Assembly (NCBI GenBank): GCA_045589955.1 | Contig: JAZNQD010000009.1 | Coordinates: 48,294-112,293, forward strand | Length of the DNA stretch: 64,000 nucleotides | Source: Bacilli bacterium | GTDB lineage: Bacteria; Bacillota_I; Bacilli_A; ML615J-28; CAG-313 | Reading direction: 5' to 3' | Shown here: positions 1-64,000 of the stretch, piece after piece | Layout: every line of letters starts with the position of its first letter | Position numbering within the stretch: position 1 is the first letter of the stretch | Made by a program: the position numbers and the translations under genes | The notes under the pieces: model-generated | Seen by the model: only the letters and a program-made list of their open reading frames with translations | The model's database searches: none | What the model was told of the DNA's origin: nothing

Positions 1-113
1 TTTCTTTAAGTGCTGCGTCAGCTTGTTCCTTTGTATCATAACCACCAAAAAGATTATTCAAGTCTATTTGACCAAAGTTATCTTCGTAGCATAAGACCCA
101 TACTTTTTTAGAC
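1..113 (-). CDS. hypothetical protein (partial, continues upstream of the window)
   Basis: Open minus-strand frame from window edge to ATG at 111-113, AGGAA-like RBS on minus upstream. Confidence 0.4.
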
Positions 114-132
114 ATTATTAAATTCCTTTTTA

Positions 133-357
133 CTATTTGTTAATAAAACCGAATACTTCTTCTTTAGCTTTATCTAAAGTGTTACAGAAATATTCATCTA
201 CCATAATTTCAAAGTTATCTTCAACCGCTAAAGTATCTATATAACTCAGAAATTCTTGTTGATCATCTGCACTAGAAAATGTCCAGGTTGCATTATTACC
301 TACATTACCCTTACAATCCAATTCAGTAACAGTAACAGTATAAATTTTATTCATCAA
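133..357 (-). CDS. hypothetical protein
   Basis: 74 aa ORF in tightly packed minus-strand block. Confidence 0.5.
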   Translation of the reverse strand: MMNKIYTVTVTELDCKGNVGNNATWTFSSADDQQEFLSYIDTLAVEDNFEIMVDEYFCNTLDKAKEEVFGFINK

Positions 358-618
358 TCATTCTCCTTCAAACTTTTGTTTTATAGATTCGCAGGTTTCA
401 AACTTAATACTGGCTAAATCAATTTCAATAATATTAGCACTACTATTTATTTGATCATTAACACCAGTATTATTTTCATTATATTCATTGACATAATCAC
501 AAATCTTTTGAGCTTCTTTTTTATTATCCGTGATTATGTTTTCAATACAATCAGGATCAAGATTATATATACCACTTTCTGTTGTATTGTAAGATTGAAT
601 TATATATATTTTAGTCAT
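358..618 (-). CDS. hypothetical protein
   Basis: 86 aa ORF, abuts neighbours. Confidence 0.5.
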   Translation of the reverse strand: MTKIYIIQSYNTTESGIYNLDPDCIENIITDNKKEAQKICDYVNEYNENNTGVNDQINSSANIIEIDLASIKFETCESIKQKFEGE

Positions 619-629
619 GTCTTACCTCC

Positions 630-845
630 TTAAAACATTCTAGTTTCATTATACGAAAGAAAGTAGTCGACATACTTCTTAAATTCTTCTAAAGACATAT
701 CATATTCTTTAGCATACTTTTCTAATTCTTCTTCGCTAACATTAGGTTGGTCACATATAAAATCAGGAAAGTGTCCGCATTCATAACAATCTTTCCACTC
801 TTCTTTAACTTGACGTTTTAGTTTAGCATCAGTCCATTTAGTCAT
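630..845 (-). CDS. hypothetical Cys/His-containing small protein
   Basis: 71 aa ORF with CYECGH...C motif. Confidence 0.5.
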   Translation of the reverse strand: MTKWTDAKLKRQVKEEWKDCYECGHFPDFICDQPNVSEEELEKYAKEYDMSLEEFKKYVDYFLSYNETRMF

Positions 846-1251
846 GCCCTAACTCCTTCCAATGTTCAATTACATAGCTTGCCATATAATTGATGTCTTT
901 AGCTAATTCTCCAAAGTCAGTTGTCTCATATATACAATACTCACAATCATCATATACATCACCGGTATCAGGATTATATGGAAGATTGAAGTCTATATCA
1001 TAATCGCATTGCATCATACTATTTGACGGTTGATAACCAACTTTAACAGCAAGTCTCCAAGTATCATCTTGATATTTATCTTTAGCCGGATCATTCTTAT
1101 CAAAACCATTTGTCCAGCCTAAGACAATAGCAATATCTTTATCACCTTGACTACAAACTTTCCAATGATAACAACCACCTTGTTCTTTAGTAGAAGCAAG
1201 ATAGTCAGCAGCATTTTTAAGTTGGTCACTCGTTACATAAGGTATTGTCAT
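838..1251 (-). CDS. hypothetical protein
   Basis: 137 aa ORF overlapping downstream gene by 8 nt. Confidence 0.55.
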   Translation of the reverse strand: MTIPYVTSDQLKNAADYLASTKEQGGCYHWKVCSQGDKDIAIVLGWTNGFDKNDPAKDKYQDDTWRLAVKVGYQPSNSMMQCDYDIDFNLPYNPDTGDVYDDCEYCIYETTDFGELAKDINYMASYVIEHWKELGHD

Positions 1252-1303
1252 TACTTATCTCCTTATATTGTGGTTAGAAAAACTATATAATAATATTAAG
1301 TAC

Positions 1304-1672
1304 TCAATCTATAGTTGGATATGTTCTACACGGATCGTTAATACCATGAGCACCAAGTTTAGGATCATATTCTCTAAAGGCATTTAGTAATGCTTTAGTA
1401 CATTTATCTTTTGGTACATATACTGTAATAGTACCACATGTTCCAGATGTACCTTCCCAACTACATCTAAAATTATATTTCTTAGCAATTGCTTGACGTG
1501 TTTCTGACGGAATACCATTGATAAGATAAACTTTAGTAAATCTTTCGTCAATAACTTTACGTCTTACAGAATCAACAATGTATTCTAAATTATCTAAAGC
1601 ATTAAATACATTGTCTTCTTTACAAATAGTTGCTGTAATTTCATCAATCAAATCTTTACATTCATTATTCAT
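1304..1672 (-). CDS. hypothetical protein
   Basis: 122 aa ORF. Confidence 0.55.
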   Translation of the reverse strand: MNNECKDLIDEITATICKEDNVFNALDNLEYIVDSVRRKVIDERFTKVYLINGIPSETRQAIAKKYNFRCSWEGTSGTCGTITVYVPKDKCTKALLNAFREYDPKLGAHGINDPCRTYPTID

Positions 1673-1828
1673 TGCTTACCCTCCTTTAATTCATGTATTA
1701 ACTTAACTAAATCTTCTTTAGCTTGTTGATACGCTTCATAGTTATGTTCTTTATTTACAGCAGCTTCAATAAAAGTAACTACTGTATCAATAATATATTC
1801 ATCTTCTTGATATTCTTCATCATCCATT
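1669..1828 (-). CDS. small acidic hypothetical protein (52 aa, below ORF-track cutoff)
   Basis: ATG at 1826-1828 with AGGAAAG RBS; stop TGA overlaps next start (ATGA). Confidence 0.4.
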
Positions 1829-1849
1829 ATTTACTTTCCTTTCGTTATA

Positions 1850-2095
1850 TTATAGTAAAGTATTTTGTAAAGCATTCATACCTTCTTCTAAAGTCTCTAC
1901 TCTATATTGTTCAGGATTTTGAGAAGGTTTACCAATACTATAAAAGAATTTATTACGTTCTTCATCACAAGCAGTATATTTAGGATAGGCTTCAACATAT
2001 CCTAAAGTTTTATTTTTACATTTAAGTGTAGCTCTTATTACTCCATAATCTGTTACACTTTTTTTCCAATGCACTTCTGATTTAAGATAACCCAT
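1850..2095 (-). CDS. hypothetical protein
   Basis: 81 aa ORF; the antisense 1723..1983 ORF is low complexity. Confidence 0.5.
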   Translation of the reverse strand: MGYLKSEVHWKKSVTDYGVIRATLKCKNKTLGYVEAYPKYTACDEERNKFFYSIGKPSQNPEQYRVETLEEGMNALQNTLL

Positions 2096-2110
2096 TTGTA
2101 TTTACTCCTT

Positions 2111-2467
2111 TCACGTTTCTTTATATTGACAGCATTCATAGGCTTTAAGATGTTCGGCACAAGTAACAGTTTGTAAACCAACTCTTTCCTCAATTCTTGC
2201 TCCAGTACTCATAATATCTTTTAGATTAACATTATCAATATTTGCATGTTCAGATATTCTAAAACCTGTACCGTAGCGTGATGATGGTTTATGTCTAGTT
2301 GAAAAGTATACAGTTCCGAGCATCCAATCAATACCAAATGCTATTACTTGTGTACCTAAACTATTTGTAATAAAACCATACGAACCTAATTCAGATACAA
2401 ATATTCTTAGCCCTTGCTTGTGTGCTTTTTTAACAAGTGTGCTTATCTCATTCTTATACAACATCAA
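2111..2467 (-). CDS. hypothetical protein
   Basis: 118 aa ORF. Confidence 0.55.
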   Translation of the reverse strand: MMLYKNEISTLVKKAHKQGLRIFVSELGSYGFITNSLGTQVIAFGIDWMLGTVYFSTRHKPSSRYGTGFRISEHANIDNVNLKDIMSTGARIEERVGLQTVTCAEHLKAYECCQYKET

Positions 2468-2520
2468 TCGTTCTCCTTAATGTGGTCAGAAAAAAAATTA
2501 CATAATAATTTATAAGTTTT

Positions 2521-2991
2521 TTACCACTCATCGTCATCTTCATCATCATCAAAATTTTCTGGTGGTAAACTATTCCAACGATTACCAGCTTGGTCTACAA
2601 TATTTACTACTGTCCAATCTGAGTCTGAATCATCAAAGCTAACTTCAATTTCACCTTCAGCTTCAAATATTGCACCAAGATTCTTTATTTGTTCTGGTGT
2701 ATACTTACTAAATAACGCAGCATCTAATTTACAAACACTAACCATACCAGCATCTGCAACAAATTCACCACTATTAACTGTTTCACCAAGTAAAGTATTA
2801 CTCCAATCACCAAAGCCTGTTCCTGAAGCATAAGCCTTACTACCGGTTAATTTAGTTAATGCTTCAGCGACTAGTCTATCAAATTTACCATTACAAAAAT
2901 CATCACTAGTGCATTGACCGCAAATATTATCCCATACATCATTATCTATAATATAGCATGGGTCAGTCACAAGATAAGTTATTTTTGGCAT
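2521..2991 (-). CDS. hypothetical protein with acidic C-terminal tail
   Basis: 156 aa ORF ending DDDEDDDEW. Confidence 0.55.
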   Translation of the reverse strand: MPKITYLVTDPCYIIDNDVWDNICGQCTSDDFCNGKFDRLVAEALTKLTGSKAYASGTGFGDWSNTLLGETVNSGEFVADAGMVSVCKLDAALFSKYTPEQIKNLGAIFEAEGEIEVSFDDSDSDWTVVNIVDQAGNRWNSLPPENFDDDEDDDEW

Positions 2992-3003
2992 TTACATTCT
3001 CCT

Positions 3004-3432
3004 TTAACAGTTGATTGCATTAAATTGTTTTTGTAATTTATTTAGTAACTTCGCAGACGGTTTATAATCTGGGAAGTAGCATTGTGTAAGATGAAGTGGT
3101 GTAGAATAGCTATAAGTTAAACCACACTCATGATTCCACCATTCAGATTCAAAGATGTCTTCTGGTTTACATTCAGCTTTAATCTTCTCATCTATTTGAT
3201 TATAAAATTCATGTCGTTTAGCAAATGCTTCTCTAGTTCCGATTCCACCACAGCCATCACCTACAAGTAAGCCAGACTCAATATCTGCTTCTGTATAACC
3301 GTTGCGTTCAAGATATTCCTTAAACTGTTTATCACCAAACACATATTCAATACCTTCAAACTTTTGTGTTCGGCAAATCTCTTTAAGCTCATTGTAACGT
3401 TTAACTGTCATGATAACCTCCTTTGTCAGCAT
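3004..3432 (-). CDS. hypothetical protein
   Basis: 142 aa ORF. Confidence 0.55.
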   Translation of the reverse strand: MLTKEVIMTVKRYNELKEICRTQKFEGIEYVFGDKQFKEYLERNGYTEADIESGLLVGDGCGGIGTREAFAKRHEFYNQIDEKIKAECKPEDIFESEWWNHECGLTYSYSTPLHLTQCYFPDYKPSAKLLNKLQKQFNAINC

Positions 3433-3611
3433 TCTAAAAACATGACAACATCTAAGGGTTCATTAAATTTAGGTTGAGCGTTTAAGTGTTCTTTAAGACG
3501 CTCTTTATCTTCTTCACTCATCTCATTCAATTGATTAGCAAGTCTTGAATAAAATCCTTGTGAAGATTTCAAACTGTTTACGGTATTTACAAACATTGTA
3601 TAATTATCCAT
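3426..3611 (-). CDS. hypothetical protein
   Basis: 61 aa ORF. Confidence 0.45.
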   Translation of the reverse strand: MDNYTMFVNTVNSLKSSQGFYSRLANQLNEMSEEDKERLKEHLNAQPKFNEPLDVVMFLEC

Positions 3612-3615
3612 GGTC

Positions 3616-3849
3616 TTATCCTTTCGATCTAATTAAATACTCAGATGCTTCATCAATGATATACTCTTTACCGGATATCATTGTAAGCTTTACTAACGCC
3701 TTTTTTGTTTGTGGATCCTTTACTGTTCTAAACGACTCAACACAATTTATATTAACATCAACACATCCAGCTAATTGATATGTGAGTGTCATAGATTCAG
3801 AATCAACAGGGCGAAGTTCATACACTGTAACATTAGCATACATATTCAT
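3616..3849 (-). CDS. hypothetical protein
   Basis: 77 aa ORF. Confidence 0.5.
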   Translation of the reverse strand: MNMYANVTVYELRPVDSESMTLTYQLAGCVDVNINCVESFRTVKDPQTKKALVKLTMISGKEYIIDEASEYLIRSKG

Positions 3850-3853
3850 TGTC

Positions 3854-4030
3854 TTATCCCTTTACATTAAAGTTGGTATAAAGATAAGTATCACTAGTCC
3901 AATACTTAATCGGATCTGTGTAATTTCCAAACTTATCTCGCTCAGGTGTTAAAATGCAAATCAAAAAGATTACTTGGATTGATAGCATTATAAACGATGT
4001 GAATAAAAAAGTAAATGATTTTTTTAGCAT
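3854..4030 (-). CDS. small membrane protein (58 aa)
   Basis: Hand-translated: MLKKSFTFLFTSFIMLSIQVIFLICIL..., hydrophobic; start overlaps upstream stop. Confidence 0.35.
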   Translation of the reverse strand: MLKKSFTFLFTSFIMLSIQVIFLICILTPERDKFGNYTDPIKYWTSDTYLYTNFNVKG

Positions 4031-4128
4031 AAGTCTATTCCTTCATCTGCAATTATTACAGTTTGAGTTTCGCGACTACCAGGTTTCAATATCACCAAGC
4101 CAATCGCAACAGTTTTAATTGTACTCAT
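4024..4128 (-). CDS. small hypothetical protein (34 aa)
   Basis: Hand-translated MSTIKTVAIGLVILKPGSRETQTVIIADEGIDLC; translationally coupled. Confidence 0.3.
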   Translation of the reverse strand: MSTIKTVAIGLVILKPGSRETQTVIIADEGIDLC

Positions 4129-4179
4129 TGGTTTAATCCTTTCATAAAAGTTATAAACGACGCTCTTAACAATATATGA

Positions 4180-4380
4180 TTAGTAACACGTATAGGCAAC
4201 AATGTCTTCCTCGTAATTGCCATAATCATATCCAATATATTTACCTTCAGCAGTAAAGTTTGAATTGGTTGCTCGCATTGTTTCTTCTAATGCTTGCTTA
4301 TTACTATCGGCACATATTGCACAATCTAAAACGGTATCAAATAAGATATATCCGTTTTCTGCTTCTCTAACTTCTAACAT
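4180..4380 (-). CDS. hypothetical protein
   Basis: 66 aa ORF. Confidence 0.5.
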   Translation of the reverse strand: MLEVREAENGYILFDTVLDCAICADSNKQALEETMRATNSNFTAEGKYIGYDYGNYEEDIVAYTCY

Positions 4381-4462
4381 GATTTTTTCCTTTCAAAATT
4401 GTGGTTGGTTGTATAAAAAAAGGACATGCTAAGCACATCCTTTTCTGTCATTAGCGGCGCTC

Positions 4463-4804
4463 TTAAGCTAATTGATAAACGCCTTTTTGTTCAGTCTTTT
4501 GTAATACCCCTTTTTTAGCAAGTAACCATACTCTATCCGCTACTTGTTTATTAGCGACGCTCTTACCTTTATCTTTGAGCCGCGTCACTACTTGAGATAT
4601 AGCCAGGGGGGTACCGGCGGCGGTAAACACTTCAATCAAATCCTTAGTAAACTGACCAGGAGCGCCGCTCTTAACTCTTTTAACCGGTTTGGATTCCTCT
4701 ACTTCCTCACTAGGTTCCATATTAAATACTTTCGGGATATTTACTTCACGCAAACTCGCAACTTGTTCTGCGCTTAAACCCGGTTGTTTATCTTCATCAT
4801 TCAT
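4463..4804 (-). CDS. putative DNA-binding (winged-helix-like) protein
   Basis: 113 aa, basic C-terminal half (RVWLLAKKGVLQKTEQKGVYQL); locally GC-richer; carries repeated GCGnCGCTCTTAA motif. Confidence 0.4.
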   Translation of the reverse strand: MNDEDKQPGLSAEQVASLREVNIPKVFNMEPSEEVEESKPVKRVKSGAPGQFTKDLIEVFTAAGTPLAISQVVTRLKDKGKSVANKQVADRVWLLAKKGVLQKTEQKGVYQLA

Positions 4805-5022
4805 GATTTTTTCCTTTCAGTTGGTTGATACAAAATTAAATGCGTATATATTCTAAAATAAAAAATATATAATATAATAACCTAATACACACTAGATTAT
4901 TGTATTATATATCTCATACCTCAGATATGCCAAACCGCTCTCCTTGGTCAATATAAAGACATTCTACTCAATCTATTATATATATCTCTATATCTTTTTT
5001 AACTCTATTAAATAAGTCTTAT

Positions 5023-5400
5023 ATAAATTGCAATAAATTTTAATATATCTTATTTAATTATTATATATTTATTATATCAATCACTTATCAACATATAAAT
5101 ATATAACTTTCAACATGCTTTTTTATATCTACTTATTTTGAAGTTTTAAGGTTAATAAATAAATTTGATATAAATTGCTAAAAAATTTTAATATCTTTTA
5201 TTTATTTTATATATTTATTTTAACCTCAAACTCTCTACATGCGAATATATTTTATCCACCATGCTTTTTTATTTATTCCAATCATTGAGCTTAATATAAA
5301 TTGCTAAAAATTTTAATATCTCTCAATCATTATTATAATTTTATTTTAACCGGTTTTCATCTACATGCGAATATATTTAAATCAACATGTAATCCAGCCC
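5023..5400. repeat. three ~125-bp tandem direct repeats (core TATAAATTGCTAAAAATTTTAATATCT ... CTACATGCGAATATATTT)
   Basis: Units start near 5023, 5169, 5294; exact 18-mer CTACATGCGAATATATTT at 5235 and 5359. Confidence 0.8.
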
Positions 5401-5510
5401 TTCCTTACCATATAATCCCTAACATGTACATATATTTTGCCTAACATGCCGGCGGGGGCCCGGGGGTGGGGGCCTTTACATGTAGGGGTAAAAAGTCAAC
5501 ATGCCGGCCC

Positions 5511-5615
5511 AGTAGGTATCTAAGCGGGAATGGTAGGTATCTAAGGCGTCTCGGCGTATCTCGGTGTGTTATTGTTAGGCAGTAGTATCGGTAGGTATCT
5601 AAGGCATCGGGATCG
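5511..5615. repeat. 14-mer iteron GGTAGGTATCTAAG x3 within G-rich island
   Basis: Copies at about 5513, 5534, 5600; surrounded by G-runs (GGCGGGGGCCCGGGGGTGGGGG) unusual for this AT-rich genome. Confidence 0.75.
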
Positions 5616-6637
5616 GTTATAGGAATTAGGGCATAGGCATTATCTCGGGCAGTAGGTAGGGAGGCAGCGGTGGCGGTAATCATATGGTCGTGTATGGAGG
5701 CCCGTGGGATAGTAGAAAAGTCGGTGTAGTTAGTTATGAGGGAAAAGTAGAAAGGTGTGTTGTATGGCGATTATATGGGGCAATGCTATTATATGAGGCG
5801 GTGGCGAGTAGAAGGAGGAGTTTTTTATAGATAGAGTATGTCAGACCAGAATATTATAGAAGTATACTTTATCTATATGTTAGTAATACATTTATGTCGG
5901 GAGAAGTGTATTGATTTGTATTACTATAGGAAAGACTCGCCACCATGAGGAGTTGAGTATTATTATTCTTTATTGAAGGGGAAGAATTCTGTTGTAGATT
6001 CTTTATTATTAGACCACCATGATTCTATACGATTATTTGCCCAGTGTATTCTTATATTATATTTATCGTTAGAGTTAGTGGTATTTTGGGTATTGAACAT
6101 TTTATCCATTACTTTTGATGCGGTGGAATTGAATGCGGATATGTTTATAGAGGTATTATTTTTTACTGTATCGTTTATTTCTTTTATTGTAGTTGGTTTA
6201 GTATACATTTCTTCTTTATCTATGGATTGAGAGTATAGTATTCTTGACATGTTGTATATATTCCTTTTTATTAGATATATTGAGTGTGTATATATGTTTT
6301 TTTGAATTGGTTTATTATATAGCGTGTAATAAATTATAAGTAAAGCAGTAATATTGTGTTAGTTATAAAAAAAGAAAAAAGACCAGTATGTGTATATATG
6401 TGGGGATATATATTACTGATCTTTTCTGTGTGTTAGTGTATATATTATATTGTGATGATTGATATTGTAGAGAGAATATTTTGGGGAATCATATAACTAG
6501 TAGGGAACTATATATGTATTCTTTCTACTTTATCTGATTTATATATACACACTAATAAGGAGGAGTTAGTATATGGTAGTATATATTGTTTTATTTTATT
6601 TGTAAAGTATTTTTTTATGTTGTGCGTAAGTTTTATT

Positions 6638-6672
6638 TTAGGTATAAGAAAAGGCGAATATTTTAGTAATAC
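6638..6672 (-). terminator. rho-independent terminator of 6698..7183 gene
   Basis: Hairpin AGGCGGGTATTACTAAAATATTCGCCT followed by T-run on minus strand. Confidence 0.5.
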
Positions 6673-6697
6673 CCGCCTGTTTCGATTTGTAGAGAAA

Positions 6698-7183
6698 TTA
6701 GTCTGTTAGTAGTCCGTCTTCTTTTAGTAGTTGACGAATAAACATTAGACCTTTGCTAGTCCAGTAGGTATGTGCTCTTGATAGAGGTTTGCCTTGACCG
6801 GTAGAAGCGTATTCGTACCAGCATATACGTGTTAGTCCTTGGTTTTGGTATTTAGCGTAAAGAACCCATACTTCTCCTTGTTGGAATTGTACTTTTTTGT
6901 TCTTTAAGTATTGGTTTAGTTTTATTGCGGACCAACCAAAACTTTTAGCTATTACCGTTGTTGTGAAGAGGCTAGAAGAAGATACTAACTCATCAAATGC
7001 ATCAGCTTTAATTTTAAGTTTAGCATTTTCTTTCTTAAGTTGTTTTACTTTTTCTTCTAGTTTAGCCTTTTCTTCTTGGACACGTTTGAGGGCACTAGGT
7101 CTTTTGGACTTTTTCTTTACTTGTTTTGTTTCGTATTCAGGGAATAATGTACCTTGTAATACGTTTTGATTTGTTTTGTTCAT
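6698..7183 (-). CDS. hypothetical protein, possible KilAC-like antirepressor C-terminal domain
   Basis: 161 aa; Lys-rich coiled-coil N-terminus, C-terminal half resembles KilAC-type domains (weak). Confidence 0.3.
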   Translation of the reverse strand: MNKTNQNVLQGTLFPEYETKQVKKKSKRPSALKRVQEEKAKLEEKVKQLKKENAKLKIKADAFDELVSSSSLFTTTVIAKSFGWSAIKLNQYLKNKKVQFQQGEVWVLYAKYQNQGLTRICWYEYASTGQGKPLSRAHTYWTSKGLMFIRQLLKEDGLLTD

Positions 7184-7237
7184 AATTATATGTATTAAAA
7201 ATTAGTTACAATAATGTTTTTAAACTTGTTGACTAGA

Positions 7238-7690
7238 TTATTCTGTTTTTTCTTTATTAAACATTTCTGGGAATAATTCTAGTATTTTATCTTTTATACA
7301 TTCTACGGAGTTTGTTTCTGTTATTGTATTCCATAGTTTCTTTTGTTCGTCATTAAATTTTACTACAATGGTTTTATATGTATTATCGAAGGAATCGTCA
7401 TAGGTAGTTACAACCCAGGGTGCAGTATCAACAATTCGAGATAATCTACAAGCTGGACAATTACAACCTTCTGTGTCATATTCTCCATCGTCATTACCCC
7501 AACATTCATAATTTCCACCACCCATACGAGTATATATAAGTAAATCGTAGTCTGTTACTGGACATTCTTCATCTTTAGTAAAAATATCTCTGAATCTGGG
7601 TATTTCTTGGTCTATACGAAAGCCTAATATTGCACTTCCTACTACTACTAAATTACCATTCATTCCGTGTACCATATTATATAAAGACAT
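7238..7690 (-). CDS. hypothetical protein
   Basis: 150 aa ORF. Confidence 0.55.
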   Translation of the reverse strand: MSLYNMVHGMNGNLVVVGSAILGFRIDQEIPRFRDIFTKDEECPVTDYDLLIYTRMGGGNYECWGNDDGEYDTEGCNCPACRLSRIVDTAPWVVTTYDDSFDNTYKTIVVKFNDEQKKLWNTITETNSVECIKDKILELFPEMFNKEKTE

Positions 7691-7706
7691 ATTTATTACT
7701 CCTTTT

Positions 7707-8063
7707 TTATAATTTTAATATTTTGCGTATTAAATAACATACCATGATTGAATTGTTATGTATTTTATTACCGTTATTGATTTTCCATCCTGATTGATTA
7801 CTATAGTCACTATATACATGTACTAATTTAAGGTTATCTTTTACTAGTGTATCATTATGTATAAGATCATTTTCTTTTTCCATTACACTATAACACTCTC
7901 TAGATTCTAATGTAAAACCGACACTATATAATATCTCAGCAATTAAATTACCTAATTCGAATGTTCTATGACTAGAATATTCGAGCTGTAATATATTTGC
8001 ATTTATTATTTTCGCATAGGTATATAATAAATGTTTGTAGTATGTTATATTATCGTAAGCCAT
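7707..8063 (-). CDS. hypothetical protein
   Basis: 118 aa ORF. Confidence 0.5.
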   Translation of the reverse strand: MAYDNITYYKHLLYTYAKIINANILQLEYSSHRTFELGNLIAEILYSVGFTLESRECYSVMEKENDLIHNDTLVKDNLKLVHVYSDYSNQSGWKINNGNKIHNNSIMVCYLIRKILKL

Positions 8064-8424
8064 TTAATCTAATTAGTCCTTCTAATACTTTAACATTTTC
8101 GTTTGGTGATATCTGCAGAGTAATATAGGTACGATCGATAGCAGCACGTCGTCTACAGTATGATCTATGTTTCGGTGCAGATAGTTTAAGGTTATAGTCT
8201 ATTTGTTCTTTAAAGATTGAATCGAAACGAGTTGATAGTTCTGACATTACACCTTTTGCGGTGGTAATATCTTTATTATAATCTGAATCGAAGTATAATC
8301 TACAAAAACCCGGATTACGTTTACTTTTTTTAATTACGAATTCTTTAAAACCCATTTGTTTTGCAGTATAGGTAAGTAAGCATTTCTCTATTTTACGAAA
8401 TTGTTTATTGAGTATCTTGTCCAT
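8050..8424 (-). CDS. hypothetical protein
   Basis: 124 aa ORF; GGGAG RBS; promoter upstream. Confidence 0.55.
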   Translation of the reverse strand: MDKILNKQFRKIEKCLLTYTAKQMGFKEFVIKKSKRNPGFCRLYFDSDYNKDITTAKGVMSELSTRFDSIFKEQIDYNLKLSAPKHRSYCRRRAAIDRTYITLQISPNENVKVLEGLIRLNGLR

Positions 8425-8451
8425 TGTTATCTCCCGTTATAATTTAGTTTA

Positions 8452-8490
8452 ATTATATTCATCAAATAGTATAAAGTAAAACAAAATTTT
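8452..8490 (-). promoter_or_regulatory. sigma70-like promoter (TTTGTTTTACTTT-17-TATAAT)
   Basis: Minus-sense -35 TTTACT and perfect -10 TATAAT with 17-nt spacer, about 30 nt upstream of ATG at 8424. Confidence 0.55.
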
Positions 8491-8541
8491 GGCTTTATTT
8501 TTTATATATTTACTATATTATGCGTAATAAGGAGATAAAAT

Positions 8542-8883
8542 ATGTTTGGAACTAATGTTGATGAAGTTATATTGCGAAGTATAATGCTTAAATGGTTAAA
8601 TATGCGTGGACCAAGATACGGTACAGTAATTACTTCTGACACCACCGCAAAGGCAAGTTGTGTATATAATAAGAAATTAGAAAACGACTTACTTGAATTG
8701 CGTGAGTTATTTACTAATACTAATTTAATTATTACGTATAAAATATTGACATACGAAAAGACTAATGATAGGATTGTAATTGAATTTGAAGTACCAGAAA
8801 CAGCGAATAGGCCATTTATAGTAGGTATGTTACGATTATATAATAAATTAGATACAGATTTGCCTATAATGGGTGAATATTAA
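8542..8883 (+). CDS. hypothetical protein
   Basis: 113 aa ORF with AAGGAG RBS. Confidence 0.55.
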   Translation: MFGTNVDEVILRSIMLKWLNMRGPRYGTVITSDTTAKASCVYNKKLENDLLELRELFTNTNLIITYKILTYEKTNDRIVIEFEVPETANRPFIVGMLRLYNKLDTDLPIMGEY

Positions 8884-9410
8884 CGGTTATTGCTAAAGAA
8901 GAAGCGTTTAGCAAAATATAAAATTGAAATACATATTAGAGTAGCAGGAACAACTACATACTTAAAAAATTTATAGATAAAAGATGATATATTAGCTATA
9001 ACCCTATATATTTTCTTACTTATGGATATTATACGATCCTTTGTTGTTACCGGTTTAGGTTCCGATTCTTTATATAATTCATCTAAAATATCAGCATTTT
9101 CTTTTAATTTACGGTTTATTTCATCCATCTTTCTAATAAAGTCATCTAATTCTTCTTCAGTCGCATTTTTAAAGATGGATTCTAAGTCATCATTGTGTAA
9201 AGATTCATCATATTTTCTACGTGTTAAAGGATTAGTTAATGTAGAATATGCTTCATTTATCTTTTTAAATTTTTCAGTAGTTTTAGGATTAATATCAGGA
9301 TGGTACTTTTTAGCCAAAACTTTAAATGCAGCTTTAATTTCTTCTAAAGTTGCTGTTTGTTCAATACCAAGAATATCATAATGTGTTATTGTCATATTAA
9401 TCCCCTCCAT
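8880..9410 (-). CDS. J-domain (DnaJ-like) protein with C-terminal transmembrane segment
   Basis: N-terminal YDILGIEQTATLEEIKAAFKVLAKKYHPDINP with HPD motif; C-terminal hydrophobic helix. Confidence 0.7.
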   Translation of the reverse strand: MEGINMTITHYDILGIEQTATLEEIKAAFKVLAKKYHPDINPKTTEKFKKINEAYSTLTNPLTRRKYDESLHNDDLESIFKNATEEELDDFIRKMDEINRKLKENADILDELYKESEPKPVTTKDRIISISKKIYRVIANISSFIYKFFKYVVVPATLICISILYFAKRFFFSNNR

Positions 9411-9431
9411 TATATATATTCATTATACAGT

Positions 9432-9466
9432 ATTTTACTATACATGTAAAACAGTTTTTAATATTT
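9432..9466 (-). promoter_or_regulatory. sigma70-like promoter (CTGTTTTACA-17-TATAAT)
   Basis: Minus-sense TTTACA, 17-nt spacer, TATAAT; upstream of J-domain gene. Confidence 0.55.
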
Positions 9467-9500
9467 TTTTAATTATTTAAATTTTTTAATTCTAATAAGT

Positions 9501-9845
9501 ATGATTGATACTATAACACAAACATTCGATTACGTTTATATAATTGCAGATGAGCAAGGATATGTAAAAGTAGGTATATCTAAGCATCCAGAAAAGCGAT
9601 TAAAACAGCTTCAAACTGGACATCCTACTAAATTATCTTTGATATTTACTGAAGAATTTGAATGCACTCGTGAACATTTACTTAAAATAGAAAAAGAAAT
9701 CCACAAAGATTTACGTAATTTTACTAAAAAAGTTCACGGTGAATGGTTTTTATTACAAGAAAACCAATTAGAAAAGATAAAAAATACGATAATAATAAAT
9801 CGTATTCAATATGATGCTAATCTACTTGCTTTTAAATATAGATAA
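9501..9845 (+). CDS. T5orf172 / GIY-YIG-superfamily-like domain protein
   Basis: YVYIIADEQGYVKVGISKHPEKRLKQLQTGHPTKL matches T5orf172 (Mug113-like) domain pattern. Confidence 0.45.
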   Translation: MIDTITQTFDYVYIIADEQGYVKVGISKHPEKRLKQLQTGHPTKLSLIFTEEFECTREHLLKIEKEIHKDLRNFTKKVHGEWFLLQENQLEKIKNTIIINRIQYDANLLAFKYR

Positions 9846-9848
9846 AAT

Positions 9849-9923
9849 TGGCAGAGGCAGAGAGACTCGAACTCCCGACATTTGGTTTTGGGGACCAACG
9901 TTCTACCACTGAACTATACCTCT
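9849..9923 (-). tRNA. tRNA-Trp (CCA)
   Basis: Cloverleaf folded by hand: acceptor AGAGGTA/TGCCTCT, D GTTC/GAAC, anticodon loop CCCCAAA, T-loop TTCGAGT, encoded CCA. Confidence 0.7.
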
Positions 9924-10005
9924 GTGGCATACCCGGCAGGAAGATGTCCTACTCTTACGATGATGGAAACCGTATGCTTCACTTGATTCACGGGTATATA
10001 ATAAT

Positions 10006-10082
10006 TGGGGTGACTGATGGGACTTGAACCCACAACATTCGGGACCACAACCCGACGCTCTACCAATTGAGCTACAGCCAAC
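10006..10082 (-). tRNA. tRNA-His (GTG)
   Basis: Anticodon loop TTGTGGT, extra G-1 paired with discriminator C, encoded CCA. Confidence 0.7.
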
Positions 10083-10088
10083 ATAATA

Positions 10089-10162
10089 TGGAGCACTGTA
10101 GAGGAATTGCACCTCTCTTGTCGGTTTTGCAGACCGATGCATAACTTCTCTGCCAACAGTGC
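10089..10162 (-). tRNA. tRNA-Cys (GCA), atypical T-loop
   Basis: Acceptor GCACTGT/ACAGTGC, anticodon loop CTGCAAA, T-loop TGCAATT is non-canonical, encoded CCA. Confidence 0.55.
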
Positions 10163-10164
10163 AA

Positions 10165-10240
10165 TGGTGGTCAAGGACGGGATCGAACCGCCGACACGAA
10201 GATTTTCAGTCTCCTGCTCTACCTACTGAGCTACTTGACC
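10165..10240 (-). tRNA. tRNA-Phe (GAA)
   Basis: Acceptor GGTCAAG/CTTGACC, D GCTC/GAGC, anticodon loop CTGAAAA, T-loop TTCGATC, CCA. Confidence 0.75.
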
Positions 10241-10274
10241 AAAAAAATAAAGCCTCTGAAAAAATCTCAGAGGC
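10241..10274 (-). terminator. hairpin plus U-run on minus strand between accessory island and tRNA array (terminator or processing site)
   Basis: GCCTCTGA-loop-TCAGAGGC followed by TTTATTTTTTT on minus sense. Confidence 0.4.
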
Positions 10275-10455
10275 TCAAACCAAATAATACCGATAAAAAA
10301 GGTATAATTAAACGGCATCGCCTCCAGCGAAGTAAAAACAATGCCAAAAATGTTTAATCGTACTTTTCATCATATTATTTAGAACCTTATTTCAATAACA
10401 TTTATAAAGATTAGTTATTATAATAGCATATAAATTTTAAAAGTAAAGCAAAAAA

Positions 10456-11142
10456 TTATACTTCTGTATTTAAATTTTGTACTTTTTCTAATTCTTTAGC
10501 CGAATTAACTATCTTTTGTTGTGGATTATTACCTTCTATACCTTCATCATCTACCAAAAAGATTTTGTTTGTATTAAAATCTTTTACAAGTACAGTTTCT
10601 TGTTTGAATTCTTTACAAATTTCAATAGCAAATAACAATAGCATTTCACTAGGTACACCACCCAATTCAATAGATGTTGATTTATCATTATAAATTCTAT
10701 CACCAGATTGATATTTACCTCTAAAGTTATTCCCTACTGTTAAAGCTCCCAAGTACATATTTGGTTGTTCACCGAATTCTTTATTCCAAGTCTGTACCAA
10801 ATTGTTTACTTTTTTATCTTTAAAGACGTGATTCATTGTAGAATGATAAAGTTTCTTTAAAAATCCATACAATTTGTTTTTTTCAATATTATCAATCACT
10901 GTATTTACAGATAATGCAAATACGATCATACCACCACGATATTTTTCGAAACCATATTGCTCATCTGCGATTTTTTCATACAAAAAGGATTCTGTAAGCT
11001 TTTCTTGTCTAACAAAAGCCTTTTCATTTTCAGAGATTGCTTTTAGCATACCGGCATTGTAGTAGCAAACACCATTTGGGCGTCTGTCTTTTCCATCTGG
11101 TCTAAAATATTTAATTTCTTCTATTCGCATTTTGTACTCCAA
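10456..11142 (-). CDS. hypothetical protein (island gene 1)
   Basis: 228 aa ORF, no recognisable motif. Confidence 0.55.
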   Translation of the reverse strand: MEYKMRIEEIKYFRPDGKDRRPNGVCYYNAGMLKAISENEKAFVRQEKLTESFLYEKIADEQYGFEKYRGGMIVFALSVNTVIDNIEKNKLYGFLKKLYHSTMNHVFKDKKVNNLVQTWNKEFGEQPNMYLGALTVGNNFRGKYQSGDRIYNDKSTSIELGGVPSEMLLLFAIEICKEFKQETVLVKDFNTNKIFLVDDEGIEGNNPQQKIVNSAKELEKVQNLNTEV

Positions 11143-11696
11143 TCGTATTTACCTCTTTTCATTAACTCTCTTAAAAAATATCCATACATATGACGTGCAA
11201 AATTAGGTTTTTTGGTACCTGATAACTCATATTCTGTGTTTTCTGAGATTAATGAAAACTTATTGCCATGTATCTTGCTAAATCCATTCTTAATATCGTG
11301 TATAGAAAATTTAGATAATACTGGACTTGTAGGTTTGCCATATTTATTATACCATCTTGGTTCGTAATCAGCTGTTTTTAATAAGATACTCTCTTGTTTA
11401 TATTTACCACATAACCAAAGCATATCTTCAGCAAAAGTTTTTTTATTTCCGTTATTTATTACAAAAAAGGAAGCTTCTGTTACATCAACCTCATTTTCTT
11501 TTCCTTGGTTTTCTGTAAATCCACCTAAAATTGTAATATAACTATATCCTAAAGACCTAATATCAGTAACTAGTTCTTCTGTATACTTTTCGTTTTCTTT
11601 ATTAGAATTTTCATTACGACAAGCAGAAATAAAGCATATCTCATTGTCGTTGATATGCTGCAATACTCTACTTAATCTAGCTTCTAGCATTTCCAT
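11121..11696 (-). CDS. hypothetical protein (island gene 2)
   Basis: 191 aa ORF; promoter upstream. Confidence 0.55.
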   Translation of the reverse strand: MEMLEARLSRVLQHINDNEICFISACRNENSNKENEKYTEELVTDIRSLGYSYITILGGFTENQGKENEVDVTEASFFVINNGNKKTFAEDMLWLCGKYKQESILLKTADYEPRWYNKYGKPTSPVLSKFSIHDIKNGFSKIHGNKFSLISENTEYELSGTKKPNFARHMYGYFLRELMKRGKYDWSTKCE

Positions 11697-11726
11697 ATTT
11701 ATTAACCTATTTTTTAATTTTTATAT

Positions 11727-11762
11727 ATTATACACTATAAAAACAAAAAAGTAAAACATTTT
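11727..11762 (-). promoter_or_regulatory. sigma70-like promoter (TGTTTTACTTT-17-TATAAT)
   Basis: Minus-sense TTTACT, 17-nt spacer, TATAAT, about 30 nt upstream of ATG 11696. Confidence 0.55.
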
Positions 11763-11766
11763 TTAA

Positions 11767-12546
11767 CTATTTCCAAAAGTCGGTACTAAAATAGTTATAC
11801 AATCTAGCTAAAAAGCGTTTTTTTGACTTAGCATCTAATAAATTGTAATATTGCATAAATTCATCGTGCTTTTGCCATTCATTCTTTAAAAAGTCTAATC
11901 TTTCAATAGGACTTAAATCTTTTAATGCTCTTCCGTACTTACTGTATAATTCACCGGCAATTTTTAATATCCATGCTAAATAATGTGCATTTTTTTCATG
12001 CGGAGAATTCCAATACCAAGTGTCCTTATCTTTTGTAGTACGTGACGCGGCAGATTTTTTCAAGAAGTTTTTATATTTGTCATCCATAAAGTGTTGAAAT
12101 TCATGGACAAATGTACTCTGGACAGCTTGTTTTGATAATAATTCTAATATAGATTTGCCAGGGATTAATGTTACATCTGCTTCTCCTGTGATTGGATCAG
12201 TACCTTTAATAGCATCCCAATCTTCTAAATCAAACATATTACACAAATAAATGCAGATAGCTGGTCCAGTAGGTACATAAATTCCAGCAGTATGTTTTTC
12301 TTTATCGTCTTCATCTAGCATTAAAGCTACTACTAATGGTCCTGCGTCGGTATTTAATTCTAATGATAACTGAGGAGAGGTTTCGGTATACATTGCTCTA
12401 GTATCAACAATTTTATTTTCAAAGCCTTGTATAACGTTTTCAAATGCATTTAGAGCAAATAACAAATCTTCTCTATCTGAATAGGCATCTTCTTGGTATA
12501 CTTTTTTTATTTCTTGCTCAACAATTGTACGAAATTTAGACATCAC
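11767..12546 (-). CDS. hypothetical protein with HExxH motif (possible metallopeptidase-like)
   Basis: 259 aa; FVHEFQHFMDD contains HExxH; no further family assignment possible by eye. Confidence 0.45.
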   Translation of the reverse strand: MMSKFRTIVEQEIKKVYQEDAYSDREDLLFALNAFENVIQGFENKIVDTRAMYTETSPQLSLELNTDAGPLVVALMLDEDDKEKHTAGIYVPTGPAICIYLCNMFDLEDWDAIKGTDPITGEADVTLIPGKSILELLSKQAVQSTFVHEFQHFMDDKYKNFLKKSAASRTTKDKDTWYWNSPHEKNAHYLAWILKIAGELYSKYGRALKDLSPIERLDFLKNEWQKHDEFMQYYNLLDAKSKKRFLARLYNYFSTDFWK

Positions 12547-13175
12547 TATGCTCCATATGGATCTGAATCATTACCATAAATATCTTTACCAGCAGCTTTT
12601 TGTTTAAAATATTCTTCTCTGTCATACTGCATAGATTCAGGAGCAGTTTTATATTCTTCGTAGGATAGTTCTGGGTTTTCATACCATTTATTAAATTCAT
12701 CTAGATTAAACCATTCTATAAAGTCTAAACCTGCTTCTTGAGCAACTTGTCTTTTTAATGGATCTAATTCTGTCCAAGTATGTAAAATCTTTTTATAAAA
12801 TTCGCCCGGTTTATTTTCTAACCATTTTACATCATCTTGACAGTACGGATTATTAGCATCATACTTACTTCTACCGTGACGAATATGCTTATTATAATTA
12901 AAACCTTTATCTTCTGAAGGAATATAAAAGTCTAATTGAAAATGGCGATGAGTTTCTGGATTTACAAATCTATCATCTGTATATGACATTATAACATCTG
13001 GCCATTTTTCTTTTAATTTATCGAATATATATAATTCATCTTTACTTGTATTATAACCAGTTTCTTTGTCAAATATCTTCTTATCACCTTCACGAAGAAT
13101 ATTCTCTACAATTTCTCTAAAATTTTTCATATAAAAAAGGTCCCAAATATATATCACATATATACTTAGAACCAA
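12546..13175 (-). CDS. hypothetical protein (island gene 4); alternative start at 13130
   Basis: 209 aa ORF; internal ATG at 13128-13130 (MKNFREIVEN) may be the true start. Confidence 0.5.
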   Translation of the reverse strand: MVLSIYVIYIWDLFYMKNFREIVENILREGDKKIFDKETGYNTSKDELYIFDKLKEKWPDVIMSYTDDRFVNPETHRHFQLDFYIPSEDKGFNYNKHIRHGRSKYDANNPYCQDDVKWLENKPGEFYKKILHTWTELDPLKRQVAQEAGLDFIEWFNLDEFNKWYENPELSYEEYKTAPESMQYDREEYFKQKAAGKDIYGNDSDPYGA

Positions 13176-13436
13176 AATTCGTTATCTAAAGCCAAGCCAA
13201 CATACATTACTATATGGCTACCCTTTAGAACATGCAGTCTTTGTTTTGGTCTCGATAGCTCCCGTGCGCAGGGGATACAATTGGTTAGTTCACAAACCGC
13301 CTGAGACTCTGTGGCAATCTATTAAAAATTAATAGAATACTTTTTTAATCTACGAGTAGGATAAATAAGCCGGCACTCATCCTCTCTATCTGCATTCCAT
13401 CTAGCGTCTATACTTCCGCCATAACGAATTACTTAT

Positions 13437-13470
13437 TTTATACAATATACTTTTAACAATGTAAAGCAAA
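13437..13470 (-). promoter_or_regulatory. sigma70-like promoter (TTTTGCTTTACA-17-TATAAA) driving the 13176-13436 leader
   Basis: Minus-sense TTTACA, 17-nt spacer, TATAAA. Confidence 0.45.
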
Positions 13471-13473
13471 AAA

Positions 13474-13716
13474 TTATAATAACTCAATTAATTTTTGTTT
13501 ATTATACTTACGTAAAGCGTTTTTAGCTTCTAATTCGCTATCATATACTTCTTCGTATTCTTTTATCACATTTTGTTTATATGTATTTTCTTTTTGCATT
13601 AATTTCCAGCTAGCTATCCAACCAATAAGTTTATTTTGTAAAGCGGGATGTTCTGGACGTTTAAACGTTGATTTTTCTACATATACTTTATCTAAATTTA
13701 TTTCTGTGTTAATCAT
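13474..13716 (-). CDS. hypothetical protein
   Basis: 80 aa ORF. Confidence 0.5.
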   Translation of the reverse strand: MINTEINLDKVYVEKSTFKRPEHPALQNKLIGWIASWKLMQKENTYKQNVIKEYEEVYDSELEAKNALRKYNKQKLIELL

Positions 13717-13858
13717 TCTAACATTCCTTTATTAAAAAGTAGTATAAATAAATTAGGTCCCGATATTACTTACGAGACCTAACGGAATAACCTAAATAAG
13801 AAAGTAATAAAATATGAAAAACGAAAAACATTCTTCTTTATTTAGAACTACTTTTTTA

Positions 13859-14068
13859 TCAATAACAATAAAATTTATTTTTGTGTTCGATACATTCGTG
13901 ATAATTTGAATATAACAATTGATCATATGTCAATTCTGTTTTTTTATATCCAGCTCTTAAGATCTGTTCTTCCTTTGTATCTTTTTCTAAAGCCTTGCCT
14001 ATAACAATATTACTTAATACAACAACTACCATACCTATTGCAAAAATATCTAAACAATATAATTTCAT
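13859..14068 (-). CDS. small membrane protein
   Basis: 69 aa, one hydrophobic helix (IFAIGMVVVVLSNIVIG). Confidence 0.45.
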   Translation of the reverse strand: MKLYCLDIFAIGMVVVVLSNIVIGKALEKDTKEEQILRAGYKKTELTYDQLLYSNYHECIEHKNKFYCY

Positions 14069-14079
14069 AGTCCTACTCC

Positions 14080-15114
14080 TTAATATGTACTTAAATTATC
14101 AAAATATCCTTTAACATAAACAACCGGCGTTCCTTTATCACCACTACCAGATGTCAAATCCATTAAAGAACCTAATAAATCAGTTAATCTTCTTGGAGTA
14201 GTACCTTGTGAAACCATATTACCTACTAAATTTTTATCTTTTTCTTTGATACTTTGCTTAATAGTATTAGTTAAATCATCACCGCTTAAATCTTTATAAT
14301 CATTATCAGCTAAATATTTAAGTTTTAATTCGTTAGGTGTTCCTTTTAATCCATCTGTATAAGCAGGACTTACAACAGGATCAGCCAATTCCCAAATACC
14401 ACCAACAGGATCTTTAAAACAACCATCTCCATATACCATTACTTCAATTGTTTTTCCTGTTTTTTCATAAATTGTTTTTTGGATACAATCAATTAATTTT
14501 TTTGCAGAAGAATACGACGGAAATAATTTTAGCTTTTCTTCAGTCGCTTTATTACTTCCATATAGACCATATTCACATTTATCTGAACAAATATCTTTTA
14601 AGGTTATATCAAACGTATTTTTATGAATCTGACAATCTATAATCCCATTAACATTACATACCGATTCATTTTGGTATACAATATAACACTCTTTACCTTC
14701 TGCTTCAACAATTGATTTATAATATTCATCATAATTCAATCCGGTAAAAGGATGATTTTGTAATACATTACCAACTTCATCGACATTAGGCATTCTTATA
14801 TAAACAGTTCCAGTAACTGCTCGTGCAATACCTTTTAAAATCATTGCAAAACGATTACGCGAATAAATTGGATTAAATACTAAAATATCTTTTGGATTAT
14901 TGAATACTTTTTTAACAGATTCGGCAACTTCATCAACCGTAACATAATTACCTTCTGTTCTTGCAACAATAGATTCTGTAATACCTAAAACATCTTTATC
15001 ATCTATTTCTAACCCACTATTTAAAAGTGTATCTGAAACAATTTGAGCTAAATCATCACCTTCTTTGAAAATTGGACAAACTAATCCATATACAGATGTA
15101 CCTATTGTGCGCAT
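14080..15114 (-). CDS. CofE-like (F420-0:gamma-glutamyl ligase family) amide ligase homolog
   Basis: N-terminal [13 protein letters not shown]...[20 protein letters not shown] and C-terminal [12 protein letters not shown] resemble conserved CofE/FbiB blocks (GDDLAELI, SKAEGR, EGTPVV.VRG). Confidence 0.5.
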
Positions 15115-15138
15115 ATATAATCCCCTTTTTTAATGAAA

Positions 15139-15216
15139 TGGTGCGTCGAGCTGGATTCGAACCAACGACCAATCCGTTATGAGCGGACAGCTCTAACCGG
15201 GCTGAGCTACCGACGC
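15139..15216 (-). tRNA. tRNA-Met (CAT)
   Basis: Acceptor GCGTCGG/TCGACGC, anticodon loop CTCATAA, T-loop TTCGAAT, CCA; elongator or Ile-lysidine type not distinguishable. Confidence 0.7.
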
Positions 15217-15260
15217 ATATTTATTTAAATAACTAATAATCATGTTATTAAAAAATAAAA

Positions 15261-15334
15261 TGGCTGGAGGAACTGGAATCGAACCAGTATTCTGAGTGCC
15301 AAAAACTCATGTCCTTCCCTTAGACGATCCTCCA
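15261..15334 (-). tRNA. tRNA-Gln (TTG)
   Basis: Acceptor TGGAGGA/TCCTCCA, anticodon loop TTTTGGC, T-loop TTCGATT, CCA. Confidence 0.6.
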
Positions 15335-15338
15335 ATAA

Positions 15339-15423
15339 TGGTGGGTGAGGATGGATTTGAACCACCGATGTCTAAGACGGCGGATTTACAGTCCGCTGCA
15401 ATAACCAACTATGCGACTCACCC
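15339..15423 (-). tRNA. tRNA-Tyr (GTA), type II
   Basis: Acceptor GGGTGAG/CTCACCC, anticodon loop CTGTAAA, long variable arm, T-loop TTCAAAT, CCA. Confidence 0.65.
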
Positions 15424-15428
15424 TTAAA

Positions 15429-15505
15429 TGGTCGGAATGGCGAGACTTGAACTCACGACATCTAGTACCCAAAACTAGCGCTCTACCAGGCTGAGCTACA
15501 TTCCG
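15429..15505 (-). tRNA. tRNA-Pro (TGG)
   Basis: Acceptor CGGAATG/CATTCCG, D GCTC/GAGC, anticodon loop TTTGGGT, T-loop TTCAAGT, CCA. Confidence 0.7.
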
Positions 15506-15520
15506 AAAGGATATATTTTA

Positions 15521-15552
15521 TATATACTATAGAATAATAATTGTAAAACATA
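15521..15552 (-). promoter_or_regulatory. promoter for tRNA array 2 (TGTTTTACA-15-TATATA)
   Basis: Minus-sense TTTACA and TATATA about 15 nt before tRNA-Pro 5' end. Confidence 0.45.
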
Positions 15553-15557
15553 AAAAT

Positions 15558-15590
15558 AAAAAATACCCACAAAATTTCTTTTATGGGCAC
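15558..15590 (-). terminator. rho-independent terminator of 15700..15951 gene
   Basis: CCCA-loop-TGGG hairpin followed by TATTTTTTATTTTT on minus. Confidence 0.4.
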
Positions 15591-15699
15591 TTCCTACTTA
15601 TGAGATTATTTTAAGTAATAACTACCCATCAACCGTTTATAGGTTGTTGATAATAAGGGTAGAAATATGTCATCAAAATATTCATCATGGTTTATAGAA

Positions 15700-15951
15700 C
15701 TACTTTTTAAATAAAAAATTATGTATTTTTTCTAATTTATCTTTATTTATGTCGTTTTCTTTAGTATCGGGTATAATAGCATCTACTTTACAATGTGGAC
15801 AAATTGCAGTAAGTGTATCATCAGTCCATTCCTCTATTTCTACCGTTTTAATTTTTCTTTTACAATATGCACAATAGCAAAAATCTATTTCCGATAGAAC
15901 TTCACGGTTATATATTGTCTGAGTGAGATACTTTTTCATTATATATTCCAA
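15700..15951 (-). CDS. zinc-ribbon small protein
   Basis: CYCAYC...CPHC four-Cys pattern; likely true start ATG at 15937-15939. Confidence 0.5.
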   Translation of the reverse strand: MEYIMKKYLTQTIYNREVLSEIDFCYCAYCKRKIKTVEIEEWTDDTLTAICPHCKVDAIIPDTKENDINKDKLEKIHNFLFKK

Positions 15952-16013
15952 AAAAAAGTAGAAGAGGATTAAGTTAAAGACCGTATTTTACGAAAAACAC
16001 ACTCTTAATCCTC
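15951..16013 (-). terminator. rho-independent terminator of vWA gene
   Basis: 11-bp stem AGAGGATTAAG/CTTAATCCTCT (large loop) followed by U8 on minus sense. Confidence 0.5.
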
Positions 16014-16147
16014 TCCCGGCGTCGTGAACTCTACAGCTCCGACCGATTGCTTTCTACTAAGTGCAATCATTGTTACCACTATTCATGTATCATGTTTTGG
16101 TAAACTGCTGTACGTTTTTCACGGTCTCTAAATTATTATCTAGAACA

Positions 16148-17701
16148 TTAATATACTATTTGCATATAACGCTCTTGGTTAATAACTTTCAAAGTTGCTT
16201 CTAAAGCATCATAATCTTCGCCTAATGCAATTTTCATAACAGAAGGTGAACAACCAGATAACAAAATATTATTCTTATCGTTAACCGTAATAGGAGTTTG
16301 ATTACTACGACTATCTACGTTCCACCATATTAACTTAGGTAAAGTATATCCAGCTTTTTCATATTTAGCCTTTATACCTTCATAATTAGTAAAACCAAAT
16401 GAGTATTCATCAAATTCCATATCTGAAATAATAATAAGTTGTTTTGGCATATCAGCATCTGGTACTTTTTCGGCAACAGCTCTTTTCAAAATTAAATCGA
16501 AAACACTTTGTAAATTAGTATTACTACAATCACCGGTAAAAACAGAACGAATTTTATCCAATAATGTATTACCTTTAACTATTTTCCACTGTGCGTTACA
16601 TGAAAAAGGAATTACATAGTTACGCCAAACCAAAGACTTATTTCTTTCTGCTATATAAATTGCTAAAGACAAAGATACAGCCATCGGTAAACCATTCATT
16701 GAACCAGATGTATCGCAAACAACCAAACCGTTTATTTCTGGTACATAATCCGGTAAAGCTTTCCATTGCGCCTCGACAGTAGGATTTATATTGATATGAG
16801 AGCCATAACCAATAAAATCATAAGCATCACTATAAACCCGAATTAAATCATACGGATATAATGTTTTAGCATTTATTTTAGCTTTACCTTCTTTTACCGC
16901 TTCTATATACGCATTATACTTATCAGAATCGTTTTTAAAGAAAGCTTTTCTGTATTTAAATGCAGCATAAGAAGGAAGATTTTCATAGTTAATTTTATCG
17001 TATTCTTTATTAACTAATTTTGTTTCAACTATATCCAAATCTTTACGTAATAAAACCAAAGCTCTTCTATAAGCTCCAATTGCACCAAACTTCCCAGATT
17101 TCAACAGTATATTTAACCACTTACGTTTTTCTGCATTTTTTACGCTTGTTCGTGGTAACCATTTAGCTAATAAAGAAATATCATATAATTCACCTTTAAA
17201 ATGATGTTGTAAATCTTTTTCTAATTGCATACCTATATAATCTATTACTTCATCTCGACAAGCAGTAAGTAATAGTGGCATATAATCATCATATCTACCA
17301 TATTCTGCAATTAAACCTAAATTTTTGCATATCCAATCTTTTTCGACATTACCTAAATATTCTAAGCAAATACGAAATACTTTACGTTCACCTTGTCCGC
17401 CTCTTACATCACGAATATAAAAAAGAGTACGTAAAGCCAAAGTTTTATCATAGTTAAATGCATTTACAAAAAGATTTAATATACGAGATTTATCAGTTTC
17501 TTTACGTAAAGCTGCACCATGAAAAAACCAATCAACAAGAGCGTTTTGTGTAGAAATATTAGTCAACGCCCCATTTTCAGTATAGGTTTTATTTGACATA
17601 GCATTAATAAACGCATTAGTAGAAGATTCACTTACTAATGGTATAGCTTTAAACTCAGAAATTTTTGCAGTATATCCTAATAAATCTGTATATGTTTTCA
17701 T
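16148..17701 (-). CDS. vWA-domain protein with MIDAS motif and N-terminal helical DUF2828/TROVE-like module
   Basis: LVVCDTSGSMNG (DxSxS MIDAS) about residue 330; N-terminal YIRDVRGGQGERKVF block reminiscent of DUF2828 proteins; promoter upstream. Confidence 0.5.
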   Translation of the reverse strand: MKTYTDLLGYTAKISEFKAIPLVSESSTNAFINAMSNKTYTENGALTNISTQNALVDWFFHGAALRKETDKSRILNLFVNAFNYDKTLALRTLFYIRDVRGGQGERKVFRICLEYLGNVEKDWICKNLGLIAEYGRYDDYMPLLLTACRDEVIDYIGMQLEKDLQHHFKGELYDISLLAKWLPRTSVKNAEKRKWLNILLKSGKFGAIGAYRRALVLLRKDLDIVETKLVNKEYDKINYENLPSYAAFKYRKAFFKNDSDKYNAYIEAVKEGKAKINAKTLYPYDLIRVYSDAYDFIGYGSHININPTVEAQWKALPDYVPEINGLVVCDTSGSMNGLPMAVSLSLAIYIAERNKSLVWRNYVIPFSCNAQWKIVKGNTLLDKIRSVFTGDCSNTNLQSVFDLILKRAVAEKVPDADMPKQLIIISDMEFDEYSFGFTNYEGIKAKYEKAGYTLPKLIWWNVDSRSNQTPITVNDKNNILLSGCSPSVMKIALGEDYDALEATLKVINQERYMQIVY

Positions 17702-17729
17702 AACTAATCCCTCTTTTTATACAAGACAT

Positions 17730-17765
17730 ATTATAGGTAAAAAAATTTAAAGTAAAACAAAAAAC
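17730..17765 (-). promoter_or_regulatory. sigma70-like promoter of vWA gene (TTTTTTGTTTTACTTT-15-TATAAT)
   Basis: Minus-sense TTTACT and TATAAT; GAGGG RBS before ATG 17701. Confidence 0.5.
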
Positions 17766-17775
17766 GATATTTTAA

Positions 17776-17991
17776 TTATTCACTTTCTTCTGAATCCGAT
17801 TCGATATAGTTTAATTTGTTATAATTCGAATCTACAATTTCTTTAGTGCGAATAGATTCTTCATAAAAACGATCTTCATGGTTGACAATACCCAATGCCC
17901 ATAACAATTGAATGAATCGCATATCTGGGCATTTTTCAACCATATCTGCTACTTTATCTAAAATATATTTATTTGTATCATTACGACTCAT
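17776..17991 (-). CDS. hypothetical protein
   Basis: 71 aa ORF. Confidence 0.45.
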   Translation of the reverse strand: MSRNDTNKYILDKVADMVEKCPDMRFIQLLWALGIVNHEDRFYEESIRTKEIVDSNYNKLNYIESDSEESE

Positions 17992-18338
17992 GCATTTGTC
18001 CTCTATTAATATTTAAAACAATACTTAACGCAGTACAAATATAATTTCAAGTTGATAAGAAATGCTAATTTTGATACTGCGTTTTAGTCATCTGTGCTTT
18101 GTCACTCCGATGAACCCGAGCATTCCACTTCGATCTTTAAGCAGCCAATCTGGACCCGATCTCTGTTCTCTTTATACTAGTAAACAGTCGTGAGCTAACT
18201 CTAGTAGTGTCTTTCCAACCAGCCAGATGTCTTTCCATCAGTATAGAGATTAACCACATTAAAGAATCACCAATAACTGTTAATCTCTTTTATAGAAGAT
18301 ACTACATTGCAAATTTCTCTTCTACAAATTCCTATAAA

Positions 18339-18431
18339 TGGCGGAATCAGAAGGATTCGAACCTTCGGCCCCTCATAATAAGGGACGACAGTTTAGCAAA
18401 CTGCTGGTTTCAGCCACTCACCCATGATTCC
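18339..18431 (-). tRNA. tRNA-Ser (GCT), type II
   Basis: Acceptor GGAATCA/TGATTCC, anticodon loop TGCTAAA, long variable arm, T-loop TTCGAAT, CCA. Confidence 0.7.
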
Positions 18432-18442
18432 AAAAAAAAAAC

Positions 18443-18520
18443 GGCTAGAGGAGGTGGAGTCGAACCACACACAACCAATATCTGCAGATACTAGAATTTC
18501 CCTCTACTTCCCGTCTTCTT
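18443..18520 (-). ncRNA. truncated tRNA-like element (acceptor stem + T-arm, single 8-bp hairpin replacing D and anticodon arms)
   Basis: Acceptor TAGAGGG/TCCTCTA, T-arm GTGG-TTCGACT-CCAC, hairpin CTAGTATC-TGCA-GATATTGG, 3' end CCG not CCA, followed by U10. Confidence 0.4.
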
Positions 18521-18579
18521 AATCAAACTTTCTTTCTGCAGAAATACTTATTTGACATAGTAGAGCTCCTCTTATAAAA

Positions 18580-18655
18580 TGGTGGAGGTAAGGAGGTTCG
18601 AACTCCTGACCCCCTGCTTGCAAAGCAGGTGCTCTCCCAACTGAGCTATACCCCC
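18580..18655 (-). tRNA. tRNA-Ala (TGC)
   Basis: Acceptor GGGGGTA/TACCTCC with G3:U70, anticodon loop TTTGCAA, T-loop TTCGAAC, CCA. Confidence 0.75.
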
Positions 18656-18862
18656 ACAAAAATAATATCTTATATAAGCGATTAATTGATACTTTATATA
18701 CAAGGTGCGAATCAGCGTTAGGCAGAGTTAGGACAATAAATCTTTCGGATATCACGACTTACCTAAGAAAATTCCTGTTAGCTCTTTCGGTGGTTGCCTC
18801 TATCATTCGTGTGTTAGATTTACTCAATTAATCATAATCCCTCGCACAAGGAATAGATATAA

Positions 18863-18938
18863 TGGCACACTCAACAGGACTCGAACCTGTAATAAAAGTT
18901 TAGAAGACTTTGGGTTTGTCCAATTAGCCTATGAGTGT
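18863..18938 (-). tRNA. tRNA-Arg (TCT)
   Basis: Acceptor ACACTCA/TGAGTGT, anticodon loop CTTCTAA, T-loop TTCGAGT, CCA; weak D-stem. Confidence 0.6.
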
Positions 18939-18940
18939 AA

Positions 18941-19012
18941 AAAATGAAGTAAACTAACCGTTAGACTGAATAGACAGTAAAGGAGTCGAACCTTATTTAA
19001 TTACTTCATAAA
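18941..19012 (-). ncRNA. tRNA-sized degenerate tRNA-like remnant
   Basis: Exactly fills the gap between tRNA-Arg and tRNA-Asp; 9-bp terminal stem ATGAAGTAA/TTACTTCAT and internal AAGG-TTCGACT-CCTT T-arm-like hairpin but no canonical cloverleaf on either strand. Confidence 0.3.
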
Positions 19013-19015
19013 AAC

Positions 19016-19092
19016 TGGCGGGATTGATGGGGCTCGAACCCACGACCCTCTGCGTGACAGGCAGATATTCTAACCAGCTGAACTACAACCCC
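19016..19092 (-). tRNA. tRNA-Asp (GTC)
   Basis: Acceptor GGGGTTG/CAATCCC, anticodon loop CTGTCAC, T-loop TTCGAGC, CCA. Confidence 0.7.
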
Positions 19093-19229
19093 GTAAATGG
19101 TGGATAGGTGGGATTTTCACCCACATTTTTTAATTGACCGGTAAGTTTTACATTTCAAAAACACTCATAATGATTTATCTAGATAATTACTATTTTAATT
19201 TTTGTTTTTAAACTACTATCCTATAAAAA

Positions 19230-19314
19230 TGGCGGAGGGTGAGGGACTCGAACTCTCACAACCTTTCGGTCGGCGGTTTTCAAGACCGCTGCAATACCAT
19301 TATGCGAACCCTCC
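19230..19314 (-). tRNA. tRNA-Ser (TGA), type II
   Basis: Acceptor GGAGGGT/ACCCTCC, anticodon loop CTTGAAA, long variable arm, T-loop TTCGAGT, CCA. Confidence 0.7.
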
Positions 19315-19486
19315 AAAATAAAGGTGCTTTATCAGTACTCTTACGTAATAAAGCTTCGACTGCAGTTCAGGCATCCTTTCCACCTATATAGATGTAGTTC
19401 TATACCGACTCCCTATTTCAAACATTAGGGGCATGTACCAAACAAACTTATCTAGAATCAATGTTCGTTTGGATTTAAAGTACAGA

Positions 19487-19687
19487 TTATTTAAATACTA
19501 CTGGCATAACACTTAAATAATCCGTACTTTCTTTTTTCCAATCAAACTTTTTTATTTCTTTTTTCTTATTTTTAATTACTCTAGTACGTAATAAACCTTT
19601 TAACTGAGCCTCTATCAACATAAAATTTCGTCTTTTAGGCGCTTTAATTTTAAGCTTAAACTTATTTTTCATAATCTTGACCTTCAA
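19487..19687 (-). CDS. small highly basic hypothetical protein
   Basis: 66 aa, Lys/Arg rich; directly downstream of ACP gene. Confidence 0.4.
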   Translation of the reverse strand: MKVKIMKNKFKLKIKAPKRRNFMLIEAQLKGLLRTRVIKNKKKEIKKFDWKKESTDYLSVMPVVFK

Positions 19688-19938
19688 ATATGTTTTTCAA
19701 GATATTCAACTAAGTCCTTTACAGTTTCTATTTTTTCAGCATCATTATCTGCAATTTCTAAACCAAATTCTTCTTCAACGTACATAATTAATTCAACATG
19801 ATCTAAACTATCTAAATATAAATCATTATCAAAAGTATGTGTCATAAGAATTTCATTTCTATGCTTACCTGACACGTCTTCAATTAATTTTGCAACTTTA
19901 TTGAATATCTCTTTGTTTTCCATGACCATTTCTTTCAT
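19684..19938 (-). CDS. acpP: acyl carrier protein
   Basis: MKEMVMENKEIFNKVAKLIEDV...DNDLYLDSLDHVELIMYVEEEFGLEIADNDAEKIETVKDLVEYL carries the DSL phosphopantetheine-attachment motif and helix-II acidic patch. The ORF-track N-terminal extension 19939..20106 is spurious because it overlaps two tRNAs. Confidence 0.75.
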   Translation of the reverse strand: MKEMVMENKEIFNKVAKLIEDVSGKHRNEILMTHTFDNDLYLDSLDHVELIMYVEEEFGLEIADNDAEKIETVKDLVEYLEKHI

Positions 19939-19943
19939 ATAAT

Positions 19944-20019
19944 TGGAGCGAGTGAACGGGCTCGAACCGTCGACATCAACCTTGGCAAGGTTGCGCTCTA
20001 CCAACTGAGCTACACTCGC
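19944..20019 (-). tRNA. tRNA-Gly (GCC)
   Basis: Acceptor GCGAGTG/CACTCGC, D GCTC/GAGC, anticodon loop TTGCCAA, T-loop TTCGAGC, CCA. Confidence 0.75.
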
Positions 20020-20028
20020 AAAAAATGC

Positions 20029-20150
20029 GGGTAAGGGATAGATTCGAACTACCGACCAAGAGGTTACCAACCATGCAGATACAATTGCTGTGCCTATTTT
20101 TACCAAAATAGTTTATTTGCTTCTTGCTCTAACCGCTGAGCTACCTTACC
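20029..20150 (-). tRNA. anomalous 122-nt tRNA (candidate Thr, GGT) with about 50 nt of extra internal sequence; possible intron-containing gene or pseudogene
   Basis: Perfect acceptor GGTAAGG/CCTTACC, D-arm GCTC-AGCGGTTAGA-GC and T-arm GGTAG-TTCGAAT-CTATC, internal CTATT-TTGGTAA-AATAG anticodon-like hairpin, 3' end GCA instead of CCA. Confidence 0.4.
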
Positions 20151-20158
20151 CATAAGAA

Positions 20159-20398
20159 CTAACTTATTTCAATAGTTTTAAATAAAAATGTAATGGTAAT
20201 CTGAAATGTACGAATTATATCTTCATCTAAAACTTCTACAAATAACACTTTATCACCGTCTAATGCAACACTTTTCGAATACCATTCTGGATGTTTTTCT
20301 ACCCATTCTTGCGCTAATGACATGGGATGAAGATTTTGTTCACTCTCATAGTCTTCCCAGTCAATATCATTTTGTAATCGTATTTTACATTTTTGCAT
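20159..20398 (-). CDS. hypothetical protein
   Basis: 79 aa ORF. Confidence 0.45.
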   Translation of the reverse strand: MQKCKIRLQNDIDWEDYESEQNLHPMSLAQEWVEKHPEWYSKSVALDGDKVLFVEVLDEDIIRTFQITITFLFKTIEIS

Positions 20399-20420
20399 TT
20401 AACATCTTTCTTTTAAATTG

Positions 20421-20507
20421 TGGTGGGCTAGGCCGGAATCGAACCGGCACGGGATTGCTCCCAACAGATTTTAAGTCTGCAGCGTCTACCAGTTCCGCCA
20501 CAAGCCC
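20421..20507 (-). tRNA. tRNA-Leu (TAA), type II
   Basis: Anticodon loop CTTAAAA, long variable arm, T-arm GCCGG-TTCGATT-CCGGC, CCA. Confidence 0.7.
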
Positions 20508-20526
20508 ATATTAAGTAATAATTTCT

Positions 20527-20567
20527 TAAAAAAGAAGTGTCCTTTATTTTCAAGAACACTTACAATA
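20527..20567 (-). terminator. rho-independent terminator after small basic protein gene
   Basis: Hairpin AAGTGTTC...GGACACTT followed by CTTTTTTAAG on minus. Confidence 0.4.
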
Positions 20568-20603
20568 TGCATTAAAATTTTTAAATGTAAAACAAAAAAG
20601 TGA

Positions 20604-20789
20604 TTATTTTTTCTTTTTACTCGCTACTTGTAAAGTGACTTCTTTTTTAGCAGTGTTAGTATTACACGATGGAGCTTTACCAACTGTTGATTTTAATAAA
20701 TGAAAGCTTGGCATTAATTTCATTCTTTTTGCCCAGCGTTTAGCAAACATTATTTCTTCAACAGTTTTCTTTTTCTTTTCCATAGCCAT
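20604..20789 (-). CDS. small basic protein (61 aa)
   Basis: Start moved to ATG 20787-20789 (MAMEKKKK) with AGGAG RBS; the longer ORF-track start overlaps tRNA-Asn. Confidence 0.45.
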   Translation of the reverse strand: MAMEKKKKTVEEIMFAKRWAKRMKLMPSFHLLKSTVGKAPSCNTNTAKKEVTLQVASKKKK

Positions 20790-20815
20790 TATATCATACT
20801 CCTTTTTATAAAAAT

Positions 20816-20890
20816 TGGCTGGGATGGAGGGATTCGAACCCCCGACCAATCGGTTAACAGCTGATTGCACTGCCGCTGTGCTACATCCCA
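20816..20890 (-). tRNA. tRNA-Asn (GTT)
   Basis: Acceptor TGGGATG/CATCCCA, D GCAC/GTGC, anticodon loop CTGTTAA, T-loop TTCGAAT, CCA. Confidence 0.65.
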
Positions 20891-20902
20891 ATGATTAAAA
20901 GT

Positions 20903-20979
20903 TGGTTGGCCGAGCGAGACTTGAACTTGCGACCCCAGCTTTATCAGAGCTGTGCTCTAACCACCTGAGCTACCGACCA
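20903..20979 (-). tRNA. tRNA-Ile (GAT)
   Basis: Anticodon stem CAGCT/AGCTG with loop CTGATAA, T-loop TTCAAGT, CCA. Confidence 0.7.
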
Positions 20980-20984
20980 ATAAA

Positions 20985-21060
20985 TGGTGCCAGCAGAGAG
21001 ACTTGAACTCCCAACCTTCTCATTACAAGTGAGTTGCTCTACCAATTGAGCTATGCTGGC
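20985..21060 (-). tRNA. tRNA-Thr (TGT)
   Basis: Acceptor GCCAGCA/TGCTGGC, D GCTC/GAGC, anticodon loop CTTGTAA, T-loop TTCAAGT, CCA. Confidence 0.7.
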
Positions 21061-21077
21061 AATGTATAATATAAGAA

Positions 21078-21596
21078 CTATTCTCTCGAATTATTTTTAG
21101 AAACAAATTTCTGTTTTTTATTCTTTTTGGAATTTTTCATATATTTATTTCTAATTTCTTGTATTTTCTGCTTCTTTTGTTGAAGTAACATATTCTCATA
21201 TCGTTTACGTATTTCTTTAGCACTTTTATCAGCTTCCTTGTTATAATAAGAAAGGACAGTACCGTCTTGGCAATGTCCCTTAATCCACATAACATGGCAA
21301 TTCAAAGCTTCTAATCGTTCTAAAATGTTATCGAGAATTATTTTTTCATTTGGTCGATATGAGCCATTTCTAATTGCGTGAATTGCGTATGAAGAATCCG
21401 TTAACAAGGTAATATGTTCTTTAGTATCTTTTATACTAACAAGAGCAAATAAAATAGCGCGTAATTCAGCAGTATTATTATCAGATTCTTCTACAACCGC
21501 AGCATCTCTAAAAATTTCTCTGTTTCTAGCGTCTGTAATAACAAATGCTATACCCGAATTATTTTTACGTGTGCTTGCGTCGGTATATATTTTCAC
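21078..21596 (-). CDS. rnhA: ribonuclease H (RNase HI-like)
   Basis: DASTRKNNSGIAFVI...AELRAILFAL...LLTDSSYAI...MWIKGHCQDGT...NKEADKSAKE matches D-E-D-H-D RNase H catalytic layout. Confidence 0.6.
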   Translation of the reverse strand: MKIYTDASTRKNNSGIAFVITDARNREIFRDAAVVEESDNNTAELRAILFALVSIKDTKEHITLLTDSSYAIHAIRNGSYRPNEKIILDNILERLEALNCHVMWIKGHCQDGTVLSYYNKEADKSAKEIRKRYENMLLQQKKQKIQEIRNKYMKNSKKNKKQKFVSKNNSRE

Positions 21597-21649
21597 AAGA
21601 TTTGTCCTAGCTTAATTTACCTATTATCTAGAACATTTAGTGATATAAT

Positions 21650-21726
21650 TGGTGATCCCGACGAGATTCGAACTCGTGATCTTCTCCGTGAAAGGGAGAT
21701 GTCCTAGGCCGCTAGACGACGGGACC
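21650..21726 (-). tRNA. tRNA-Glu (TTC)
   Basis: Close to canonical bacterial tRNA-Glu: GGTCCCG-TC-GTCT-AGCGGCCTA-GGAC, anticodon loop CTTTCAC, T-loop TTCGAAT, CCA. Confidence 0.8.
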
Positions 21727-21831
21727 ATTGGCGGGGGTAGCTATATCGGTGTCATTGCGCAACCTATGTAAACGTCCAAACTATAACTAGTATTCGTAAG
21801 GATAGTTTTACCGACCCCCATAGTATAAATC

Positions 21832-22104
21832 TTAAACAGCTACGTTTATACTTGCTCCAACAGAAGTCATTGCACCAGTCATTGCACCTGAAGAATTATA
21901 ACCTGGACAAGCTGGCTGACCAACTGCATTTCTATAATGCTCGCTTGCAATTCCTTGTGTTTGTGACGAATTCAAAGCAATTAAAATCGATTTTTTCTTT
22001 TCATCATCCTCATCATTAATAATAGCAATCATAGATGAAGATTGACTGCTATAAGTAGATTGACAAGGTGACATTATTTGTGTATTTATTCCGCCTACTT
22101 CCAT
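21832..22104 (-). CDS. hypothetical Ser/Gly/Ala-rich small protein
   Basis: 90 aa ORF. Confidence 0.4.
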   Translation of the reverse strand: MEVGGINTQIMSPCQSTYSSQSSSMIAIINDEDDEKKKSILIALNSSQTQGIASEHYRNAVGQPACPGYNSSGAMTGAMTSVGASINVAV

Positions 22105-22155
22105 GATTTAATATCCTTTTTTTAATATTATCATTTTATAGAACGGTTATTTAAT

Positions 22156-22231
22156 TGGTTGCGAGGGGAGGAATTGAACCTCCTACCCCAAGGTTATGAG
22201 CCTTGTAAGCTAACCGTTGCTCTACCTCGCA
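22156..22231 (-). tRNA. tRNA-Met (CAT), second copy
   Basis: Acceptor TGCGAGG/CCTCGCA, anticodon stem CAAGG/CCTTG with loop CTCATAA, T-arm GGAGG-TTCAATT-CCTCC, CCA. Confidence 0.65.
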
Positions 22232-22756
22232 ATAAAAACAAATTTCTTTTATAGACGCTTAAGTAATAACAATCTAATTAAGACCAAGTCCTGACTAAGA
22301 AATTTAAGACTGCCAGTGTTATATTATTAAATAGGCTAATATAACAGAATAGCTTATTATTTTTTATATCGTTTCTTATTCACTATGTATTATAACTTTT
22401 GTTTCTAAAATAAATATTTACATTAAAAAATGCAATATGTAAAACAGAATATTGTATAGAATATGAAATTATTTTAATTTTGTTATAAAAAGTTATAAAA
22501 AAAGAAAAAAGTGTATCAAATTGGCGAAGATACACTTTTTTAGAGGAGAGTCAGTGATTATGTTGCTTAGTTTTTATTTAATCCAACGACGACATCCCAA
22601 GCAATAATTTCGCCGTTTTCAGGAAGAGCTTTTTTGGCATCTTCCTCAGTTTGAAAAGTTTGAGCGGCAAGTAAACCTTTCCATTCATTCTCTTCTGTTA
22701 AATATGCATCATATGAATATTCTTTATTCTTGATAACAAACATCTATATCTCCTTT

Positions 22757-23119
22757 TTATCTTCCATTTGATGTATTTCTATCTATATGAACTTCTGTTA
22801 CGTCAGCTTCTTTTGAATTTGTTTTTCCATTTTTAGCAATATATTTATCTATAGTATGATCAAGTCTTTCTAATTTATAATCTTTTATGTTTTCAATTTT
22901 TTCTTGGTCTAAATTATAGATTTGTTTTATCTGGTGTAACATAATTTCTACATCAGCTACTTCTTCTGCAATATTTTCAACGTTATCTGTTCCGCGGTGT
23001 ACATTTTCAAACAAAGCTTTTTGCAATTCCATTAATTCTTCAATTGCTTGCATAGTTTGATTTTTTTCACCAAATGTATTTATTACTCTATAAATAGTAC
23101 GATTTTGTTTAGGTGTCAT
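22757..23119 (-). CDS. MazG-like nucleotide pyrophosphohydrolase
   Basis: AIEELMELQKALFE ... AEEVADVEIMLHQI matches the two EExxE/D metal-binding helices of small MazG/HisE-type NTP-PPases. Confidence 0.55.
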   Translation of the reverse strand: MTPKQNRTIYRVINTFGEKNQTMQAIEELMELQKALFENVHRGTDNVENIAEEVADVEIMLHQIKQIYNLDQEKIENIKDYKLERLDHTIDKYIAKNGKTNSKEADVTEVHIDRNTSNGR

Positions 23120-23274
23120 TTTATAATTCCTGAATCATAGCACGTTCCTTTATGAATATGAGTTACGGTTTTTGGTTCAACCTCTGCTACACATTTCGTT
23201 ATACTTATTACACATACACAAATAATTATTGCACGTAAAACAGAATTTAAACAATATACCAAAACTTTTTTCAT
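23116..23274 (-). CDS. small Cys-rich hydrophobic peptide (52 aa)
   Basis: Hand-translated MKKVLVYCLNSVLRAIIICVCVISITKCVAEVEPKTVTHIHKGTCYDSGIIK; ATGA overlaps at both ends (coupled to guaC-like and mazG-like genes). Confidence 0.35.
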   Translation of the reverse strand: MKKVLVYCLNSVLRAIIICVCVISITKCVAEVEPKTVTHIHKGTCYDSGIIK

Positions 23275-24449
23275 AAAATACCCTTTCCATCATTATTTAA
23301 AATGCGGCGAACTTTATAAAATGTTGTTACTTTTGGAAAATCTTTTAGTTTTGTACAATTTATATAAGTCATGGTACTTCTTAATGATCCTAAATAGTCA
23401 TCAATAATATTTTGTACTGGACCAACGTATTCTTTTAATGTAACAATACCTTCTGATGTTCTGTAGTTAGCCATACCATTCCAATGTTTATCTTGGGCAT
23501 ATTTAGATGACATTCCATAGGCAAGTTTGAATTTTTTAGCTTCATATTTTGGTTTATCGGGGACATAAATTTCATCAATTAATGTAAATCCATCAACAAC
23601 TCTTTCTTCTGTTTCTATATAATAATCATATTCATTAGTGCGGTATACTTTTTCAATAATATCACCTTCAGCTTCATCAGTTCCAGCAACTAAAGAACCA
23701 ACCATTACAAAATCGGCACCTGCTCCATACGCCTTTGCAATATCACCATAGCAAGTAATTCCACCATCAGCACAGATATATCCACCCACCGCATGAGCAG
23801 CTTCTGCACAATCTAGTACGGTAGATAATTGTGGACGTCCAACTCCTGTTTGTTTTCTTGTCGTACAATTAGCACCCGGTCCAATCCCACACTTAACTAA
23901 GTCTGCTCCGGCTAATATTAAATCTTGGACCATATCTCCGGTTACAACATTACCAACCATTATAACGATATCTGGATACTCTTTTCTAAATAAACTTACT
24001 GCTTCTAAAAGCTTTGGAATATATCCATTAGCAATATCAATACATAAATTTTTACAAAGACCTGTATCTAAAATACGTTTTGTCTTATTTACGTCTTCAG
24101 TATTTATGCCAGTTGATAAAAAGATATAATCGTTTCCACAAATATGTCCATCAAAAGTTTTGGCAGAAAGATTATTTTCAGTAAAAAATTCATAAAGGCT
24201 GTCAAAAGAATAATGCTTTTGTAAACAACAGAACATTTTATTATATTGAAAAACTTTAGCCATTTCAAATGTACCTGTAGTTGCCATATTAGCTACAGTT
24301 AATCCATTTCCTTCTATTGTTCTATTTGACCATTTAAACGTATACTTTCTATATACATTAGGCTCTTTTCTTGAATTTAAAGTAGAGCGTTTAGGTTTAA
24401 TCAATACATCGCAATAATCTAGCTGTTCTTCGTTTATAACCTGTGTCAT
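23271..24449 (-). CDS. guaC: GMP reductase (GuaC-type, IMPDH/GMPR family)
   Basis: DVLIKPKRSTLNSR...TFKWS...ANMATTGTFEMA ... GADLVKCGIGPGANCTTRKQTGVGRPQLSTVLDCAEAAHAVGGYICADGGI...GADFVMVGS aligns block by block with bacterial GuaC. Confidence 0.7.
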   Translation of the reverse strand: MTQVINEEQLDYCDVLIKPKRSTLNSRKEPNVYRKYTFKWSNRTIEGNGLTVANMATTGTFEMAKVFQYNKMFCCLQKHYSFDSLYEFFTENNLSAKTFDGHICGNDYIFLSTGINTEDVNKTKRILDTGLCKNLCIDIANGYIPKLLEAVSLFRKEYPDIVIMVGNVVTGDMVQDLILAGADLVKCGIGPGANCTTRKQTGVGRPQLSTVLDCAEAAHAVGGYICADGGITCYGDIAKAYGAGADFVMVGSLVAGTDEAEGDIIEKVYRTNEYDYYIETEERVVDGFTLIDEIYVPDKPKYEAKKFKLAYGMSSKYAQDKHWNGMANYRTSEGIVTLKEYVGPVQNIIDDYLGSLRSTMTYINCTKLKDFPKVTTFYKVRRILNNDGKGIL

Positions 24450-24452
24450 TTA

Positions 24453-24698
24453 TTAATCCTTTTTTCTAATTTTTTTGAGAATATCCTGTAGAAGTGGATC
24501 TTTTGAAAATGCTTCAGTGCTTATATTACACAGCGCATCGATAATTGCATCTACTCTTTTTTTATCCCAAGTATTTTTACGTACTTCTATTAAAGATACT
24601 ATTTGTGGTCTTACTGTATACCAATATGTATCGTAAAGTATTTTTTCTTTAGAAGCATGTTTTTCTCTCATTGTAAGATTTCTAAGCCAATTCCGCAT
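24453..24698 (-). CDS. hypothetical protein
   Basis: 81 aa ORF. Confidence 0.45.
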   Translation of the reverse strand: MRNWLRNLTMREKHASKEKILYDTYWYTVRPQIVSLIEVRKNTWDKKRVDAIIDALCNISTEAFSKDPLLQDILKKIRKKD

Positions 24699-25017
24699 CT
24701 TCTTCCTCTTTCAAACGTTTTAATTTTTTTAATTCTTTTACTAATACTGGACAAACTACATTTAAACGCTTTTCATAATTTTTTTCTAATTTTTTTCCTG
24801 AACGCCAATCGTCTAGCCAAATATCTACAACAGGTGTATTTAGTTGAACAATTAATTCACAAAGATTTTTTATAACGTCCATAGAAGTATTTTTATTAAA
24901 CAGTGCTGTTGCAATATGATTTAAAACAACTAATTCTTTTACATTAAAAGCCTCGTTTTCTTTAATTATTTTATCATATCCAAATAATTTATTAAAAAAA
25001 TTTTTAAGCATTAACAT
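24682..25017 (-). CDS. hypothetical protein
   Basis: 111 aa ORF. Confidence 0.5.
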   Translation of the reverse strand: MLMLKNFFNKLFGYDKIIKENEAFNVKELVVLNHIATALFNKNTSMDVIKNLCELIVQLNTPVVDIWLDDWRSGKKLEKNYEKRLNVVCPVLVKELKKLKRLKEEEDAELA

Positions 25018-25477
25018 TAAATTTACTCCATAGACGACATAAAAAGTTTTGAAAACGAATAAGGCGTTTACCGTATAATTTCCAGCGTCGAATTATTTTA
25101 TGGATAGTTCGTAAACCACATGGTGAGATGTAACTAAGATGAGTTAAACCAGTGTCATATCCAGCAATTCTTACTCCTCTTTTATTATACGATATTCTAC
25201 CTTCTCGTGTAAGCTTATATTTAACATTCCAATCTCTGTTAAAACCCGATGCTTTTAATGGAAGATCATCTATTACAGTAAGATAATCATAAGGAATGAG
25301 AATATAATAATAATGATCCGCATGATAAAAATTAATTCGGTTAACTATCCAAATAAAATCATCATAAGGTAATTCAACATCATCAACAGTACATTGTGAT
25401 AATATTTCGTATATTACCGCATCTCTTTCACGATTATCTCGCCTATAATAGGTAAGTAGTCTATACATTAATCGCAC
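25004..25477 (-). CDS. hypothetical protein
   Basis: 157 aa ORF with promoter upstream. Confidence 0.5.
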   Translation of the reverse strand: MRLMYRLLTYYRRDNRERDAVIYEILSQCTVDDVELPYDDFIWIVNRINFYHADHYYYILIPYDYLTVIDDLPLKASGFNRDWNVKYKLTREGRISYNKRGVRIAGYDTGLTHLSYISPCGLRTIHKIIRRWKLYGKRLIRFQNFLCRLWSKFNVNA

Positions 25478-25488
25478 CTTTCTATCGA

Positions 25489-25522
25489 ATTATAAAAAAT
25501 TAAAAAAGAATGTAAAACAAAA
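25489..25522 (-). promoter_or_regulatory. sigma70-like promoter (TTTTTGTTTTACA-16-TATAAT)
   Basis: Minus-sense TTTACA, TATAAT, GGTG RBS before ATG 25477. Confidence 0.5.
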
Positions 25523-25645
25523 AGTTCTTATTATTAAGGTTACTTTTATGCCTCCGACTTAAAATCAATGAAATAAGTGGAAAAGTTCGAGTATCCAGAG
25601 TCTTAAGCGGTTAAATAAAAGAGGGGAAGTTTTAGGGCTTCCCTT

Positions 25646-27061
25646 TTATTTTCCATTATTAGTGGTTTTAATAGTATATCCACTCATTGTTTCTAATTCT
25701 TTTGGATTCCAACTCTCGGTCTCTTCAAATTTGCCTCGGCCTAAATCACGTTGTACATATACTACAGTTCCAGGTGTACCAGTGCGAGATTTAGCTAAAT
25801 ATAATCTTGCTTTTTGTACCTCTTTTTCAGCTGGATTAACATTTATTGTTGTCATTGAGTGTGCGATGTGTACTTTTCGTGCAGATTCTGCTACAGATGA
25901 CATTGAAATTACTTGATCACCGGTTAAATCCCAACTTGTACGACCTAATTGTGAACCTGTAATTACTGGACATTCAAATGTAATAGCTAAATTCTTACAA
26001 TCTGTTGCAACATTACCATTATCTTCATAGACATTACCTTTCATTTTTTGAATAGGTAGAATTTTGTCCATATAATCTAAGAAAATAACATCAGGTTTCC
26101 ATTCATAACCAATTTGTTCACTCTTCCATCGACAATATGTCTTAATATAATTATGTATAGTGTTACAAGTGATACAATCTGGTCTATAAAATTTAATATT
26201 CATCATACCGCTAAAAGTATTAATGAAAGAATTAAAGCGTTTTTTAAATTCTGGTTGTAAGCTTGGGTCACGCATATCTGATAAGCTCATTCCAGTAAAA
26301 CTATTACAAACACCTTGCATTAATTCTTGTTGGTCTAATTCAAGAGTAATAAAAATAATACGCTTACCATCTTGCAAAGCTTTACGCGCCAAATATGACA
26401 TTGTCTTTGTTTTACCATAACCAGGAGCGGCAGCGATAATATGAAGATTACTTTTTGTAAAACCACCGCCAAGTGCTCTATCCCATGTAGGAAGACCAGT
26501 AGATAACATATTTGTTTTATCATAGGTTTCATTTACATTCTTTAAGAAATCTTCTGGGTCAAGAGTATCTAAATCTAAGCCCATATCATTTTCAGCACCG
26601 ACATTTAAAACTTCTTTAAAAGCCTCTAATGCATCTGTATAATTGCCAACTTCTAATACTTTACTTCCTTTTGCTAAAGCTTGTTTCCAGGCAACTTGTC
26701 TCGCAAATGTTACAGCTTTTTCTTTAAAGTATTCTAATTGAGTATCATCATCTAATGTAAAAATTTGTTCGATTTTTTCTTCGTATTGAAAATATTCACC
26801 ACTAGATAAATGGTGTTTGTTAACAAAATCGGTAGCGGTTTCGGTTAAAATTAATTTAGATGGCACGCCTTTGTATTTATTATAATAATCATGAATCCAA
26901 ATACAAATATTACGTAAATATCTATTTTCAAAGAAATCAGGCTTAACTACTTCTAATCCACTTAATTCAGTCCAAGTCTTATCGTATATTAATAAACTTA
27001 TGAATTTTATCTGAGTATCTATTTTATATTCATCATCAAAGTTATACTCAATTTGAGCCAT
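25646..27061 (-). CDS. DnaB-like replicative DNA helicase
   Basis: 471 aa; C-terminal RecA-fold with Walker A IIAAAPGYGKTKT and Walker B IFLDYMD; N-terminal helical domain. Confidence 0.6.
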   Translation of the reverse strand: MAQIEYNFDDEYKIDTQIKFISLLIYDKTWTELSGLEVVKPDFFENRYLRNICIWIHDYYNKYKGVPSKLILTETATDFVNKHHLSSGEYFQYEEKIEQIFTLDDDTQLEYFKEKAVTFARQVAWKQALAKGSKVLEVGNYTDALEAFKEVLNVGAENDMGLDLDTLDPEDFLKNVNETYDKTNMLSTGLPTWDRALGGGFTKSNLHIIAAAPGYGKTKTMSYLARKALQDGKRIIFITLELDQQELMQGVCNSFTGMSLSDMRDPSLQPEFKKRFNSFINTFSGMMNIKFYRPDCITCNTIHNYIKTYCRWKSEQIGYEWKPDVIFLDYMDKILPIQKMKGNVYEDNGNVATDCKNLAITFECPVITGSQLGRTSWDLTGDQVISMSSVAESARKVHIAHSMTTINVNPAEKEVQKARLYLAKSRTGTPGTVVYVQRDLGRGKFEETESWNPKELETMSGYTIKTTNNGK

Positions 27062-27140
27062 TTTCTTTCTCCTTTTAACGCTATCGTTATTATAGAAGTA
27101 AGGTTATAAATCAATTCTACAAAATAAATTTCCAAATAGT

Positions 27141-28697
27141 TTATTTTTTATTTTCAGAAATTTCTTTGACTAAATTAATGAAATCTAATACATTAGTAAA
27201 GATTTTAACACCGGAATCATACATCATTTGTTTCCTACGATTATAATGCTCTTGAAAAACATAATACCCACCTTCATCTTTAAAATCAATTACCAAAGAA
27301 ACATTCATACCGTCTTTCTTTTTTCTACTAGCACGTCCAATTCGTTGTATTCCAGCAATTGGAGTTTTACCGGCACTAAATAACACAGCGGCTTGAAAAA
27401 TATCAATATCAACACCTTCATCTAACACGGTACTTCCAAATATTATATTGTATCCATCTTCTTCTAAAGCCTTTCTGACATCTTTAGGTGTACCTTTTCT
27501 TTCTTCTAGCTTTAGACTACCTCTTTTAGTTGGTTTCCATTCATATATTGTTTCATCACCACAAATAAATAATGCCTTTATCCCTTGTTCAGCCAAAGAT
27601 TTCATCATTTTTTGACCAGGCTTAATATTATTATAAGAAGCTAATGTTTTAATACCATGCTTATCTAAAAATTTAAGCATTTCTAAACCGGCGGCGTTTC
27701 TATTTTTATTATAAGTGATATTAGCTCTATATTGCATGAAATAACTGTCGGCAAATTGATCTGGTACATTCCCGGGCTCATTTTTAAAATTAATAAAATA
27801 TCCATAAGGTTGTGCAATATTACCATCTGATACAGTATCTTTCATTTTATATACAAACGCCGGTTCACCTAAAATAGCGATTGTTCTAAAATCATCTAAA
27901 TCTTGATAGGGTGATTTATAATTTCTAAATGGACTACCTGAATATCCAACGATTCTATGTAACTTATCAAAATCTGTATAAAAAATTGGTTCAAAAAATG
28001 TCAAAGCCTGTACATGTTGGCATTCGTCATATATAATAGTATTTACTTCCTTCAAAAAGCTTAAGTATTCTGCATTTTTACTATTTAATCTCGAATCTGA
28101 ACTACTCGTATTTAAAAGTACAATTTGTTTAGTATAATCTGGTTCTTTACTAGGATTCCAACTAATATCTGTCATTCCAAAGGATAATAATCTTTCATAT
28201 ATTTGCTGTAAAATAAAATTATTATCATTTAAAATCAATATCTTATCGTCCGCGAGCATTTTACATAACAAACACATCATGGAAGTTTTACCACTACCCA
28301 CCGCAGATTCTATTAAAGATTGAAATTGATTAAGTGATGTAAGGACTGCTTCTGTTTGATATGGTCTAATTTCAAACGCTGGATTTATACTTTTTACTTT
28401 TTCAGCAGCTAAAAGCACATCATTTTCTGTATACACTTTAGTAGAAGGACGAGTAATTAAAGGTACTCCCACTTTACTTTGTATATATTTAGTTAAGCCA
28501 GCCGGAAAGCGTAGATACGTATATTTAATATCATCTATTACTATTTCATATAATACTTGATAATAGCAGATAGATTCAGTTCGTTTTAAATCAAAATCAT
28601 ACCTGAGTTTCGTAAGATTATCTTTTATAAGAGTAGTTACCAATTCTGATTCATTACAGACATAATTCCAAAATGTATTTGATTGATAAATTGGCAT
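27141..28697 (-). CDS. superfamily-2 DNA/RNA helicase (UvsW/RecG-like)
   Basis: Motif I AVGSGKTSMM, motif II DECQH, motif VI QRIGRASR. Confidence 0.6.
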   Translation of the reverse strand: MPIYQSNTFWNYVCNESELVTTLIKDNLTKLRYDFDLKRTESICYYQVLYEIVIDDIKYTYLRFPAGLTKYIQSKVGVPLITRPSTKVYTENDVLLAAEKVKSINPAFEIRPYQTEAVLTSLNQFQSLIESAVGSGKTSMMCLLCKMLADDKILILNDNNFILQQIYERLLSFGMTDISWNPSKEPDYTKQIVLLNTSSSDSRLNSKNAEYLSFLKEVNTIIYDECQHVQALTFFEPIFYTDFDKLHRIVGYSGSPFRNYKSPYQDLDDFRTIAILGEPAFVYKMKDTVSDGNIAQPYGYFINFKNEPGNVPDQFADSYFMQYRANITYNKNRNAAGLEMLKFLDKHGIKTLASYNNIKPGQKMMKSLAEQGIKALFICGDETIYEWKPTKRGSLKLEERKGTPKDVRKALEEDGYNIIFGSTVLDEGVDIDIFQAAVLFSAGKTPIAGIQRIGRASRKKKDGMNVSLVIDFKDEGGYYVFQEHYNRRKQMMYDSGVKIFTNVLDFINLVKEISENKK

Positions 28698-28794
28698 AGC
28701 AAATCCTAGACTTTAAATTATTTTAGCATTTATTATAGAATTTATACGCGACAACCGTTCTAATAAATAAATGTTAAAAAGGAGAATATTCTTT

Positions 28795-29085
28795 ATGTTT
28801 GAAACTGTAAAACAGATTTTTAAGAAAAAGCCAAAACAGACTGAAGTAACTAACACTCTCATTAATGAATCTTTGGCTTTTCAAGACAGAAAATTACAAC
28901 AAATTAGTTTAGAAATTAAACCAGCAGGCAATGAAACCGTTTTAATGCTGACTGAAAAGAAATCTAATACTGAGATAGCATTAGACCAAGAAATCTGTTT
29001 TGTTTTAGCTGCGGTTTTACAAGAATATTCACTTAATGGAAATATACGTAAAATTATAAAAGAAATCGAAAAAGGGAATAATTAA
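28795..29085 (+). CDS. hypothetical protein
   Basis: Start moved to ATG 28795 (AAAGGAG RBS 9 nt upstream); GTTCTAAT motif at 28757. Confidence 0.5.
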   Translation: MFETVKQIFKKKPKQTEVTNTLINESLAFQDRKLQQISLEIKPAGNETVLMLTEKKSNTEIALDQEICFVLAAVLQEYSLNGNIRKIIKEIEKGNN

Positions 29086-29447
29086 TGGAAAATGCTTATA
29101 AATTAGCAGAAGTTTTATTAACTGATATTGATGCACATGCAGAAGCTTTTACATCAGAAGAAGGTAAAATGATTGCAACATCTGATTCTGTTATGGCATT
29201 AAATAAAATCTTAGAGAAAGCTTTTACTCTACATAAATACTTAGTTGAAAAAGAATTATACGTTGGTAAGCCTTCAATTGAAATTGCTTTGGTTGAATTA
29301 CAAAAATATATGGAAAAATTACAAATAAACCAAGAAAATGCAGAAAAATTAAATTTGTCTAATGCATTACAATTATGGAATCAAGCAAAAATAGCCGCTG
29401 CAATATTAGCTTGCAATTTATTAGATTTTAGAGATTCTTTAAACTAG
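29085..29447 (+). CDS. hypothetical protein
   Basis: 120 aa ORF, overlapping start/stop. Confidence 0.5.
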   Translation: MENAYKLAEVLLTDIDAHAEAFTSEEGKMIATSDSVMALNKILEKAFTLHKYLVEKELYVGKPSIEIALVELQKYMEKLQINQENAEKLNLSNALQLWNQAKIAAAILACNLLDFRDSLN

Positions 29448-29457
29448 GAGTAAATTT

Positions 29458-29907
29458 ATGTACGGTACTTCTAATATGACTTACTATAAGCGTTCTACAC
29501 CTAAGCCAAAAACAACTAAAATTAAAACAGTACAACCCGAAATTAGTTCCGAACACGATCTACAAAAAGCATGTGTCGCAAAATTAAGTGCACACAATAT
29601 GTTATGCTTTTGTACAGATGTTTTTAATGGTATGTCATTTATTCGTGATATTAAATTTAAAGCCATTTATAAAACGCATATGGAAAAAATGGGTGCACGC
29701 AAAGGTCAACCAGATTTAATTATTTTAAATCGTGGTAAATGTACATTTGTTGAATTTAAATGGAATAAAGGTAAAAAATCACCAGACCAAGAAGCAATGT
29801 GCAATTTAATTACTAGTATGGGTTATGAAGTTTTAGAATGGCGTACCCTAGAAGATTGTACAAATTGGATTTTAGCTAATGTAGATTTAAACCAGAAAGA
29901 AGAATAA
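29458..29907 (+). CDS. VRR-NUC domain nuclease (PD-(D/E)xK)
   Basis: GQPDLIILNRGKCTFVEFKWNKGKKSPDQ matches VRR-NUC D...E.K core. Confidence 0.55.
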   Translation: MYGTSNMTYYKRSTPKPKTTKIKTVQPEISSEHDLQKACVAKLSAHNMLCFCTDVFNGMSFIRDIKFKAIYKTHMEKMGARKGQPDLIILNRGKCTFVEFKWNKGKKSPDQEAMCNLITSMGYEVLEWRTLEDCTNWILANVDLNQKEE

Positions 29908-29908
29908 T

Positions 29909-30382
29909 ATGCCAGTTTGGAAACAATTAGCACAATCTACACCAAAAGTATCACCAGGTGCAGTAAATAATTCATCTAAAACAAATATTAGTAATTTTAA
30001 TTTGCAATATGATTCAAAAAAGAAAATTATTACATATTATGGATCAGTTGCATCTAGCTCTATGCCGGGTGGATACAATGTAATAATTAGTTTTTTAAAT
30101 GTAGGTCCAGAAGACGGTCTTACAGATGATGAGATTTTACAAGGCTTTAAACCAAAACCATCTCTTGCTAACAATGAAGTCCAAGTAAGATGTTCTTGTC
30201 CGGCATATCGTTTTAGATTTGACCAAGCTAATAGAAGTCATGGTGCAGGTACAGGTAAAAAGTTTCCAAATTACCATAGAAAAACAGATCGCGCTCCAAA
30301 TAATCCAAATAATTTACCCGGCTTTTGTAAACATCTTTTGGAGTTCGTTGAATATTTACAGCGTCAAGGATTTATACATTGA
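29909..30382 (+). CDS. SWIM zinc-finger protein
   Basis: CSCPAYRF...PGFCKHL gives a CxCxnCxH SWIM signature. Confidence 0.5.
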   Translation: MPVWKQLAQSTPKVSPGAVNNSSKTNISNFNLQYDSKKKIITYYGSVASSSMPGGYNVIISFLNVGPEDGLTDDEILQGFKPKPSLANNEVQVRCSCPAYRFRFDQANRSHGAGTGKKFPNYHRKTDRAPNNPNNLPGFCKHLLEFVEYLQRQGFIH

Positions 30383-30972
30383 TTAAAGTTTCTATAATAA
30401 TCCCCGTTTATAATACTGAAAAATACATAAGAAAATGTCTAGAATCGGCAATTAATCAAACTTTAACCGATATTGAGATAATTTGTATTAATGATGGTTC
30501 AACAGATAATAGCCTAAGTATATTATATGAATATGCAGCTAAAGATTCTCGTATACGTGTATTCACTAAAGCAAATGAAGGTGTAGCAAAAGCACGTAAT
30601 TTAGGTTTACGTCATGCTAGAGGTGAATATGTTGGTTTTATAGACAGTGATGATTTTGTAGATGAAAAATACTTTGAAGAATTATATAGCTATGGTCCAC
30701 AATACGATGTGATACGTGGAATAAGAGTTATAGATGAAACTAATAAACAAGGTAAGAATAAATATGGTTGCATTATTCCATCTATAATAAAAAGAAACGT
30801 ATTAGTTAAGCATAATTTATTTTTCCCTAATAGAAAATCTGGAGAAGATAGTACATTTAAACGCTGGCTTTATAACGCAACTCGAAACATTTTTGAATGC
30901 CCAGATAAAGGTATATATTATCATTATATGCGTAGAGCCGGGTCCCTTTCTAACTATGATATAAAAGAGTAA
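30379..30972 (+). CDS. family 2 glycosyltransferase
   Basis: VSIIIPVYNTEKYIRKCLESAINQTLTDIEIICINDGSTDNS ... FIDSDD (DxD). Confidence 0.75.
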   Translation: MIKVSIIIPVYNTEKYIRKCLESAINQTLTDIEIICINDGSTDNSLSILYEYAAKDSRIRVFTKANEGVAKARNLGLRHARGEYVGFIDSDDFVDEKYFEELYSYGPQYDVIRGIRVIDETNKQGKNKYGCIIPSIIKRNVLVKHNLFFPNRKSGEDSTFKRWLYNATRNIFECPDKGIYYHYMRRAGSLSNYDIKE

Positions 30973-30976
30973 TATT

Positions 30977-31669
30977 ATGACACAGCCTTTAGTCTCAATT
31001 ATTTTAACAGTATATGATACCAAATTACAATATTTACAAGAATGTATAGAGAGTCTTTTGCAACAAACTCACAAAAATATTGAAATTATTGTAATTGATG
31101 ATGCTTCTCCAAATACTACCTATGATCACATTGTAGAATTTTCAAATAAAATCAAGTTGTATAGAAACCCTGAAAATTTAAAAATGAATAAATCAGTAAA
31201 CAAAGGATTCGATTTATCAACAGGTAAATATGTAGTTAGATTAGGCAGTGATGATATTTTTCATAACGAAATGCTAGAAAAAGAAGTAGCTTATCTTGAA
31301 AATCATCCAGAAGTCGGCGCAGTTTGTTGTGAATTAAAACGTTTCGGTTGTGACCAGCATCAACATATTAGACGACCGAAAACTTGGAATTATAATAATA
31401 TTGTAAACAATCGAATTTTTGCCGGTACTGGTTATGCTGGTGGTATGATGTTTAGACACGAACTTTTGGAATTTTGTTCAATAGATGAAGATTTTAAGAT
31501 GTGTGAAGATTTTGATTTTCATCTACAATTATTGAAACATATGCCCATTGCAAGTATTCATGAGATTTTATATTATTACCGCTCGCACGAAACAAATTTA
31601 TGTAAAAGTGTAAGCCGTCAAGAACGATGGGCTCTTTTAGATAAGATTATTGCTAAACACAAAAACTAA
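30977..31669 (+). CDS. family 2 glycosyltransferase
   Basis: VSIILTVYDTKLQYLQECIESLLQQTHKNIEIIVIDDASPNTT ... LGSDD. Confidence 0.7.
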   Translation: MTQPLVSIILTVYDTKLQYLQECIESLLQQTHKNIEIIVIDDASPNTTYDHIVEFSNKIKLYRNPENLKMNKSVNKGFDLSTGKYVVRLGSDDIFHNEMLEKEVAYLENHPEVGAVCCELKRFGCDQHQHIRRPKTWNYNNIVNNRIFAGTGYAGGMMFRHELLEFCSIDEDFKMCEDFDFHLQLLKHMPIASIHEILYYYRSHETNLCKSVSRQERWALLDKIIAKHKN

Positions 31670-31724
31670 TTTATTCTTTTAATATCAAGTTCTAATACAA
31701 TATTTAGAATAAAGAGAGTAAATT

Positions 31725-32696
31725 ATGCCTGATATAACATTAAATATCCCTTCTAATAGTAAATTTCACAGTAGCCTTAACGAAATAGATTTGGCTATGG
31801 GTGCAGTTTTACTCAATCAAATGAGAATAGCTGATCCACGTAATAAGCTGGGTTTGCAAGACGTTTTAGCAACAGAAGAAAAAAATGATTGGTTATGGGA
31901 CTATTCTAGGGTTTTTCAAGTAGATGAATTAACCACAGAAGAAATATTTAATACTTATTTATTACGCAAAAATATTAATAAAGAAAAAGGCGTAGATATT
32001 ACTTATCCAATCTTAGCATACTTACAAAACGATTTAGAAACAGTATTTTGGGGTACAGGTAATAGATTTAGACAATGGTATTTTGATTTACCAACACCGG
32101 CTGATTCTTGGGAGGTTGGTGATTCTGTATTTATTACGGCACCAGCTAAATATAGAGGTTTACAAGGTGAAATAGAAGAAGTAAAGACAGAAGATTCCCA
32201 GTTATATTGTAAATTGTCTATTAACGGTCAAATTATCACAAATACACTTCCTAATTTTAAAAAAGAAGAAATGTGGTTTAAAATAGAAGACCTTCGTCAA
32301 GTTGGCGATAAAACACCTTCAACTTATAAAGCTAAATCTGTAAAAGGTACGTATACGGCTGTAATATTGTGTGATAATAGAGACGAATTACAATATTTGC
32401 GTGATAAATTTATTTTACGCTGTGCTGATGGTCAAATTTGGCATAAATACGCATCTCCTTCAATTAACGGCGCTGAAAATCAATTATTTACAGTATTTGA
32501 TATTCCTAACATTGAAAGATATCCTGCTTCACAAGATAAATTAAAAGGTGAAGGTTATATCTACGGCTCTGCATTTAAGATTAATTATTGGGGATGCTTA
32601 ACAGATACACCATTACCGCAATCATTAATTGAGACAATCCGTATGAATATTCATGTAGAAGGAGACGGTAGAACTAATCGAATAGTTATTAGTTAA
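31725..32696 (+). CDS. hypothetical protein (late operon)
   Basis: 323 aa; GTTCTAAT motif at 31686. Confidence 0.55.
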   Translation: MPDITLNIPSNSKFHSSLNEIDLAMGAVLLNQMRIADPRNKLGLQDVLATEEKNDWLWDYSRVFQVDELTTEEIFNTYLLRKNINKEKGVDITYPILAYLQNDLETVFWGTGNRFRQWYFDLPTPADSWEVGDSVFITAPAKYRGLQGEIEEVKTEDSQLYCKLSINGQIITNTLPNFKKEEMWFKIEDLRQVGDKTPSTYKAKSVKGTYTAVILCDNRDELQYLRDKFILRCADGQIWHKYASPSINGAENQLFTVFDIPNIERYPASQDKLKGEGYIYGSAFKINYWGCLTDTPLPQSLIETIRMNIHVEGDGRTNRIVIS

Positions 32697-32821
32697 TATA
32701 AACAATTACAATATTTTAATTAATATAGGTTCTAGTTTTATATATTTCTAGTTTAATTTTCATATTACAATAGTTCTAGTTTTTAGTTTATAATCAAAAT
32801 ATATTAAAGGAAAAGATACAA

Positions 32822-33889
32822 ATGGCAAAATTTTTGAAAAGACTTTCTGCTCGTGTAGCTCGTGAAGCTTTACGTGAAAGTGCAAAAGAAGCTAAAAACT
32901 GGATCGTTTCTAGAAAATTGATTTTAGAAACTGAAGAAGGTGATATTGAATTCGATAAAGGTGAAACAGTTGAAATCGGTGCTACACCTGAAGGTGATAT
33001 GGCATTGAATGGTTCTGCTGCTGTTGTTGTTATTTCAGATGCTGATTTAGCTGCTAAGATTGCAGACGTTGTTGTTTCTTCTGATGAATTATCTGACGTT
33101 AACTTCGTTGAAAAACCAGCTTTAGATGCTGTTATGGACGGTGAAGAAGTTGATGATGTAATCGACAGTCTTGCTGATGACGACAATGATGAAGTTGAAG
33201 TTGCAGAATTAGACATTGAACAAAAAGAAGCTGTTGAAACTAAGTTTGCTAAATTTAGTGAAAATCGCATGAATCCTGCTAAGTTCTTTGTTTGCGAATC
33301 AATTTTGGTTGACGAAACTGATAATGCTCCTCTTAACTTAAGACTTATCAAAACTGATTCAGTTAAAAAAGAAAGTTTCTCTGAATACAAAAAATTCGCT
33401 GGTCGTGTAGCTGAATTAAATGGTTCAATTCAACCAGGTAAAAGAGAAATTGCTTTGTCAGAAGCTGGCGAAATCATGGGTGCATATGATACAGAAGCTA
33501 ATGCTGGTGAAATTTATCCTGAAAACACATTTGAATCTGTAGATGCTATGGATAATTTCGATGCTGCTCCTGCTGCTTTGATGCAATATGAAGATTATGG
33601 TGATAATGCTGAAGTTCTCGAATCTGCATTAGGTGCTTTCGAAGAATCTGCAAAATCTGGTAAAGATTACGTTGCTTTAGTTGAAGCTGTTGAAAAAACA
33701 GGTTTGGCTGAAGAAGCAGTTGCTAAAATCGTAGCTACTTTTGATAATCGTTCTTTAACAGAATGCGTACGTGCTTTTGATACAAAGTATGGTAAATATG
33801 TAGCTGCATTTAAAGAATCTGTGGATTGCGACAACTTCATCGCTGAAACAGGCGAAGAAAAACGTTTCACAAAGCGTTTCTTCGCGTAA
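32822..33889 (+). CDS. highly acidic protein (possible scaffold / internal virion protein)
   Basis: 355 aa, D/E rich, strong AAAGGAAAAG RBS, own terminator; function inferred only from composition and position. Confidence 0.55.
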   Translation: MAKFLKRLSARVAREALRESAKEAKNWIVSRKLILETEEGDIEFDKGETVEIGATPEGDMALNGSAAVVVISDADLAAKIADVVVSSDELSDVNFVEKPALDAVMDGEEVDDVIDSLADDDNDEVEVAELDIEQKEAVETKFAKFSENRMNPAKFFVCESILVDETDNAPLNLRLIKTDSVKKESFSEYKKFAGRVAELNGSIQPGKREIALSEAGEIMGAYDTEANAGEIYPENTFESVDAMDNFDAAPAALMQYEDYGDNAEVLESALGAFEESAKSGKDYVALVEAVEKTGLAEEAVAKIVATFDNRSLTECVRAFDTKYGKYVAAFKESVDCDNFIAETGEEKRFTKRFFA

Positions 33890-33920
33890 TTACATCTTTA
33901 TAATGTGATTAAAAAATACA

Positions 33921-33952
33921 AAAAGGGTTCCTAATTTTGGGACCCTTTTTTA
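33921..33952 (+). terminator. rho-independent terminator
   Basis: AAAAGGGTTCC-loop-GGGACCCTTTTTTAT. Confidence 0.6.
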
Positions 33953-33981
33953 TGTTCTATAGAAATATATTAAACTAGCTT

Positions 33982-34272
33982 ATGGAAAGTAAAATGTATT
34001 TGATACGAGAAAATGTACAAGATGAAGAAATAACTGGTTATTGGATCGATGAAAAAATTAATGGTAAATTAATTGAATCCCATTTCGTAACAAAAGACTT
34101 AAAGACTTGCTCTTGCAGATATTTTGCAGAATCCAAAAACCCTTATAATCATTTTCATATCAATTTATGCTCGTATTGGATAAAATCTGGTAAACCACAA
34201 TGTGCAATGTATGCTAAATCAAAAAAAGGTAAAATCGTTGTGCTTTGTCCAGGTTTTACTAAAATTAAATAA
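33982..34272 (+). CDS. small Cys/His-rich (SWIM-like) protein
   Basis: CSCRYFAESKNPYNHFHINLC plus C-terminal Cys residues. Confidence 0.45.
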   Translation: MESKMYLIRENVQDEEITGYWIDEKINGKLIESHFVTKDLKTCSCRYFAESKNPYNHFHINLCSYWIKSGKPQCAMYAKSKKGKIVVLCPGFTKIK

Positions 34273-34380
34273 GCTTAACAATTTATATTTACTAAAGTTC
34301 TAATTATAAAATGATTGTAATATTATAATAAAATACGTATTCTTTTATAAGTACAAAAAGTTTTAATGAGGATAAAAAGC

Positions 34381-35112
34381 ATGAATCTTAGAGATCGTTT
34401 AACACAAGCTGCAAAAAACAGTTTAAGTGAAGGATTAGAAAGTTCAAAAGATATCATCGGTGATAACATTGTTCCTTCTTTTGAAGAAATGGGCATGGCA
34501 AGCGTTGAACCAGGTGAATTCGCACAAGGTGAAATTACTGATCAAGAAAATTTAGTAAACAAAGGCAATATGTCTAACGATAATACTTTCAATAGCGAAA
34601 AAAATGACGCAGGTTCTGAAGTTGCTAATGCTATTGATGATATGGTAGATGATATTGTTGATATTTCAGATAAAGATGAAGATTCAGAAGTAGCATCTAT
34701 TGAAATTACACAAACGACAGAAGATGATGCTGAAAAATGCGAAGAAAAGAAATGTAATCCATTTGGTGAATCTACTTTCGCAAAATTAGTTGAAAATGCT
34801 TTGGGCGGAAAAACTTGTGAGCAATATTTAAAAGAATCTGGCAACTACGCAGGTCCATTAGATTTCGTACCAGATACACGTATCAACGTTTCAGATGTAT
34901 TAACTACTTTAAAACGTGAATTAGGTGAAGGTTCAGAAGGTATTCACGTAGATCAAGTATACGATGAACGTAGAAACAATGCTTATCAAGTTTCACAATT
35001 CGATAAAGAAAAGTTACCTAAAAAAATTCAAGTAGAAAACGTATTGCTTGAATTAGATGGTGATACATATAAAGTAAATAAAGTTAGTGATTCTTTCCCA
35101 TTAGCTCGTTAA
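34381..35112 (+). CDS. acidic hypothetical protein
   Basis: Start moved to ATG 34381 (GAGGA RBS); D/E rich. Confidence 0.5.
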   Translation: MNLRDRLTQAAKNSLSEGLESSKDIIGDNIVPSFEEMGMASVEPGEFAQGEITDQENLVNKGNMSNDNTFNSEKNDAGSEVANAIDDMVDDIVDISDKDEDSEVASIEITQTTEDDAEKCEEKKCNPFGESTFAKLVENALGGKTCEQYLKESGNYAGPLDFVPDTRINVSDVLTTLKRELGEGSEGIHVDQVYDERRNNAYQVSQFDKEKLPKKIQVENVLLELDGDTYKVNKVSDSFPLAR

Positions 35113-35126
35113 TATCAGAGGCTAAT

Positions 35127-36023
35127 ATGAGATTTATACCAAAAGTAAAAGAACCTATAGTAGAATCTGTAACGGTAACGGTAACCGAAGCAGAAGTTAA
35201 TCCATTAGAAACAAATGGTGTTGATTTATCTTACGATGAACAATATAAACAGGCTATTTTAAAAGCAATAGGTAGTGAAACCTCTGCTCATGTAGAGTAT
35301 GATCAAATATTAGCCCTTGAACCACATGTCAGTACAAAATCATTAGTAGATTTATTTCACGATACATTAATAGATATTCGTGACGAAGAAATGAAGCATA
35401 TCGCTCAGCTTACAACTAAAATAAGCGAAGTACCTGAAATGAAAGCTTCTTTTGAGGCTGGTGAAGAAGAAGCAGAAACTGGTGAAGACAAAGAAACCTC
35501 TAATCAAGAAGAAACAGAAGAAAACGAAAAAGAGGAAGTTAAAGAATCCGTGGAATTATTGACTGAAGCTGTACAAACAAATCGTTTATATGATACTTAT
35601 ACAATCTCACAAATAATTGCAGATAAGCTTGGGTTAAATGATAAACAATATGAAATTATAGAAGATATGTTTAGATATGCCGATGATGAATTAGAAGCCG
35701 GTGAAGTCGATTCATATCTTGTTAAAATTTCAGAGTACTTTAGAATTTCAGATCATAAATTAGAAGAAATTGAAAACGCAATTATTGCATCTAATGACCC
35801 AATAGCAGATAGAAAAAGTGAATTTGCTGATGACATTCAATCTGATATTTATGATATTGAAAATACTATAGAAAAAGTATCTTCTATTGCAGCCAAAGAA
35901 AAATTATACTCTGTAATTGAATATCTTAAAAACTTAGAGTATAATGGTGAAAAAGAAGTAGGCTGGTCAGTAAGACATTCTATGTTTGGTAGTAGAAATC
36001 CAAAGAAAAGGATTGTTGCATAA
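35127..36023 (+). CDS. acidic hypothetical protein
   Basis: 298 aa, E-rich central region. Confidence 0.55.
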   Translation: MRFIPKVKEPIVESVTVTVTEAEVNPLETNGVDLSYDEQYKQAILKAIGSETSAHVEYDQILALEPHVSTKSLVDLFHDTLIDIRDEEMKHIAQLTTKISEVPEMKASFEAGEEEAETGEDKETSNQEETEENEKEEVKESVELLTEAVQTNRLYDTYTISQIIADKLGLNDKQYEIIEDMFRYADDELEAGEVDSYLVKISEYFRISDHKLEEIENAIIASNDPIADRKSEFADDIQSDIYDIENTIEKVSSIAAKEKLYSVIEYLKNLEYNGEKEVGWSVRHSMFGSRNPKKRIVA

Positions 36024-36406
36024 TGTCAAAAACGAGAACTTTATTTACAGAAGCTTTGAATCCTTTAAATAAAATTGCAAATAGCATTATTAAAAAATTA
36101 AACTACATCGAGTCAAGTTTAATCTTAGAAACACAAGATTTTGAAAAAGCTAAAGGTTATTTACATAAAACAGCATTATTTCATTCAAATTCTTATGATG
36201 AATTAAACGAAGAACAACAAAATCTCGTTCTAGAAAAAGTATGGAATACAATTCATAAGGTATTAGGTCAAAAACCGGTTGAAGAATCTGATAATTTAGA
36301 AGAATTAGAAGCAAAAATCTATAATTTTTTGAAAACGAACGGTGGTATCTTATATCCTTTAGAATTGTCAGCGAAAAAATTAGCTCAAGCAATTAAAGAA
36401 AAATAA
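36023..36406 (+). CDS. hypothetical protein
   Basis: 127 aa, ATGA overlap with upstream gene. Confidence 0.5.
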   Translation: MSKTRTLFTEALNPLNKIANSIIKKLNYIESSLILETQDFEKAKGYLHKTALFHSNSYDELNEEQQNLVLEKVWNTIHKVLGQKPVEESDNLEELEAKIYNFLKTNGGILYPLELSAKKLAQAIKEK

Positions 36407-36412
36407 GTAGAT

Positions 36413-37321
36413 ATGACAGATTTAAAAAGGAAGACAATTACCCAGCCATGGTTACATACCAAAGAATGGGCAGATAAACAACATATAAGTTACCCAAACA
36501 ATGTCCTTTCTGAAAAAGCACGTTCCTTTTTAACGTATACAATGCCAGAAAAACCATATCCTAATGATTTAAACTTAGATTTGGTATATATTTTAAAAGC
36601 AAGTGAATCAAATCCAGATATAAGAATTTCTTTACGTTCGGTTGCTAAGTTTTGTAATTTTAGAAGAATTTGGATTGTAGGATATAAACCTTCATGGATT
36701 AAAGGTGTAAGATATATCCCAACTATTCAAAACCAAGATAAGTGGAAAAATAGTATAATCAATTATATGGCAGCGTGTAATTGTGAAGAAGTATCTGAAA
36801 ACTTTATCTTAATGAATGACGATTTCTTTGCATTAAGACCAATTTATAACTGGCGAGAAAACTTAAATGTTTGTTTAGGTAAGTTATCAGATGAAGTAAG
36901 GAAAAACGCAAATAATCCTAAAAAATCACGCTGGAAATATGGATTTGATTATGCCGTAGATACCTTAAAAGAATTGAAATGTGAAAACGAATTCAATTAC
37001 GAAACACATTTACCAATTATCATTAATAAAGCTAATTTTAAACAAATGATGAAACTTCCTATTATTAAAGACTTTATGGTAACAAGAAAAGTCTTACATA
37101 AGAGAAGTATATATAAGAATCTTTATCCAGATTCTGTTCTTACTAATCCTCGTAGAATTGATGATGTTAAAATTACTCTAAACCAAGACTTATCGGATGC
37201 ATGGCTAAGAGAAGATTGGTTAAGTGTTTTTGACGATACAGTGGGAAATACTAGACAATATCCAAAGCTAAATCAGTTTTTAAGTAGTTTATTTTCAGAA
37301 AAATGTAAATTTGAAGTATAA
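36413..37321 (+). CDS. Stealth-family protein (hexose-1-phosphoryltransferase / capsule phosphotransferase homolog)
   Basis: LDLVYILKASESNPD (CR1-like), DIRISLRSVAKF...RIWIVGYKPSW...FILMNDDFFAL (CR2-like: LRYSLRS, IVT, YLNDD), ETHLPIIINK (CR3-like). Confidence 0.55.
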   Translation: MTDLKRKTITQPWLHTKEWADKQHISYPNNVLSEKARSFLTYTMPEKPYPNDLNLDLVYILKASESNPDIRISLRSVAKFCNFRRIWIVGYKPSWIKGVRYIPTIQNQDKWKNSIINYMAACNCEEVSENFILMNDDFFALRPIYNWRENLNVCLGKLSDEVRKNANNPKKSRWKYGFDYAVDTLKELKCENEFNYETHLPIIINKANFKQMMKLPIIKDFMVTRKVLHKRSIYKNLYPDSVLTNPRRIDDVKITLNQDLSDAWLREDWLSVFDDTVGNTRQYPKLNQFLSSLFSEKCKFEV

Positions 37322-37491
37322 TACTTTAAGTTTAGAATATATAGCCAATAATAATCTAAATTTCAAAAAGTTCTATAAGTTAGAAGAATTTATGGGATGG
37401 TATGATAAATTAGATTAATACTTTATTATATCCTTTTCAAAGTTCTAATAATTAACTTTGATATTAAAAGAGAAACAAGGATTATAAAGAA

Positions 37492-39453
37492 ATGGCTAAC
37501 TATAAATTTCCGGGCGTATACGCTTCTATTAGAGATTTAAGTGGAGTTGTTGCAACTAATAGTACAACAGCTTGCGCATTCGTTGGTGAAGCGGAGTATG
37601 GTCCAGTAAACACTCCAGTTTTATTATCTACATTACAAGATTATACAGATCGTTTTGGTTCACTTAGCTCAAAATACGGTTACGCCGGATATTCATTAGC
37701 CGTTGCTGCTGATACTATCAACGAACACTATTTTGTACGTGTTGTTCCAATGGGTGATCCAGAAACTCCAGTTGAAGAACGTGTAAATGATGCTCACTGG
37801 GCAGCAGCTTTTGTACCAGTTACAGGTAATACAAAAGAGCTTCCTGCTTCTAAAGGTTATTTCTACGAAGAAGTTAAAGCTGCTCAAACTTCTCGTGATG
37901 CAGGTGCTGCTTCTGGTTTATTTGCTAAAGATGATGTAGATTCTGCGTTCTTAGTAATGGCAAATGATCCAAACAATCGTAAATTTTACATTTCATTAGC
38001 AGACAGTACAATTAACGAAAACCGTGCATATTCAGTATTAGCACCAACTAGATTTGAACACGAGTCTGGTGATTCAGAAAGAACATTTGTTACTGTAACA
38101 GTTCCAGCCAGTGTTGTTGATGGTATCGAAGAAGGTTCAGCAATCGTAGTTTCTCGTATGTCAAACGATGTTCTCAACGGTACATTCAAAGTATATGATT
38201 GGGCATTAGATGGTCAAACTGCTACAATTACTTATATCGTTAATGAATTAGTAGATGAAACAAATGATGCAAATGCACGTGTAGGTCGTTATCCAGATAA
38301 TAATCAAACAACTTTTACCGTAAACGTAATGGAAAAAGTTGGTCGTGTAATGCAAACTCTTGAAACATTTGAATATTGTACATTATATCCAAGCCAAGAT
38401 AACTATGGTAATTCAATGTTCATCGAAGACGTAATTAACGGCTCTTCAAATTACATTCAAGTATTTGTAAATAACAATTTCACAGATGAAGATCCAGATG
38501 CAGTAGTTATTCCAGCATTTGTTGAAAACTTACCTTTAACAGGTGGTAAATCTGGTAACTGGACAGATATGAATCAAAAATACACTGACTTAAATGCAGC
38601 ATGGGAAAACTTCCGTGACCGTTCTCAAGTTGGCGTATCATTGTTGATGAACAGTGGTTATGTAACAAAAGAAAATGTTTCATACCAAGCAAAAATGTTA
38701 GAAATCGCTGAACATCGTCGTGACTGCTTCTGCTTGTTCGATTCTCCAATGACAGAAACTGATTACGAAGATTTGATTGACTGGAGAAAAAATATTCAGG
38801 GCTTTAACTCATATCGTGGCGCAGTATCTGCACCTTGGGTTAAAACATATGATTCTGTTCAAGGTCGTGCAAACTTTGTAATGTGTCCATCAGCTTATGT
38901 TGCTAAAATCATGGGTAATGGTCAACCTTGGGTTGCTCCTGCTGGTTTAAATCGTGGTGTTCTTACATCAGCAACTGTTTCACCTACAGGTTTAACACAA
39001 TACTATGACCAAACAAAAGGCGGTAACATTTACGCTGATAATCAAGTTAACTGCATTATCAAAGATCCAAGTTCTGGTTATGTAAACTGGGGTCAAAGAA
39101 CATTACAAGCTAAACCTTCTGCATTAGACAGAATTAATGTAGCAAGAACAGTTATTTATATCGAAACTGTATTACGTGATGCAGCTAAATGGCACTTATT
39201 CGAAAACAATACAGCTTACGAACGTATGCAAATTACCTTACAATTCACAAGTTTCTTAAATTCAATTTTAAGTGCTGAAGGTATTCAAAAGTTCCAAGTT
39301 GTATGTAATGAAACAAATAATACTCCTTTAGTAATTGCCAACAATCAATTGGTAGTAGATATTTATTTGTGGCCAACATATACTGCAGAAGTTATCATTC
39401 TTAACACAACAGTTATGGGTGCAGACACTACAGTTACCGTTACAACTGCTTAA
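37492..39453 (+). CDS. tail sheath protein
   Basis: N-terminal YKFPGVYASIRDLSGVV...ACAFVGEAEYGPVNTPVLLSTLQDYTDRFGSL matches contractile tail sheath N-terminal consensus (PGVY..E...afvG...GP.n.P.l..s...f...FG); 653 aa; GTTCTAAT motifs upstream, terminator downstream. Confidence 0.75.
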   Translation: MANYKFPGVYASIRDLSGVVATNSTTACAFVGEAEYGPVNTPVLLSTLQDYTDRFGSLSSKYGYAGYSLAVAADTINEHYFVRVVPMGDPETPVEERVNDAHWAAAFVPVTGNTKELPASKGYFYEEVKAAQTSRDAGAASGLFAKDDVDSAFLVMANDPNNRKFYISLADSTINENRAYSVLAPTRFEHESGDSERTFVTVTVPASVVDGIEEGSAIVVSRMSNDVLNGTFKVYDWALDGQTATITYIVNELVDETNDANARVGRYPDNNQTTFTVNVMEKVGRVMQTLETFEYCTLYPSQDNYGNSMFIEDVINGSSNYIQVFVNNNFTDEDPDAVVIPAFVENLPLTGGKSGNWTDMNQKYTDLNAAWENFRDRSQVGVSLLMNSGYVTKENVSYQAKMLEIAEHRRDCFCLFDSPMTETDYEDLIDWRKNIQGFNSYRGAVSAPWVKTYDSVQGRANFVMCPSAYVAKIMGNGQPWVAPAGLNRGVLTSATVSPTGLTQYYDQTKGGNIYADNQVNCIIKDPSSGYVNWGQRTLQAKPSALDRINVARTVIYIETVLRDAAKWHLFENNTAYERMQITLQFTSFLNSILSAEGIQKFQVVCNETNNTPLVIANNQLVVDIYLWPTYTAEVIILNTTVMGADTTVTVTTA

Positions 39454-39473
39454 TAAACAAAGCTTTAGTAATA

Positions 39474-39510
39474 AAAGGGATCTTAGAAATAAGGTCCCTT
39501 CTTTATTATA
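39474..39510 (+). terminator. rho-independent terminator after sheath gene
   Basis: GGGATC-loop-GGTCCC followed by TTCTTTATTAT. Confidence 0.5.
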
Positions 39511-39566
39511 TGAGTTCTATATACTATATGTAAAGCAAGGAATAGCTTAAAGGAGCAAACTAAATA

Positions 39567-40157
39567 ATGGCAAAAACAAATACACCTTGGGTTGGTACAT
39601 TAGCTGAATACGAAGCTTTAGAAATACATGATCCTAAAGTAACATATATTATTACAGATGACGTAGAAATTACAGATCTTATAAAAGACGGTGAAGTATC
39701 CGAAAAAACAACTTTTTCTTCACGTAAAATACTATCTTTACTTAAACAAGCTCTTCCTCCTATGCCTGATGATAAAGATAGATTATTACATGCAAATGGC
39801 GAAGGTTATGAATGGATATTAGCAGATAACTATAGAAAACACACTGATTTTTTAGCTTCACAAGCTTTTATTGGTGCAAAATCAATTAACTTAACTCTCT
39901 ATGCTTCAGGAAGTGTATATGAAATGCCAGAATGTGGATATTTAGTGCTCAATAAATACGCTGAAGCAACAGGTGAAGTAATGTCTATTTGGAATAATAC
40001 CAACGCTGTACTTTTAGATATAGCATATTCAAGTGTACCACATTCTATAGGTTGTTTAATTTGCCCAGTAAGTAAAGGTGATTTAATTAAAATACAATAT
40101 GATTTTTCTGGCGAAACCAAAGCCTTTAAGTTTATTTATGCGAAAGGTTGTGAATAA
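39567..40157 (+). CDS. putative tail tube protein
   Basis: 196 aa ORF immediately after sheath gene (positional inference only). Confidence 0.35.
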   Translation: MAKTNTPWVGTLAEYEALEIHDPKVTYIITDDVEITDLIKDGEVSEKTTFSSRKILSLLKQALPPMPDDKDRLLHANGEGYEWILADNYRKHTDFLASQAFIGAKSINLTLYASGSVYEMPECGYLVLNKYAEATGEVMSIWNNTNAVLLDIAYSSVPHSIGCLICPVSKGDLIKIQYDFSGETKAFKFIYAKGCE

Positions 40158-40462
40158 TGAGTCAATGGTTAGGATATAAAGATAGTGTAATTGTGGCAGT
40201 AGCAAATACACGTTATGAATTAGAAAATAGCCCATTAATAGTATTAGATAATATTGTTAAGACTGAAGACAAATATGTATTAATTAAAGGCAAATACGTA
40301 TTAGAAACAAAATCACACAACGATAAAGCAATTGCAGCCAGACTTGCAGAATACCCATCAATAGAAGACCAGTTGGATATGATTTATTGGGATAGAGTTA
40401 ACAATACCAACGTTTGGGAAAATACAATTACAAGAATCAAAAAACATTACCCTAAGGATTAA
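40157..40462 (+). CDS. hypothetical protein
   Basis: 101 aa, ATGA overlap. Confidence 0.5.
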   Translation: MSQWLGYKDSVIVAVANTRYELENSPLIVLDNIVKTEDKYVLIKGKYVLETKSHNDKAIAARLAEYPSIEDQLDMIYWDRVNNTNVWENTITRIKKHYPKD

Positions 40463-40464
40463 GT

Positions 40465-41334
40465 ATGACTATTAGACAAGGTGATAAAATAGTAGCAGGT
40501 TCAGTAGTAAACCATGACTATTTGGAATTAGAAAATAAACCCGTAATCAACAATATTGTTTTACGTGGTAGTTTTACATTAGCAGATTTAGGAATACAAC
40601 CAGCAGGTGATTATCTTAAGCGTGATGAATATTTATTTTATGTTAATACTTCTACAGAATCATTAGATACTTTATATAATAATCTTTTAACTGCACTTAA
40701 CAAAAATTCTTTAGATATTAAACATTTTATACACACTGTAAAAAATGAATTAGAAGACTACGCTAAAAAAGAAGACTTGTATAAAGTGAAAGAAGATTGC
40801 TCTGATTATACTAATTTGCGCAATACACCGGATTTAAAAACCTTAGACCAATATGCAACTAAAGATCTTTTAAACGAATTCATAACAAGAGATGATTTCA
40901 ATAAAGCTCTGTCTCAACTCGATTTATCAGAATATTGTAAAAAAGAAGAATTACCGAAATTACAGTCAACAACCGCCGAGTGTAATTATATAACCAAAGA
41001 ACAACTAGACATAATGTTAAAGCGTTATGTATTAGAGAATGATTTTGAAGTACGCTTAGCCGATGAATTGAATAATATTTCATCTGAAGAAAACTATGTC
41101 GAATTAAATCAAAAAAATAAAAAAAGACAAGAACGTGATGATAAATTAAACGCTGTAATTTGGCGAATAGAACGTTATGAACAACAACTTAAATTAGGAA
41201 TAGAAACCTTAGATACAGAAAAAACATATTATGGTTTATTGCAATATGTTCAGTATTTACGCGATATTCCTCAACAAGATGCTTTTCCAAATATAAACAT
41301 TTTAACTTTTGAAGAATACTTAACAACTATCTAA
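40465..41334 (+). CDS. fibre-like structural protein
   Basis: N-terminal ELENKPVINNIVLRGSFTLADLGIQPAGDYLKRDEY shares the KP.IN.V.L.GN..L.DLGIQ motif with minus-strand tail fibres. Confidence 0.5.
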   Translation: MTIRQGDKIVAGSVVNHDYLELENKPVINNIVLRGSFTLADLGIQPAGDYLKRDEYLFYVNTSTESLDTLYNNLLTALNKNSLDIKHFIHTVKNELEDYAKKEDLYKVKEDCSDYTNLRNTPDLKTLDQYATKDLLNEFITRDDFNKALSQLDLSEYCKKEELPKLQSTTAECNYITKEQLDIMLKRYVLENDFEVRLADELNNISSEENYVELNQKNKKRQERDDKLNAVIWRIERYEQQLKLGIETLDTEKTYYGLLQYVQYLRDIPQQDAFPNINILTFEEYLTTI

Positions 41335-41345
41335 GAGAAATAATC

Positions 41346-42227
41346 ATGGCAATTAGAATTTTACACAGTGTTTTACCACCAGCCACTGACGATAAAAAAG
41401 GTGGTATTATAGTAGGTAACGATTTAGATGTAACGGCTGATGGAACTTTAACAATTGGTGGTGTTATTTCTGAAATATCTGGTAAAGGTGGATCTTGGTT
41501 ATACACAGATGGTACTAAACTAGAATGGAAAGCTTTACCTGGAACCATTGCTGTTGATAGACTTAATACAGCCTTAGTCACAAGTACCTATTTAAAAGGA
41601 AGTCAAGGCGAGGCAATATTAAACAGTTTGGCTTCAAGTGGTACATATGTTGCATTTTCTAAATATAACTCTACAAATGGTAAATTTACTATAGCTGGCC
41701 ATCAAAATAAAGTACAATTACATTATATGGCTAATACTACAATTGATGCGGGAACCAATGCTCCTACTAAAACTGTAACCTTCTTAGACGAATCTGGTAA
41801 TTCTTCATTTCCAGGTACAATTACTGCGCCATTATTAAGTGGTACTGCTACAGCTGCTCGTTACGCTGATTTGGCAGAAAAATATATTGCTGATAAAAAA
41901 TATCCAATTGGTACATTGGTTTGTTTTGGTGGTGAAAAAGAAATAACTGAAGCAACTAAAACTGTAAACGGTGTAGTTTCTGAAAAGCCGGGTTTTATTC
42001 TCAATTCTGAATCAAAAGGCTTACCTGTTGCTCTAGCTGGTAAAGTAAAAATTCGTACAATAGGTAAAGTAAATAAATTCGATAAACTAGTATTAAGTAA
42101 TACACCCGGTGTAGCTCGTGCACGTAAATGGTATGACCTATTCAAAAAGACTATTGCAATAGCTCTAGAAACAAATGCCGCAGAAGCTCAAAAATTGGTC
42201 TGTGGTGTAACGAAATTTGTTTTGTAA
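41346..42227 (+). CDS. fibre/baseplate-like structural protein
   Basis: 293 aa Gly/Thr-rich beta-type composition. Confidence 0.45.
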   Translation: MAIRILHSVLPPATDDKKGGIIVGNDLDVTADGTLTIGGVISEISGKGGSWLYTDGTKLEWKALPGTIAVDRLNTALVTSTYLKGSQGEAILNSLASSGTYVAFSKYNSTNGKFTIAGHQNKVQLHYMANTTIDAGTNAPTKTVTFLDESGNSSFPGTITAPLLSGTATAARYADLAEKYIADKKYPIGTLVCFGGEKEITEATKTVNGVVSEKPGFILNSESKGLPVALAGKVKIRTIGKVNKFDKLVLSNTPGVARARKWYDLFKKTIAIALETNAAEAQKLVCGVTKFVL

Positions 42228-42305
42228 GGGTTTCTTTAGTAATAAACAAAAAAGGCTCTATATGGCTAAAAAACAGGGCCTTTATCTATATATAAATTTA
42301 CAGTA

Positions 42306-42551
42306 TTATTTTTTACCTTGAATTAATTCATTAGTAACTTTATTTTGAATTTTTTCTGCTTTATCTTGTGTTTGATAGCATAAAATAATTTGAGTAAAAG
42401 TTTTATCGCCTTCTAAGCAATTATAATTATAATCTGTTTGAATGAAATTATTTGTTGAAATAACAGTAGTTTTTGTTGCACAACCACTTATACACGAAAA
42501 GGCAAATAAAAAAAGAACAGCTATTAATAAATATTTACAAAATGTTTTCAT
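42306..42551 (-). CDS. o-spanin (outer-membrane lipoprotein)
   Basis: Signal peptide with lipobox AFSCISGC, 81 aa, overlaps i-spanin gene end. Confidence 0.55.
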   Translation of the reverse strand: MKTFCKYLLIAVLFLFAFSCISGCATKTTVISTNNFIQTDYNYNCLEGDKTFTQIILCYQTQDKAEKIQNKVTNELIQGKK

Positions 42552-42856
42552 TGTGCATTCTTTCTTAAATATTTTAATAAATCAGCTGATGGTTTTGAAT
42601 CACCACAAGAATCTTTTGGAATATTCTTTAACTTATCAGTATATTCTTTCTCTAGCTCTTTAATTTTTAAATCTTTTTGCTCAATAAAAGTTACTAATTT
42701 TTTATTATCTTGTTGTAAAGTAGCTATATTATCATTGGCTACACGTAAAGCATCTTTAGCTACTTTTAAATCATTACTAGCACTACGCCATAATCCAAAA
42801 AAGATAATCATGGCTAAAACTAAGCAGAAAAAGGTAATGATTAATGGTTTATTCAT
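42548..42856 (-). CDS. i-spanin (N-terminal TM, periplasmic coiled coil)
   Basis: MNKPLIITFFCLVLAMIIFFGLW then coiled coil LQQDNKKLVTFIEQKDLKIKELEKE. Confidence 0.55.
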   Translation of the reverse strand: MNKPLIITFFCLVLAMIIFFGLWRSASNDLKVAKDALRVANDNIATLQQDNKKLVTFIEQKDLKIKELEKEYTDKLKNIPKDSCGDSKPSADLLKYLRKNAQ

Positions 42857-43169
42857 CTTTATTACTTTTATCGATTGCTTTACCTATTACTGTTTTTAAT
42901 ACATCGAAACAGAAATCAAGAAACGCTATGCCTGCAACACCAGATACACCTGCACAAGCCATAATCCAATTTTTATGGTCAAAATCCGGTGCAAATAATC
43001 CAATTATAATACCACAGAAACCTGAAATGAAAATATTCTTAAAAAAGCGTTTCCATTCAAATTCTTCTTCTTTTTTAGAAAGCTCTTTTGCTGTACCACC
43101 TAGCAATGCTAATATAAAACAAAGAAAAACTGTCAGCGTCTCTGGATATTTGGCGCCACTATCTTCCAT
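42849..43169 (-). CDS. holin candidate
   Basis: 106 aa, 2-3 TM segments, charged C-terminus, directly upstream of spanins. Confidence 0.45.
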   Translation of the reverse strand: MEDSGAKYPETLTVFLCFILALLGGTAKELSKKEEEFEWKRFFKNIFISGFCGIIIGLFAPDFDHKNWIMACAGVSGVAGIAFLDFCFDVLKTVIGKAIDKSNKDE

Positions 43170-43187
43170 TTAAACTTCTCCAAATTT

Positions 43188-43811
43188 TTATTTGTCATCA
43201 TTTGTATTAAATTGACATAAATATCTCATGTGTTTAGCATATGCTACGATTACCCAATTACAGATTGCTGTAAATAACAACAATAATCCGACTGCAAAAT
43301 ACAACTCTTTTTCTTCAGCTGTTTTAGGGTAATTATGTACGCCAATTAAAAGAATATAATCTTTACCGTCTGTTTTCATATGGCGGTATTGAAATTCCAA
43401 TTTAGTTCCAGGCACTAATTCGTGGGTAAAATGTCCTACCTTTCTTTCATTCATTTTTTGTTTAAAATTTTCTTGTTCAAAAGGTGGATCTACTTTATAA
43501 ATAGAATATAAACAATTTTTAGTATGTCGTCTATCTGGTAGTAAGTTAAAGTTTTTATCTAAAAGGTATAAATTATTATCTTCAAATCTATCGATGATAT
43601 CTAAATATGTATACAATGTATCTTTTTTCTGTATAAAATGCGCGAATTCACTTATAGTATCGCGCTCATCGATTTGTCTTTTTAGTAAAGATTCATCTAT
43701 TCTTTCGAATAAATTTATAAAATACATGCATAAAACTGCTGATAATAATACTGGAATTAACCAAACCGCCCTTTTTATGTAACTTTTCGTACTTTCAAAA
43801 TAGTTTGACAT
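43188..43811 (-). CDS. membrane protein with N- and C-terminal TM helices
   Basis: 207 aa; no lysozyme motifs recognised. Confidence 0.45.
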   Translation of the reverse strand: MSNYFESTKSYIKRAVWLIPVLLSAVLCMYFINLFERIDESLLKRQIDERDTISEFAHFIQKKDTLYTYLDIIDRFEDNNLYLLDKNFNLLPDRRHTKNCLYSIYKVDPPFEQENFKQKMNERKVGHFTHELVPGTKLEFQYRHMKTDGKDYILLIGVHNYPKTAEEKELYFAVGLLLLFTAICNWVIVAYAKHMRYLCQFNTNDDK

Positions 43812-43906
43812 AATAAAAATTCCCTAAATTAGCCTATTATTATTGTAATAGAACTTGTTTAGGGAATGACTATGTGAAATATATAAATTATATTTACATG
43901 CTATTA

Positions 43907-45583
43907 TTATAACTCAGTGTTTTCAGTGTTAGATTCTTCTCCACTAAATTCTTCTGGTACACTAGGTTGCTCTAATTCTGCGATTCTGTTTAGCAAATTA
44001 TCAACAGTCATTTCTAGCTGAGTGATTCTATTTAATGCAAAACCCAAATTATTTTCTAATTGGCTTACACGTATTGCTTGATCACTAAGTAAATTAACTG
44101 TATTTTCTAAATTGCTAATTCTTGAATTGTGTTCGCGATAATTAGTAGATAAACCTTGAACGCTTTTACTATAACTATCAAAACTACTCTTTAACCAATT
44201 AATATCTCGTGTATTATCGCCAGATCTTAAACTCGCGGTATGCAATTTGTCATATACATCATCACGTAAGTCCAAGGTGTAACAATTTAAAGGTGAAGTT
44301 ACATAATTTGATACAAATGGACTATAGAAGTGATAACCAAATAAGCATTGCCAGTTACCATCTAGGTTTCTAATAAATGCACCAACAACAGGCGCAGTTT
44401 CTTTACCTAATGTATGACTAACATCAATTATCATTACACGTACAAAAGACAATTCATCGAAATTAAATGCTTCTAAGAAAGCTTTTTTCATCATAACGCC
44501 ATCCATACCGAGGACAGTTTCCATAAAATATGACGTTAATAATTCAAAGCAATACATACGAGATTTATTGTCATTATTGTATAAATCTACTAAACCATTC
44601 TCATATTGATACGGTAAAACAAAGCATAAACCATCTTCTGTCCAAGTAGTGTTTTCATCGATTGTATAAAAGCCTAATTCTTGAGAACGCGTAAATCCAG
44701 GTTGAACTAACTGAGAATCTTCACCATCAAAAATACTACTTAAATGATATTCACTAAAGGTATTCTTTTTAATATCTAATCTACCACCATCGACATCTAA
44801 AAATACCCCTAAGTTATTACTTGTTAATACAGCATCTTGTGAATTAACTGTAACGTGTGGAAAAGTAATATCATTTAAAGTAAGTGTCTTATTTGTTACT
44901 AAATTGTCTGTTCTGAAAACTGGTTTATCCTCAGTACCACTCTCTGTTGTAAAAGATCCAGAATCTTCATCCCAAATACTTTCTTCTTTAACACCACTTG
45001 GCTCTTCTGGTATATCAAAATTAACAGAAATCACATCTTCTTCTATTTTAATACCATAACCAGCCGTCAACGTATTTTGTTTTTCGAGGTGTAAGTCATC
45101 TAAATCAGAAATAACAGCTGAAGCTAATCCATCTACTTTGTCATTAATTACATCATTATTAGTAGCAACAACTTCTTTAACCGTATCGAGCTCATTTATC
45201 AATGTCATTACTTCGGCATTAGTTTTTATAATTTCACTCTTTACCGGTAACAAAGCATCATTAGTTAAGTAATCGCCTTTTACCTGAATATTTAAATCAT
45301 CTAAAGTTTTATTACCAACCAATTCTACATTATTAATAGAAGGCTTATCTCCAAATTCATTATAAGAATTTGCTGTTTCAACATTAATTGTTAATTCTGC
45401 CGTTTTATCTACAATAGGAGCTTCTTTACCATTAACTTTAATTCGCTCAATTTTATTTTCTTGAGCGTTTAAATCAATAGTCTCTAAAGTTCGATTATCA
45501 CTTGTATATACAGCAGAAGCTTTTGTTTTAGGAAACAAAAGATTACCATCAGGGTCTTTAATCTGTGTTATCTCTTCTCTCAT
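43907..45583 (-). CDS. tail fibre protein
   Basis: N-terminal IKDPDGNLLFPKTKASAVY paralogous to 59318..60004; KPSINNVELVGNKTLDDLNIQ and KQNTLTAGYGIKIEED repeats; C-terminal coiled coil. Confidence 0.65.
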   Translation of the reverse strand: MREEITQIKDPDGNLLFPKTKASAVYTSDNRTLETIDLNAQENKIERIKVNGKEAPIVDKTAELTINVETANSYNEFGDKPSINNVELVGNKTLDDLNIQVKGDYLTNDALLPVKSEIIKTNAEVMTLINELDTVKEVVATNNDVINDKVDGLASAVISDLDDLHLEKQNTLTAGYGIKIEEDVISVNFDIPEEPSGVKEESIWDEDSGSFTTESGTEDKPVFRTDNLVTNKTLTLNDITFPHVTVNSQDAVLTSNNLGVFLDVDGGRLDIKKNTFSEYHLSSIFDGEDSQLVQPGFTRSQELGFYTIDENTTWTEDGLCFVLPYQYENGLVDLYNNDNKSRMYCFELLTSYFMETVLGMDGVMMKKAFLEAFNFDELSFVRVMIIDVSHTLGKETAPVVGAFIRNLDGNWQCLFGYHFYSPFVSNYVTSPLNCYTLDLRDDVYDKLHTASLRSGDNTRDINWLKSSFDSYSKSVQGLSTNYREHNSRISNLENTVNLLSDQAIRVSQLENNLGFALNRITQLEMTVDNLLNRIAELEQPSVPEEFSGEESNTENTEL

Positions 45584-45597
45584 AGAAATTCACCTTA

Positions 45598-46236
45598 CTA
45601 CGCAATTCTTATAACATTACTTACACTCATAATTACTGGAACTGAATTACCTTCAGATACAATGTTAAATCTATACTCACCAGCACTTTTAGCAGCACCC
45701 GTTATCTCACTATTCGCAAATGTAAATCCACTCGGTAAATTATTTATCTTAGCACCAGGAATGTCAACTTTTAATGTAATAAATTGATTAACTGCCAATT
45801 TTAATCTAATTTCATTTAAACTACCAGTTGCTTGTCCAACTGAACTATCTACGGTTACTAATTCTGTATTAGCGGTTTTATTTGGTCCTTTAAACGATAC
45901 AACTTTTGGTGTTGCAATACCTTGTGTAGAAACAGTTTTATTGATAGGTGTGACATAAACATTATAATCATCTGTCGCATCTAATGCTTGCACACTTTTA
46001 GATCTAACTTGTTGGTATTTAGTTTCTTTTGAAATATTTTTAAGTTCAATTGTATAATTTGTATCCATATAAGGTTTATATAAATTAATAGTCGAATCAG
46101 CATTAACTATATCTGATTTACCACCTTGAAGTAACAAACCAGATTGATATAATTTATACCAATAATTTTCATCTTCATATTCGTCTATTAAAATCTCACC
46201 TTGTAGATTTTCATCATCATACATTGTAAACTCCAA
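45598..46236 (-). CDS. structural protein related to PEGA-repeat proteins
   Basis: N-terminal YWYKLYQSGLLLQGGK paralogous to the 46246..47208 N-terminus. Confidence 0.5.
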   Translation of the reverse strand: MEFTMYDDENLQGEILIDEYEDENYWYKLYQSGLLLQGGKSDIVNADSTINLYKPYMDTNYTIELKNISKETKYQQVRSKSVQALDATDDYNVYVTPINKTVSTQGIATPKVVSFKGPNKTANTELVTVDSSVGQATGSLNEIRLKLAVNQFITLKVDIPGAKINNLPSGFTFANSEITGAAKSAGEYRFNIVSEGNSVPVIMSVSNVIRIA

Positions 46237-46245
46237 AATATTAAT

Positions 46246-47208
46246 TTATTCTTCAGTTAATATTTCTTCCAAGATAACATCATTAACAGCATCTTCAATT
46301 AATTCAATTTGACCATTTTGTGAAGTATAACCTTCCATCGATACTTCCCAATCAATTACCGAACCATAATCGGCAGTAATCGTATTCTGTTCAATTCCAT
46401 TTATAACAACTATTGCATCACTTGGCGTCGGATTAATTGTATAAGTAAATTGCATTTTTTCTAATTTAACTTTTTTAATAATATTATTAGTCAATATATC
46501 CATGCCACTTTGTGAAATATAACCGTATCTATTAATTTCCCAATTTATTTCAGTATTCATTAAAGCATAAAGAGTATTTTGTTCAATTCCGTTTATAGTA
46601 ACAGTTGCATCAGATGGAATTGCTCTAAGAATATAATTATAATATTGTAATTCAAGATTTACATCTATTGTCAAATCATCTGTTATAGTTACAGTATTCG
46701 TAATTGTTTGATAACCATCTTTTTTAACAGTATAAGTTAAATATTTTCCACAAGGATATTGTATATTATTCTGTTCGATTCCGTTTATAATAACTGTTGC
46801 ATCAGATGGTGTTGGATTAATTGAAAACGTTTTATATTCTAATGATTTTATATAGCCTTTTGTAAACCATTCATATTTTGCTCTTGATACATCTGATGTT
46901 ACTTCAAATTGATTTTCTGACTTAATTTCATAAGAAAATGACGGTAAAACATCTTCTTTCATTGTTGTTGTAATATTTGTATAAGTCATCAATGCTTGTT
47001 TTGATTTATAAAACTTTTGTGGATTATATTGAGGAACATTTGATATTGATACAGTATAATCAGTATCTGCATAATTGACAGGTAAATTGATTGTTTGTAA
47101 TGGTGACCCAGAATAAATTTTTGTTCCTTGTTCAAGTAAACCCGATTGATATATTTTATACCAATTTATTCCATCATTATATTCTTTTACAATTACATCG
47201 TCAGTCAT
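46246..47208 (-). CDS. PEGA-like repeat structural protein
   Basis: Three repeats TINPTPSDATVIINGIEQN / AIPSDATVTINGIEQNT / TINPTPSDAIVVINGIEQNT. Confidence 0.55.
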   Translation of the reverse strand: MTDDVIVKEYNDGINWYKIYQSGLLEQGTKIYSGSPLQTINLPVNYADTDYTVSISNVPQYNPQKFYKSKQALMTYTNITTTMKEDVLPSFSYEIKSENQFEVTSDVSRAKYEWFTKGYIKSLEYKTFSINPTPSDATVIINGIEQNNIQYPCGKYLTYTVKKDGYQTITNTVTITDDLTIDVNLELQYYNYILRAIPSDATVTINGIEQNTLYALMNTEINWEINRYGYISQSGMDILTNNIIKKVKLEKMQFTYTINPTPSDAIVVINGIEQNTITADYGSVIDWEVSMEGYTSQNGQIELIEDAVNDVILEEILTEE

Positions 47209-48437
47209 TATTCGTCGCCTATTGTTTCAAATGTTATATTTTTTACAAACAATCTATCAGAATTTGTATTAACTGACCCGTCTTTAGCATACATTAAGTT
47301 AATATAATAGGTTGTATTAGGTTCTAACGTTTTTGTATATGTTGAATATGATGAATTATTACCAGACGAAATCATTAAATATGAACCATATCCATCTGTT
47401 GTACCATCTCTAAATGTAGTTCTTGATGGTTGATATATTTTCGTTCCAACATATACAGCCCCATAATCACAGCCTGCTTCAGAACTCACATATGCCTGTA
47501 ACGATAACGTCGTTGCTTCATTAGGAGTTGTAAATTTAATCCACGCATACGATGAACCATTATGAACAGTATAGGAACCTGAATTACTATATAAACTTGA
47601 ACCACTGTTATAAAACGCAGAACTAGATGATGAACCAATACCGTTTGTGGATACTGTTGATGGTAATGTACTACCAGGATATACTACTTTAACTATATTA
47701 TCTTCCATAACAATATCTAAAACAGTATCTTCTTCAATTATAAATATATTTGTATATGTTTTATAACCTTTACAAGTAATTTTAACACTTACTTCGTCAC
47801 CTTGACCAAATGTGTGTTCTTTACCTTCAATATCATTTACTGTAACAATAGCATCTTCTTGTTCAACATTAATTGTTAAATGAACTTCCAACGGTAATGT
47901 AATATTTAGTTCGGTATCTTCCATTAAGTGAACATTTCCTATTTTTGTCGCATAACCTTCTAAAGAAATTTCATATTTAACATCTTCTGTTTCATAACCC
48001 TCATAGAATGTTTGTTCAGCATCATTTATTTTAACTATTGATTCAGATGGTGTAGGAATGATTGTTAAATTATATCTTGCTATTTGACCAGTTGTTGTTA
48101 TTTCGTAAAATCCAATATCGGTTGTAGATACTTGAACATTTTTAGTGTCTAATATATTATAACCATAATCCTTTGTTTCAGTAGTCATATCAGTTGAATT
48201 AAAATGAGAATTAGCAGATTTTACCAATGAAATTCCATTACACAAAGCCTTTTTTGAAACCGATAAGAAAAAATTACTTGTATCATAGTTTTTTGCTATT
48301 TCTGTTTTATAAGAATTTGCATTTTTAGATACCACATTAATAGTTCTTGGGGTTTTTTCAAATCCCCAAGAAGTCTTTCCCCGTAAAGTTTTTAACTTTA
48401 TGTCACCATAAGTATAGTATCCGTAAGATTCTGTCAT
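47208..48437 (-). CDS. PEGA-like repeat structural protein
   Basis: TIIPTPSESIVKINDAEQTFYEGYE and INVEQEDAIVTVNDIEGKEH repeats. Confidence 0.55.
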   Translation of the reverse strand: MTESYGYYTYGDIKLKTLRGKTSWGFEKTPRTINVVSKNANSYKTEIAKNYDTSNFFLSVSKKALCNGISLVKSANSHFNSTDMTTETKDYGYNILDTKNVQVSTTDIGFYEITTTGQIARYNLTIIPTPSESIVKINDAEQTFYEGYETEDVKYEISLEGYATKIGNVHLMEDTELNITLPLEVHLTINVEQEDAIVTVNDIEGKEHTFGQGDEVSVKITCKGYKTYTNIFIIEEDTVLDIVMEDNIVKVVYPGSTLPSTVSTNGIGSSSSSAFYNSGSSLYSNSGSYTVHNGSSYAWIKFTTPNEATTLSLQAYVSSEAGCDYGAVYVGTKIYQPSRTTFRDGTTDGYGSYLMISSGNNSSYSTYTKTLEPNTTYYINLMYAKDGSVNTNSDRLFVKNITFETIGDE

Positions 48438-48449
48438 TGGAATCCTTTA

Positions 48450-50369
48450 TTAAATAATAGCATCAACGCCAACATTAATAGATGTATGTCCTTTAATTAT
48501 AAATGGTATATTAATTGGACCTTCTGCACTCGTTGTTGTTTCTAATGTTTGTAAACCATTTGCTTGCCATACAACGTTACCAGTTAATGTTAATTTAATA
48601 TTTGTCGCAGTGTATTCTTCATCTGCATTTTTTGCCCAAATTGTAATGTATGATGTAATGTCAGCATTATTATAGTTATAAATTGGTTTTTCAAATTCAA
48701 AATCAACCATTACAGCACCATTTAAATCTTGACAAATGATTCTATGATCATCTAAAATTGCATACAATTTATCTTCTTTTGTGTGTAAAAATGACCTTAC
48801 AGTTTGTAATGAATCGTAAGAAGAAATCCAAGATTCTGAAATTGGGTCAAAGTTTAAAATATGATATGATGTAGCAGTTGCAACTAATATTCTGCTTCTA
48901 TCTTCTTTTAAAAACATAAAATCTCTAAATGAACCGCCTAATGCTTCATAAAACGAAATAAATGTTGCCGAAGTTTTTTCTTCATTAATTCTAAACGTAT
49001 ATATTCCTCGTTCTGACACTGGATTTGAATAATCTCCTTTATAACAAACATGTAAATAATCAATACCATTAACATTTTGTGTAAATGATTCATAGCTATA
49101 ACCATAATAATTTAAACACGTTGTTGTAAAGTACCAATTGTACGTAGAGGTGTAACCAGATTTATTTAAATTAGGATGAGGTAATTCAGTTATATTATAT
49201 GCATTATCTTCAGGAAAAATCAATTCAATATCCGAAAAAGTAATATTTAATAAATCTTCTTTTGACTGACACATTCTATAAGCAACCATTTTGTACGATG
49301 ATGTCAATGAATTAGGCTCAATAATATATTGATATAATTCATTATCGGTTTCCAAATAATGATTAGGATATGTCATTGGGCAATATATAGGACTTGAATA
49401 TGCTGTGTTGAGAGTACTTGAACTATAACTTGTACCCGGATAAGCGATTGTATCATTAAAACCATTTGATGTCACAGGTACAACTGTACCTGGTGTTATG
49501 GTCGTTAATTTATTTTCGCTAAATGAATAATAATACGTATGTATATTATATCGTTGTTTCTCACCAGAAGAGTTATAGTTATCTCCTGTCCAACTATTAT
49601 AAGATTTAATATATAATACCAAACCTTCATTTGGAACTTCATATAATACAGTTGGAACAGCATCATATAAGTTTATATGAAGATATCTGACCGATGAACT
49701 ACTATAATGATAATATCCATAACCTCTATAAAGCATATTGTCTAATCTACACTGCGAAGTAGTAAATTGTTCTTTATTAATTTTAAATATTGCAACATTA
49801 TGTGATTTAAGTAAAGTTGCTGCTGCAGAAGCAGAAGAAGAAACACTATTGTAATCGGCTTCACCGGCTGACACAATGGTATAGATATATTCATTGTCTT
49901 GCGTAGTATAATAAACATTATTTTCAATACCATTTATTATACTTAATGTATCTAATATTGTTATACTTTTATCTTCTTTTATTTTTAGTTTATATATTTT
50001 TGAAGTCGCATATTTTAGCGATGAATAGGAACTCCCACTTACCATATCATTAGAAGTAATCACATAAATAATACTACTATCTTTATTATCAACTATAACA
50101 TTATTACTATAAGATTTATTAGTATAATTTTCTGATATTACAGTACTTGCACTGTCAGTCGCAGGTACACCAACCATATTCATTAACATCGGATTTAATG
50201 TTTTTCCTTGACAAATATTCTGTGTTGAATCAATATTGATTACATTAAATGGTATTGGAGAATTATTCTCTTTCAAATATGGAACAGAATTAATTAACAT
50301 ATATTCATTCAAATCCACCAATCTATTTGATGTTGAAGAAATTTTATCTGTTGAACTTGCAATTTGCAT
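48450..50369 (-). CDS. large structural protein (tail fibre/baseplate)
   Basis: 639 aa, S/T/Y/N-rich beta composition. Confidence 0.5.
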   Translation of the reverse strand: MQIASSTDKISSTSNRLVDLNEYMLINSVPYLKENNSPIPFNVINIDSTQNICQGKTLNPMLMNMVGVPATDSASTVISENYTNKSYSNNVIVDNKDSSIIYVITSNDMVSGSSYSSLKYATSKIYKLKIKEDKSITILDTLSIINGIENNVYYTTQDNEYIYTIVSAGEADYNSVSSSASAAATLLKSHNVAIFKINKEQFTTSQCRLDNMLYRGYGYYHYSSSSVRYLHINLYDAVPTVLYEVPNEGLVLYIKSYNSWTGDNYNSSGEKQRYNIHTYYYSFSENKLTTITPGTVVPVTSNGFNDTIAYPGTSYSSSTLNTAYSSPIYCPMTYPNHYLETDNELYQYIIEPNSLTSSYKMVAYRMCQSKEDLLNITFSDIELIFPEDNAYNITELPHPNLNKSGYTSTYNWYFTTTCLNYYGYSYESFTQNVNGIDYLHVCYKGDYSNPVSERGIYTFRINEEKTSATFISFYEALGGSFRDFMFLKEDRSRILVATATSYHILNFDPISESWISSYDSLQTVRSFLHTKEDKLYAILDDHRIICQDLNGAVMVDFEFEKPIYNYNNADITSYITIWAKNADEEYTATNIKLTLTGNVVWQANGLQTLETTTSAEGPINIPFIIKGHTSINVGVDAII

Positions 50370-50373
50370 ATTT

Positions 50374-51870
50374 TTAATCCTTTATTCTAATTTCATATCT
50401 ACCGCTACCATTCAAGTATACCGGTATTCTTGTATATTCATCTGATGTTAAAATTAATTCTAACTCTTTAGAACTATTCATAAATGTAAAGTTACCTATT
50501 GCCTTTAACTTGATTTTAGACGTTATCAATTCTCCCATATAATTTAAAACTCTTAAATCAGCATAGGTTTCAACAACTTCGGTACCTATTTCATACTTTG
50601 GTAATTCAAAATGATAATCGATTGATAATGGTTGGTTGTATGTATATCTCACGACATTACCTATACCATCCATAATCCACAATCTTTCATCAATATCAAA
50701 TCCAAATTGTTGACAAGTTGTATAAATTGTTGGTTTTTCAACCATTTGTTTTTCAAAACTATCCCAGTTAAATACTCTTATACCAGTTGATGTACCAATA
50801 AACAAAGTATTCCAATCATTTCTGGGGATAAGAGATAAACCGTTTAAAACTATGTTTTGTTTAGTTATTAAAGCATCTCCGTCGACTTCATATACAATAA
50901 GGTTAGAAAGTCGTGAATCATTTGAAGCACTATATGAATTTAATGTAACTACAACTAGATATTCTTTTCCATCTTTTTCAAATACATGTGTAAATCTTTT
51001 TACATGTCCAAAATAAGATGTTGAAGAAAGCGCACAATTAGAAGCATCTTCGTCAAAAGTTAATGCTGTCATAGTAACAGATTTACGTAAGTCAGTAAAC
51101 GAGCATCTATACCAAGTATTGCTTCTCATATTTTTAATATAGAAATGTTCGTTTACTACATTTGATGGATACGAAGTTAAAACACCAGGACCAGAAGTAC
51201 TAGTACTATAAAGAGTTGTTTCCAAACCAGAGCTTATTTCTATTTTACAGAAGTAATAATAATAAGTGCTTGCACCAAACATTTTTACAAAATAAATGTA
51301 TCCATCTTTAATATCTAATAAAGAAATAATACCGTCTGAGCAAGAATAAGTATTGGCAGATTTAAGAACATCGCCATCTTTTGCATATCTATAAATATAA
51401 GATGATGTACCGCTTGTTGTATCTATATTACTATAATATACAAAAATACTAGATGCATCTTGATAAAGAATTTGTCCACAACCTCTTGCTTTTGTCATCG
51501 AGTATGGTTGAGTTAATTCACTGTATTCGAATCCGTTTGCATCTACACATCTTCTTGCTAAATAAATAGCAGGTCCTTCAGTTGCGTCTGTTCTATGTGA
51601 AGTATTTAAAATCCAATATTTGTTAGGATCATCATAATCTCTAGCAGCGTTTAACCAAGAAAAATCTTCGACTGGCACACCAACCACTAGACTATTACCA
51701 GCAACTTCTTTTAAAAGCATACCAGAATCTTTATTATTAGCCAATGTATAGCGTAAACCAAGTGGTGCTAAAGCAGTTTTGGTATAATTGAGGCCATTAA
51801 TAATAGTATTCCAAGGTGTATCTATTATTTTAGCAACATTATAATTAAATATTGTAGAAGTAAGTGCCAT
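50374..51870 (-). CDS. large structural protein
   Basis: 498 aa. Confidence 0.5.
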   Translation of the reverse strand: MALTSTIFNYNVAKIIDTPWNTIINGLNYTKTALAPLGLRYTLANNKDSGMLLKEVAGNSLVVGVPVEDFSWLNAARDYDDPNKYWILNTSHRTDATEGPAIYLARRCVDANGFEYSELTQPYSMTKARGCGQILYQDASSIFVYYSNIDTTSGTSSYIYRYAKDGDVLKSANTYSCSDGIISLLDIKDGYIYFVKMFGASTYYYYFCKIEISSGLETTLYSTSTSGPGVLTSYPSNVVNEHFYIKNMRSNTWYRCSFTDLRKSVTMTALTFDEDASNCALSSTSYFGHVKRFTHVFEKDGKEYLVVVTLNSYSASNDSRLSNLIVYEVDGDALITKQNIVLNGLSLIPRNDWNTLFIGTSTGIRVFNWDSFEKQMVEKPTIYTTCQQFGFDIDERLWIMDGIGNVVRYTYNQPLSIDYHFELPKYEIGTEVVETYADLRVLNYMGELITSKIKLKAIGNFTFMNSSKELELILTSDEYTRIPVYLNGSGRYEIRIKD

Positions 51871-51881
51871 TTATATACCTT

Positions 51882-53489
51882 TTAATAACTATAACCGATT
51901 AAACTTAATTCAGCTTTAATATTTCCTTTACCTTTAATCTTAATATATTTTAAAGGCGGTAACTGATATACTTGTGTACTTAAAGGTAAAATTTGAAGCG
52001 TATCAAGCATAGTGGTATTATTATAAATAAGAACTTCTGCAGTATTTGGATCGATTTCGCCTTCTTCTAAATCTGGAGTAAGAGAAGCGTTATTTGTTAC
52101 GATTAAATACGCGTTTATAAGAGCTTTATAACTTTCTTCATTACAAATACTATTAACGTCATAAACCTCTGTCATTTCATCATAAGTATTTGTAATTTCT
52201 TTATCTATCTGTACAGGATTAATTGGAACTATATTACCATTCCAACGCAATACACCACTGGCATCACATGTAAAATTATCTAAGAGCGTTTTATTTGCAT
52301 GGGTATGTTCACTTGTTTTTGCGGCAAATACACTGTCTGCTTCGTTTTTGGTATAATAATTAGATAAATCGGTTGGAGCTAATGTACTTCCATCATCTGG
52401 ATTAGGTGTATTATCAGAACCACCGCCTGTACTAGAAATAATTATATCATTACCGTTTTTAACAATACTAATATTGACACCAGCATAAATATTATCTACT
52501 GTTAATTTTTCATCTAATTTAGTATCAATATTTTCTTCTAAAGCTGTGATCTCATTTTTTGTTGTAAAATTTTCGGTAAGATGTGCTGAAGAATAGGTAG
52601 TTGTTTTAGATGTTATTTCATCATTTACAATTTGTGACGGATCAATATCTGCTGGTGTATTATTTACTCTTTTTACACAGAAGTAAAGATACATCTGTGT
52701 TGCACGTTGTTGTACCGGAGCTCCGTCTTGGTATGTCGATGATGATAAGGAAGCATCAAGTTTTATTGAACTTGTTGTAGTAGTAGAGCCACCACCAACG
52801 CCAGCTAACCCTGAGAAAGTGTCATTATTATCAATGTATATAGCACCTTCTGATGAATAAAAAACTGTATTACCATTTCCATTCGCTAACGATTTAGACA
52901 TTATTCTAGAGGTAATATTCGGCAAGCTCTCCGCAACGTATCCGCCGGCATTATCGCGTAAACCAACAAAATTCCACTGTGTGCGCGGTAATTTGAATTT
53001 TTGAGTATCTGGATCTAAAATATAAAACCATGCTATCCCAGAGTCATTAAAACGAGTTTGAATAGCTGTTTCTTGGTCTTGTAAACAAATATTATAACCT
53101 TTTGCTGATTTTTTATAGGTAATATCCCCGTCGGTTAAAACTTCACTAGTCGAATTAAATTCAGAAACTAATTCGTTATATGCGTCAATATATACTGCAC
53201 TATCTAACCATTCAAATAAATCAGCACGTACCCAATACTCTGAATCTAAAATGTGATCTACAAATTTAGAATCAAACAAATCCCAACCAAGACCATCTCT
53301 ACCGGTACCAGTACCTCCACCCGATGCACTAATTACGCCTTCTTCAGAAATATAAATGTTATCACCAGCAACCAACTTATCTTGTTTTGTATCAAGAGCG
53401 GTTTTAATTGCTTTTTGTGATGGAATATAATAGTCTGAATTGCTTGATAATGTAGGATCTGTATCTAGGTTAAAATATTTTGTAGCCAT
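51882..53489 (-). CDS. tail fibre protein
   Basis: KQDKLVAGDNIYISEEGVISAS fibre motif near N-terminus. Confidence 0.55.
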   Translation of the reverse strand: MATKYFNLDTDPTLSSNSDYYIPSQKAIKTALDTKQDKLVAGDNIYISEEGVISASGGGTGTGRDGLGWDLFDSKFVDHILDSEYWVRADLFEWLDSAVYIDAYNELVSEFNSTSEVLTDGDITYKKSAKGYNICLQDQETAIQTRFNDSGIAWFYILDPDTQKFKLPRTQWNFVGLRDNAGGYVAESLPNITSRIMSKSLANGNGNTVFYSSEGAIYIDNNDTFSGLAGVGGGSTTTTSSIKLDASLSSSTYQDGAPVQQRATQMYLYFCVKRVNNTPADIDPSQIVNDEITSKTTTYSSAHLTENFTTKNEITALEENIDTKLDEKLTVDNIYAGVNISIVKNGNDIIISSTGGGSDNTPNPDDGSTLAPTDLSNYYTKNEADSVFAAKTSEHTHANKTLLDNFTCDASGVLRWNGNIVPINPVQIDKEITNTYDEMTEVYDVNSICNEESYKALINAYLIVTNNASLTPDLEEGEIDPNTAEVLIYNNTTMLDTLQILPLSTQVYQLPPLKYIKIKGKGNIKAELSLIGYSY

Positions 53490-53634
53490 GTGTCCATATC
53501 ACTTAAAATTCTTTACTTTGTGCATATTAACTAGAACCAAATTAAGCATCTTTTAGCCATACTTCAAAAAATAAATATTAAAAAAGGAAGACCCATAATA
53601 AGATCTTCCTTTCAATTTACTTATAATTTACAGA

Positions 53635-55905
53635 TTAGCTTACAACTAAACGCATATCTGGGTCAACATATACGCAACCAGATGAATGATACCAATTATA
53701 TGAAAATTTAACTTCAATTGGTTCAATCATTTCTACATTAATTGGAATGACTATTTTTTTAGCTACAGCTTCAGGATCTGTCCACACTGAAGTATCATCA
53801 TACCAATCAATTACCGAAGTTATAGGTAAGTATTTAATTTCACCTAAACTGTTTTTAGTTGGCAAATAAACAATAGGATTAAATGCTAATTTACCTGCAG
53901 CTTCTTGGTCTTTTACAAAATCCTTATACGCAAAATAAATAACTAACTCTTGCATACCTAATTTTGTAGGAGTTACTGTAAAACCTTTATATGGGTTTGG
54001 ACAAACGACGATACGTTTACCTTCAGAAAGAGTATTGTTTGATAAACGTAAAGATGCTCCAGAATCACTACCATTTCTAGTCACTGACCAAGATTGAGCA
54101 AGTGTATTTCTATTTCTAGCAACAAACTTACCTTCTGCACCGGCATTTGCACAAATAGCAATACTGTTTACATAATCAACATTAGTCTCTTTATCGCAAA
54201 CGCAATCAAATACTTCTTCTTGGTTACAGTTGTCAATATAAATGGCATTAGAATAACCGTTATATAACCCACTAACGACAGGCTCAGTGTTTGTTTTATT
54301 TTCAATCACTTTTAAATTTTTAATACGAACTGTAGACTGTTCTCCTATTACAACCGCTGGAACATCTAATTTGTCAAACACAAGCTCATTTACTTGTACA
54401 TGAGTACTGGTATGAGTATGTAATCTTGCTTCTAATCTATCAATATTAGCAACAATATTTCGTAAATATACATTACCAGCTAATTTTGAGCTAACAAAAA
54501 GATTTTCTATTCTTGCAATAGCTGCATAACTAGTTAAATAAGCATTACCATATGCTACTGTACCACCATTGTTTTGATGCCAATAACCATTTAATACAAC
54601 TGTACTATGTGTTGTACCATTGGTGTTTGTTATAAAACATTCATCTAATACATCGTGTAATTTAACAGATATGTTTTTAAAAATAGTTGGTTGTGGGGAA
54701 CCTAATGCATCTCCCATGAAATGTGCGTTTAAGAAATTACCTTCTGCTAATTTTGCATTGCCAATTGTACAATCAACATCAAAGTTTGTCAGACTTAATT
54801 CTTTACCGTAGCCTTCGTGGGTATCATCATTTATATAACCTAAAATGAGTCCTCCGTATATATAACCACTTTCTAAAGCATTCGATACAGGAGCATTTGT
54901 AAACTTTTTAACACGAATTTTTGTATTATCGATATTTATGATACCATATCTTCTGTAACCATATGTATACATCAATGGTGTCAAACGGTTTGTTAATAAT
55001 ATTAAATTACATTCGGTATTGCGATATGTGCCACTAAAAAGTACATCTCTAAATACAAAGGCTGGAGTAGGTGAAAAACACTTTATATTTACTTTATTAT
55101 TATTCATATATACTGTATTAATGGCTTGTACAGAAAAAGCTTTACCATATTGAGTAGTTGTTCCATGATAACTATCGTTTGCATTTGTATGGTAGTTAAT
55201 TATACAATCTTCACATACGAAACTATTGGCGGCTAAAACAGTAACATAACAACCACCGAACTGATCATATTTATTAGCACCACTATCTAAATTGATATCT
55301 GTATCAGTATGCTCTGCTAAAAATGCATCTGAATCAATATCATATCCTAAAACACCAAATTTACAACCATAAAAACCAAAATTCGTTAATTTAGTTGTAA
55401 TATTGTTATTACCGAACATTCCTGATAATACTTCTCTATAACTACCACCGGAACTATAATTTGTTTTTTCGAGTCTATAACAATATGTGTTTATTACAGT
55501 TAAAAATTCTAACTTAGCACTATTAATAACATTGTTATCAGCGGTATTATTGTATTTATTACCATAATGTGGAAATTTAATATTTGCATAATCGGCTTCG
55601 TCATTTTTCCAAGCTGTATTAATTTCTTCAACTTGTATCAAATCTTGAATCCATTGTTTATCAGTGGCTTTAGGCATACCCAAAATCATGACATTAACTA
55701 ACGAATTATCATTTTGCCAATTAATATTACAATGCTGATTAGCAGCATCGGTAGTACGTCTAATTACATAGCAAGTATTATTTTCTAATTTAGCTGGAAA
55801 ATCTTTAAGTGCACTAGCAGCAGTAAGGCCATCCCCAGCTGTTTCGATTGTAGGGTCAATACATACTACTTTGTATTCTACGTTTTTGTATGAAAGTGTA
55901 TACAT
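53635..55905 (-). CDS. tailspike-like protein (possible beta-helix)
   Basis: 756 aa, Asn/Gly/Thr-rich; fold assignment is a guess. Confidence 0.4.
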   Translation of the reverse strand: MYTLSYKNVEYKVVCIDPTIETAGDGLTAASALKDFPAKLENNTCYVIRRTTDAANQHCNINWQNDNSLVNVMILGMPKATDKQWIQDLIQVEEINTAWKNDEADYANIKFPHYGNKYNNTADNNVINSAKLEFLTVINTYCYRLEKTNYSSGGSYREVLSGMFGNNNITTKLTNFGFYGCKFGVLGYDIDSDAFLAEHTDTDINLDSGANKYDQFGGCYVTVLAANSFVCEDCIINYHTNANDSYHGTTTQYGKAFSVQAINTVYMNNNKVNIKCFSPTPAFVFRDVLFSGTYRNTECNLILLTNRLTPLMYTYGYRRYGIINIDNTKIRVKKFTNAPVSNALESGYIYGGLILGYINDDTHEGYGKELSLTNFDVDCTIGNAKLAEGNFLNAHFMGDALGSPQPTIFKNISVKLHDVLDECFITNTNGTTHSTVVLNGYWHQNNGGTVAYGNAYLTSYAAIARIENLFVSSKLAGNVYLRNIVANIDRLEARLHTHTSTHVQVNELVFDKLDVPAVVIGEQSTVRIKNLKVIENKTNTEPVVSGLYNGYSNAIYIDNCNQEEVFDCVCDKETNVDYVNSIAICANAGAEGKFVARNRNTLAQSWSVTRNGSDSGASLRLSNNTLSEGKRIVVCPNPYKGFTVTPTKLGMQELVIYFAYKDFVKDQEAAGKLAFNPIVYLPTKNSLGEIKYLPITSVIDWYDDTSVWTDPEAVAKKIVIPINVEMIEPIEVKFSYNWYHSSGCVYVDPDMRLVVS

Positions 55906-55927
55906 ATGTTTATCCTATCTGTTAAAA

Positions 55928-56347
55928 TTAAAAGATAATAGGCGAAGTTTCAATATCAAATTTAATATCAACGACTAAAGTGGAAGGCTCAGTAACAAAC
56001 AAATTACCGGTTGTATAGCCGTTTCCATATGCTCTTAAATTAGAAAGCTCTTCGGTACTTTGATTTGCATCAATTGGCCAAATATCCCATACTTTTGATA
56101 TACCAAGATGTTTTAATCCACTTGTAATAAAACCATATGCTACAGGTAAACAACGAACAGCTTTGGTATTATATTCTATATTCAATAGCATATTCAAGTC
56201 TTTTTTAAAGACCGGAAAAAATCGTGGAGGAAGTTTTACTTTAATTTTATCGCCTAGTTTACTATATACTGCTTTTTTACCACGATTAAGTAAATCAACA
56301 GCTGCTGTACCGACAGTAATAATATATTGTGAAGCAGCGACTAGCAT
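55928..56347 (-). CDS. hypothetical structural protein
   Basis: 139 aa. Confidence 0.45.
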   Translation of the reverse strand: MLVAASQYIITVGTAAVDLLNRGKKAVYSKLGDKIKVKLPPRFFPVFKKDLNMLLNIEYNTKAVRCLPVAYGFITSGLKHLGISKVWDIWPIDANQSTEELSNLRAYGNGYTTGNLFVTEPSTLVVDIKFDIETSPIIF

Positions 56348-56413
56348 AGTTTATTCCTTAAAAAATAGGGCAAAATATAGCGAAATATACTTTGCCCTTT
56401 ACTTTTATTTATA

Positions 56414-58090
56414 TTAGCCTACTAATACTACTTTATATGTTCCAGCAGTAACATTGCTAGAAGTATTCATTTTGATAGTAACAGTATTTTCAGTTGTAAT
56501 AACGTCTGTAATAACTTCTTCATTAGTAGCAACTTCTTTAACAGTTACAACGACATCTTCACCAAATGTATGTTCAACTGTCCACGTAGCAACGCCACCA
56601 GCTGGAGTTAATTCATCGTTTAAAGCTACAACTTTGTGAACAGCACCGCCAGAAACAGCAGCAACTTCTTCTTTAGTAGCATAAGTTTGTTCAGCATCAG
56701 TTTTAGCTAAATATGTATTAGCAGCATCTGTCTTATTTAAATATGTTTCAGCAATTTGTTCAGCTGTAAGATAAGGTGTTAAATCGATATCACCACCTAA
56801 ATCATCCCAGTGACCAGGCTCACTATCTGTAGCAGCAACCCAAGCATAATTTTCACCAGTTGCTTTTACATTATATACATCACCTTCAACGTTACCTTCA
56901 GTTGGTAAATCAGCAACTGCTTCTACTGAACCTTTGAATTTATAAACAGAAGAAACTTTAGCGTCAACTTCTTCTTTAGTATAAGCATCGGTGATACCAT
57001 AACCAGCTAATGTATCAGCCTTATCAGCTTTGTTATCTAAAGCGGCTTGTGTAGCATCAGAAATTGGTTTATCTTTATCGGCTGTATTATCAACGTTTTC
57101 TAAACCAACAGAAACTTTATCTAATACAACAACACCTGTTTGACCATTAACAGAAACAACAGCTGAACTTGCACTCAATACGCCATTTTCATCGATAGAC
57201 AAGTTAGCACCAACTTTGATACCACCAAGTGTATCAGCAGATGCAACAGGCAATGTATAGTTATATGTACCAGCGATAGTTACTGTACCATCTTCATTTT
57301 CAGTTAATGAAATATTATCGCCAGCTACTAATTTATTTTGTTTTTGATCTAATAATTCGTAAACGTCAATTGCTTCGCCGTCTTTTTGAATGTAGTATAA
57401 AGTATTTTCATCTTTTACATCCAAAGCATCGTATTGTTCTTTTGAACCAACCCACAATTTAATCATTGTAGAGCCAGTGTTAGAATCTTGGATAGCAGTT
57501 ACAACAACATTACCAGTTTCACCATTAACAGAAGCAACAGCGTCTGCCCATGTAGCAGTGGTACCATCAGTTGTTAAGAATTTGCCACCCATACCATCTT
57601 GAGCTGGTAAAGAATCTTTTTCAGCAATCTTATCGTCAACTTCTTGTTTTGTATAAGTATCTTCGATTACACCGTTGATTAATCCTTCGAGCTCAGTATC
57701 TTTGTTATTCAAAGCTTCTTGATCTTGACGATATTGCTCACTATTTACATAATCTAAATTATCAACAGTAACTTTGTAGTCATTAAATTCTTGTTGAAGA
57801 CCTTCGAAGTCTGATTGATTTGTTTTACCATCGATGGCAGTTTGAAGTTCTTGAACTTTTCCTTCATAAGTAGCAGCGTCTACTTTGCCATTTAAAGCTT
57901 CTTGCATTTCTGCGAGAGTAGCATAGTGAGTCCATGCACCATTCTCGTAGAAACTAAATTTGTTTTCTGCTGTATCATAATAAGCTTGACCATTTTTTGC
58001 ATTTTCCGGTGCGATTGCAAGATTTTGCAAGACGGCATTTTGCAATTCATTCTTATTAAGATCTATAGCAACTAAAAACTTTTTAGCCAT
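56414..58090 (-). CDS. tail fibre protein with phage tail-fibre repeat
   Basis: VDNTADKDKPISDATQAALDNKADKAD (N.t.DldKPvS.Atq.AL motif), KQNKLVAGDNISL. Confidence 0.65.
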   Translation of the reverse strand: MAKKFLVAIDLNKNELQNAVLQNLAIAPENAKNGQAYYDTAENKFSFYENGAWTHYATLAEMQEALNGKVDAATYEGKVQELQTAIDGKTNQSDFEGLQQEFNDYKVTVDNLDYVNSEQYRQDQEALNNKDTELEGLINGVIEDTYTKQEVDDKIAEKDSLPAQDGMGGKFLTTDGTTATWADAVASVNGETGNVVVTAIQDSNTGSTMIKLWVGSKEQYDALDVKDENTLYYIQKDGEAIDVYELLDQKQNKLVAGDNISLTENEDGTVTIAGTYNYTLPVASADTLGGIKVGANLSIDENGVLSASSAVVSVNGQTGVVVLDKVSVGLENVDNTADKDKPISDATQAALDNKADKADTLAGYGITDAYTKEEVDAKVSSVYKFKGSVEAVADLPTEGNVEGDVYNVKATGENYAWVAATDSEPGHWDDLGGDIDLTPYLTAEQIAETYLNKTDAANTYLAKTDAEQTYATKEEVAAVSGGAVHKVVALNDELTPAGGVATWTVEHTFGEDVVVTVKEVATNEEVITDVITTENTVTIKMNTSSNVTAGTYKVVLVG

Positions 58091-58109
58091 TATTTATCAT
58101 CTCCATTTG

Positions 58110-58574
58110 TTAATTTAAGTATACTTTTCCTGCGAATGGAGATGAAAACTTAACAACGATATTATTCTTATCGATGTATTGTACATCTCCCATTACGGTT
58201 GTTCCTGCCGAATCAACCACCGTTACACTAGGATATCTATCTAAATTATGACCAATGTCCCAGCGAGTGTTTGCTTCAGCTTGAGTAAATACATACGTGG
58301 TAATTTTAACTTCAGATGAATCAGAATTTCCACCAAAAGTTGTCCAATACTCGTTTGTAATTCCTCCTCTTAAAACATAGCACGTGTTAGTTTCTTCGAC
58401 ATAAACAGCCATGCCTATTTTACGGCGTGGGATAGAAATTGCATCTCGAGCAGCAATATTTTCTACTTCACGCCAACCACCTTTTCCATATTCTGAATAA
58501 TGTGTTGGAAAAAGATCTTCTGTTGTAAATGGCACAATGCCTGAAGGTAAATTAATTCCAGTTAAATTTGCCAT
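58110..58574 (-). CDS. hypothetical structural protein
   Basis: 154 aa. Confidence 0.45.
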   Translation of the reverse strand: MANLTGINLPSGIVPFTTEDLFPTHYSEYGKGGWREVENIAARDAISIPRRKIGMAVYVEETNTCYVLRGGITNEYWTTFGGNSDSSEVKITTYVFTQAEANTRWDIGHNLDRYPSVTVVDSAGTTVMGDVQYIDKNNIVVKFSSPFAGKVYLN

Positions 58575-58577
58575 TTG

Positions 58578-59318
58578 TTATAAAACCTCTACTGAAATAC
58601 TTGCACCAGTTTGAATATTTGCACTTCGATATATTACATAAGCCGAGGTATATCCATTTTTACTTGTAACATTTACGTTATTTGTAACTAAATCACTATA
58701 TACAAATCCATTTGCTTTAAATGATATCCCTGATACAAAAGATGCAGGTAAAACAAAATAAAAATACTTACCACCACTACAATTAAATACTCGCGATTGT
58801 TTACGAGAACTTGCTAACGCAGATGAAAAATTAACAATCGTATCATTATCAAGTACCTCTAATTCAGAAGAACCCCAATAAATTCTATATTGGAATGAAA
58901 TTGAAGTGCTTGCACTAGCAGTTTTTTTACCATCACCAACAGTTATTGTATATGTACGATTAGAAGTAATATTTGCATTTGTTACAGCGTATTTTCTTAA
59001 TGTTGGATCGAGTGTACCAATACCCTGATTAATTGATTGTATAGTTATATCTTTATTAGTAGTCCAGCTTAAATTTACAGTATTTACTACCGTACCCATT
59101 TCTTGTGTTGAACCACCAGATAATTTAACTGTAGGAGCTTCATATAACACTTCTTCTACTTTAGCGGCGAGATTATCTAATTTATATTTATCTGCAGCTG
59201 ACATTAAACCATCTGTCTCTTGCGTAACTAAAGGGATAGGATCTGTATATGGAATCAAATACGTTCCATCTCTATCTTTTAAAATTACTTTATGTCTAGG
59301 TGTAAAGTCTTTTGTCAT
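58578..59318 (-). CDS. hypothetical structural protein
   Basis: 246 aa. Confidence 0.45.
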   Translation of the reverse strand: MTKDFTPRHKVILKDRDGTYLIPYTDPIPLVTQETDGLMSAADKYKLDNLAAKVEEVLYEAPTVKLSGGSTQEMGTVVNTVNLSWTTNKDITIQSINQGIGTLDPTLRKYAVTNANITSNRTYTITVGDGKKTASASTSISFQYRIYWGSSELEVLDNDTIVNFSSALASSRKQSRVFNCSGGKYFYFVLPASFVSGISFKANGFVYSDLVTNNVNVTSKNGYTSAYVIYRSANIQTGASISVEVL

Positions 59319-60004
59319 TACATTAACGATTCTTCTTCGATTTCACCATCTAAAATTTCATAAGTAATACAAGTATTTAAAATTGTATCAAGATTACTTA
59401 AATTTTGAGCTACTGTATTTTCAGCTGTGATGTAATTGCCTTCTTGCATTTTACCGATTAAATTATCTTTAAGATAAGGCATATCAATCGAAATTAATGC
59501 ATCAGGAGTAATAACAATACCTTCACCTGCTGTATAATTCGTAATTAAATCATCTACCAGAATATAAATATGACTATTATCAGTATTGGCTAAAATCAAA
59601 TCAATATATTTTTGACCCGGTACCCAACCTGCAACTGGCTGATCTGGTTCAAGAACTTCTTGTACAGAGCCGGATTTAACAACCATATCAGAAGGAATGT
59701 TGATAATATCACCAACTGGTTCGTTACCTTTCATTAATTGGTAACTAGCAGAATATCCTTCTTCGGCAGTTTCTGATTTTTTAATTGTATACTCGGCGCC
59801 TTCGTTTATTTCAATATTTACGCGTTTATCTACAATTTTTTGTTCGATGCCATTAACTAAAATCTTTTCTAGTTTATTGACTTGAGCACCTGCTTCTACT
59901 GCACCTAAATCTTCGCCTTTGTCATTATAAACAATGGAAGCTTTTGTTCTAGGATAAAGATAATTACCTCTAAGGTCTTTAATCTGAATTTTCTTTTCTG
60001 CCAT
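59318..60004 (-). CDS. tail fibre N-terminal anchor paralog
   Basis: MAEKKIQIKDLRGNYLYPRTKASIVY parallels 43907..45583 N-terminus. Confidence 0.5.
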   Translation of the reverse strand: MAEKKIQIKDLRGNYLYPRTKASIVYNDKGEDLGAVEAGAQVNKLEKILVNGIEQKIVDKRVNIEINEGAEYTIKKSETAEEGYSASYQLMKGNEPVGDIINIPSDMVVKSGSVQEVLEPDQPVAGWVPGQKYIDLILANTDNSHIYILVDDLITNYTAGEGIVITPDALISIDMPYLKDNLIGKMQEGNYITAENTVAQNLSNLDTILNTCITYEILDGEIEEESLM

Positions 60005-60015
60005 TTAAATATCCT

Positions 60016-62709
60016 CTAAAAATCAATAGCTTCATCAACACCGACAATCATGAAGCCGGCAGATGTAACCAATTTAACCATACGATCCAACCTTTGTTCT
60101 AACGCTGCAATTTTATCTTCATATTCATTGCATTTTGCTTCATATTCAACCCTAGTAACATAACCAACACCAGGATTAATTGGAATATAGCCGGATTCGT
60201 CATAGCCAGAATCATCGTAATTAGATTCATCATAACCCGATTCATCATAATCCGGAGTAATTTCAGATTCTTCTTTATCACTTAAATCAACTGAAATAAC
60301 GTTACCTGTAATACGAATACCATAACCTGGAATTAATCTATCTTGTTTTTCAGATTCCAAATAACTTATTGCTTGTGTAACATATCCTACATTACGTGAA
60401 ATACTAGTTACGCTGTTATTTAATAATTCTTCAGCCTCTAAAGCACGTTCGGTTTCAGCTTTTAATTCATTGGCACTTACGTATTCACCTTTTTGTTGAA
60501 TACCTAAATCATCGAGAGTTAATGCGCCTTTTAATTCTGTACCGTTAACGTAAGGTTTATCAATTAAATCGTCATAAGAATCGATATTATTAACAACTGA
60601 TATTACATCGTTTTCTAAGATAATACCGTTACCTGCTTTTAATGTAGCTTGTAAGCCCAAATCTTCAGAAGTTTTATTTCCTTCTAAAACAACATTATTT
60701 ATAGAAGGCTTATCGGTAAGGTCAGTATAAAGATAATTTGCTGAGATTACGTTTTCTTTAATTGAAATGTGTTCGCCAGCAATCAAAGTATCTTGTTTTT
60801 TAGATAAACCACTATTTAACTCATCTTTAGAAGCTTTTATTTCATCTAAATTTGCTAATAATGCATTATTACGGTCTACATCTGCGTTATATCTTTCAAT
60901 ATTAACGAAATGTGTATCTACCCAAAGTTTAGTATATGCATCATTAATACCATATCCGTGTAAAGTAGTAGCCTTATCAGCTTTAGTATTTAATAATTCA
61001 TCGGTTTCGGTTTTGGTATATGCGTCTAAGATACCGTATTCTTCTAAACTACTGCCTTTATCAGCCTTAGTGTTCAAATCGGTATTAGTAGCATAATCAC
61101 CGGCAGGCTGTATTCCTAATTCATCTAAAGATTTATTACCTACTAATTCAACATCATTAATTAAAGGTTTACCCGTTAAAAATTCATAAGGAGTAACAAT
61201 ATTTGCAGCCGAAATTGTATTACCTTCAATTACAATGTTCTCACCTGCTTCTAAAATATCTTGTTTTGTATCAATTTTCTCATTTAAAGAATCTAATACA
61301 AACAATGTTGCTTTAGAAATAGGTTTGTCTAAGTCTGAAGTATTATCTACATTTTCTAATTGTAAATCATCTTTTGTTAATAATACGTTACCATTTTCGT
61401 CAGGTCCAACATTATTAACAGTAACAATAGCAGATGTGGCTGAAATTACATCATTTTCAATAGTGATATTATTTCCAGCTGTTAATTTATTTTGTTTTGT
61501 TTCTAAGCCTATTTCTAAATTAGCAACTCTAACTACAGCCGAATCTAAGTTAGTAGTTAATAAATGTTCAGCTTTAATTGCACGATTTTGTTCAGCAGTA
61601 ATAGCAGCATTTAATTCAGAAGTTGTTATATAATCAGTTAAATCTAATGCAGTATTACCGATTAATTCCCAAGTATTATTAACCCACATATACTCTTCAT
61701 ATATGTTTTTATCAGCAGAAATTTTACTTGGTATGAAATATAATACTTTAGTTTTACCAACTTCAGGTAAATCTTCTAAAACCTCTACATTTAAAACTGC
61801 TAAATCGGCAATCATACCTTTTAATTTAGTAAGGTCTGTGTCAATTTTAGCAGATGAATACGTAGATGAATATGAAGACTCAAAATCGTTAATAACAGCA
61901 GAATTATTTAAAGGTATCCATTCGCCATTTGATCTTACATATTCTTTATTATCTTTTGGAGCGTCTGGAATACCAACATCTAAGAAATGAAATACGGTTT
62001 GATTGCCATTTTCATCAATACCATATAAAGTATTTGGTACATTTTGCTTTTCTAATTTATCATCTAAAGCAACAGATAAGGCAGCATTATCAGAAGGTTC
62101 GCCTTTTAAATTTGCAAATGAAATTTCTTTATCTGCAACCGGTGCATAAATAATAACACCATCAAATAAAGCTTCTGTAGGATCAACGAAAGTAACTAAA
62201 ACTTGATGTCCACTTGCAAAAATTACAATGTCATTTTCTTTTAATGAAGCAGGTGGAGTTACGGCTAATGCTTGTAAACCATTTAAGTTTTTGAGCTCAT
62301 CGCCAATTGCTAAATCGTCCGGTAATTCTTGTTGACTAGTAAATCTATCTGGTACAGCAACACCAGGTACAGAAATTTTACGTACCGGACCATCTCCAGA
62401 AATAACAACATTAACACCTGCAATTAAAGTATCAATTTTCTCATCAAATACGCCTTGTGTGAAAACAGGATACTCTTGAGCACTTGGAATTGAGCCTTTG
62501 CCCGCACGAATTTCAGCATATGTATGATTACCATCACCTAGTACATAATATAGACCAGTTTTTCCATGCTTTTCAAAATCATCATCATTGTAAAATGCAT
62601 ATGCTTGGGTATCTAGCGGTATTACTCTATTGTAATAAAGTCCGCCTTTTTCGTATTCTGACACATCTCGAATAAAACGATGTATCACTTTATTTTGAAT
62701 AGCCGCCAT
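60016..62709 (-). CDS. long tail fibre protein
   Basis: 897 aa; repeats GKPLINDVELVGNKSLDELGIQPAGDY, DKPSINNVVLEGNKTSEDLGLQ, VDNTSDLDKPISKATL, TKQDILEAGENIVIEG. Confidence 0.7.
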   Translation of the reverse strand: MAAIQNKVIHRFIRDVSEYEKGGLYYNRVIPLDTQAYAFYNDDDFEKHGKTGLYYVLGDGNHTYAEIRAGKGSIPSAQEYPVFTQGVFDEKIDTLIAGVNVVISGDGPVRKISVPGVAVPDRFTSQQELPDDLAIGDELKNLNGLQALAVTPPASLKENDIVIFASGHQVLVTFVDPTEALFDGVIIYAPVADKEISFANLKGEPSDNAALSVALDDKLEKQNVPNTLYGIDENGNQTVFHFLDVGIPDAPKDNKEYVRSNGEWIPLNNSAVINDFESSYSSTYSSAKIDTDLTKLKGMIADLAVLNVEVLEDLPEVGKTKVLYFIPSKISADKNIYEEYMWVNNTWELIGNTALDLTDYITTSELNAAITAEQNRAIKAEHLLTTNLDSAVVRVANLEIGLETKQNKLTAGNNITIENDVISATSAIVTVNNVGPDENGNVLLTKDDLQLENVDNTSDLDKPISKATLFVLDSLNEKIDTKQDILEAGENIVIEGNTISAANIVTPYEFLTGKPLINDVELVGNKSLDELGIQPAGDYATNTDLNTKADKGSSLEEYGILDAYTKTETDELLNTKADKATTLHGYGINDAYTKLWVDTHFVNIERYNADVDRNNALLANLDEIKASKDELNSGLSKKQDTLIAGEHISIKENVISANYLYTDLTDKPSINNVVLEGNKTSEDLGLQATLKAGNGIILENDVISVVNNIDSYDDLIDKPYVNGTELKGALTLDDLGIQQKGEYVSANELKAETERALEAEELLNNSVTSISRNVGYVTQAISYLESEKQDRLIPGYGIRITGNVISVDLSDKEESEITPDYDESGYDESNYDDSGYDESGYIPINPGVGYVTRVEYEAKCNEYEDKIAALEQRLDRMVKLVTSAGFMIVGVDEAIDF

Positions 62710-62796
62710 AATTTACATAACCTATTTAGATCTAAATTTTATTATCTTATTTAGTTAGAACTTTGATAACTAAATAATTACAAAGTTACAATACTA

Positions 62797-64000
62797 TCAA
62801 ATATCTGCATTTGTCGCGATTTGAAATACTACCGAACCTGTACAATAGAATAGCTTACCTGTCTTTTTATTATATGATAATCTACCTGCTCCTAATGTCG
62901 TAGCTGGAATTACACCATTCATTTTTACCCAGGTGCTAGTTTTTGAATCAAACTGTAAAACACTATTAGAAGTCAAATCATAGATATAACCATCTGGATC
63001 AGTAACACTTATATTCTCGTACATAGAGTAAGGTTGAGATAAAGTACTGTATCCCCAAGAAGATGCACCTTTAAAGTTATTTAATACAGGATATTGACTT
63101 GACAATGCATCTAAATCAATAGTCATTCTAGTATTTTCATCAATTGTACTACTGTTAAATTGTGAACAAGCCGCTGTGAATACATTATCATTTCTTGTCA
63201 TATGAATAACAGTACCTGTACCAATTAAACTTGTTCCCCAGTTTGTTGTTGCATCACTAGATGGTATTATTATAGTCGAAGTTTTATCAGCCAATAAAAT
63301 CTGGTTATAAGCAGTTGATCCCATATCATAAGTACAATGGTCTACTTTACAAATCCACTTATAGGTACCTGAATTATTCCAAGGTGAACGAATAAACGAT
63401 AAAGTATGTTGCTTACCATTAGCATCTGTAGCAAAAGCAGCTACCATACCAATTTGGTCATCATCTTCCCCAGTTGAATACAATCTTACTTTTATATCAT
63501 ATGATGAATAAGATTTTGGACTAACAAAACCACAATAAGACTCAGTATTTAACGGTTGAACCACAGTATTAATATCTGCATCATATGTCCAAGCAGACAA
63601 TTCTTCTGGCTTAGCATCATCTACACCATTCAAATGTGAAAACTTTAACCAATTATTAAAGACTTCTTCAAAAGATGGTGCACTATTTTTACATGTTTCT
63701 AAATCAGCAGCGGTAGCAACAACAAAACCTTCATTCATTAAAGGTTGTGAGAAAACGTTAGTACCATTATGATATAAAAGCTCGCCATTATTACCGTTTA
63801 TAATGTCTTGCTTAGCATCTGTTAATGTTTTAATACCTTTTGAATATACAGGATTTGTAGAGTCCGCAGTAGGAACTTCATCAAAAGTTAAAGTATCTTG
63901 TTTATTAGCTATTTCATCTCTGGTAGCATAAACAATTGAAGCTTCATCTACAGTTAAAAACTCTTCTGGAATTTCTGTTAAATATCCACTATCATTTATT
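62797..64000 (-). CDS. tail fibre-like protein (partial; frame stays open to window end, ORF-track start at 63738 is an internal Met)
   Basis: Hand translation upstream of 63738 stays open (…KQDTLTFDEVPTADST…NGTNVFSQPLMNEGFVV…) and contains a KQDTL fibre motif. Confidence 0.5.
   Translation of the reverse strand, partial: INDSGYLTEIPEEFLTVDEASIVYATRDEIANKQDTLTFDEVPTADSTNPVYSKGIKTLTDAKQDIINGNNGELLYHNGTNVFSQPLMNEGFVVATAADLETCKNSAPSFEEVFNNWLKFSHLNGVDDAKPEELSAWTYDADINTVVQPLNTESYCGFVSPKSYSSYDIKVRLYSTGEDDDQIGMVAAFATDANGKQHTLSFIRSPWNNSGTYKWICKVDHCTYDMGSTAYNQILLADKTSTIIIPSSDATTNWGTSLIGTGTVIHMTRNDNVFTAACSQFNSSTIDENTRMTIDLDALSSQYPVLNNFKGASSWGYSTLSQPYSMYENISVTDPDGYIYDLTSNSVLQFDSKTSTWVKMNGVIPATTLGAGRLSYNKKTGKLFYCTGSVVFQIATNADI

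What the first reader, a model, noticed from the sequence alone, without database searches (positions are those of the whole stretch)
18443..19012. Two tRNA-like but non-canonical elements embedded between bona fide tRNAs
Element A (18443-18520) is a minimal tRNA mimic: acceptor stem plus T-arm (TTCGACT loop) with one replacement hairpin. Element B (18941-19012) exactly fills the 77-nt slot between tRNA-Arg and tRNA-Asp. It has a 9-bp terminal stem and a TTCGACT T-arm-like hairpin, but the arm order fits neither strand as a cloverleaf. Candidate functions include decayed tRNA genes, processing signals (RNase P/Z substrates that punctuate the polycistronic tRNA transcript), Y-RNA-like modules, or decoys for host tRNA-targeting anticodon nucleases.
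Basis: seen in the sequence. Interest (0 to 1): 0.55.

Follow-up and report, generated by a model that had tools for sequence, protein, structure and literature searches.

The report
Odd tRNA-shaped RNAs beside phage Ro60-like gene
Two real, tRNA-derived but non-decoding RNA elements sit in a phage tRNA cluster just upstream of a previously unrecognised Ro60-like gene; one is a tRNA opened at the anticodon and closed at the acceptor end (the layout of bacterial Y RNAs), but both lack the sequence signature shared by the RNAs that accompany this gene family, so their function is unproven.

Summary
Both elements are present as described, on the minus strand. B (18944-19009) has a perfect 9-bp terminal stem enclosing a T-arm, a closed 4-bp hairpin and a D-loop-like hairpin. 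This is a tRNA circularly permuted at the anticodon, the topology of bacterial YrlA Y RNAs. A is the 3' part of a 130-nt cloverleaf-like cassette (18443-18572) with a perfect acceptor helix and T-arm but no D-arm or anticodon loop.

The ORF 1.2 kb downstream (16148-17701) has a Ro60 fold. Across 77 related phage loci this gene family is flanked on its own strand by RNAs carrying a stem + ACAGCAR module (215 vs 12 within 1 kb). Some are covariation-supported YrlA-type tRNA mimics, and some are tRNAs carrying the module as an insert. The window has that module at 16130-15975 and 20029-20150, but not in A or B.

B fails Rfam YrlA and a family-specific covariance model. It is identical in the only close relative, which is uninformative at 3.6% divergence. 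A is absent from another close relative.

Best reading (0.42): B is a minimal Y-RNA-like tRNA mimic and A an accessory tRNA-like cassette of this Ro60-like system. The main rival (0.38) is that both are relics of rapid tRNA-cluster turnover.

The parts
18944..19009 (-). Element B: a 66-nt permuted tRNA-like RNA. Terminal stem 19009-19001 / 18952-18944, T-arm 18994-18980, closed acceptor-like hairpin 18978-18965, D-loop-like hairpin 18964-18954. It sits in the 77-nt slot 18939-19015 between tRNA-Asp and tRNA-Arg.
   Evidence: stem P 0.002-0.005; the halves resemble the 3' half of a Lys-like tRNA and the 5' half of a Glu/Val-like tRNA. It is identical in L095.
18443..18572 (-). Element A, full cassette ('A-long', 130 nt). 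Acceptor 18572-18566 / 18453-18447, long irregular arm 18565-18559 / 18508-18502, 8-bp hairpin with UGCA loop 18494-18475, T-arm 18468-18454, 3' tail AGCC, then a T10 run.
   Evidence: There is one substitution versus L095 (18476, G.U to A-U). The cassette is absent from L002.
16148..17701 (-). Ro60-like protein gene (517 aa; Pfam DUF2828 + DUF7788; helical TROVE-like ring plus a vWA domain with a DTSGS MIDAS motif).
   Evidence: AF2 model pLDDT 88. The top Foldseek PDB hits over the full length are Ro60/Rsr/phage Ro60, E 2e-8 to 3e-5.
15975..16130 (-). Post-gene Y-like RNA carrying the family signature. Outer stem 16127-16121 / 15984-15978, inner stem 16120-16112 / 16000-15992, 3' bulge GUAAAAU 15991-15985, ACAGCAG 16111-16105. 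A terminator follows.
   Evidence: It is conserved with covarying outer stems in L002, L093, L007, L009, L089, L008 and L010.
20029..20150 (-). 'Long tRNA-Thr(GGU)'. Acceptor, D-arm, T-arm and 7-nt anticodon loop are complete, with a 49-nt insert (hairpin 20111-20094 + CAGCAAU 20090-20084) in the 5' strand of the anticodon stem.
   Evidence: ARAGORN -i. Rfam tRNA 44 bits with the insert. Homologs occur in every close relative. Top hit of family model R1.
19016..19092 (-). tRNA-Asp(GTC), the upstream neighbour of B. Its 3' maturation would define B's 5' end.
18863..18938 (-). tRNA-Arg(TCT), the downstream neighbour of B. RNase P cleavage at its 5' end would define B's 3' end.
18580..18655 (-). 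tRNA-Ala(TGC), the upstream neighbour of A-long.
18339..18431 (-). tRNA-Ser(GCT), the downstream neighbour of A. It is replaced by tRNA-Ser(ACT) in L095 and L002.

Best explanation
This phage carries a Ro60-like ribonucleoprotein system inside its tRNA cluster, and A and B are non-decoding, tRNA-derived RNAs that belong to that system's RNA repertoire.

B is a minimal Y-RNA-like tRNA mimic. It is a tRNA circularly permuted at the anticodon. The former anticodon stem, extended to 9 bp, closes the molecule. The acceptor is reduced to a closed 4-bp hairpin. The T-loop and a GG-containing D-loop remain, so a tRNA 'elbow' could form.

B would be released without any dedicated machinery, by RNase P cleavage at the 5' end of tRNA-Arg and 3' maturation of tRNA-Asp (inferred). 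It would then act as a tRNA-shaped ligand or effector module for the Ro60-like protein or for tRNA-binding enzymes (inferred, not shown).

A is a 130-nt tRNA-shaped cassette that keeps the acceptor/T-arm minihelix but has neither a D-arm nor an anticodon loop. It is an accessory member that comes and goes between close relatives.

Shown here: the anatomy, the tRNA ancestry of the parts, the Ro60 fold of the neighbouring protein, and the tight linkage of that protein family to tRNA-like and Y-like RNAs. Inferred: expression, processing, protein binding and any function.
For: 1. B's arm order (terminal stem, T-arm, closed hairpin, D-arm, terminal stem) is that of the Rfam YrlA consensus and of Chen et al. 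2014 (PMC4201824).
2. B's 9-bp perfect closing stem is improbable by chance (0.2-0.5% of shuffles). Its two halves resemble different tRNAs (Lys-like T-arm, Glu/Val-like D-arm), so the complementarity is not simply inherited from one anticodon stem.
3. The ORF 1.24 kb downstream on the same strand has a Ro60 fold.
4. In 77 non-redundant loci of this protein family, stem + CAGCA[AG] RNAs lie within 1 kb on the gene strand 215 times, against 12 on the opposite strand. 65 of 77 loci have at least one.
5. Thirteen of these RNAs have full YrlA topology, with 18 of 23 base pairs showing compensatory changes. Rfam YrlA scores them at 34-49 bits, E 5e-8 to 2e-3. Permuted tRNA mimics are therefore a normal product of such loci.
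6. The window has the signature module right after the gene and inside a long tRNA, so the system looks intact here.
7. B and A are retained in the 96%-identical relative L095. B has 0 changes in 66 nt, and A's only change converts G.U to A-U.
Against: A and B lack both GNCGAA and the ACAGCAR module.

B gets no Rfam YrlA hit even at E<=10 in a 151-nt search. Family model R1 recovers only its T-arm (7.8 bits).

B's canonical D-stem is broken: the 3' strand is UUU where GAC is expected. Its T and acceptor helices are only 4 bp.

No B or A homolog was found in 94 related loci, in IMG/VR or in GTDB genomes, so no covariation test is possible.

Conservation in L095 is weak evidence. Divergence is only 3.6% (P about 0.09 for B), and the whole 18443-19092 block is quiet, including the unstructured spacer S1.

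A is missing from L002, whose Ro60-like protein is 97% identical. Neither fold of A is significantly more stable than shuffles.

There is no expression or binding data.
Confidence: 0.42

Rival explanations
1. A and B are evolutionary debris. They would be non-functional relics left by the rapid gain, loss, swapping and recombination of tRNA and Y-like RNA genes in this cluster. B would be a decaying descendant of a YrlA-type RNA or of a tandem tRNA junction, and A a decaying long tRNA.
For: The cluster turns over very fast, even between 96-97% relatives. tRNA-Gly is deleted and tRNA-Ser is swapped (GCT to ACT) in L095. A and S2 are absent and tRNA-Val is present in L002. The long tRNA's anticodon loop changes.

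B has a broken D-stem, 4-bp T and acceptor helices and no protein-binding motif. A lacks a D-arm and an anticodon loop, ends in GCC rather than CCA, and its fold is not significant. Neither element is found outside this lineage.
Against: B's perfect 9-bp closing stem has P 0.002-0.005 by chance and joins halves that resemble different tRNAs. Decay would erode it rather than extend an anticodon stem from 5 to 9 bp. B shows no substitution and A shows one structure-preserving substitution versus L095, while the nearby spacer C has 10 in 137. A keeps a perfect 7/7 acceptor helix abutting the T-arm.
Confidence: 0.38
2. The elements are structural spacers of the polycistronic tRNA transcript. They would be stable hairpin-closed segments that aid processing, protect against exonucleases, or weakly terminate or attenuate transcription, since both are followed by T-runs.
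For: B exactly fills the gap between two tRNAs and is followed by U6. A is followed by U10. The acceptor/T-arm minihelix of A could be an RNase P/Z substrate (established knowledge, not tested here).
Against: Other adjacent tRNAs in the same cluster are separated by only 2-12 nt, so no punctuation is needed. The T-runs are not conserved in L095: B's changes from TTTTTT to TTTATT, and A's T10 is shortened by four bases and ends in C. The stems are AT-rich with large loops, which makes them poor intrinsic terminators. This reading does not explain why the spacers keep T-loop and D-loop sequences.
Confidence: 0.1
3. The elements are decoys or substitutes aimed at host tRNA-targeting defences such as anticodon nucleases, or they are hidden decoding tRNAs (split or permuted tRNA genes supplying the missing Lys or Val).
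For: Phage tRNA clusters are thought to counter host tRNA depletion or cleavage (general knowledge). The window lacks tRNA-Lys and tRNA-Val. B's T-arm half is Lys-like and its D half is Val/Glu-like.
Against: Neither element has a 7-nt anticodon loop. B's ends fall where the loop would be, and A's corresponding hairpin has a 4-nt UGCA loop. B has no free acceptor end to be aminoacylated. Permuted tRNA genes of the Cyanidioschyzon type retain the anticodon loop. The window is only part of the genome, so the missing tRNAs may lie elsewhere.
Confidence: 0.04

Closest known systems
YrlA, the bacterial/phage Y RNA with a tRNA-like domain (Rfam RF02553; Chen et al. 2014, PMC4201824)
   Same: B has the same topology: a terminal helix at the position of the anticodon stem, then a T-arm, an acceptor-like helix closed by a loop, and a D-arm. 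It is encoded within 4 kb of a Ro60-fold protein gene on the same strand. Phage examples of YrlA are known.
   Different: B has no GNCGAA(N)G motif, no long Ro-binding stem and no V arm. Its acceptor-like and T helices are only 4 bp, and its D-stem is degenerate. It gets no score against RF02553. The partner protein is DUF2828/DUF7788, not a Pfam TROVE protein.
DUF2828-associated Y-like RNAs defined here (terminal stem (U)A(A)GAY.../...RUCU(U)A + ACAGCAAY, with or without a tRNA-like core)
   Same: They share the genomic niche, in phage tRNA clusters beside the same protein family. The YrlA-type members share B's permuted tRNA topology, for example the compact 92-nt L058:6798-6889.
   Different: A and B lack the ACAGCAR motif and the consensus terminal helix. 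Family model R1 does not recognise them. In the window that signature is at 16130-15975 and 20029-20150 instead.
Circularly permuted tRNA genes (Cyanidioschyzon merolae type; recalled from memory, not tested)
   Same: The 3' half of a tRNA is encoded upstream of the 5' half, and the acceptor strands are joined by a short linker.
   Different: Those genes keep the anticodon loop and mature into ordinary decoding tRNAs. B's termini fall exactly where the loop should be, so no anticodon exists.
Small stable RNAs of unknown function in the phage T4 tRNA cluster (species 1/2, rnaC/rnaD; recalled from memory, not tested)
   Same: They are non-tRNA small RNAs co-transcribed and co-processed with phage tRNAs, with tRNA-like 3' portions. 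This is similar to A-long and to the 19093-19229 element.
   Different: No sequence relationship was tested. T4 encodes no Ro60-like protein.

Membership tests
Canonical tRNA (Rfam RF00005 / ARAGORN) | Cloverleaf order acceptor-D-anticodon-T, recognised by tRNA models | tested here: not met
   Neither element is called by ARAGORN default or by Rfam tRNA at E<=10. A is called only at the 80% threshold, as tRNA-??? with a 2-nt anticodon. B is never called.
Canonical tRNA (Rfam RF00005 / ARAGORN) | 7-nt anticodon loop on a 5-bp stem | tested here: not met
   B's termini lie where the loop would be. A's hairpin has 8 bp and a 4-nt UGCA loop.
Canonical tRNA (Rfam RF00005 / ARAGORN) | T-arm with the T-loop consensus UUCRANY | tested here: met
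   Both have a UUCGACU loop on 4-bp stems.
YrlA (RF02553; Chen et al. 2014) | Arm order: terminal stem, T, closed acceptor-like stem-loop (AS), D, terminal stem | tested here: met
   Met for B by direct reading of the sequence against the RF02553 consensus structure line and the paper's description. Not met for A, whose arms are in normal order.
YrlA (RF02553; Chen et al. 2014) | Encoded within 4 kb of a Ro60 ortholog, on the same strand | tested here: inconclusive
   B lies 1.24 kb and A 0.74 kb upstream of 16148-17701 on the same strand. That protein has a Ro60 fold but matches Pfam DUF2828/DUF7788, not TROVE, and phmmer finds no Ro60 in the PDB by sequence.
YrlA (RF02553; Chen et al. 2014) | GNCGAAN0-1G motif near the 5' end | tested here: not met
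   The motif is absent from 18939-19015 and from 18443-18579 (sequence; criterion).
YrlA (RF02553; Chen et al. 2014) | Score at or above the Rfam gathering threshold (69 bits) | tested here: not met
   No YrlA hit on B even at E<=10 in a 151-nt search. The only YrlA hit in the window (24 bits) is a tandem-tRNA artefact at 19971-20081.
YrlA (RF02553; Chen et al. 2014) | tRNA-like tertiary contacts (G18/G19 with pseudouridine-55/C56, D-stem, Levitt pair) and tRNA-type modifications | not testable with these tools
   GG is present in B's D-loop and the T-loop is canonical, but the D-stem's 3' strand is UUU rather than GAC. Modifications need experiments.
DUF2828-associated Y-like RNAs (defined here) | Terminal or hairpin helix followed by ACAGCA[AG] | tested here: not met
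   On the minus strand of the tRNA/Ro60 region, ACAGCAR occurs only at 16105-16111 and 20085-20091, not in A or B.
DUF2828-associated Y-like RNAs (defined here) | Significant score against covariance model R1 (13 sequences, 23 pairs, 18 covarying) | tested here: not met
   In the whole-window search the B region scores 18.6 bits, E 0.18, with the wrong boundaries. Restricted to the slot, only the T-arm aligns, at 7.8 bits. A is not hit.
Ro60/TROVE protein family (for the neighbouring gene) | HEAT-repeat ring plus C-terminal vWA domain with MIDAS | tested here: met
   The AF2 model has pLDDT 88. Full-length Foldseek hits are 1yvr, 2i91, 9nep, 2nvo, 9l5y and 9kop (E 2e-8 to 3e-5, TM 0.35-0.57). 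D330, S332 and S334 are invariant.
Ro60/TROVE protein family (for the neighbouring gene) | Detectable sequence membership (Pfam TROVE PF05731) | tested here: not met
   Pfam hits are only DUF2828 and DUF7788. phmmer against PDB sequences finds no Ro60.
Permuted tRNA gene (Cyanidioschyzon type) | The two halves reconstitute a complete tRNA, including the anticodon loop | tested here: not met
   B has no loop nucleotides beyond the terminal stem; the flanks are U-runs and the neighbouring tRNAs.

The most novel reading that the evidence does not exclude
DUF2828/DUF7788 proteins are a large, unrecognised phage branch of Ro60. Their Y RNAs form a continuum of tRNA-shaped molecules: tRNAs with an intact anticodon loop that carry the protein-binding hairpin + ACAGCAAU as an insert, circularly permuted YrlA-type mimics, and small hairpin RNAs. 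On this reading B is the minimal, module-less tRNA-elbow effector of that RNP, acting in trans, and A is a second accessory ligand. This would show how Y RNAs arise from tRNAs, and that a phage Ro60-like RNP works directly on or with the phage's own tRNA pool.
Probability: 0.2. Interest if true: 0.75.

Novelty: new variant of a known kind. Interest (0 to 1): 0.55.

Why it matters
The function of the tRNA-like domain of bacterial Y RNAs, and the origin of Y RNAs, are open questions. This locus and its relatives offer a natural series: ordinary tRNAs, tRNAs with a Ro-binding insert, permuted YrlA-type mimics, and a stripped-down 66-nt core (B). All lie beside one protein family that folds like Ro60 but is annotated only as a domain of unknown function.

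If B and A are functional, they define the minimal tRNA-shaped ligand of such a system. If they are relics, they record how these RNAs are born and die.

Either way, the context suggests that many phages with tRNA arrays carry a Ro60-type RNA quality-control or repair RNP. This can be tested directly by pull-down and small-RNA sequencing.

Tried and rejected
**Searches that found no relative of A or B**
- Megablast of the region against GenBank phages matched only individual tRNAs.
- Rfam at E<=10 over 9000-23000, and over the B slot alone, found nothing for A or B.
- nhmmer and blastn-short of A, B and the neighbouring spacers against 94 fetched loci found no homologs. The only match was B's T-arm plus AAUUAAAU with a 62-nt mini tRNA-like RNA in L006, which is too short to establish homology.
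- Three pattern scans of IMG/VR and one of GTDB genomes for A- or B-like sequences returned nothing, apart from one hit in a Saccharibacteria MAG that I did not inspect.
- The closest Ro60-like homologs are 97% and then 68% identical. No relatives of intermediate divergence are in the databases, so covariation for B cannot be obtained.

**Ideas rejected**
- tmRNA-like domain: ARAGORN gives only spurious low-threshold 'tmRNAp' calls.
- Coding potential: only short overlapping ORFs that run through tRNAs.
- S1 (18656-18862) as a structured RNA: z +0.65.
- Conservation in L095 as proof of selection on B: the whole block is low in divergence.
- A as a decayed copy of L002's tRNA-Ser(ACT): MAFFT aligns the T-arms, but L002 simply lacks the A cassette and has that tRNA after it, as L095 does.
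- The top window hit of family model R1, which pairs the long-tRNA module with the tRNA-Gly anticodon loop: treated as a tandem-tRNA artefact of the kind Chen et al. warn about.
Full report
**1. What is in the sequence**

The window is part of an AT-rich, myovirus-like phage genome, with a tail sheath gene at 37492-39453 and a DnaB-like helicase at 25646-27061. No GenBank phage is close at the DNA level. ARAGORN finds 20 tRNAs, all on the minus strand, and Rfam confirms them. Neither tool calls the two elements, even at Rfam E<=10.

A scan for T-loop hairpins outside called tRNAs finds three orphans with a canonical UUCGA loop in the tRNA zone. Two are A (18454-18468) and B (18980-18994), both with the loop UUCGACU. 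The third is at 20037-20053.

**2. Element B**

On the minus strand the 77-nt slot between tRNA-Asp (ends 19016) and tRNA-Arg (starts 18938) reads:

GUUUUU-AUGAAGUAA-UUAAAU-AAGG UUCGACU CCUU-U-ACUG UCUAUU CAGU-CUAA CGG UUAG-U-UUACUUCAU-UUUUUU

- The 9-bp closing stem is perfect. With the T-arm held fixed and the flanks shuffled, a stem that long arises in 0.2-0.5% of trials.
- The four-helix structure is within about 1 kcal/mol of the MFE.
- The 5' half resembles the 3' half of a tRNA: the 3' strand of an anticodon stem (UGAAG), a variable region, and a Lys-like T-arm.
- The 3' half resembles the 5' half of a tRNA: a Glu/Val-like GUCUAACGGUUAG D-arm, then CUUCA, the 5' strand of the anticodon stem.

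B is therefore a tRNA circularly permuted at the anticodon, with the loop missing and the acceptor reduced to a closed 4-bp hairpin. The Rfam YrlA consensus runs outer stems, T-arm, short hairpin, D-arm, outer stems, and Chen et al. 2014 describe YrlA in the same way.

B is also degenerate. The 3' strand of its D-stem is UUU where GAC is expected, and its T and acceptor helices have only 4 bp.

**3. Element A**

The acceptor 3' strand CUCCUCU, which abuts the T-arm as in a real tRNA, pairs 7/7 with AGAGGAG at 18572-18566, 7 nt after tRNA-Ala.

The MFE of 18443-18579 is a 130-nt cloverleaf-like fold (z -1.09):
- the acceptor helix
- a long irregular arm in the D position
- an 8-bp hairpin with a UGCA loop in the anticodon position
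- the T-arm
- a 3' tail AGCC followed by U10

ARAGORN calls A only at a relaxed threshold, with a 2-nt 'anticodon'.

**4. The context that matters**

The 517-aa ORF at 16148-17701, on the same strand, lies 0.74 kb downstream of A and 1.24 kb downstream of B. It matches Pfam DUF2828 + DUF7788 and a PHROG annotated 'RNA-binding protein'. Sequence search finds no solved relative.

An AlphaFold model built on 36 homologs (pLDDT 88) has Ro60 as its best full-length structural matches: Xenopus and human Ro60, Deinococcus Rsr, and Thermus phage phiLo Ro60 (E 2e-8 to 3e-5). Matches to vWA/MIDAS domains alone follow. A DxSxS MIDAS motif is invariant. The protein is therefore a divergent Ro60-like protein.

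**5. What accompanies this protein family elsewhere**

I fetched 80 IMG/VR loci plus metagenomic contigs that encode homologs. Many carry arrays of strong orphan T-arms on the gene's strand. Three RNA types recur, and all carry a helix followed by ACAGCAA(Y).

- **Small hairpin RNAs** of 62-75 nt, immediately next to the gene.
- **YrlA-topology RNAs.** Their order is terminal stem, ACAGCAAY, a small hairpin, T-arm, closed acceptor hairpin, canonical D-arm, terminal stem.
- **'Long tRNAs'** of 112-123 nt. The module is a hairpin inserted in the 5' strand of the anticodon stem, and the 7-nt anticodon loop stays intact.

In 77 non-redundant loci, modules within 1 kb of the gene number 215 on its strand and 12 on the other. 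65 of the 77 loci have at least one.

Thirteen YrlA-type members align with 18 of 23 pairs showing compensatory changes. Rfam YrlA scores such RNAs at 34-49 bits (E 5e-8 to 2e-3), below its gathering score of 69.

Phage Ro60 with Y-like RNAs is known for canonical TROVE proteins (PMC4201824, PMC12135203, PMC7824862). I found nothing in the held literature on DUF2828/DUF7788 or on this module.

**6. Where the module is in the window**

- Directly after the gene's stop codon, at about 16130-15975: UAGAGACCGU-GAAAAACGU-ACAGCAG ... GUGUUUUUC-GUAAAAU-ACGGUCUUUA. This is a bulged double helix, conserved with covarying outer stems in eight relatives of the window's clade, and a terminator follows it.
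- Inside the long tRNA-Thr(GGU) at 20029-20150.

A and B have no ACAGCAR.

**7. Membership tests for A and B**

B gets no Rfam YrlA hit. A covariance model built from the 13 family members (R1) gives its only significant window hit at the long-tRNA module (36 bits, E 4e-5). This is a tandem-tRNA type alignment that runs into tRNA-Gly.

The region containing B scores 18.6 bits (E 0.18), with the wrong boundaries. Restricted to the slot, only the T-arm aligns. In the window's clade the model finds only long-tRNA modules and a post-gene RNA. B therefore shares the topology but is not a detectable member of either family. A has a different topology altogether.

**8. Comparative evidence**

Only one relative covers the slots. 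L095 is an ENA contig found through the ACP gene inside the cluster, and it is about 96% identical over window 24000-16000.

| Feature | Substitutions vs L095 |
|---|---|
| B (stem to stem) | 0 of 66, plus one change in the spacer just after the stem |
| A-long | 1 of 130 (G.U to A-U in the hairpin) |
| AT-rich element 19093-19229 | 10 of 137 |
| Long tRNA-Thr | 9 of 122 |
| S1 (18656-18862) | 2 of 207 |
| Whole aligned region | 3.6% |

The whole 18443-19092 block is quiet, including S1, which has no significant fold. The conservation of B (P about 0.09) is therefore weak evidence.

L002, whose Ro60-like protein is 97% identical, has tRNA-Ala, then TTTTTT, then tRNA-Ser(ACT), tRNA-Val and the small ORF. 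It lacks the A cassette and the 345-nt spacer S2, so A is an indel-polymorphic unit.

The cluster turns over quickly. In L095, tRNA-Gly is deleted, tRNA-Ser is swapped, and the long tRNA's anticodon loop changes.

No other homolog of A or B exists in 94 loci, IMG/VR or GTDB genomes. The protein's homologs jump from 97% to 68% identity, so no relatives of intermediate divergence are available.

**9. Interpretation**

The anatomy rules out decoding and anticodon-nuclease decoy roles. Punctuation is unnecessary, because other tRNAs in the cluster are 2-12 nt apart.

Two readings remain.

- **B is a minimal Y-RNA-like tRNA mimic and A an accessory cassette (0.42).** B's non-random closure joins halves of different tRNA ancestry. 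Its topology is the one that Ro60-like loci repeatedly generate. The element is retained in L095. These points favour a tRNA mimic that tRNA processing would release and that works with the Ro60-like system.
- **Both are relics of a rapidly rearranging cluster (0.38).** The missing binding module, the degenerate helices, the lineage restriction, A's dispensability and the fast turnover favour this reading.

I rate the two as close. Expression, processing and binding are all inferred.

**10. Verdict**

The more notable result lies around the finding. There is an unannotated Ro60-like protein family in phages, tightly linked to a covariation-supported family of tRNA-shaped and hairpin RNAs that carry an ACAGCAR module, including tRNAs with the module inserted.

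Noticed in passing
window 16148-17701 (-) and 15975-16130 (-): The DUF2828/DUF7788 protein has a Ro60 fold. A conserved bulged-helix RNA with ACAGCAG follows its stop codon directly and ends in a terminator. Together they look like a Ro60 / Y-RNA operon that appears not to be described.
   Followed up: yes
window 20029-20150 (-): A 122-nt tRNA-Thr(GGU) has a 49-nt insert (hairpin + CAGCAAU) in the 5' strand of the anticodon stem. The insert is not at the canonical intron site, and the anticodon loop is intact. Every close relative has one, mostly Thr GGT/TGT. In L095 the loop reads UCGUUAA, so decoding may not be conserved.
   Followed up: partly
window 19093-19229 (-): A third odd element has a 6-bp acceptor helix GGAUAG/CUAUCC, the T-arm-like GUGGG-UGAAAAU-CCCAC, a discriminator A and an encoded CCA. 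These enclose about 100 nt of AT-rich sequence. It evolves fast (10 of 137 positions differ from L095).
   Followed up: partly
window 18656-18862 (-) and 17994-18338 (-): Two long non-coding spacers lie in the tRNA array. S1 is GNRA-rich and nearly invariant versus L095 (2 of 207), but its fold is not significant (z +0.65). S2 is replaced by tRNA-Val(TAC) in L002.
   Followed up: partly
window, whole tRNA set 9849-22231 (-): The 20 tRNAs cover 18 amino acids. Lys and Val are missing, which is surprising for an AT-rich genome, although the window is only part of the genome.
   Followed up: no
L002:72-161, L095:5489-5578, L006:3811-3900, L010:4523-4610, L089:7486-7573, L092:7335-7422, L093:252-336: A tRNA-Ser with the unusual anticodon ACT recurs just upstream of the Ro60-like gene in relatives. 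The window has tRNA-Ser(GCT) at that place.
   Followed up: no
L006:1096-1158 and 5838-5900; L094:2358-2420: These are 62-nt 'mini tRNA-like' RNAs with an acceptor helix, a D-like arm, an AG(C/U)AAU linker and a T-arm, but no anticodon arm. They sit directly upstream of the Ro60-like gene. B shares AAUUAAAU plus the T-arm sequence with one of them.
   Followed up: partly
L001:6623-6752, 6918-7040, 7204-7331: These are permuted tRNA-like RNAs with 9-10-bp terminal stems plus (A)CAGCA. One keeps an anticodon-like loop, and two have ACCA inside the acceptor loop. That recalls M. smegmatis YrlA, which is cut by RNase P and receives CCA.
   Followed up: partly
L095 vs window 19944-20019: tRNA-Gly(GCC) is cleanly deleted in the 96%-identical relative, and tRNA-Met (22156-22231) differs at 13 of 76 positions. 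The tRNA cassettes turn over much faster than the flanking genes.
   Followed up: partly
window 19684-19923, 21078-21596, 14080-15114, 23271-24449 (all -): An acyl carrier protein, an RNase H, an F420-0:gamma-glutamyl ligase-like protein and an IMPDH/GMP-reductase-like protein are interspersed with the tRNAs.
   Followed up: no
L021:4522-4773; L001:4288-4361; L071:7854: A related phage contig carries a cyanobacterial-type permuted tmRNA (116 bits). Others carry tRNAs with a CUA anticodon, which are suppressor-like.
   Followed up: no
window 18545-18538 and 18488-18481 (-): A-long contains the palindrome UCUGCAGA twice, each forming a hairpin with a UGCA loop. The significance is unknown. It is one mismatch from the CAGCAG variant of the family motif.
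   Followed up: no

What the first reader, a model, noticed from the sequence alone, without database searches (positions are those of the whole stretch)
19684..19938. Phage-encoded acyl carrier protein wedged inside a tRNA array
This is a clear ACP: the DSL Ser-attachment motif sits in LDSLDHVELIMYVEEEFGLEI. The gene is 5 nt from tRNA-Gly, and the ORF caller had fused its N-terminus across two tRNAs. No partner fatty-acid or polyketide enzymes appear in the window apart from the CofE-like ligase at 14080. A standalone phage ACP suggests hijacking of host FAS (lipid A or phospholipid supply during infection), or a carrier role in a small-molecule or modification pathway.
Basis: partly seen in the sequence, partly recalled or inferred. 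Interest (0 to 1): 0.55.

Follow-up and report, generated by a model that had tools for sequence, protein, structure and literature searches.

The report
Stand-alone phage acyl carrier protein
An uncultivated tailed phage carries a genuine acyl carrier protein gene, the small shuttle protein of fatty-acid synthesis, inside its tRNA gene cluster; such lone phage copies are already on record but nobody knows what they do.

Summary
On the minus strand, 19684-19938 encodes an 84-aa protein (more likely 79 aa, from ATG 19923). It passes NCBI's housekeeping acyl-carrier-protein model (TIGR00517, 81.3 bits, cut-off 70.45), Pfam PP-binding and PHROG 5934. AlphaFold2 (pLDDT 95) predicts a four-helix ACP with the DSL serine at the start of helix II. 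Three metagenomic relatives show purifying selection (dN/dS 0-0.19).

The gene lies 5 nt (or 20 nt) downstream of tRNA-Gly, in a 21-gene tRNA array of a low-GC myovirus with no close cultured relative. The second tRNA crossed by the fused ORF is real but carries a 49-nt insertion.

Seventy ORFs of the 64 kb, plus 10 kb beyond the left edge, hold no PPTase, FAS/PKS enzyme or acyltransferase. The CofE-like gene is unrelated. Stand-alone ACPs are annotated in many phages and occur in at least 421 IMG/VR contigs, with no recurrent partner and no tested function.

Most likely the host AcpS modifies the protein and it serves the host type II fatty-acid synthase; this is inferred, not shown. One twist: the usual Gly three residues before the serine is Tyr here, and non-Gly in 8 of 9 cultured-phage ACPs. 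New member of a known, uncharacterised class; modest interest.

The parts
19684..19938 (-). Acyl carrier protein CDS. It is 84 aa from ATG 19938. The more likely start is ATG 19923, giving 79 aa (MENKEIF...). Stop is TGA at 19684-19686. The phosphopantetheine-attachment serine is Ser39 of the 79-aa form (Ser44 of the 84-aa form), in LYLDSLD.
   Evidence: Start choice: family models and homologues begin at residue 6-8 of the 84-aa form. A purine-rich GAAAGAAA precedes ATG 19923, and nothing SD-like precedes ATG 19938. Both ATGs are conserved in relatives, while the ATG between them is not.
19944..20019 (-). tRNA-Gly(GCC) with encoded CCA, immediately upstream of the ACP gene
   Evidence: ARAGORN; Rfam tRNA 68.2 bits
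20029..20150 (-). tRNA-shaped gene with a ~49-nt insertion in the anticodon arm. ARAGORN -i reads it as Thr(GGU), with the insert between positions 31 and 32. It is the second 'tRNA' crossed by the fused ORF.
   Evidence: Rfam tRNA 44.0 bits, gathering 29. Conserved in L001-L003, with compensatory T-stem changes in L003.
20159..20398 (-). Conserved 79-aa acidic ORF of unknown function between tRNA-Leu and the insertion-bearing tRNA (same predicted transcription unit)
   Evidence: dN/dS about 0.02-0.09 against relatives.
20421..20507 (-). tRNA-Leu(UAA), intron-less here, first gene after a terminator-like hairpin and promoter-like sites
20535..20591 (-). Terminator-like hairpin (20561-20535) and sigma-70-like hexamers (20591-20564) upstream of tRNA-Leu. 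This is the probable start of the unit tRNA-Leu / ORF79 / tRNA* / tRNA-Gly / ACP / ORF61 (consensus matches only).
   Evidence: No promoter-like site lies between tRNA-Gly and the ACP start.
19487..19672 (-). 61-aa very basic ORF (pI 10.6, charge +14.5) starting 11 nt after the ACP stop. Conserved in relatives, no family match.
   Evidence: A basic downstream neighbour is not a general feature of phage ACP genes.

Best explanation
The gene encodes a functional, housekeeping-type (AcpP-like) acyl carrier protein that the phage makes during infection.

It is probably transcribed with the surrounding tRNA genes. Its mRNA 5' end would then be created by processing of tRNA-Gly.

The phage window encodes no phosphopantetheinyl transferase and no fatty-acid enzymes. 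The protein would therefore be converted to the holo form on Ser39 by the host AcpS. It would then be loaded and used by the host type II fatty-acid synthase and acyltransferases. In effect it tops up or replaces the host ACP pool, so that lipid (membrane) synthesis or another ACP-dependent host reaction continues after host gene expression is shut off.

Shown: family membership, fold, conserved serine and helix-II surface, purifying selection, and absence of partners in 74 kb.

Inferred: modification by host AcpS, use by host FAS, co-transcription with tRNAs, and the benefit to the phage.
For: - NCBIfam housekeeping ACP models are passed, while every specialised carrier model (AcpM, DltC, AsbD, AmcB and others) falls below its cut-off.
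- About 50% identity to many bacterial AcpPs, and no closer to any one group. One 50%-identical hit sits in a bacterial acpP-fabF-rnc locus.
- In helix II (DSLDHVELIMYVEEEF), D38, L40, D41, E44, E50, E52 and F53 are invariant and S39 and M47 nearly so across 56 ACPs. From my own knowledge of the AcpS-ACP complex (Parris et al. 2000; PDB 1F80), these are the positions AcpS and FAS enzymes contact.
- AF2 model: pLDDT 95.1, helices 3-18, 39-53, 59-64 and 68-78, Ser39 at the N-terminus of helix II. Foldseek TM 0.95, rmsd 0.8 A, to Thermus ACP, and strong matches to AcpP in complexes with FabH, FabZ, FabD, LpxD and AcpS.
- dN/dS of 0-0.19.
- No PPTase, KAS or acyltransferase in 70 scanned ORFs, by BLAST, or in the 10 kb left of the window.
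- Stand-alone is the rule for viral ACPs: 77 of 80 IMG/VR loci have no Fab neighbour, and 149 neighbouring proteins from 39 loci show no recurrent partner family.
- AcpS-like genes are almost absent from phage records. One convincing case was found in 50,697 records.
Against: - No experiment exists for any phage ACP.
- ACP is already very abundant and stable in bacteria (own knowledge), so the benefit of a top-up is not obvious.
- The Gly three residues before the serine is Tyr here. It is G in 77% of 145 motif instances among the best general ACP hits. That Gly lies in the loop before helix II, and a bulky residue might affect PPTase or partner recognition.
- The gene lacks the strong AAGGAG-type ribosome-binding site that most genes of this phage have, so expression may be low.
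- Only 64 kb (+10 kb) of a probably larger genome could be seen.
Confidence: 0.5

Rival explanations
1. It is the carrier of a phage-specific pathway, for example acylation or aminoacylation of a small molecule, a glycan or a virion/DNA modification. The partner enzymes would lie outside the 64-kb window or be too divergent to recognise.
For: - The window covers only part of the genome.
- It contains many unassigned ORFs and a sugar-modification-like block: two GT2 glycosyltransferases at 30379-31669 and a Stealth-CR2-like protein at 36413-37321.
- In other viral contigs ACP genes sit among DNA replication and modification genes. The gut-phage group has DnaB / DNA methylase / ACP / conserved 215-aa unknown with overlapping stop and start codons.
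- Fatty-acid desaturases flank 2 of 39 viral ACP loci.
Against: - No adenylating enzyme, KAS, acyltransferase or PPTase in 70 ORFs, nor in the 10 kb beyond the left edge.
- No neighbour is shared between this window and 80 other viral ACP loci except DnaB.
- The sequence scores as housekeeping AcpP, not as any specialised carrier.
Confidence: 0.2
2. It acts as a mimic or decoy of host ACP rather than as a carrier. It would bind, sequester or mis-regulate host ACP-binding proteins (AcpS, PlsB-type acyltransferases, SpoT/Rel, MukB, IscS) as part of host takeover, possibly remaining in the apo form.
For: - The Gly at -3 is replaced by Tyr here. It is non-Gly (W, R, Q, L, D) in 8 of 9 cultured-phage ACPs and in a large gut-phage 'WMDSLD' group, against 77% Gly among general ACPs.
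- Viral ACPs are almost always stand-alone.
- From own knowledge: apo-ACP over-production is toxic in E. coli (Keating, Carey & Cronan 1995), and ACP has many non-FAS binding partners, some visible in the fold hits (MukBEF, Nfs1-ISD11).
Against: - The serine and the whole helix-II surface are conserved across phage ACPs.
- The hydrophobic positions of the helices are conserved and the model is a compact ACP bundle. A pure binder would not need these.
- 31 of 80 IMG/VR ACPs keep the canonical GADSLD.
Confidence: 0.15
3. It is a passenger (moron) picked up from a host, with no role in infection.
For: It lies in a tRNA/accessory region that is a typical landing site for accessory genes, and it has a weak ribosome-binding site.
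Against: - Purifying selection across four variants of the phage.
- At most about 61% identity to any of 1.84 billion cluster representatives outside its own lineage, so it is not a recent capture.
- Conserved position and neighbours in the relatives.
Confidence: 0.08

Closest known systems
Bacterial housekeeping acyl carrier protein AcpP (TIGR00517; e.g. Thermus thermophilus ACP PDB 1x3o, E. coli AcpP)
   Same: Length of about 79 aa, pI 4.4, and 44-50% identity. DSLD serine at the start of helix II. Acidic helix II. Predicted four-helix bundle (TM 0.95 to 1x3o). Scores above NCBI's equivalog cut-off.
   Different: Encoded by a phage, next to tRNA genes rather than in a fabD-fabG-acpP-fabF cluster. 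Tyr-Leu instead of Gly-Ala before the DSL motif.
Phage-encoded ACPs of PHROG 5934. Examples: Vibrio phage helene 12B3 AGG58013.1, Vibrio phage R16F ORF117, Xanthomonas phage XbC2 UYE98586.1, Achromobacter phage Motura QDH83467.1, Erythrobacter phage R6L ORF32, and gut 'Caudoviricetes sp.' MAG ACPs.
   Same: Stand-alone ACP in the early/accessory region of a large phage, with no FAS or PPTase partner nearby. Non-Gly residue at -3 in most. In Motura the ACP gene likewise starts 24 nt after a tRNA (tRNA-Arg). Function unknown (PMC5463345, PMC10152775).
   Different: Only 34-48% identical to them. The host phage is a separate lineage: tail sheath at most 34% and DnaB at most 29% identical to any cultured phage. 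Outside the -3 position its sequence is nearer to canonical AcpP than to the 'WMDSLD...GRC' phage group. It lacks the N- or C-terminal extensions seen in helene, XbC2, P018-4 and MED4-213.
Specialised carrier proteins (DltC, AcpM, AsbD, AmcB, peptidyl/aryl carrier domains)
   Same: Same PP-binding superfamily fold and serine.
   Different: All score below their curated cut-offs. Examples: DltC 23.1 against 68, AcpM 55 against 146, AsbD 26.7 against 100. None of their partner genes is present.
tRNA clusters of large lytic phages with interspersed small ORFs and stable RNAs (T4 tRNA region; from own knowledge)
   Same: Protein-coding genes embedded between tRNA genes on one strand, apparently in one transcription unit.
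   Different: T4's cluster carries no ACP. Only 3 of 80 viral ACP loci have tRNAs within 6 kb, so the ACP-tRNA linkage is occasional, not a rule.

Membership tests
Acyl carrier protein, housekeeping type (Pfam PF00550 / NCBIfam TIGR00517) | Whole-protein profile score above the curated cut-off | tested here: met
   PF00550 37.2 bits (cut-off 20.8), TIGR00517 81.3 (70.45), NF002148 83.6 (71), NF002150 80 (66)
Acyl carrier protein, housekeeping type (Pfam PF00550 / NCBIfam TIGR00517) | Conserved serine of the D-S-L motif, aligned with the 4'-phosphopantetheine attachment serine | tested here: met
   DSLD aligns with DSLD of Thermus and Aquifex ACP. Ser is nearly invariant, and D38, L40 and D41 invariant, in a 56-sequence alignment.
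Acyl carrier protein, housekeeping type (Pfam PF00550 / NCBIfam TIGR00517) | Four-helix bundle with the serine at the N-terminus of helix II | tested here: met
   Prediction only. AF2 pLDDT 95.1, helices 3-18, 39-53, 59-64 and 68-78. Foldseek TM 0.95, rmsd 0.8 A, to 1x3o.
Acyl carrier protein, housekeeping type (Pfam PF00550 / NCBIfam TIGR00517) | Small residue pattern before the serine: G/N/Q at -3, as in LGADSLD (PROSITE PS00012, recalled from memory) | tested here: not met
   The sequence is LYLDSLD, with Tyr at -3. G occupies that site in 112 of 145 motif instances among the best general hits, and Y occurs only in this phage lineage. This is a motif convention, not a condition of the Pfam or NCBIfam models.
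Acyl carrier protein, housekeeping type (Pfam PF00550 / NCBIfam TIGR00517) | Covalent 4'-phosphopantetheine on the serine, and acyl loading | not testable with these tools
   Needs mass spectrometry or gel-shift of the expressed protein.
Acyl carrier protein, housekeeping type (Pfam PF00550 / NCBIfam TIGR00517) | Genomic association with fab genes (fabD-fabG-acpP-fabF) | tested here: not met
   No Fab homologue in the window (tblastn E<=10 gives only noise; Pfam scans). This is expected for a phage copy.
Phage ACP family PHROG 5934 | Match to the PHROG profile over its length, in a viral genome | tested here: met
   E = 4.8e-18, residues 3-83 on profile positions 7-87 of 93. Phage hallmark genes in the window.
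Specialised carrier proteins (DltC, AcpM, AsbD, AmcB, OlsHI ACP) | Score above the family's curated cut-off | tested here: not met
   All are far below cut-off.

The most novel reading that the evidence does not exclude
Phage-encoded ACPs, this one included, may be a functionally distinct class. They are almost always stand-alone. Most have lost the near-universal glycine three residues before the attachment serine (Y here; W, R, Q, L or D elsewhere). They could therefore act as ACP mimics that rewire or block host ACP-dependent hubs (AcpS, acyltransferases, stringent-response or chromosome-maintenance partners) rather than as extra carriers for lipid synthesis.
Probability: 0.15. Interest if true: 0.6.

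Novelty: new member of a known kind. Interest (0 to 1): 0.3.

Why it matters
Stand-alone ACP genes recur in many unrelated phages (at least 421 IMG/VR contigs, several cultured phages) and are labelled 'auxiliary metabolic genes', yet none has been tested. This copy is a clean, canonical-looking example in a new phage lineage.

Together with the comparison made here (no recurrent partner enzyme, almost no phage PPTases, frequent loss of the -3 glycine), it frames a simple experiment: is a phage ACP modified and used by the host FAS, or does it interfere with it? Either answer would say how large phages handle host lipid metabolism.

For annotation, the case shows that gene callers fuse this ORF across two tRNA genes (140-aa entries in public databases), and that an insertion-bearing tRNA is missed by default tRNA finders.

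Tried and rejected
- Finding the same phage or its whole genome. Megablast against 50,697 phage records gave only tRNA-sized hits. An IMG/VR scan with the protein found nothing. Exact-protein look-ups returned only fragments of 1.3-21 kb, and the right-end proteins are not on record. Partner genes elsewhere in the genome could therefore not be checked beyond +10 kb on the left.
- Host inference. A genome-contig scan with the IMPDH/GMP-reductase-like gene found nothing. Cluster look-up of the ten most similar ACPs gave no organism names. Tail sheath and DnaB are at most 34% identical to phages of very different hosts. The only hints are about 31% GC and strong AAGGAG ribosome sites.
- A conserved partner next to phage ACPs. 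Clustering of 1,538 neighbour ORFs from 80 viral loci, tblastn of these against the window, and a Pfam scan of 149 neighbours found none.
- The very basic 61-aa ORF just downstream as a general ACP partner. Rejected, because downstream neighbours in other phages are not consistently basic or related.
- CofE-like gene as a partner. Rejected on family grounds.
- PHROG scan of ten unassigned ORFs: one hit, to an unknown-function family.
- The unassigned ORFs 31725-36023 were read by eye. Most are acidic and low-complexity, so they are unlikely to be enzymes.

Full report
**1. What is in the sequence**

The feature is on the minus strand. Reading 19938->19684 gives an 84-codon ORF ending in TGA. 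Its product contains LYLDSLDHVELIMYVEEEFGLEI.

tRNA-Gly(GCC) occupies 19944-20019 on the same strand. That leaves 5 nt before ATG 19938. The purely mechanical ORF list extends the frame to a TTG at 20106 (140 aa), across tRNA-Gly and into the next gene. Public metagenome gene calls carry the same 140-aa fusion (P0001 and P0002).

**2. Is it an ACP?**

Yes, by every test available.
- Pfam PP-binding scores 37.2 bits against a cut-off of 20.8.
- NCBIfam's housekeeping models are passed: TIGR00517 at 81.3 against 70.45, NF002148 at 83.6 against 71, NF002150 at 80 against 66.
- All specialised carrier families (AcpM, DltC, AsbD, AmcB and others) fall well below their cut-offs.
- PHROG 5934 'acyl carrier protein' matches at 4.8e-18.
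- The best solved relative is Thermus thermophilus ACP 1x3o (E = 2.5e-16), with DSLD aligned to DSLD.
- An AlphaFold2 model built on 56 sequences has mean pLDDT 95.1. It shows four helices at 3-18, 39-53, 59-64 and 68-78, numbering from ATG 19923. The serine (Ser39) sits at the N-terminus of helix II.
- Foldseek gives TM 0.95 and rmsd 0.8 A to 1x3o. It also returns dozens of AcpP chains, including AcpP bound to FabH, FabZ, FabD, LpxD and AcpS.

Three metagenomic relatives (92-100% amino-acid identity) differ mainly at synonymous sites, with dN/dS of 0-0.19. The ORF is therefore a maintained coding gene. The protein is strongly acidic (pI 4.4, charge -13), as ACPs are.

**3. Start codon**

Family models and homologues begin at residues 6-8 of the 84-aa form. 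Most genes in the window have an AAGGAG/GGAG-type Shine-Dalgarno site. ATG 19938 is preceded only by the tRNA 3' end (...GCTCCAATTAT), whereas ATG 19923 is preceded by GAAAGAAA at -14 to -7. Both ATGs are conserved in relatives, and the ATG between them is not (ATG->ACT in L001 and L002).

I favour ATG 19923 (79 aa). The alternative cannot be excluded: an almost leaderless mRNA starting 5 nt before ATG 19938 after tRNA 3' processing.

**4. Surroundings**

The window belongs to a tailed phage.
- Structural and lysis genes: tail sheath (37492-39453), tail-tip domains, tail assembly chaperone, head-fibre domains, LydA-type holin.
- Regulatory and mobile-element genes: KilAC antirepressor and a T5orf172/GIY-YIG gene.
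- Replication and RNA genes: RNase H, DnaB and an SF2 helicase.
- Metabolic or accessory genes: two SAM-lyase-like genes, a CofE/F420-ligase-like gene, a DUF2828/DUF7788 gene, an IMPDH/GMP-reductase-like gene, a DnaJ-domain gene, two GT2 glycosyltransferases and a Stealth-like protein.

GC content is about 31%. No cultured phage is close. DNA search finds only tRNA-sized matches. Tail sheath is at most 34% identical, and DnaB at most 29% identical, to any record.

ARAGORN finds 20 tRNA genes between 9849 and 22231, all on the minus strand. A 21st tRNA-shaped gene at 20029-20150 carries a ~49-nt insertion in the anticodon arm.

Consensus scans place a terminator-like hairpin and promoter-like hexamers just upstream of tRNA-Leu (20535-20591). 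They find no promoter-like site between tRNA-Gly and the ACP start. The likely unit is tRNA-Leu / 79-aa ORF / insertion-bearing tRNA / tRNA-Gly / ACP / 61-aa basic ORF. This is an inference from weak pattern matches.

**5. Partners**

I scanned 70 ORFs of the window against Pfam and ten unassigned ones against PHROGs. I also ran tblastn with FabD, FabG, FabF, two AcpS sequences and Sfp.

Nothing resembling a phosphopantetheinyl transferase, ketosynthase, adenylating enzyme or acyltransferase appeared. A contig that extends 10 kb beyond the left edge adds only a DUF2201 protein and unknowns.

The CofE-like gene (PF01996) belongs to a gamma-glutamyl/amide ligase family. It has no known connection to ACP chemistry, so it should not count as a partner. 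The rest of the genome could not be retrieved.

**6. How this compares with other viral ACPs**

tblastn finds ACP-like sequences in 62 phage records. Some of these are clearly host DNA in unannotated bins. 'Acinetobacter phage MD-2021a', for example, is rpmF-fabD-fabG-acpP. Bona fide phages with annotated ACPs include:
- Vibrio phages helene, eugene and R16F
- Xanthomonas phage XbC2
- Brevundimonas phage Bajun
- Achromobacter phage Motura

Erwinia phage Kaldavass, Vibrio phage P018-4 and Prochlorococcus phage MED4-213 carry unannotated ones.

IMG/VR holds at least 421 viral contigs with an ACP. Among the 80 best loci:
- Only three, all short and host-like, have Fab neighbours.
- None has a PPTase by BLAST.
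- A Pfam scan of 149 same-strand neighbours from 39 non-redundant loci shows no recurrent partner. It finds ordinary phage replication and nucleotide-metabolism genes, plus fatty-acid desaturases in two loci.
- No neighbour family is shared with this window except DnaB.

AcpS-like genes are nearly absent from phage records. One convincing case was found, Microcystis phage MaAM05.

Papers that mention phage ACPs call them auxiliary metabolic genes and state that their function is unclear (PMC5463345; PMC10152775). Full-text searches found no functional study.

Position next to tRNAs is occasional, seen in 3 of 80 IMG/VR loci. Motura has the same arrangement as here, with the ACP start 24 nt after tRNA-Arg.

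**7. A sequence peculiarity**

Canonical ACPs read L-G-A-D-S-L-D. Among the 150 best hits in a 1.84-billion-protein representative library, G occupies the -3 position in 112 of 145 motif instances. Tyr occurs only in this phage's own lineage.

This protein reads L-Y-L-D-S-L-D, and its relatives read L-Y-M-D-S-L-D. Eight of nine cultured-phage ACPs examined also lack the glycine: W, R, Q, Q, L, D and D in the others, with Bajun alone keeping G. So does a large gut-phage group with W-M-D-S-L-D.

By contrast, 31 of the 80 IMG/VR loci keep G-A, so the trait is common rather than universal. The sample is also small and partly related. Its meaning is unknown. It could reflect relaxed constraint from fewer partners, or altered recognition by the PPTase or by partner proteins.

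**8. Most likely mechanism**

The facts to be explained are these. The profile is housekeeping-type. The recognition helix is conserved: D38, L40, D41, E44, E50, E52 and F53 are invariant, and S39 and M47 nearly so, in 56 ACPs. These match the AcpS and FAS contact positions known from the B. subtilis AcpS-ACP complex (own knowledge). The helical hydrophobic positions are conserved, and no phage PPTase or FAS genes are present.

The simplest account is that the host AcpS converts the protein to its holo form, and that host type II FAS enzymes and acyltransferases then load and use it. It would thus supplement or replace host AcpP during infection. I put this at about 0.5. Only family membership, fold, conservation and lack of partners are shown; everything downstream is inference.

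Rivals are:
- A carrier for a phage-specific pathway with unseen partners (0.2).
- An ACP mimic or decoy acting on host ACP-binding hubs, which the -3 substitution and the known toxicity of apo-ACP make conceivable (0.15).
- A neutral passenger (0.08), which purifying selection and the lack of any close bacterial donor argue against.

**9. Verdict**

The identification is correct, and the functional speculation is reasonable but untested. The class (PHROG 5934, stand-alone phage ACPs) is already known, so this is a new member in a new phage lineage. Interest is modest at 0.3.

The more unusual items nearby are the insertion-bearing tRNA, and the presence or absence of a group I intron in tRNA-Leu(UAA) among close relatives. 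Both are recorded under things noticed in passing.

Noticed in passing
window 20029-20150 (-): A tRNA-shaped gene has about 49 extra nucleotides in the anticodon arm. ARAGORN -i reads it as Thr(GGU), with the insert between positions 31 and 32. Rfam's tRNA model scores it at 44.0 bits only when a short stretch is searched. The insert is too short for a group I intron and sits at a non-canonical site. It contains a 7-bp hairpin (CUAUUUU/AAAAUAG) that keeps pairing through a U-A to U-G change in relatives. In L003 the T-stem shows two compensatory pairs, and the loop changes from TTGGTAA to TCGTTAA. An extra G-1:C73-like pair is possible. Whether it is spliced or is a stable tRNA-like RNA is unknown.
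   Followed up: partly
window 20421-20507 (-); L001, L002 and L003 upstream of the 79-aa ORF: tRNA-Leu(UAA) is intact in the window. In all three close relatives it is interrupted after U34 (GACTT|...|AAAATC) by an insert of 250 nt or more. In L002 this scores as a group I intron (Rfam RF00028, 57.1 bits, gathering 50), and L002 carries an HNH-like ORF upstream. This is the classic tRNA-Leu(UAA) intron site, here polymorphic within one phage lineage.
   Followed up: partly
window 4860-5700: A non-coding stretch of about 1.1 kb has extreme composition. GC falls to 13.5% at 5000-5199, then rises to about 50% with GC skew up to +0.57 at 5400-5800. It holds three copies of a 126-148-nt repeat unit (4995-5450) and three GGTAGGTATCTAAGG iteron-like repeats (5511-5608). 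No Rfam match. It is a candidate replication origin or an array of early promoters.
   Followed up: partly
window 14080-15114 (-) and 16148-17701 (-): A CofE/F420-0:gamma-glutamyl-ligase-like gene (PF01996, E = 5e-46) matches a 218-position profile over 326 residues, so it carries insertions of about 110 aa. It lies near a DUF2828+DUF7788 gene, between two tRNA blocks. The same pair is found together on a metagenome contig. Its role in a phage is unknown.
   Followed up: no
window 10456-11696 (-): Two adjacent, overlapping genes carry S-adenosylmethionine-lyase-family domains. The second is clear (46.4 bits); the first is below cut-off (17.8 bits). They may be an anti-restriction or SAM-depletion function present in duplicate.
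   Followed up: no
window 30379-31669 (+) and 36413-37321 (+): Two tandem GT2 glycosyltransferases and a Stealth-CR2-like protein (PHROG 7999) lie directly upstream of the tail sheath gene. Acidic low-complexity ORFs sit between them. This suggests glycosylation of virion or host-surface components.
   Followed up: no
L022-L093 (IMG/VR and metagenome gut-phage contigs): A large family of gut Caudoviricetes contigs encodes a divergent ACP (WMDSLD...GRC). Its gene overlaps a C5 DNA methylase gene upstream and a conserved 215-aa unknown protein downstream, next to an intein-containing DnaB. The 215-aa protein has a paralogue about 3 kb away. This fixed three-gene arrangement might be a distinct ACP-dependent system.
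   Followed up: partly
window 19487-19672 (-): A 61-aa ORF with net charge +14.5 starts 11 nt after the stop of the ACP gene (net charge -13). It is conserved in relatives, with dN/dS about 0.1-0.45. An electrostatic partnership is conceivable but has no support from other phages.
   Followed up: partly

What the first reader, a model, noticed from the sequence alone, without database searches (positions are those of the whole stretch)
20029..20150. 122-nt tRNA gene (candidate Thr-GGT) with about 50 nt of internal extra sequence and no encoded CCA
The acceptor, D-arm and T-arm are perfect, and an internal hairpin CTATT-TTGGTAA-AATAG looks like a Thr(GGT) anticodon arm. However, 14 nt separate it from the D-arm and about 40 nt separate it from the T-arm. 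Every canonical tRNA in the arrays encodes CCA, while this one ends GCA. Possibilities are a tRNA with a small intron or insertion element, a tRNA-derived regulatory RNA, or an integration-site remnant (tRNA 3' halves are common attB sites).
Basis: seen in the sequence. Interest (0 to 1): 0.5.

Follow-up and report, generated by a model that had tools for sequence, protein, structure and literature searches.

The report
Interrupted tRNA paired with Ro60-like protein
A phage gene that looks like a threonine tRNA split by a 49-base insert belongs to a widespread family of tRNA-shaped RNAs, not found in Rfam or the searchable papers, that sit beside a Ro60-like RNA-binding protein, so it is most likely the RNA half of a viral Ro/Y-RNA-type particle, not a broken or ordinary tRNA.

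Summary
On the minus strand, 20029-20151 encodes a tRNA-shaped RNA with perfect acceptor, D and T arms and no CCA, while all 20 canonical tRNAs in the window encode CCA. The true anticodon loop is a second UUGGUAA at 20064-20070.

Removing 49 nt (20073-20121) between tRNA positions 29 and 30 restores a perfect tRNA-Thr(GGU) anticodon stem. The same holds in five diverged related phages, with compensatory changes.

The insert (hairpin, 2 nt, ACAGCAAY, AU-rich tail) is not BHB, group I or any Rfam family. It recurs at positions 28/29 or 29/30 in tRNA genes of many isotypes, in more than 200 viral and metagenomic contigs.

In 78 of 108 such loci a DUF2828/DUF7788 gene lies nearby, always on the same strand and usually just downstream. 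The window's copy (16148-17701) models confidently, and its best structural matches are Ro60.

Related loci also carry the same stem-plus-ACAGCAA module in free-standing small RNAs and in one circularly permuted YrlA-like RNA, neither of which could be spliced.

Best reading (about 0.55): a tRNA-bodied, Y-RNA-like partner of a phage Ro60-like protein. Main rival (about 0.28): a true intron that is excised.

The parts
20029..20151 (-). Whole tRNA-shaped RNA gene (123 nt with the 8-bp acceptor). The discriminator-like G is at 20028, followed by CA and U6.
   Evidence: Rfam tRNA CM gives 44 bits at 20029-20150. An acceptor/D/T-arm scan finds it as the only long tRNA-shaped gene in the window.
20144..20151 (-). 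Acceptor stem, 5' strand GGGUAAGG. It pairs with 20029-20036 (CCUUACCC), and the eighth pair is G(-1):C73.
   Evidence: All 8 pairs are kept in 6 lineages. Seven of them show compensatory changes, and the extra pair is GC x5 and AU x1.
20126..20141 (-). D arm, GCUC-AGCGGUUA-GAGC.
20122..20124 (-). tRNA positions 27-29 (AGA), the first part of the split 5' strand of the anticodon stem.
   Evidence: Removing 20073-20121 gives AGAGG/CCUCU. This is the only solution, at position 29/30.
20073..20121 (-). 49-nt insert (module): leader AGCAAAUAAA, hairpin, GC, ACAGCAAU, tail UGUAUCUGCAU.
   Evidence: A covariance model built from 35 independent family members matches 20059-20130(-) at 35.2 bits, E 1e-5.
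20094..20111 (-). Module hairpin CUAUUUU-GGUA-AAAAUAG (7 bp).
   Evidence: Folding. The hairpin covaries across the family, with compensatory changes at all 6 modelled pairs. The L022 variant changes a U-A pair to U-G.
20084..20091 (-). Conserved single-stranded motif ACAGCAAU, 2 nt after the hairpin.
   Evidence: A motif logo was built. CAGC[AU] was found in 39 of 57 interrupted Thr genes from a scan that did not require it. It is the only ACAGCAAY in the window with an adjoining stem.
20059..20072 (-). Rest of the anticodon stem-loop: GG (positions 30-31), loop UUGGUAA (anticodon GGU at 20066-20068), CCUCU (positions 39-43).
20037..20058 (-). Variable loop UGGUC (20054-20058) and T arm GGUAG-UUCGAAU-CUAUC (20037-20053).
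16148..17701 (-). Ro60-like protein gene (517 aa; Pfam DUF2828 + DUF7788), the proposed protein partner. It is on the same strand, 2.4 kb downstream of the RNA gene.
   Evidence: Pfam. The AF2 model has pLDDT 90 and pTM 0.88. Top Foldseek PDB hits are Ro60 structures 1yvr, 2i91, 9kop, 9l5y and 9nen, aligned over the full length. The MIDAS residues D330/S332/S334 are invariant. The family co-occurs with the module.

Best explanation
The gene encodes a complete tRNA-Thr(GGU) body whose anticodon stem carries a 49-nt add-on between positions 29 and 30. The add-on is a 7-bp hairpin, 2 nt, then the conserved single strand ACAGCAAU.

This add-on is the signature of an RNA family not found in Rfam or the searchable literature that is encoded beside a phage Ro60-like protein (DUF2828/DUF7788; here 16148-17701). 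The RNA is therefore most likely the tRNA-shaped RNA component of a viral Ro60/Y-RNA-type ribonucleoprotein.

Proposed working:
1. The RNA is transcribed with the minus-strand tRNA array.
2. Its ends are cut like a tRNA, because the acceptor and T arms are intact.
3. The hairpin-plus-ACAGCAA module projects from the anticodon stem and is bound by the Ro60-like ring.
4. The tRNA body serves as the effector or bait domain, as the tRNA-like domain of YrlA does. It could recruit a host tRNA-binding factor such as PNPase or a tRNA-targeting enzyme.

Shown: the anatomy, the covariation, family membership, gene linkage and the Ro60 fold.
Inferred: protein-RNA binding, end processing and the downstream function.
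Left open: whether the module is ever excised.
For: 1. Structure under selection. There are 0 non-pairs in 132 helix cells across 6 lineages, with many compensatory changes. The hairpin also covaries.

2. Family membership. The same module sits at position 28/29 or 29/30 in interrupted tRNA genes in metagenomes and in more than 120 IMG/VR viral contigs, across many isotypes. An independent CM scores the window at 35.2 bits, E 1e-5.

3. Linkage. The DUF2828 family is by far the commonest neighbour, present in 78 of 108 loci. It is on the same strand in 78 of 78, the RNA is upstream in 70 of 78, and the median start-to-start distance is 527 nt. Among loci fetched by DNA pattern alone, 67 of 101 have it, against about 0 in control loci. 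It occurs even where there is no tRNA array.

4. The protein has the Ro60 fold.

5. The module also occurs where splicing is impossible.
- Free-standing 55-80-nt RNAs have the stem formed by their own termini (L025 1907-1962, L019 928-983, L024 589-639, L027 4986-5041, L028 about 13196-13252).
- L001 6616-6759 is a permuted YrlA-like RNA next to a DUF2828 gene. It has AAGAUACGU-ACAGCAA at its 5' end, ACGUAUCUU at its 3' end and a closed acceptor.
- Of 126 DUF2828 loci, 102 carry the hairpin-type module on the sense strand (5 on the antisense control), 96 carry the terminal-stem type (34 on the antisense control), and 76 carry both.

6. The gene differs from real tRNAs beside it. In 14 loci where most canonical tRNAs encode CCA (at least 80% per locus), 0 of 16 interrupted genes have a full CCA. 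In the window ARAGORN's coordinates show CCA on all 20 canonical tRNAs and none on the element.

7. Precedent. Y RNAs are tRNA mimics encoded next to Ro60 in bacteria and phages (PMC4201824). Thermus phage phiLo Ro60 binds two Y-like RNAs encoded upstream of its gene and engages host PNPase (PMC12135203).
Against: - No binding or expression data exist.
- In the window the protein gene is 2.4 kb away, with an ACP gene and five tRNAs between, not adjacent.
- The RNA keeps features that a pure scaffold would not need. These are a canonical 7-nt anticodon loop with U33 and A37, a split stem that closes perfectly when the insert is removed, and in the wider family a position 37 that fits the isotype (G37 in Pro and Leu-UAG loops).
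- In some large arrays the interrupted gene is the only copy of its anticodon in the fetched stretch. The anticodon was absent from the normal tRNAs in 17 of 32 cases.
- The Rfam YrlA model does not recognise it. The 24-bit hit is an artefact spanning the next tRNA.
- The known Ro-binding GNCGAA motif is absent.
- The window copy deviates from the family consensus at the 5' junction (GA|AG versus CG|UA) and has a longer tail without a U tract.
Confidence: 0.55

Rival explanations
1. It is a genuine tRNA intron of a new, non-group-I, non-BHB kind. The 49 nt are cut out and the exons joined to give a decoding tRNA-Thr(GGU). The Ro60-like protein would act as a cofactor, chaperone or regulator of that maturation, or would handle the excised RNA.
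For: - Removing the insert restores a perfect 5-bp stem with a UUGGUAA loop in all six lineages and in most family members, across many different stem sequences.
- ARAGORN calls tRNA-Thr(ggt) after in-silico excision, and in intron mode on the precursor.
- Anticodon loops are canonical and position 37 fits the isotype.
- In 17 of 32 cases no normal tRNA with that anticodon lies in the same partial locus. Example: L287 has 26 tRNAs and no other Pro.
- Phage tRNA introns of unknown mechanism have been reported (Lak megaphages, PMC6784885).
- In cells, Ro60 genes sit in RNA-repair operons with the RtcB ligase (PMC7790460).
Against: - No bacterial or phage machinery is known for such an intron.
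- There is no BHB. The central helix has 3 of 4 pairs and the flanking helices are absent (definition from PMC4090602, checked on the sequence).
- No ribozyme or intron family matches in Rfam.
- Leader-tail pairing is no better than in controls.
- The same module occurs in free-standing and permuted RNAs that cannot be spliced into tRNAs.
- Interrupted genes lack the CCA that neighbouring real tRNAs encode.
- The acceptor helix has an extra conserved pair.
- No ligase or nuclease family co-occurs in the loci.
Confidence: 0.28
2. It is a cis-acting leader or processing element of the Ro60-like gene. The protein would bind the module in its own transcript to autoregulate, and the tRNA shape would only provide an RNase P cleavage point.
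For: The RNA is on the same strand in 78 of 78 loci and upstream in 70 of 78, usually within a few hundred nt.
Against: - In the window, an ACP gene, another ORF and five tRNAs lie between the RNA and the protein gene.
- In 8 of 78 loci the RNA lies downstream of the gene, as in L200 and L206.
- Many loci carry two or three module RNAs.
- Complete tRNA bodies with conserved anticodon loops are more than a cleavage signal needs.
Confidence: 0.07
3. It is a dead tRNA gene: a pseudogene disrupted by a small insertion, an integration-site (attB) remnant, or an artefact of mis-set boundaries.
For: Default tRNA finders skip it. It has no CCA. Its 5' junction departs from the family consensus.
Against: - All helices are maintained by compensatory substitutions across lineages that share only 57-80% protein identity in neighbouring genes.
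- The insert is itself conserved in structure and motif.
- No canonical 76-nt tRNA can be carved out of the region.
- There is no repeat of a tRNA 3' half.
Confidence: 0.03

Closest known systems
Bacterial and phage Y RNAs of the YrlA type with Ro60/Rsr (Rfam RF02553; Chen et al. 2014, PMC4201824)
   Same: - The RNA is encoded on the same strand next to a protein with the Ro60 ring plus vWA fold.
- The RNA is tRNA-derived, with authentic T and D arms.
- A conserved stem plus single-stranded motif serves as the presumed protein-binding site.
- Many loci also carry a second, smaller stem-loop RNA, like YrlB or Yrl2.
- A permuted relative (L001) is weakly recognised by the YrlA model (31.6 bits).
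   Different: - Here the tRNA order is not permuted: the termini lie in the acceptor stem and the module is a closed hairpin.
- A complete anticodon stem-loop is retained.
- The motif is ACAGCAAY, not GNCGAA.
- The protein belongs to Pfam DUF2828/DUF7788, not TROVE.
- The YrlA model fails on it (24 bits against a gathering score of 69, and that hit is an artefact).
Thermus phage phiLo Ro60 with Yrl1/Yrl2 (PMC12135203; PDB 9kop, 9l5y)
   Same: A phage Ro60 homologue with small RNAs encoded beside its gene. The phiLo structures are among the top structural matches of the window protein.
   Different: The phiLo RNAs are classical stem-bulge-stem Y RNAs with a CGAA motif, not full tRNAs. Sequence identity of the proteins is only about 13-14%.
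Archaeal non-canonical tRNA introns (bulge-helix-bulge), which also occur at position 29/30 (PMC4090602)
   Same: A short insert in the 5' strand of the anticodon stem whose removal restores a canonical tRNA. The size range is similar.
   Different: There is no BHB motif. The context is a phage whose relatives carry an outer-membrane-protein gene (L025), which suggests a bacterial host, though the host is unproven. The internal motif and hairpin are conserved. The insert is linked to a Ro60-like gene.
'Enigmatic' introns of Lak megaphage tRNAs (Devoto et al. 2019, PMC6784885)
   Same: Phage tRNA genes with inserts that are not detectably group I and are missed by bacterial tRNA finders.
   Different: The one Lak insert read here (tRNA-Tyr, Table S6) is 93 nt, lies in the anticodon loop at about 37/38 and contains tRNA-like sequence. 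ACAGCAA does not occur in the table of Lak introns.
Group I introns in bacterial and phage tRNA anticodon loops
   Same: They interrupt tRNA genes. Relatives of this phage carry a 230-730-nt insert, with an HNH ORF in three of four, in the anticodon loop of tRNA-Leu(UAA).
   Different: The element here is 49 nt, lies in the stem and not the loop, and has no catalytic core. Rfam reports nothing for it.

Membership tests
tRNA (Rfam RF00005) | Cloverleaf with acceptor, D and T arms scoring above the gathering threshold | tested here: met
   44 bits against a gathering score of 29 at 20029-20150(-) when the element is searched alone. It is missed in the larger scans.
tRNA (Rfam RF00005) | Contiguous 5-bp anticodon stem with a 7-nt loop | tested here: not met
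   The stem is split by 49 nt between positions 29 and 30. ARAGORN in default mode makes no call and calls it only in intron mode.
tRNA (Rfam RF00005) | 3' CCA end and aminoacylation | not testable with these tools
   CCA is not encoded (it reads G-C-A), unlike all 20 neighbouring tRNAs. Post-transcriptional addition and charging cannot be assessed here.
Y RNA / YrlA (RF02553) | Encoded near, and on the same strand as, a Ro60-fold protein gene | tested here: met
   In the window the distance is 2.4 kb, same strand. Across the family it is 78 of 108 loci, 78 of 78 on the same strand, median 527 nt. The Ro60 fold is shown.
Y RNA / YrlA (RF02553) | tRNA-like domain with T and D arms | tested here: met
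Y RNA / YrlA (RF02553) | Match to the YrlA covariance model at or above the gathering score (69 bits) | tested here: not met
   24.4 bits at 19971-20081. That hit joins the element's T arm to the D arm of the next tRNA-Gly, so it is an artefact.
Y RNA / YrlA (RF02553) | Termini paired in the protein-binding stem, acceptor closed by a loop (permuted order), GNCGAA motif | tested here: not met
   The window RNA has tRNA order with open acceptor termini and no GNCGAA. The permuted form exists in L001.
Y RNA / YrlA (RF02553) | Physical binding to the Ro60 protein | not testable with these tools
   This needs EMSA, RIP or a structure of the complex.
Module-bearing tRNA family defined here (hairpin + NN + ACAGCAAY in the anticodon stem) | Significant match to a covariance model built from independent members | tested here: met
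   Model R1, built from 35 sequences that exclude this phage clade, matches window 20059-20130(-) at 35.2 bits, E 1e-5, over the full model length.
Module-bearing tRNA family defined here (hairpin + NN + ACAGCAAY in the anticodon stem) | Insert at position 28/29 or 29/30, 40-56 nt long, with CAGC ending 8-15 nt before the 3' junction | tested here: met
   The window insert is at 29/30, is 49 nt long, and has 14 nt after CAGC.
Module-bearing tRNA family defined here (hairpin + NN + ACAGCAAY in the anticodon stem) | Consensus 5' junction CG|UA | tested here: not met
   The window has GA|AG. The consensus holds in 30 of 52 members.
Archaeal/eukaryal BHB tRNA intron | 4-bp central helix flanked by two 3-nt bulges carrying the splice sites, with outer helices | tested here: not met
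   Checked by hand on the sequence against the definition in PMC4090602. The central helix GCAA/CUGC has 3 of 4 pairs and neither outer helix forms. Relatives do no better.
Group I intron in tRNA | Catalytic core (at least about 200 nt) inserted in the anticodon loop | tested here: not met
   The insert is 49 nt and lies in the stem. No Rfam intron or ribozyme family matches at E <= 10.
Ro60/TROVE proteins (for ORF 16148-17701) | HEAT-repeat ring plus C-terminal vWA domain with a MIDAS motif | tested here: met
   The AF2 model has pLDDT 90. The top five Foldseek PDB hits are Ro60 structures aligned over the full length (1yvr: E 8.5e-8, TM 0.57). The DxSxS residues D330/S332/S334 are invariant in 44 homologues.
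Ro60/TROVE proteins (for ORF 16148-17701) | Sequence match to Pfam TROVE or to solved Ro60 sequences | tested here: not met
   Pfam reports only DUF2828 + DUF7788. A phmmer search against PDB sequences finds nothing relevant. The relationship is visible only at the fold level.

The most novel reading that the evidence does not exclude
The insert is a true intron, and the Ro60-like protein marks or chaperones it for excision and re-ligation. That would be a third, protein-guided tRNA-splicing pathway operating in bacteriophages. It would let a phage switch particular tRNAs on (for example Thr, Lys, Asn, Pro or Arg species) or shield them from host anticodon nucleases until they are spliced.
Probability: 0.12. 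Interest if true: 0.9.

Novelty: new variant of a known kind. Interest (0 to 1): 0.7.

Why it matters
- It would give a function and an RNA partner to a very large protein family of unknown function. DUF2828/DUF7788 returned the search's maximum of 8,000 scored hits, all significant.
- It would extend the Ro60/Y-RNA paradigm to jumbo and gut phages with a new RNA architecture: a whole, non-permuted tRNA with an authentic anticodon loop that carries the binding module as a side branch.
- It explains a class of "over-long" tRNA genes that standard annotation misses or would label pseudogenes or intron-containing.
- It makes two questions directly testable. What do tRNA-mimicking Y RNAs recruit? 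Do phages use tRNA-bodied RNPs against host tRNA-targeting defences or RNA decay?
- If the insert proved to be excised instead, it would reveal an unknown tRNA-splicing route in bacteria.

Tried and rejected
- Phage GenBank collection (blastn). Only the neighbouring tRNA-Gly matched, with no close relative.
- An exact insert string and a first Thr-specific pattern in IMG/VR gave 0 hits.
- YrlA membership of the window element. The 24-bit hit spans into tRNA-Gly and is an artefact.
- The complementarity of UUGGUAA to the tRNA-Gly anticodon loop was treated as coincidence, because relatives have no tRNA-Gly at that position.
- BHB intron. Rejected on the sequence against the published definition.
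- Small ribozymes and group I introns. No Rfam match. Rfam also did not confirm group I for the tRNA-Leu inserts in relatives.
- A closing helix between insert leader and tail. It is no better than mismatched leader-tail controls: mean 3.94 versus 3.81, and 165 of 1000 controls reach the observed value.
- The idea that ACAGCAA is a duplicate of tRNA positions 21-27. It holds only in some members.
- Enrichment of an extra -1:73 pair across the whole family. It is not above the rate in normal tRNAs of the same loci (68% versus 60%). It is conserved and covarying only within the window's own clade.
- A possible pseudoknot between UUGK hairpin loops and the GCAA/ACAG of the motif. Noted but not tested.
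- Lak megaphage introns. Different in size, position and content.
- A free-standing module RNA in the window. None was found in the 64 kb.
- Redundancy of the interrupted anticodon with normal tRNAs. The result is mixed, 15 of 32, and does not discriminate.
- Full-text literature searches found no description of this insert family.

Full report
**1. What is in the sequence**

The element lies on the minus strand inside an array of 20 minus-strand tRNA genes. Read 5'->3' it is:

GGGUAAGG UA GCUC-AGCGGUUA-GAGC A AGA [AGCAAAUAAA CUAUUUU-GGUA-AAAAUAG GC ACAGCAAU UGUAUCUGCAU] GG UUGGUAA CCUCU UGGUC GGUAG-UUCGAAU-CUAUC CCUUACCC G CA UUUUUU

- ARAGORN in default mode skips it. The Rfam scans of 19000-21500 and of the whole window skip it too.
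- Searched alone, the Rfam tRNA model scores it at 44 bits at exactly 20029-20150, with a 60-nt insertion in the anticodon arm.
- All 20 canonical tRNAs encode CCA. This gene does not.
- A second UUGGUAA at 20064-20070 is the true anticodon loop. Deleting 49 nt (20073-20121) joins AGA to GG and gives a perfect AGAGG/CCUCU stem. This is the only solution, at tRNA position 29/30.
- ARAGORN then calls tRNA-Thr(ggt), and in intron mode it calls the precursor with a 49-nt intron.

**2. Orthologues show selection, not decay**

The flanking 79-aa ORF has four homologues in public assemblies. Their contigs, and contigs carrying 57-64% relatives of the DUF2828 protein, each contain exactly one such long tRNA-shaped gene.

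Across six lineages (window, L018, L024, L025, L027, L028) all 22 helix positions pair in every sequence. Compensatory double changes occur at:
- 7 of 8 acceptor pairs, including an extra -1:73 pair,
- 4 of 5 pairs of the split anticodon stem,
- 5 of 5 T-stem pairs.

The insert hairpin also covaries. This excludes a pseudogene, an att remnant and a boundary error.

**3. The insert is a family**

- A structural DNA pattern found many interrupted tRNA-Thr genes in metagenomes. A few more occur in MAG contigs that look like phage.
In these the same insert sits at 28/29 or 29/30 in tRNA bodies of many isotypes: Thr, Asn, Lys, Arg, Pro, Gln, Val, Ile, Gly, Asp, His and a GCU species.
- Consensus anatomy is 40-56 nt. 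The 5' junction is mostly CG|UA. A 6-9-bp hairpin is followed by two nt, then (A/U)CAGCAA(U/C), then an AU-rich tail of 8-15 nt.
- A covariance model built from 35 members outside the window's clade hits the window element at 35.2 bits (E 1e-5). It hits each relative at 42-54 bits, once per locus.

What the insert is not:
- It is not a BHB intron (definition in PMC4090602; checked on the sequence).
- It is not group I or any Rfam family.
- It has no supported closing helix.
- Lak megaphage tRNA introns, the only phage tRNA introns found in the literature searches, differ in size, position and content.

**4. The decisive context**

I clustered all ORFs from 112 loci that carry such a gene. One family dominates: DUF2828 + DUF7788, the family of window ORF 16148-17701.

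- It is present in 78 of 108 loci and on the same strand as the RNA in 78 of 78.
- The RNA is upstream in 70 of 78, with a median start-to-start distance of 527 nt.
- Most loci without it are truncated on the downstream side.
- For loci fetched purely by DNA pattern the rate is 67 of 101. In control loci it is essentially zero.
- The pairing is also seen where there is no tRNA array.

An AlphaFold model of the window protein (44-sequence alignment; pLDDT 90, pTM 0.88) has Ro60 structures as its five best PDB matches, aligned over the full length. These include the Ro60 of Thermus phage phiLo. The next matches are vWA/MIDAS domains. The MIDAS DxSxS residues are invariant. Sequence methods do not see this relationship.

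**5. The module exists outside interrupted tRNAs**

- L001 is the one IMG/VR relative of the protein. Its DUF2828 gene follows a tRNA array that contains a circularly permuted tRNA-like RNA, scored by Rfam YrlA at 31.6 bits.
- The 5' end of that RNA reads AAGAUACGU-ACAGCAA and its 3' end reads ACGUAUCUU. Together they form a 9-bp terminal stem followed by the motif, while the acceptor is closed by a loop. It is the same module with the hairpin opened.
- Related phages also carry free-standing RNAs of 55-80 nt, made of a terminal stem, NN, ACAGCAA and an inner hairpin.
- Across 126 DUF2828 loci, 102 have the hairpin-type module on the sense strand (5 on the antisense control). The terminal-stem type is in 96 (34 on the antisense control), and 76 loci have both.
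- None of these RNAs could be spliced into a tRNA. The module therefore has a function of its own. That matches Ro60 loci, which encode a tRNA-like Y RNA plus a smaller one (PMC4201824, PMC12135203).

**6. Interpretation**

The best-supported reading is that the window gene is a tRNA-Thr(GGU)-bodied, Y-RNA-like partner of a phage Ro60-like protein, with the hairpin-ACAGCAA module as the protein-binding site.

Further support comes from CCA. In 14 loci where most normal tRNAs encode CCA (at least 80% per locus), none of 16 interrupted genes has a full CCA.

The main rival is that the insert is a real intron and the mature product is a decoding tRNA. It keeps real weight:
- Excision restores a flawless anticodon arm everywhere.
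- Anticodon loops are canonical and position 37 fits the isotype.
- In 17 of 32 cases the interrupted anticodon is not otherwise present in the fetched part of the array.

The two readings are not mutually exclusive. A cis-regulatory leader and a dead gene are much less likely.

**7. Comparison and novelty**

It works like Ro60/Y-RNA systems and shares their genomic logic, but it fails the YrlA membership tests. The order is non-permuted, the motif is different, the protein belongs to a different Pfam family, and the model score is sub-threshold. I therefore rate it a new variant of a known kind. Within the searchable literature I found no description of this RNA family or of DUF2828 as a Ro60-like protein with an RNA partner. 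The jumbo-phage survey PMC7824862 notes only that some phages encode a ROT/TROVE protein.

**8. Limits**

- Everything about binding, processing, possible excision and biological role is inferred.
- The collection scans were capped, and the ACAGCAAY scan biases the motif logo.
- Loci are partial.
- The window copy is an atypical member (5' junction GA|AG, long tail, 2.4 kb from the protein gene).

Noticed in passing
window 20421-20507 versus L023 534-1331, L018 1573-2370, L019 3483-4280, L022 518-835: The window's tRNA-Leu(UAA) is intact. In four close relatives the same gene is split in the anticodon loop (after ...CAGACUUAA) by an insert of about 230 nt (L022) or about 710-730 nt. The longer inserts carry an HNH endonuclease ORF. 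This is the classic site for a group I intron, but Rfam at gathering threshold reported none.
   Followed up: partly
L001 6616-6759 and 7260-7315 (IMGVR_UViG_3300021400_000027): A circularly permuted tRNA-like RNA (Rfam YrlA 31.6 bits, below threshold) carries the same stem + ACAGCAA module next to a DUF2828 gene. A second tRNA-like element there lacks an acceptor stem (tRNA model positions 8-63, 36.6 bits).
   Followed up: partly
L025 1907-1962; L019 928-983; L024 589-639; L027 4986-5041; L028 about 13196-13252: Free-standing small RNAs of 55-80 nt (terminal 6-9-bp stem, NN, ACAGCAA, inner hairpin) occur in relatives of the window phage, often right after a tRNA. Some in other loci (L250, L234) contain a T-arm. 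No such RNA was found in the 64-kb window.
   Followed up: partly
L033, L034, L038, L039, L044, L053, L064, L069, L086, L097, L103, L118, L132, L140, L154 (Methanophagales MAG), L170, L184: A second, GC-rich class of interrupted tRNA-Thr genes has a 48-57-nt insert at about the same position (28/29). The insert is a long hairpin followed by a ...GGUUA(C/U)(U/C)... 3' tail. tblastn found no DUF2828 gene in these loci. At least one comes from an archaeal bin. The mechanism was not examined.
   Followed up: no
L002-L017 (IMG/VR): Sixteen viral contigs carry other tRNA-shaped genes with intact acceptor, D and T arms and 27-70 nt of extra sequence in the anticodon loop or arm. Some resolve to loop introns (L002, L006, L013, L017) and others do not resolve to any canonical tRNA. 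Only L015 has the ACAGC module and a DUF2828 gene.
   Followed up: no
window 19971-20081 (-): The weak Rfam YrlA hit (24.4 bits) joins the element's T arm to the D arm of the next tRNA-Gly. The element's UUGGUAA loops are complementary to the tRNA-Gly(GCC) anticodon loop UUGCCAA. I judged this coincidental because the tRNA-Gly is absent at this position in the 80% relatives.
   Followed up: yes
window 19684-20106 (-): The listed 140-aa TTG-start ORF runs through tRNA-Gly and the element. It is a spurious extension of a real 84-aa acyl carrier protein gene (19684-19938, PP-binding domain).
   Followed up: yes
window 14080-15114, 23271-24449, 11121-11696, 21078-21596, 8880-9410 (all -): Auxiliary genes are interleaved with the tRNA arrays: an F420-0:gamma-glutamyl ligase-like gene, a GMP reductase/IMPDH-family gene, an S-adenosylmethionine lyase, RNase H and a DnaJ-domain protein. 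Relatives reach 234-254 kb (jumbo phages) and have a tail-sheath gene (window 37492-39453).
   Followed up: no
L201, L205, L217, L219-L221, L231, L236, L239, L243, L257, L284, L292 (IMG/VR): A group of module-bearing tRNAs has the loop AUGCUAA (anticodon GCU, nominally Ser) but only a short variable loop. It lacks the long arm of bacterial tRNA-Ser, so its amino-acid identity is unclear.
   Followed up: no
Module hairpin loops across the family (e.g. window 20100-20106, L032, L135, L202, L283): Hairpin loops are often (C/U)UUG(U/G)..., which resembles Thr or other anticodon loops. Such a loop could pair with the GCAA or ACAG of the downstream motif to form a pseudoknot. This was not tested statistically.
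   Followed up: no
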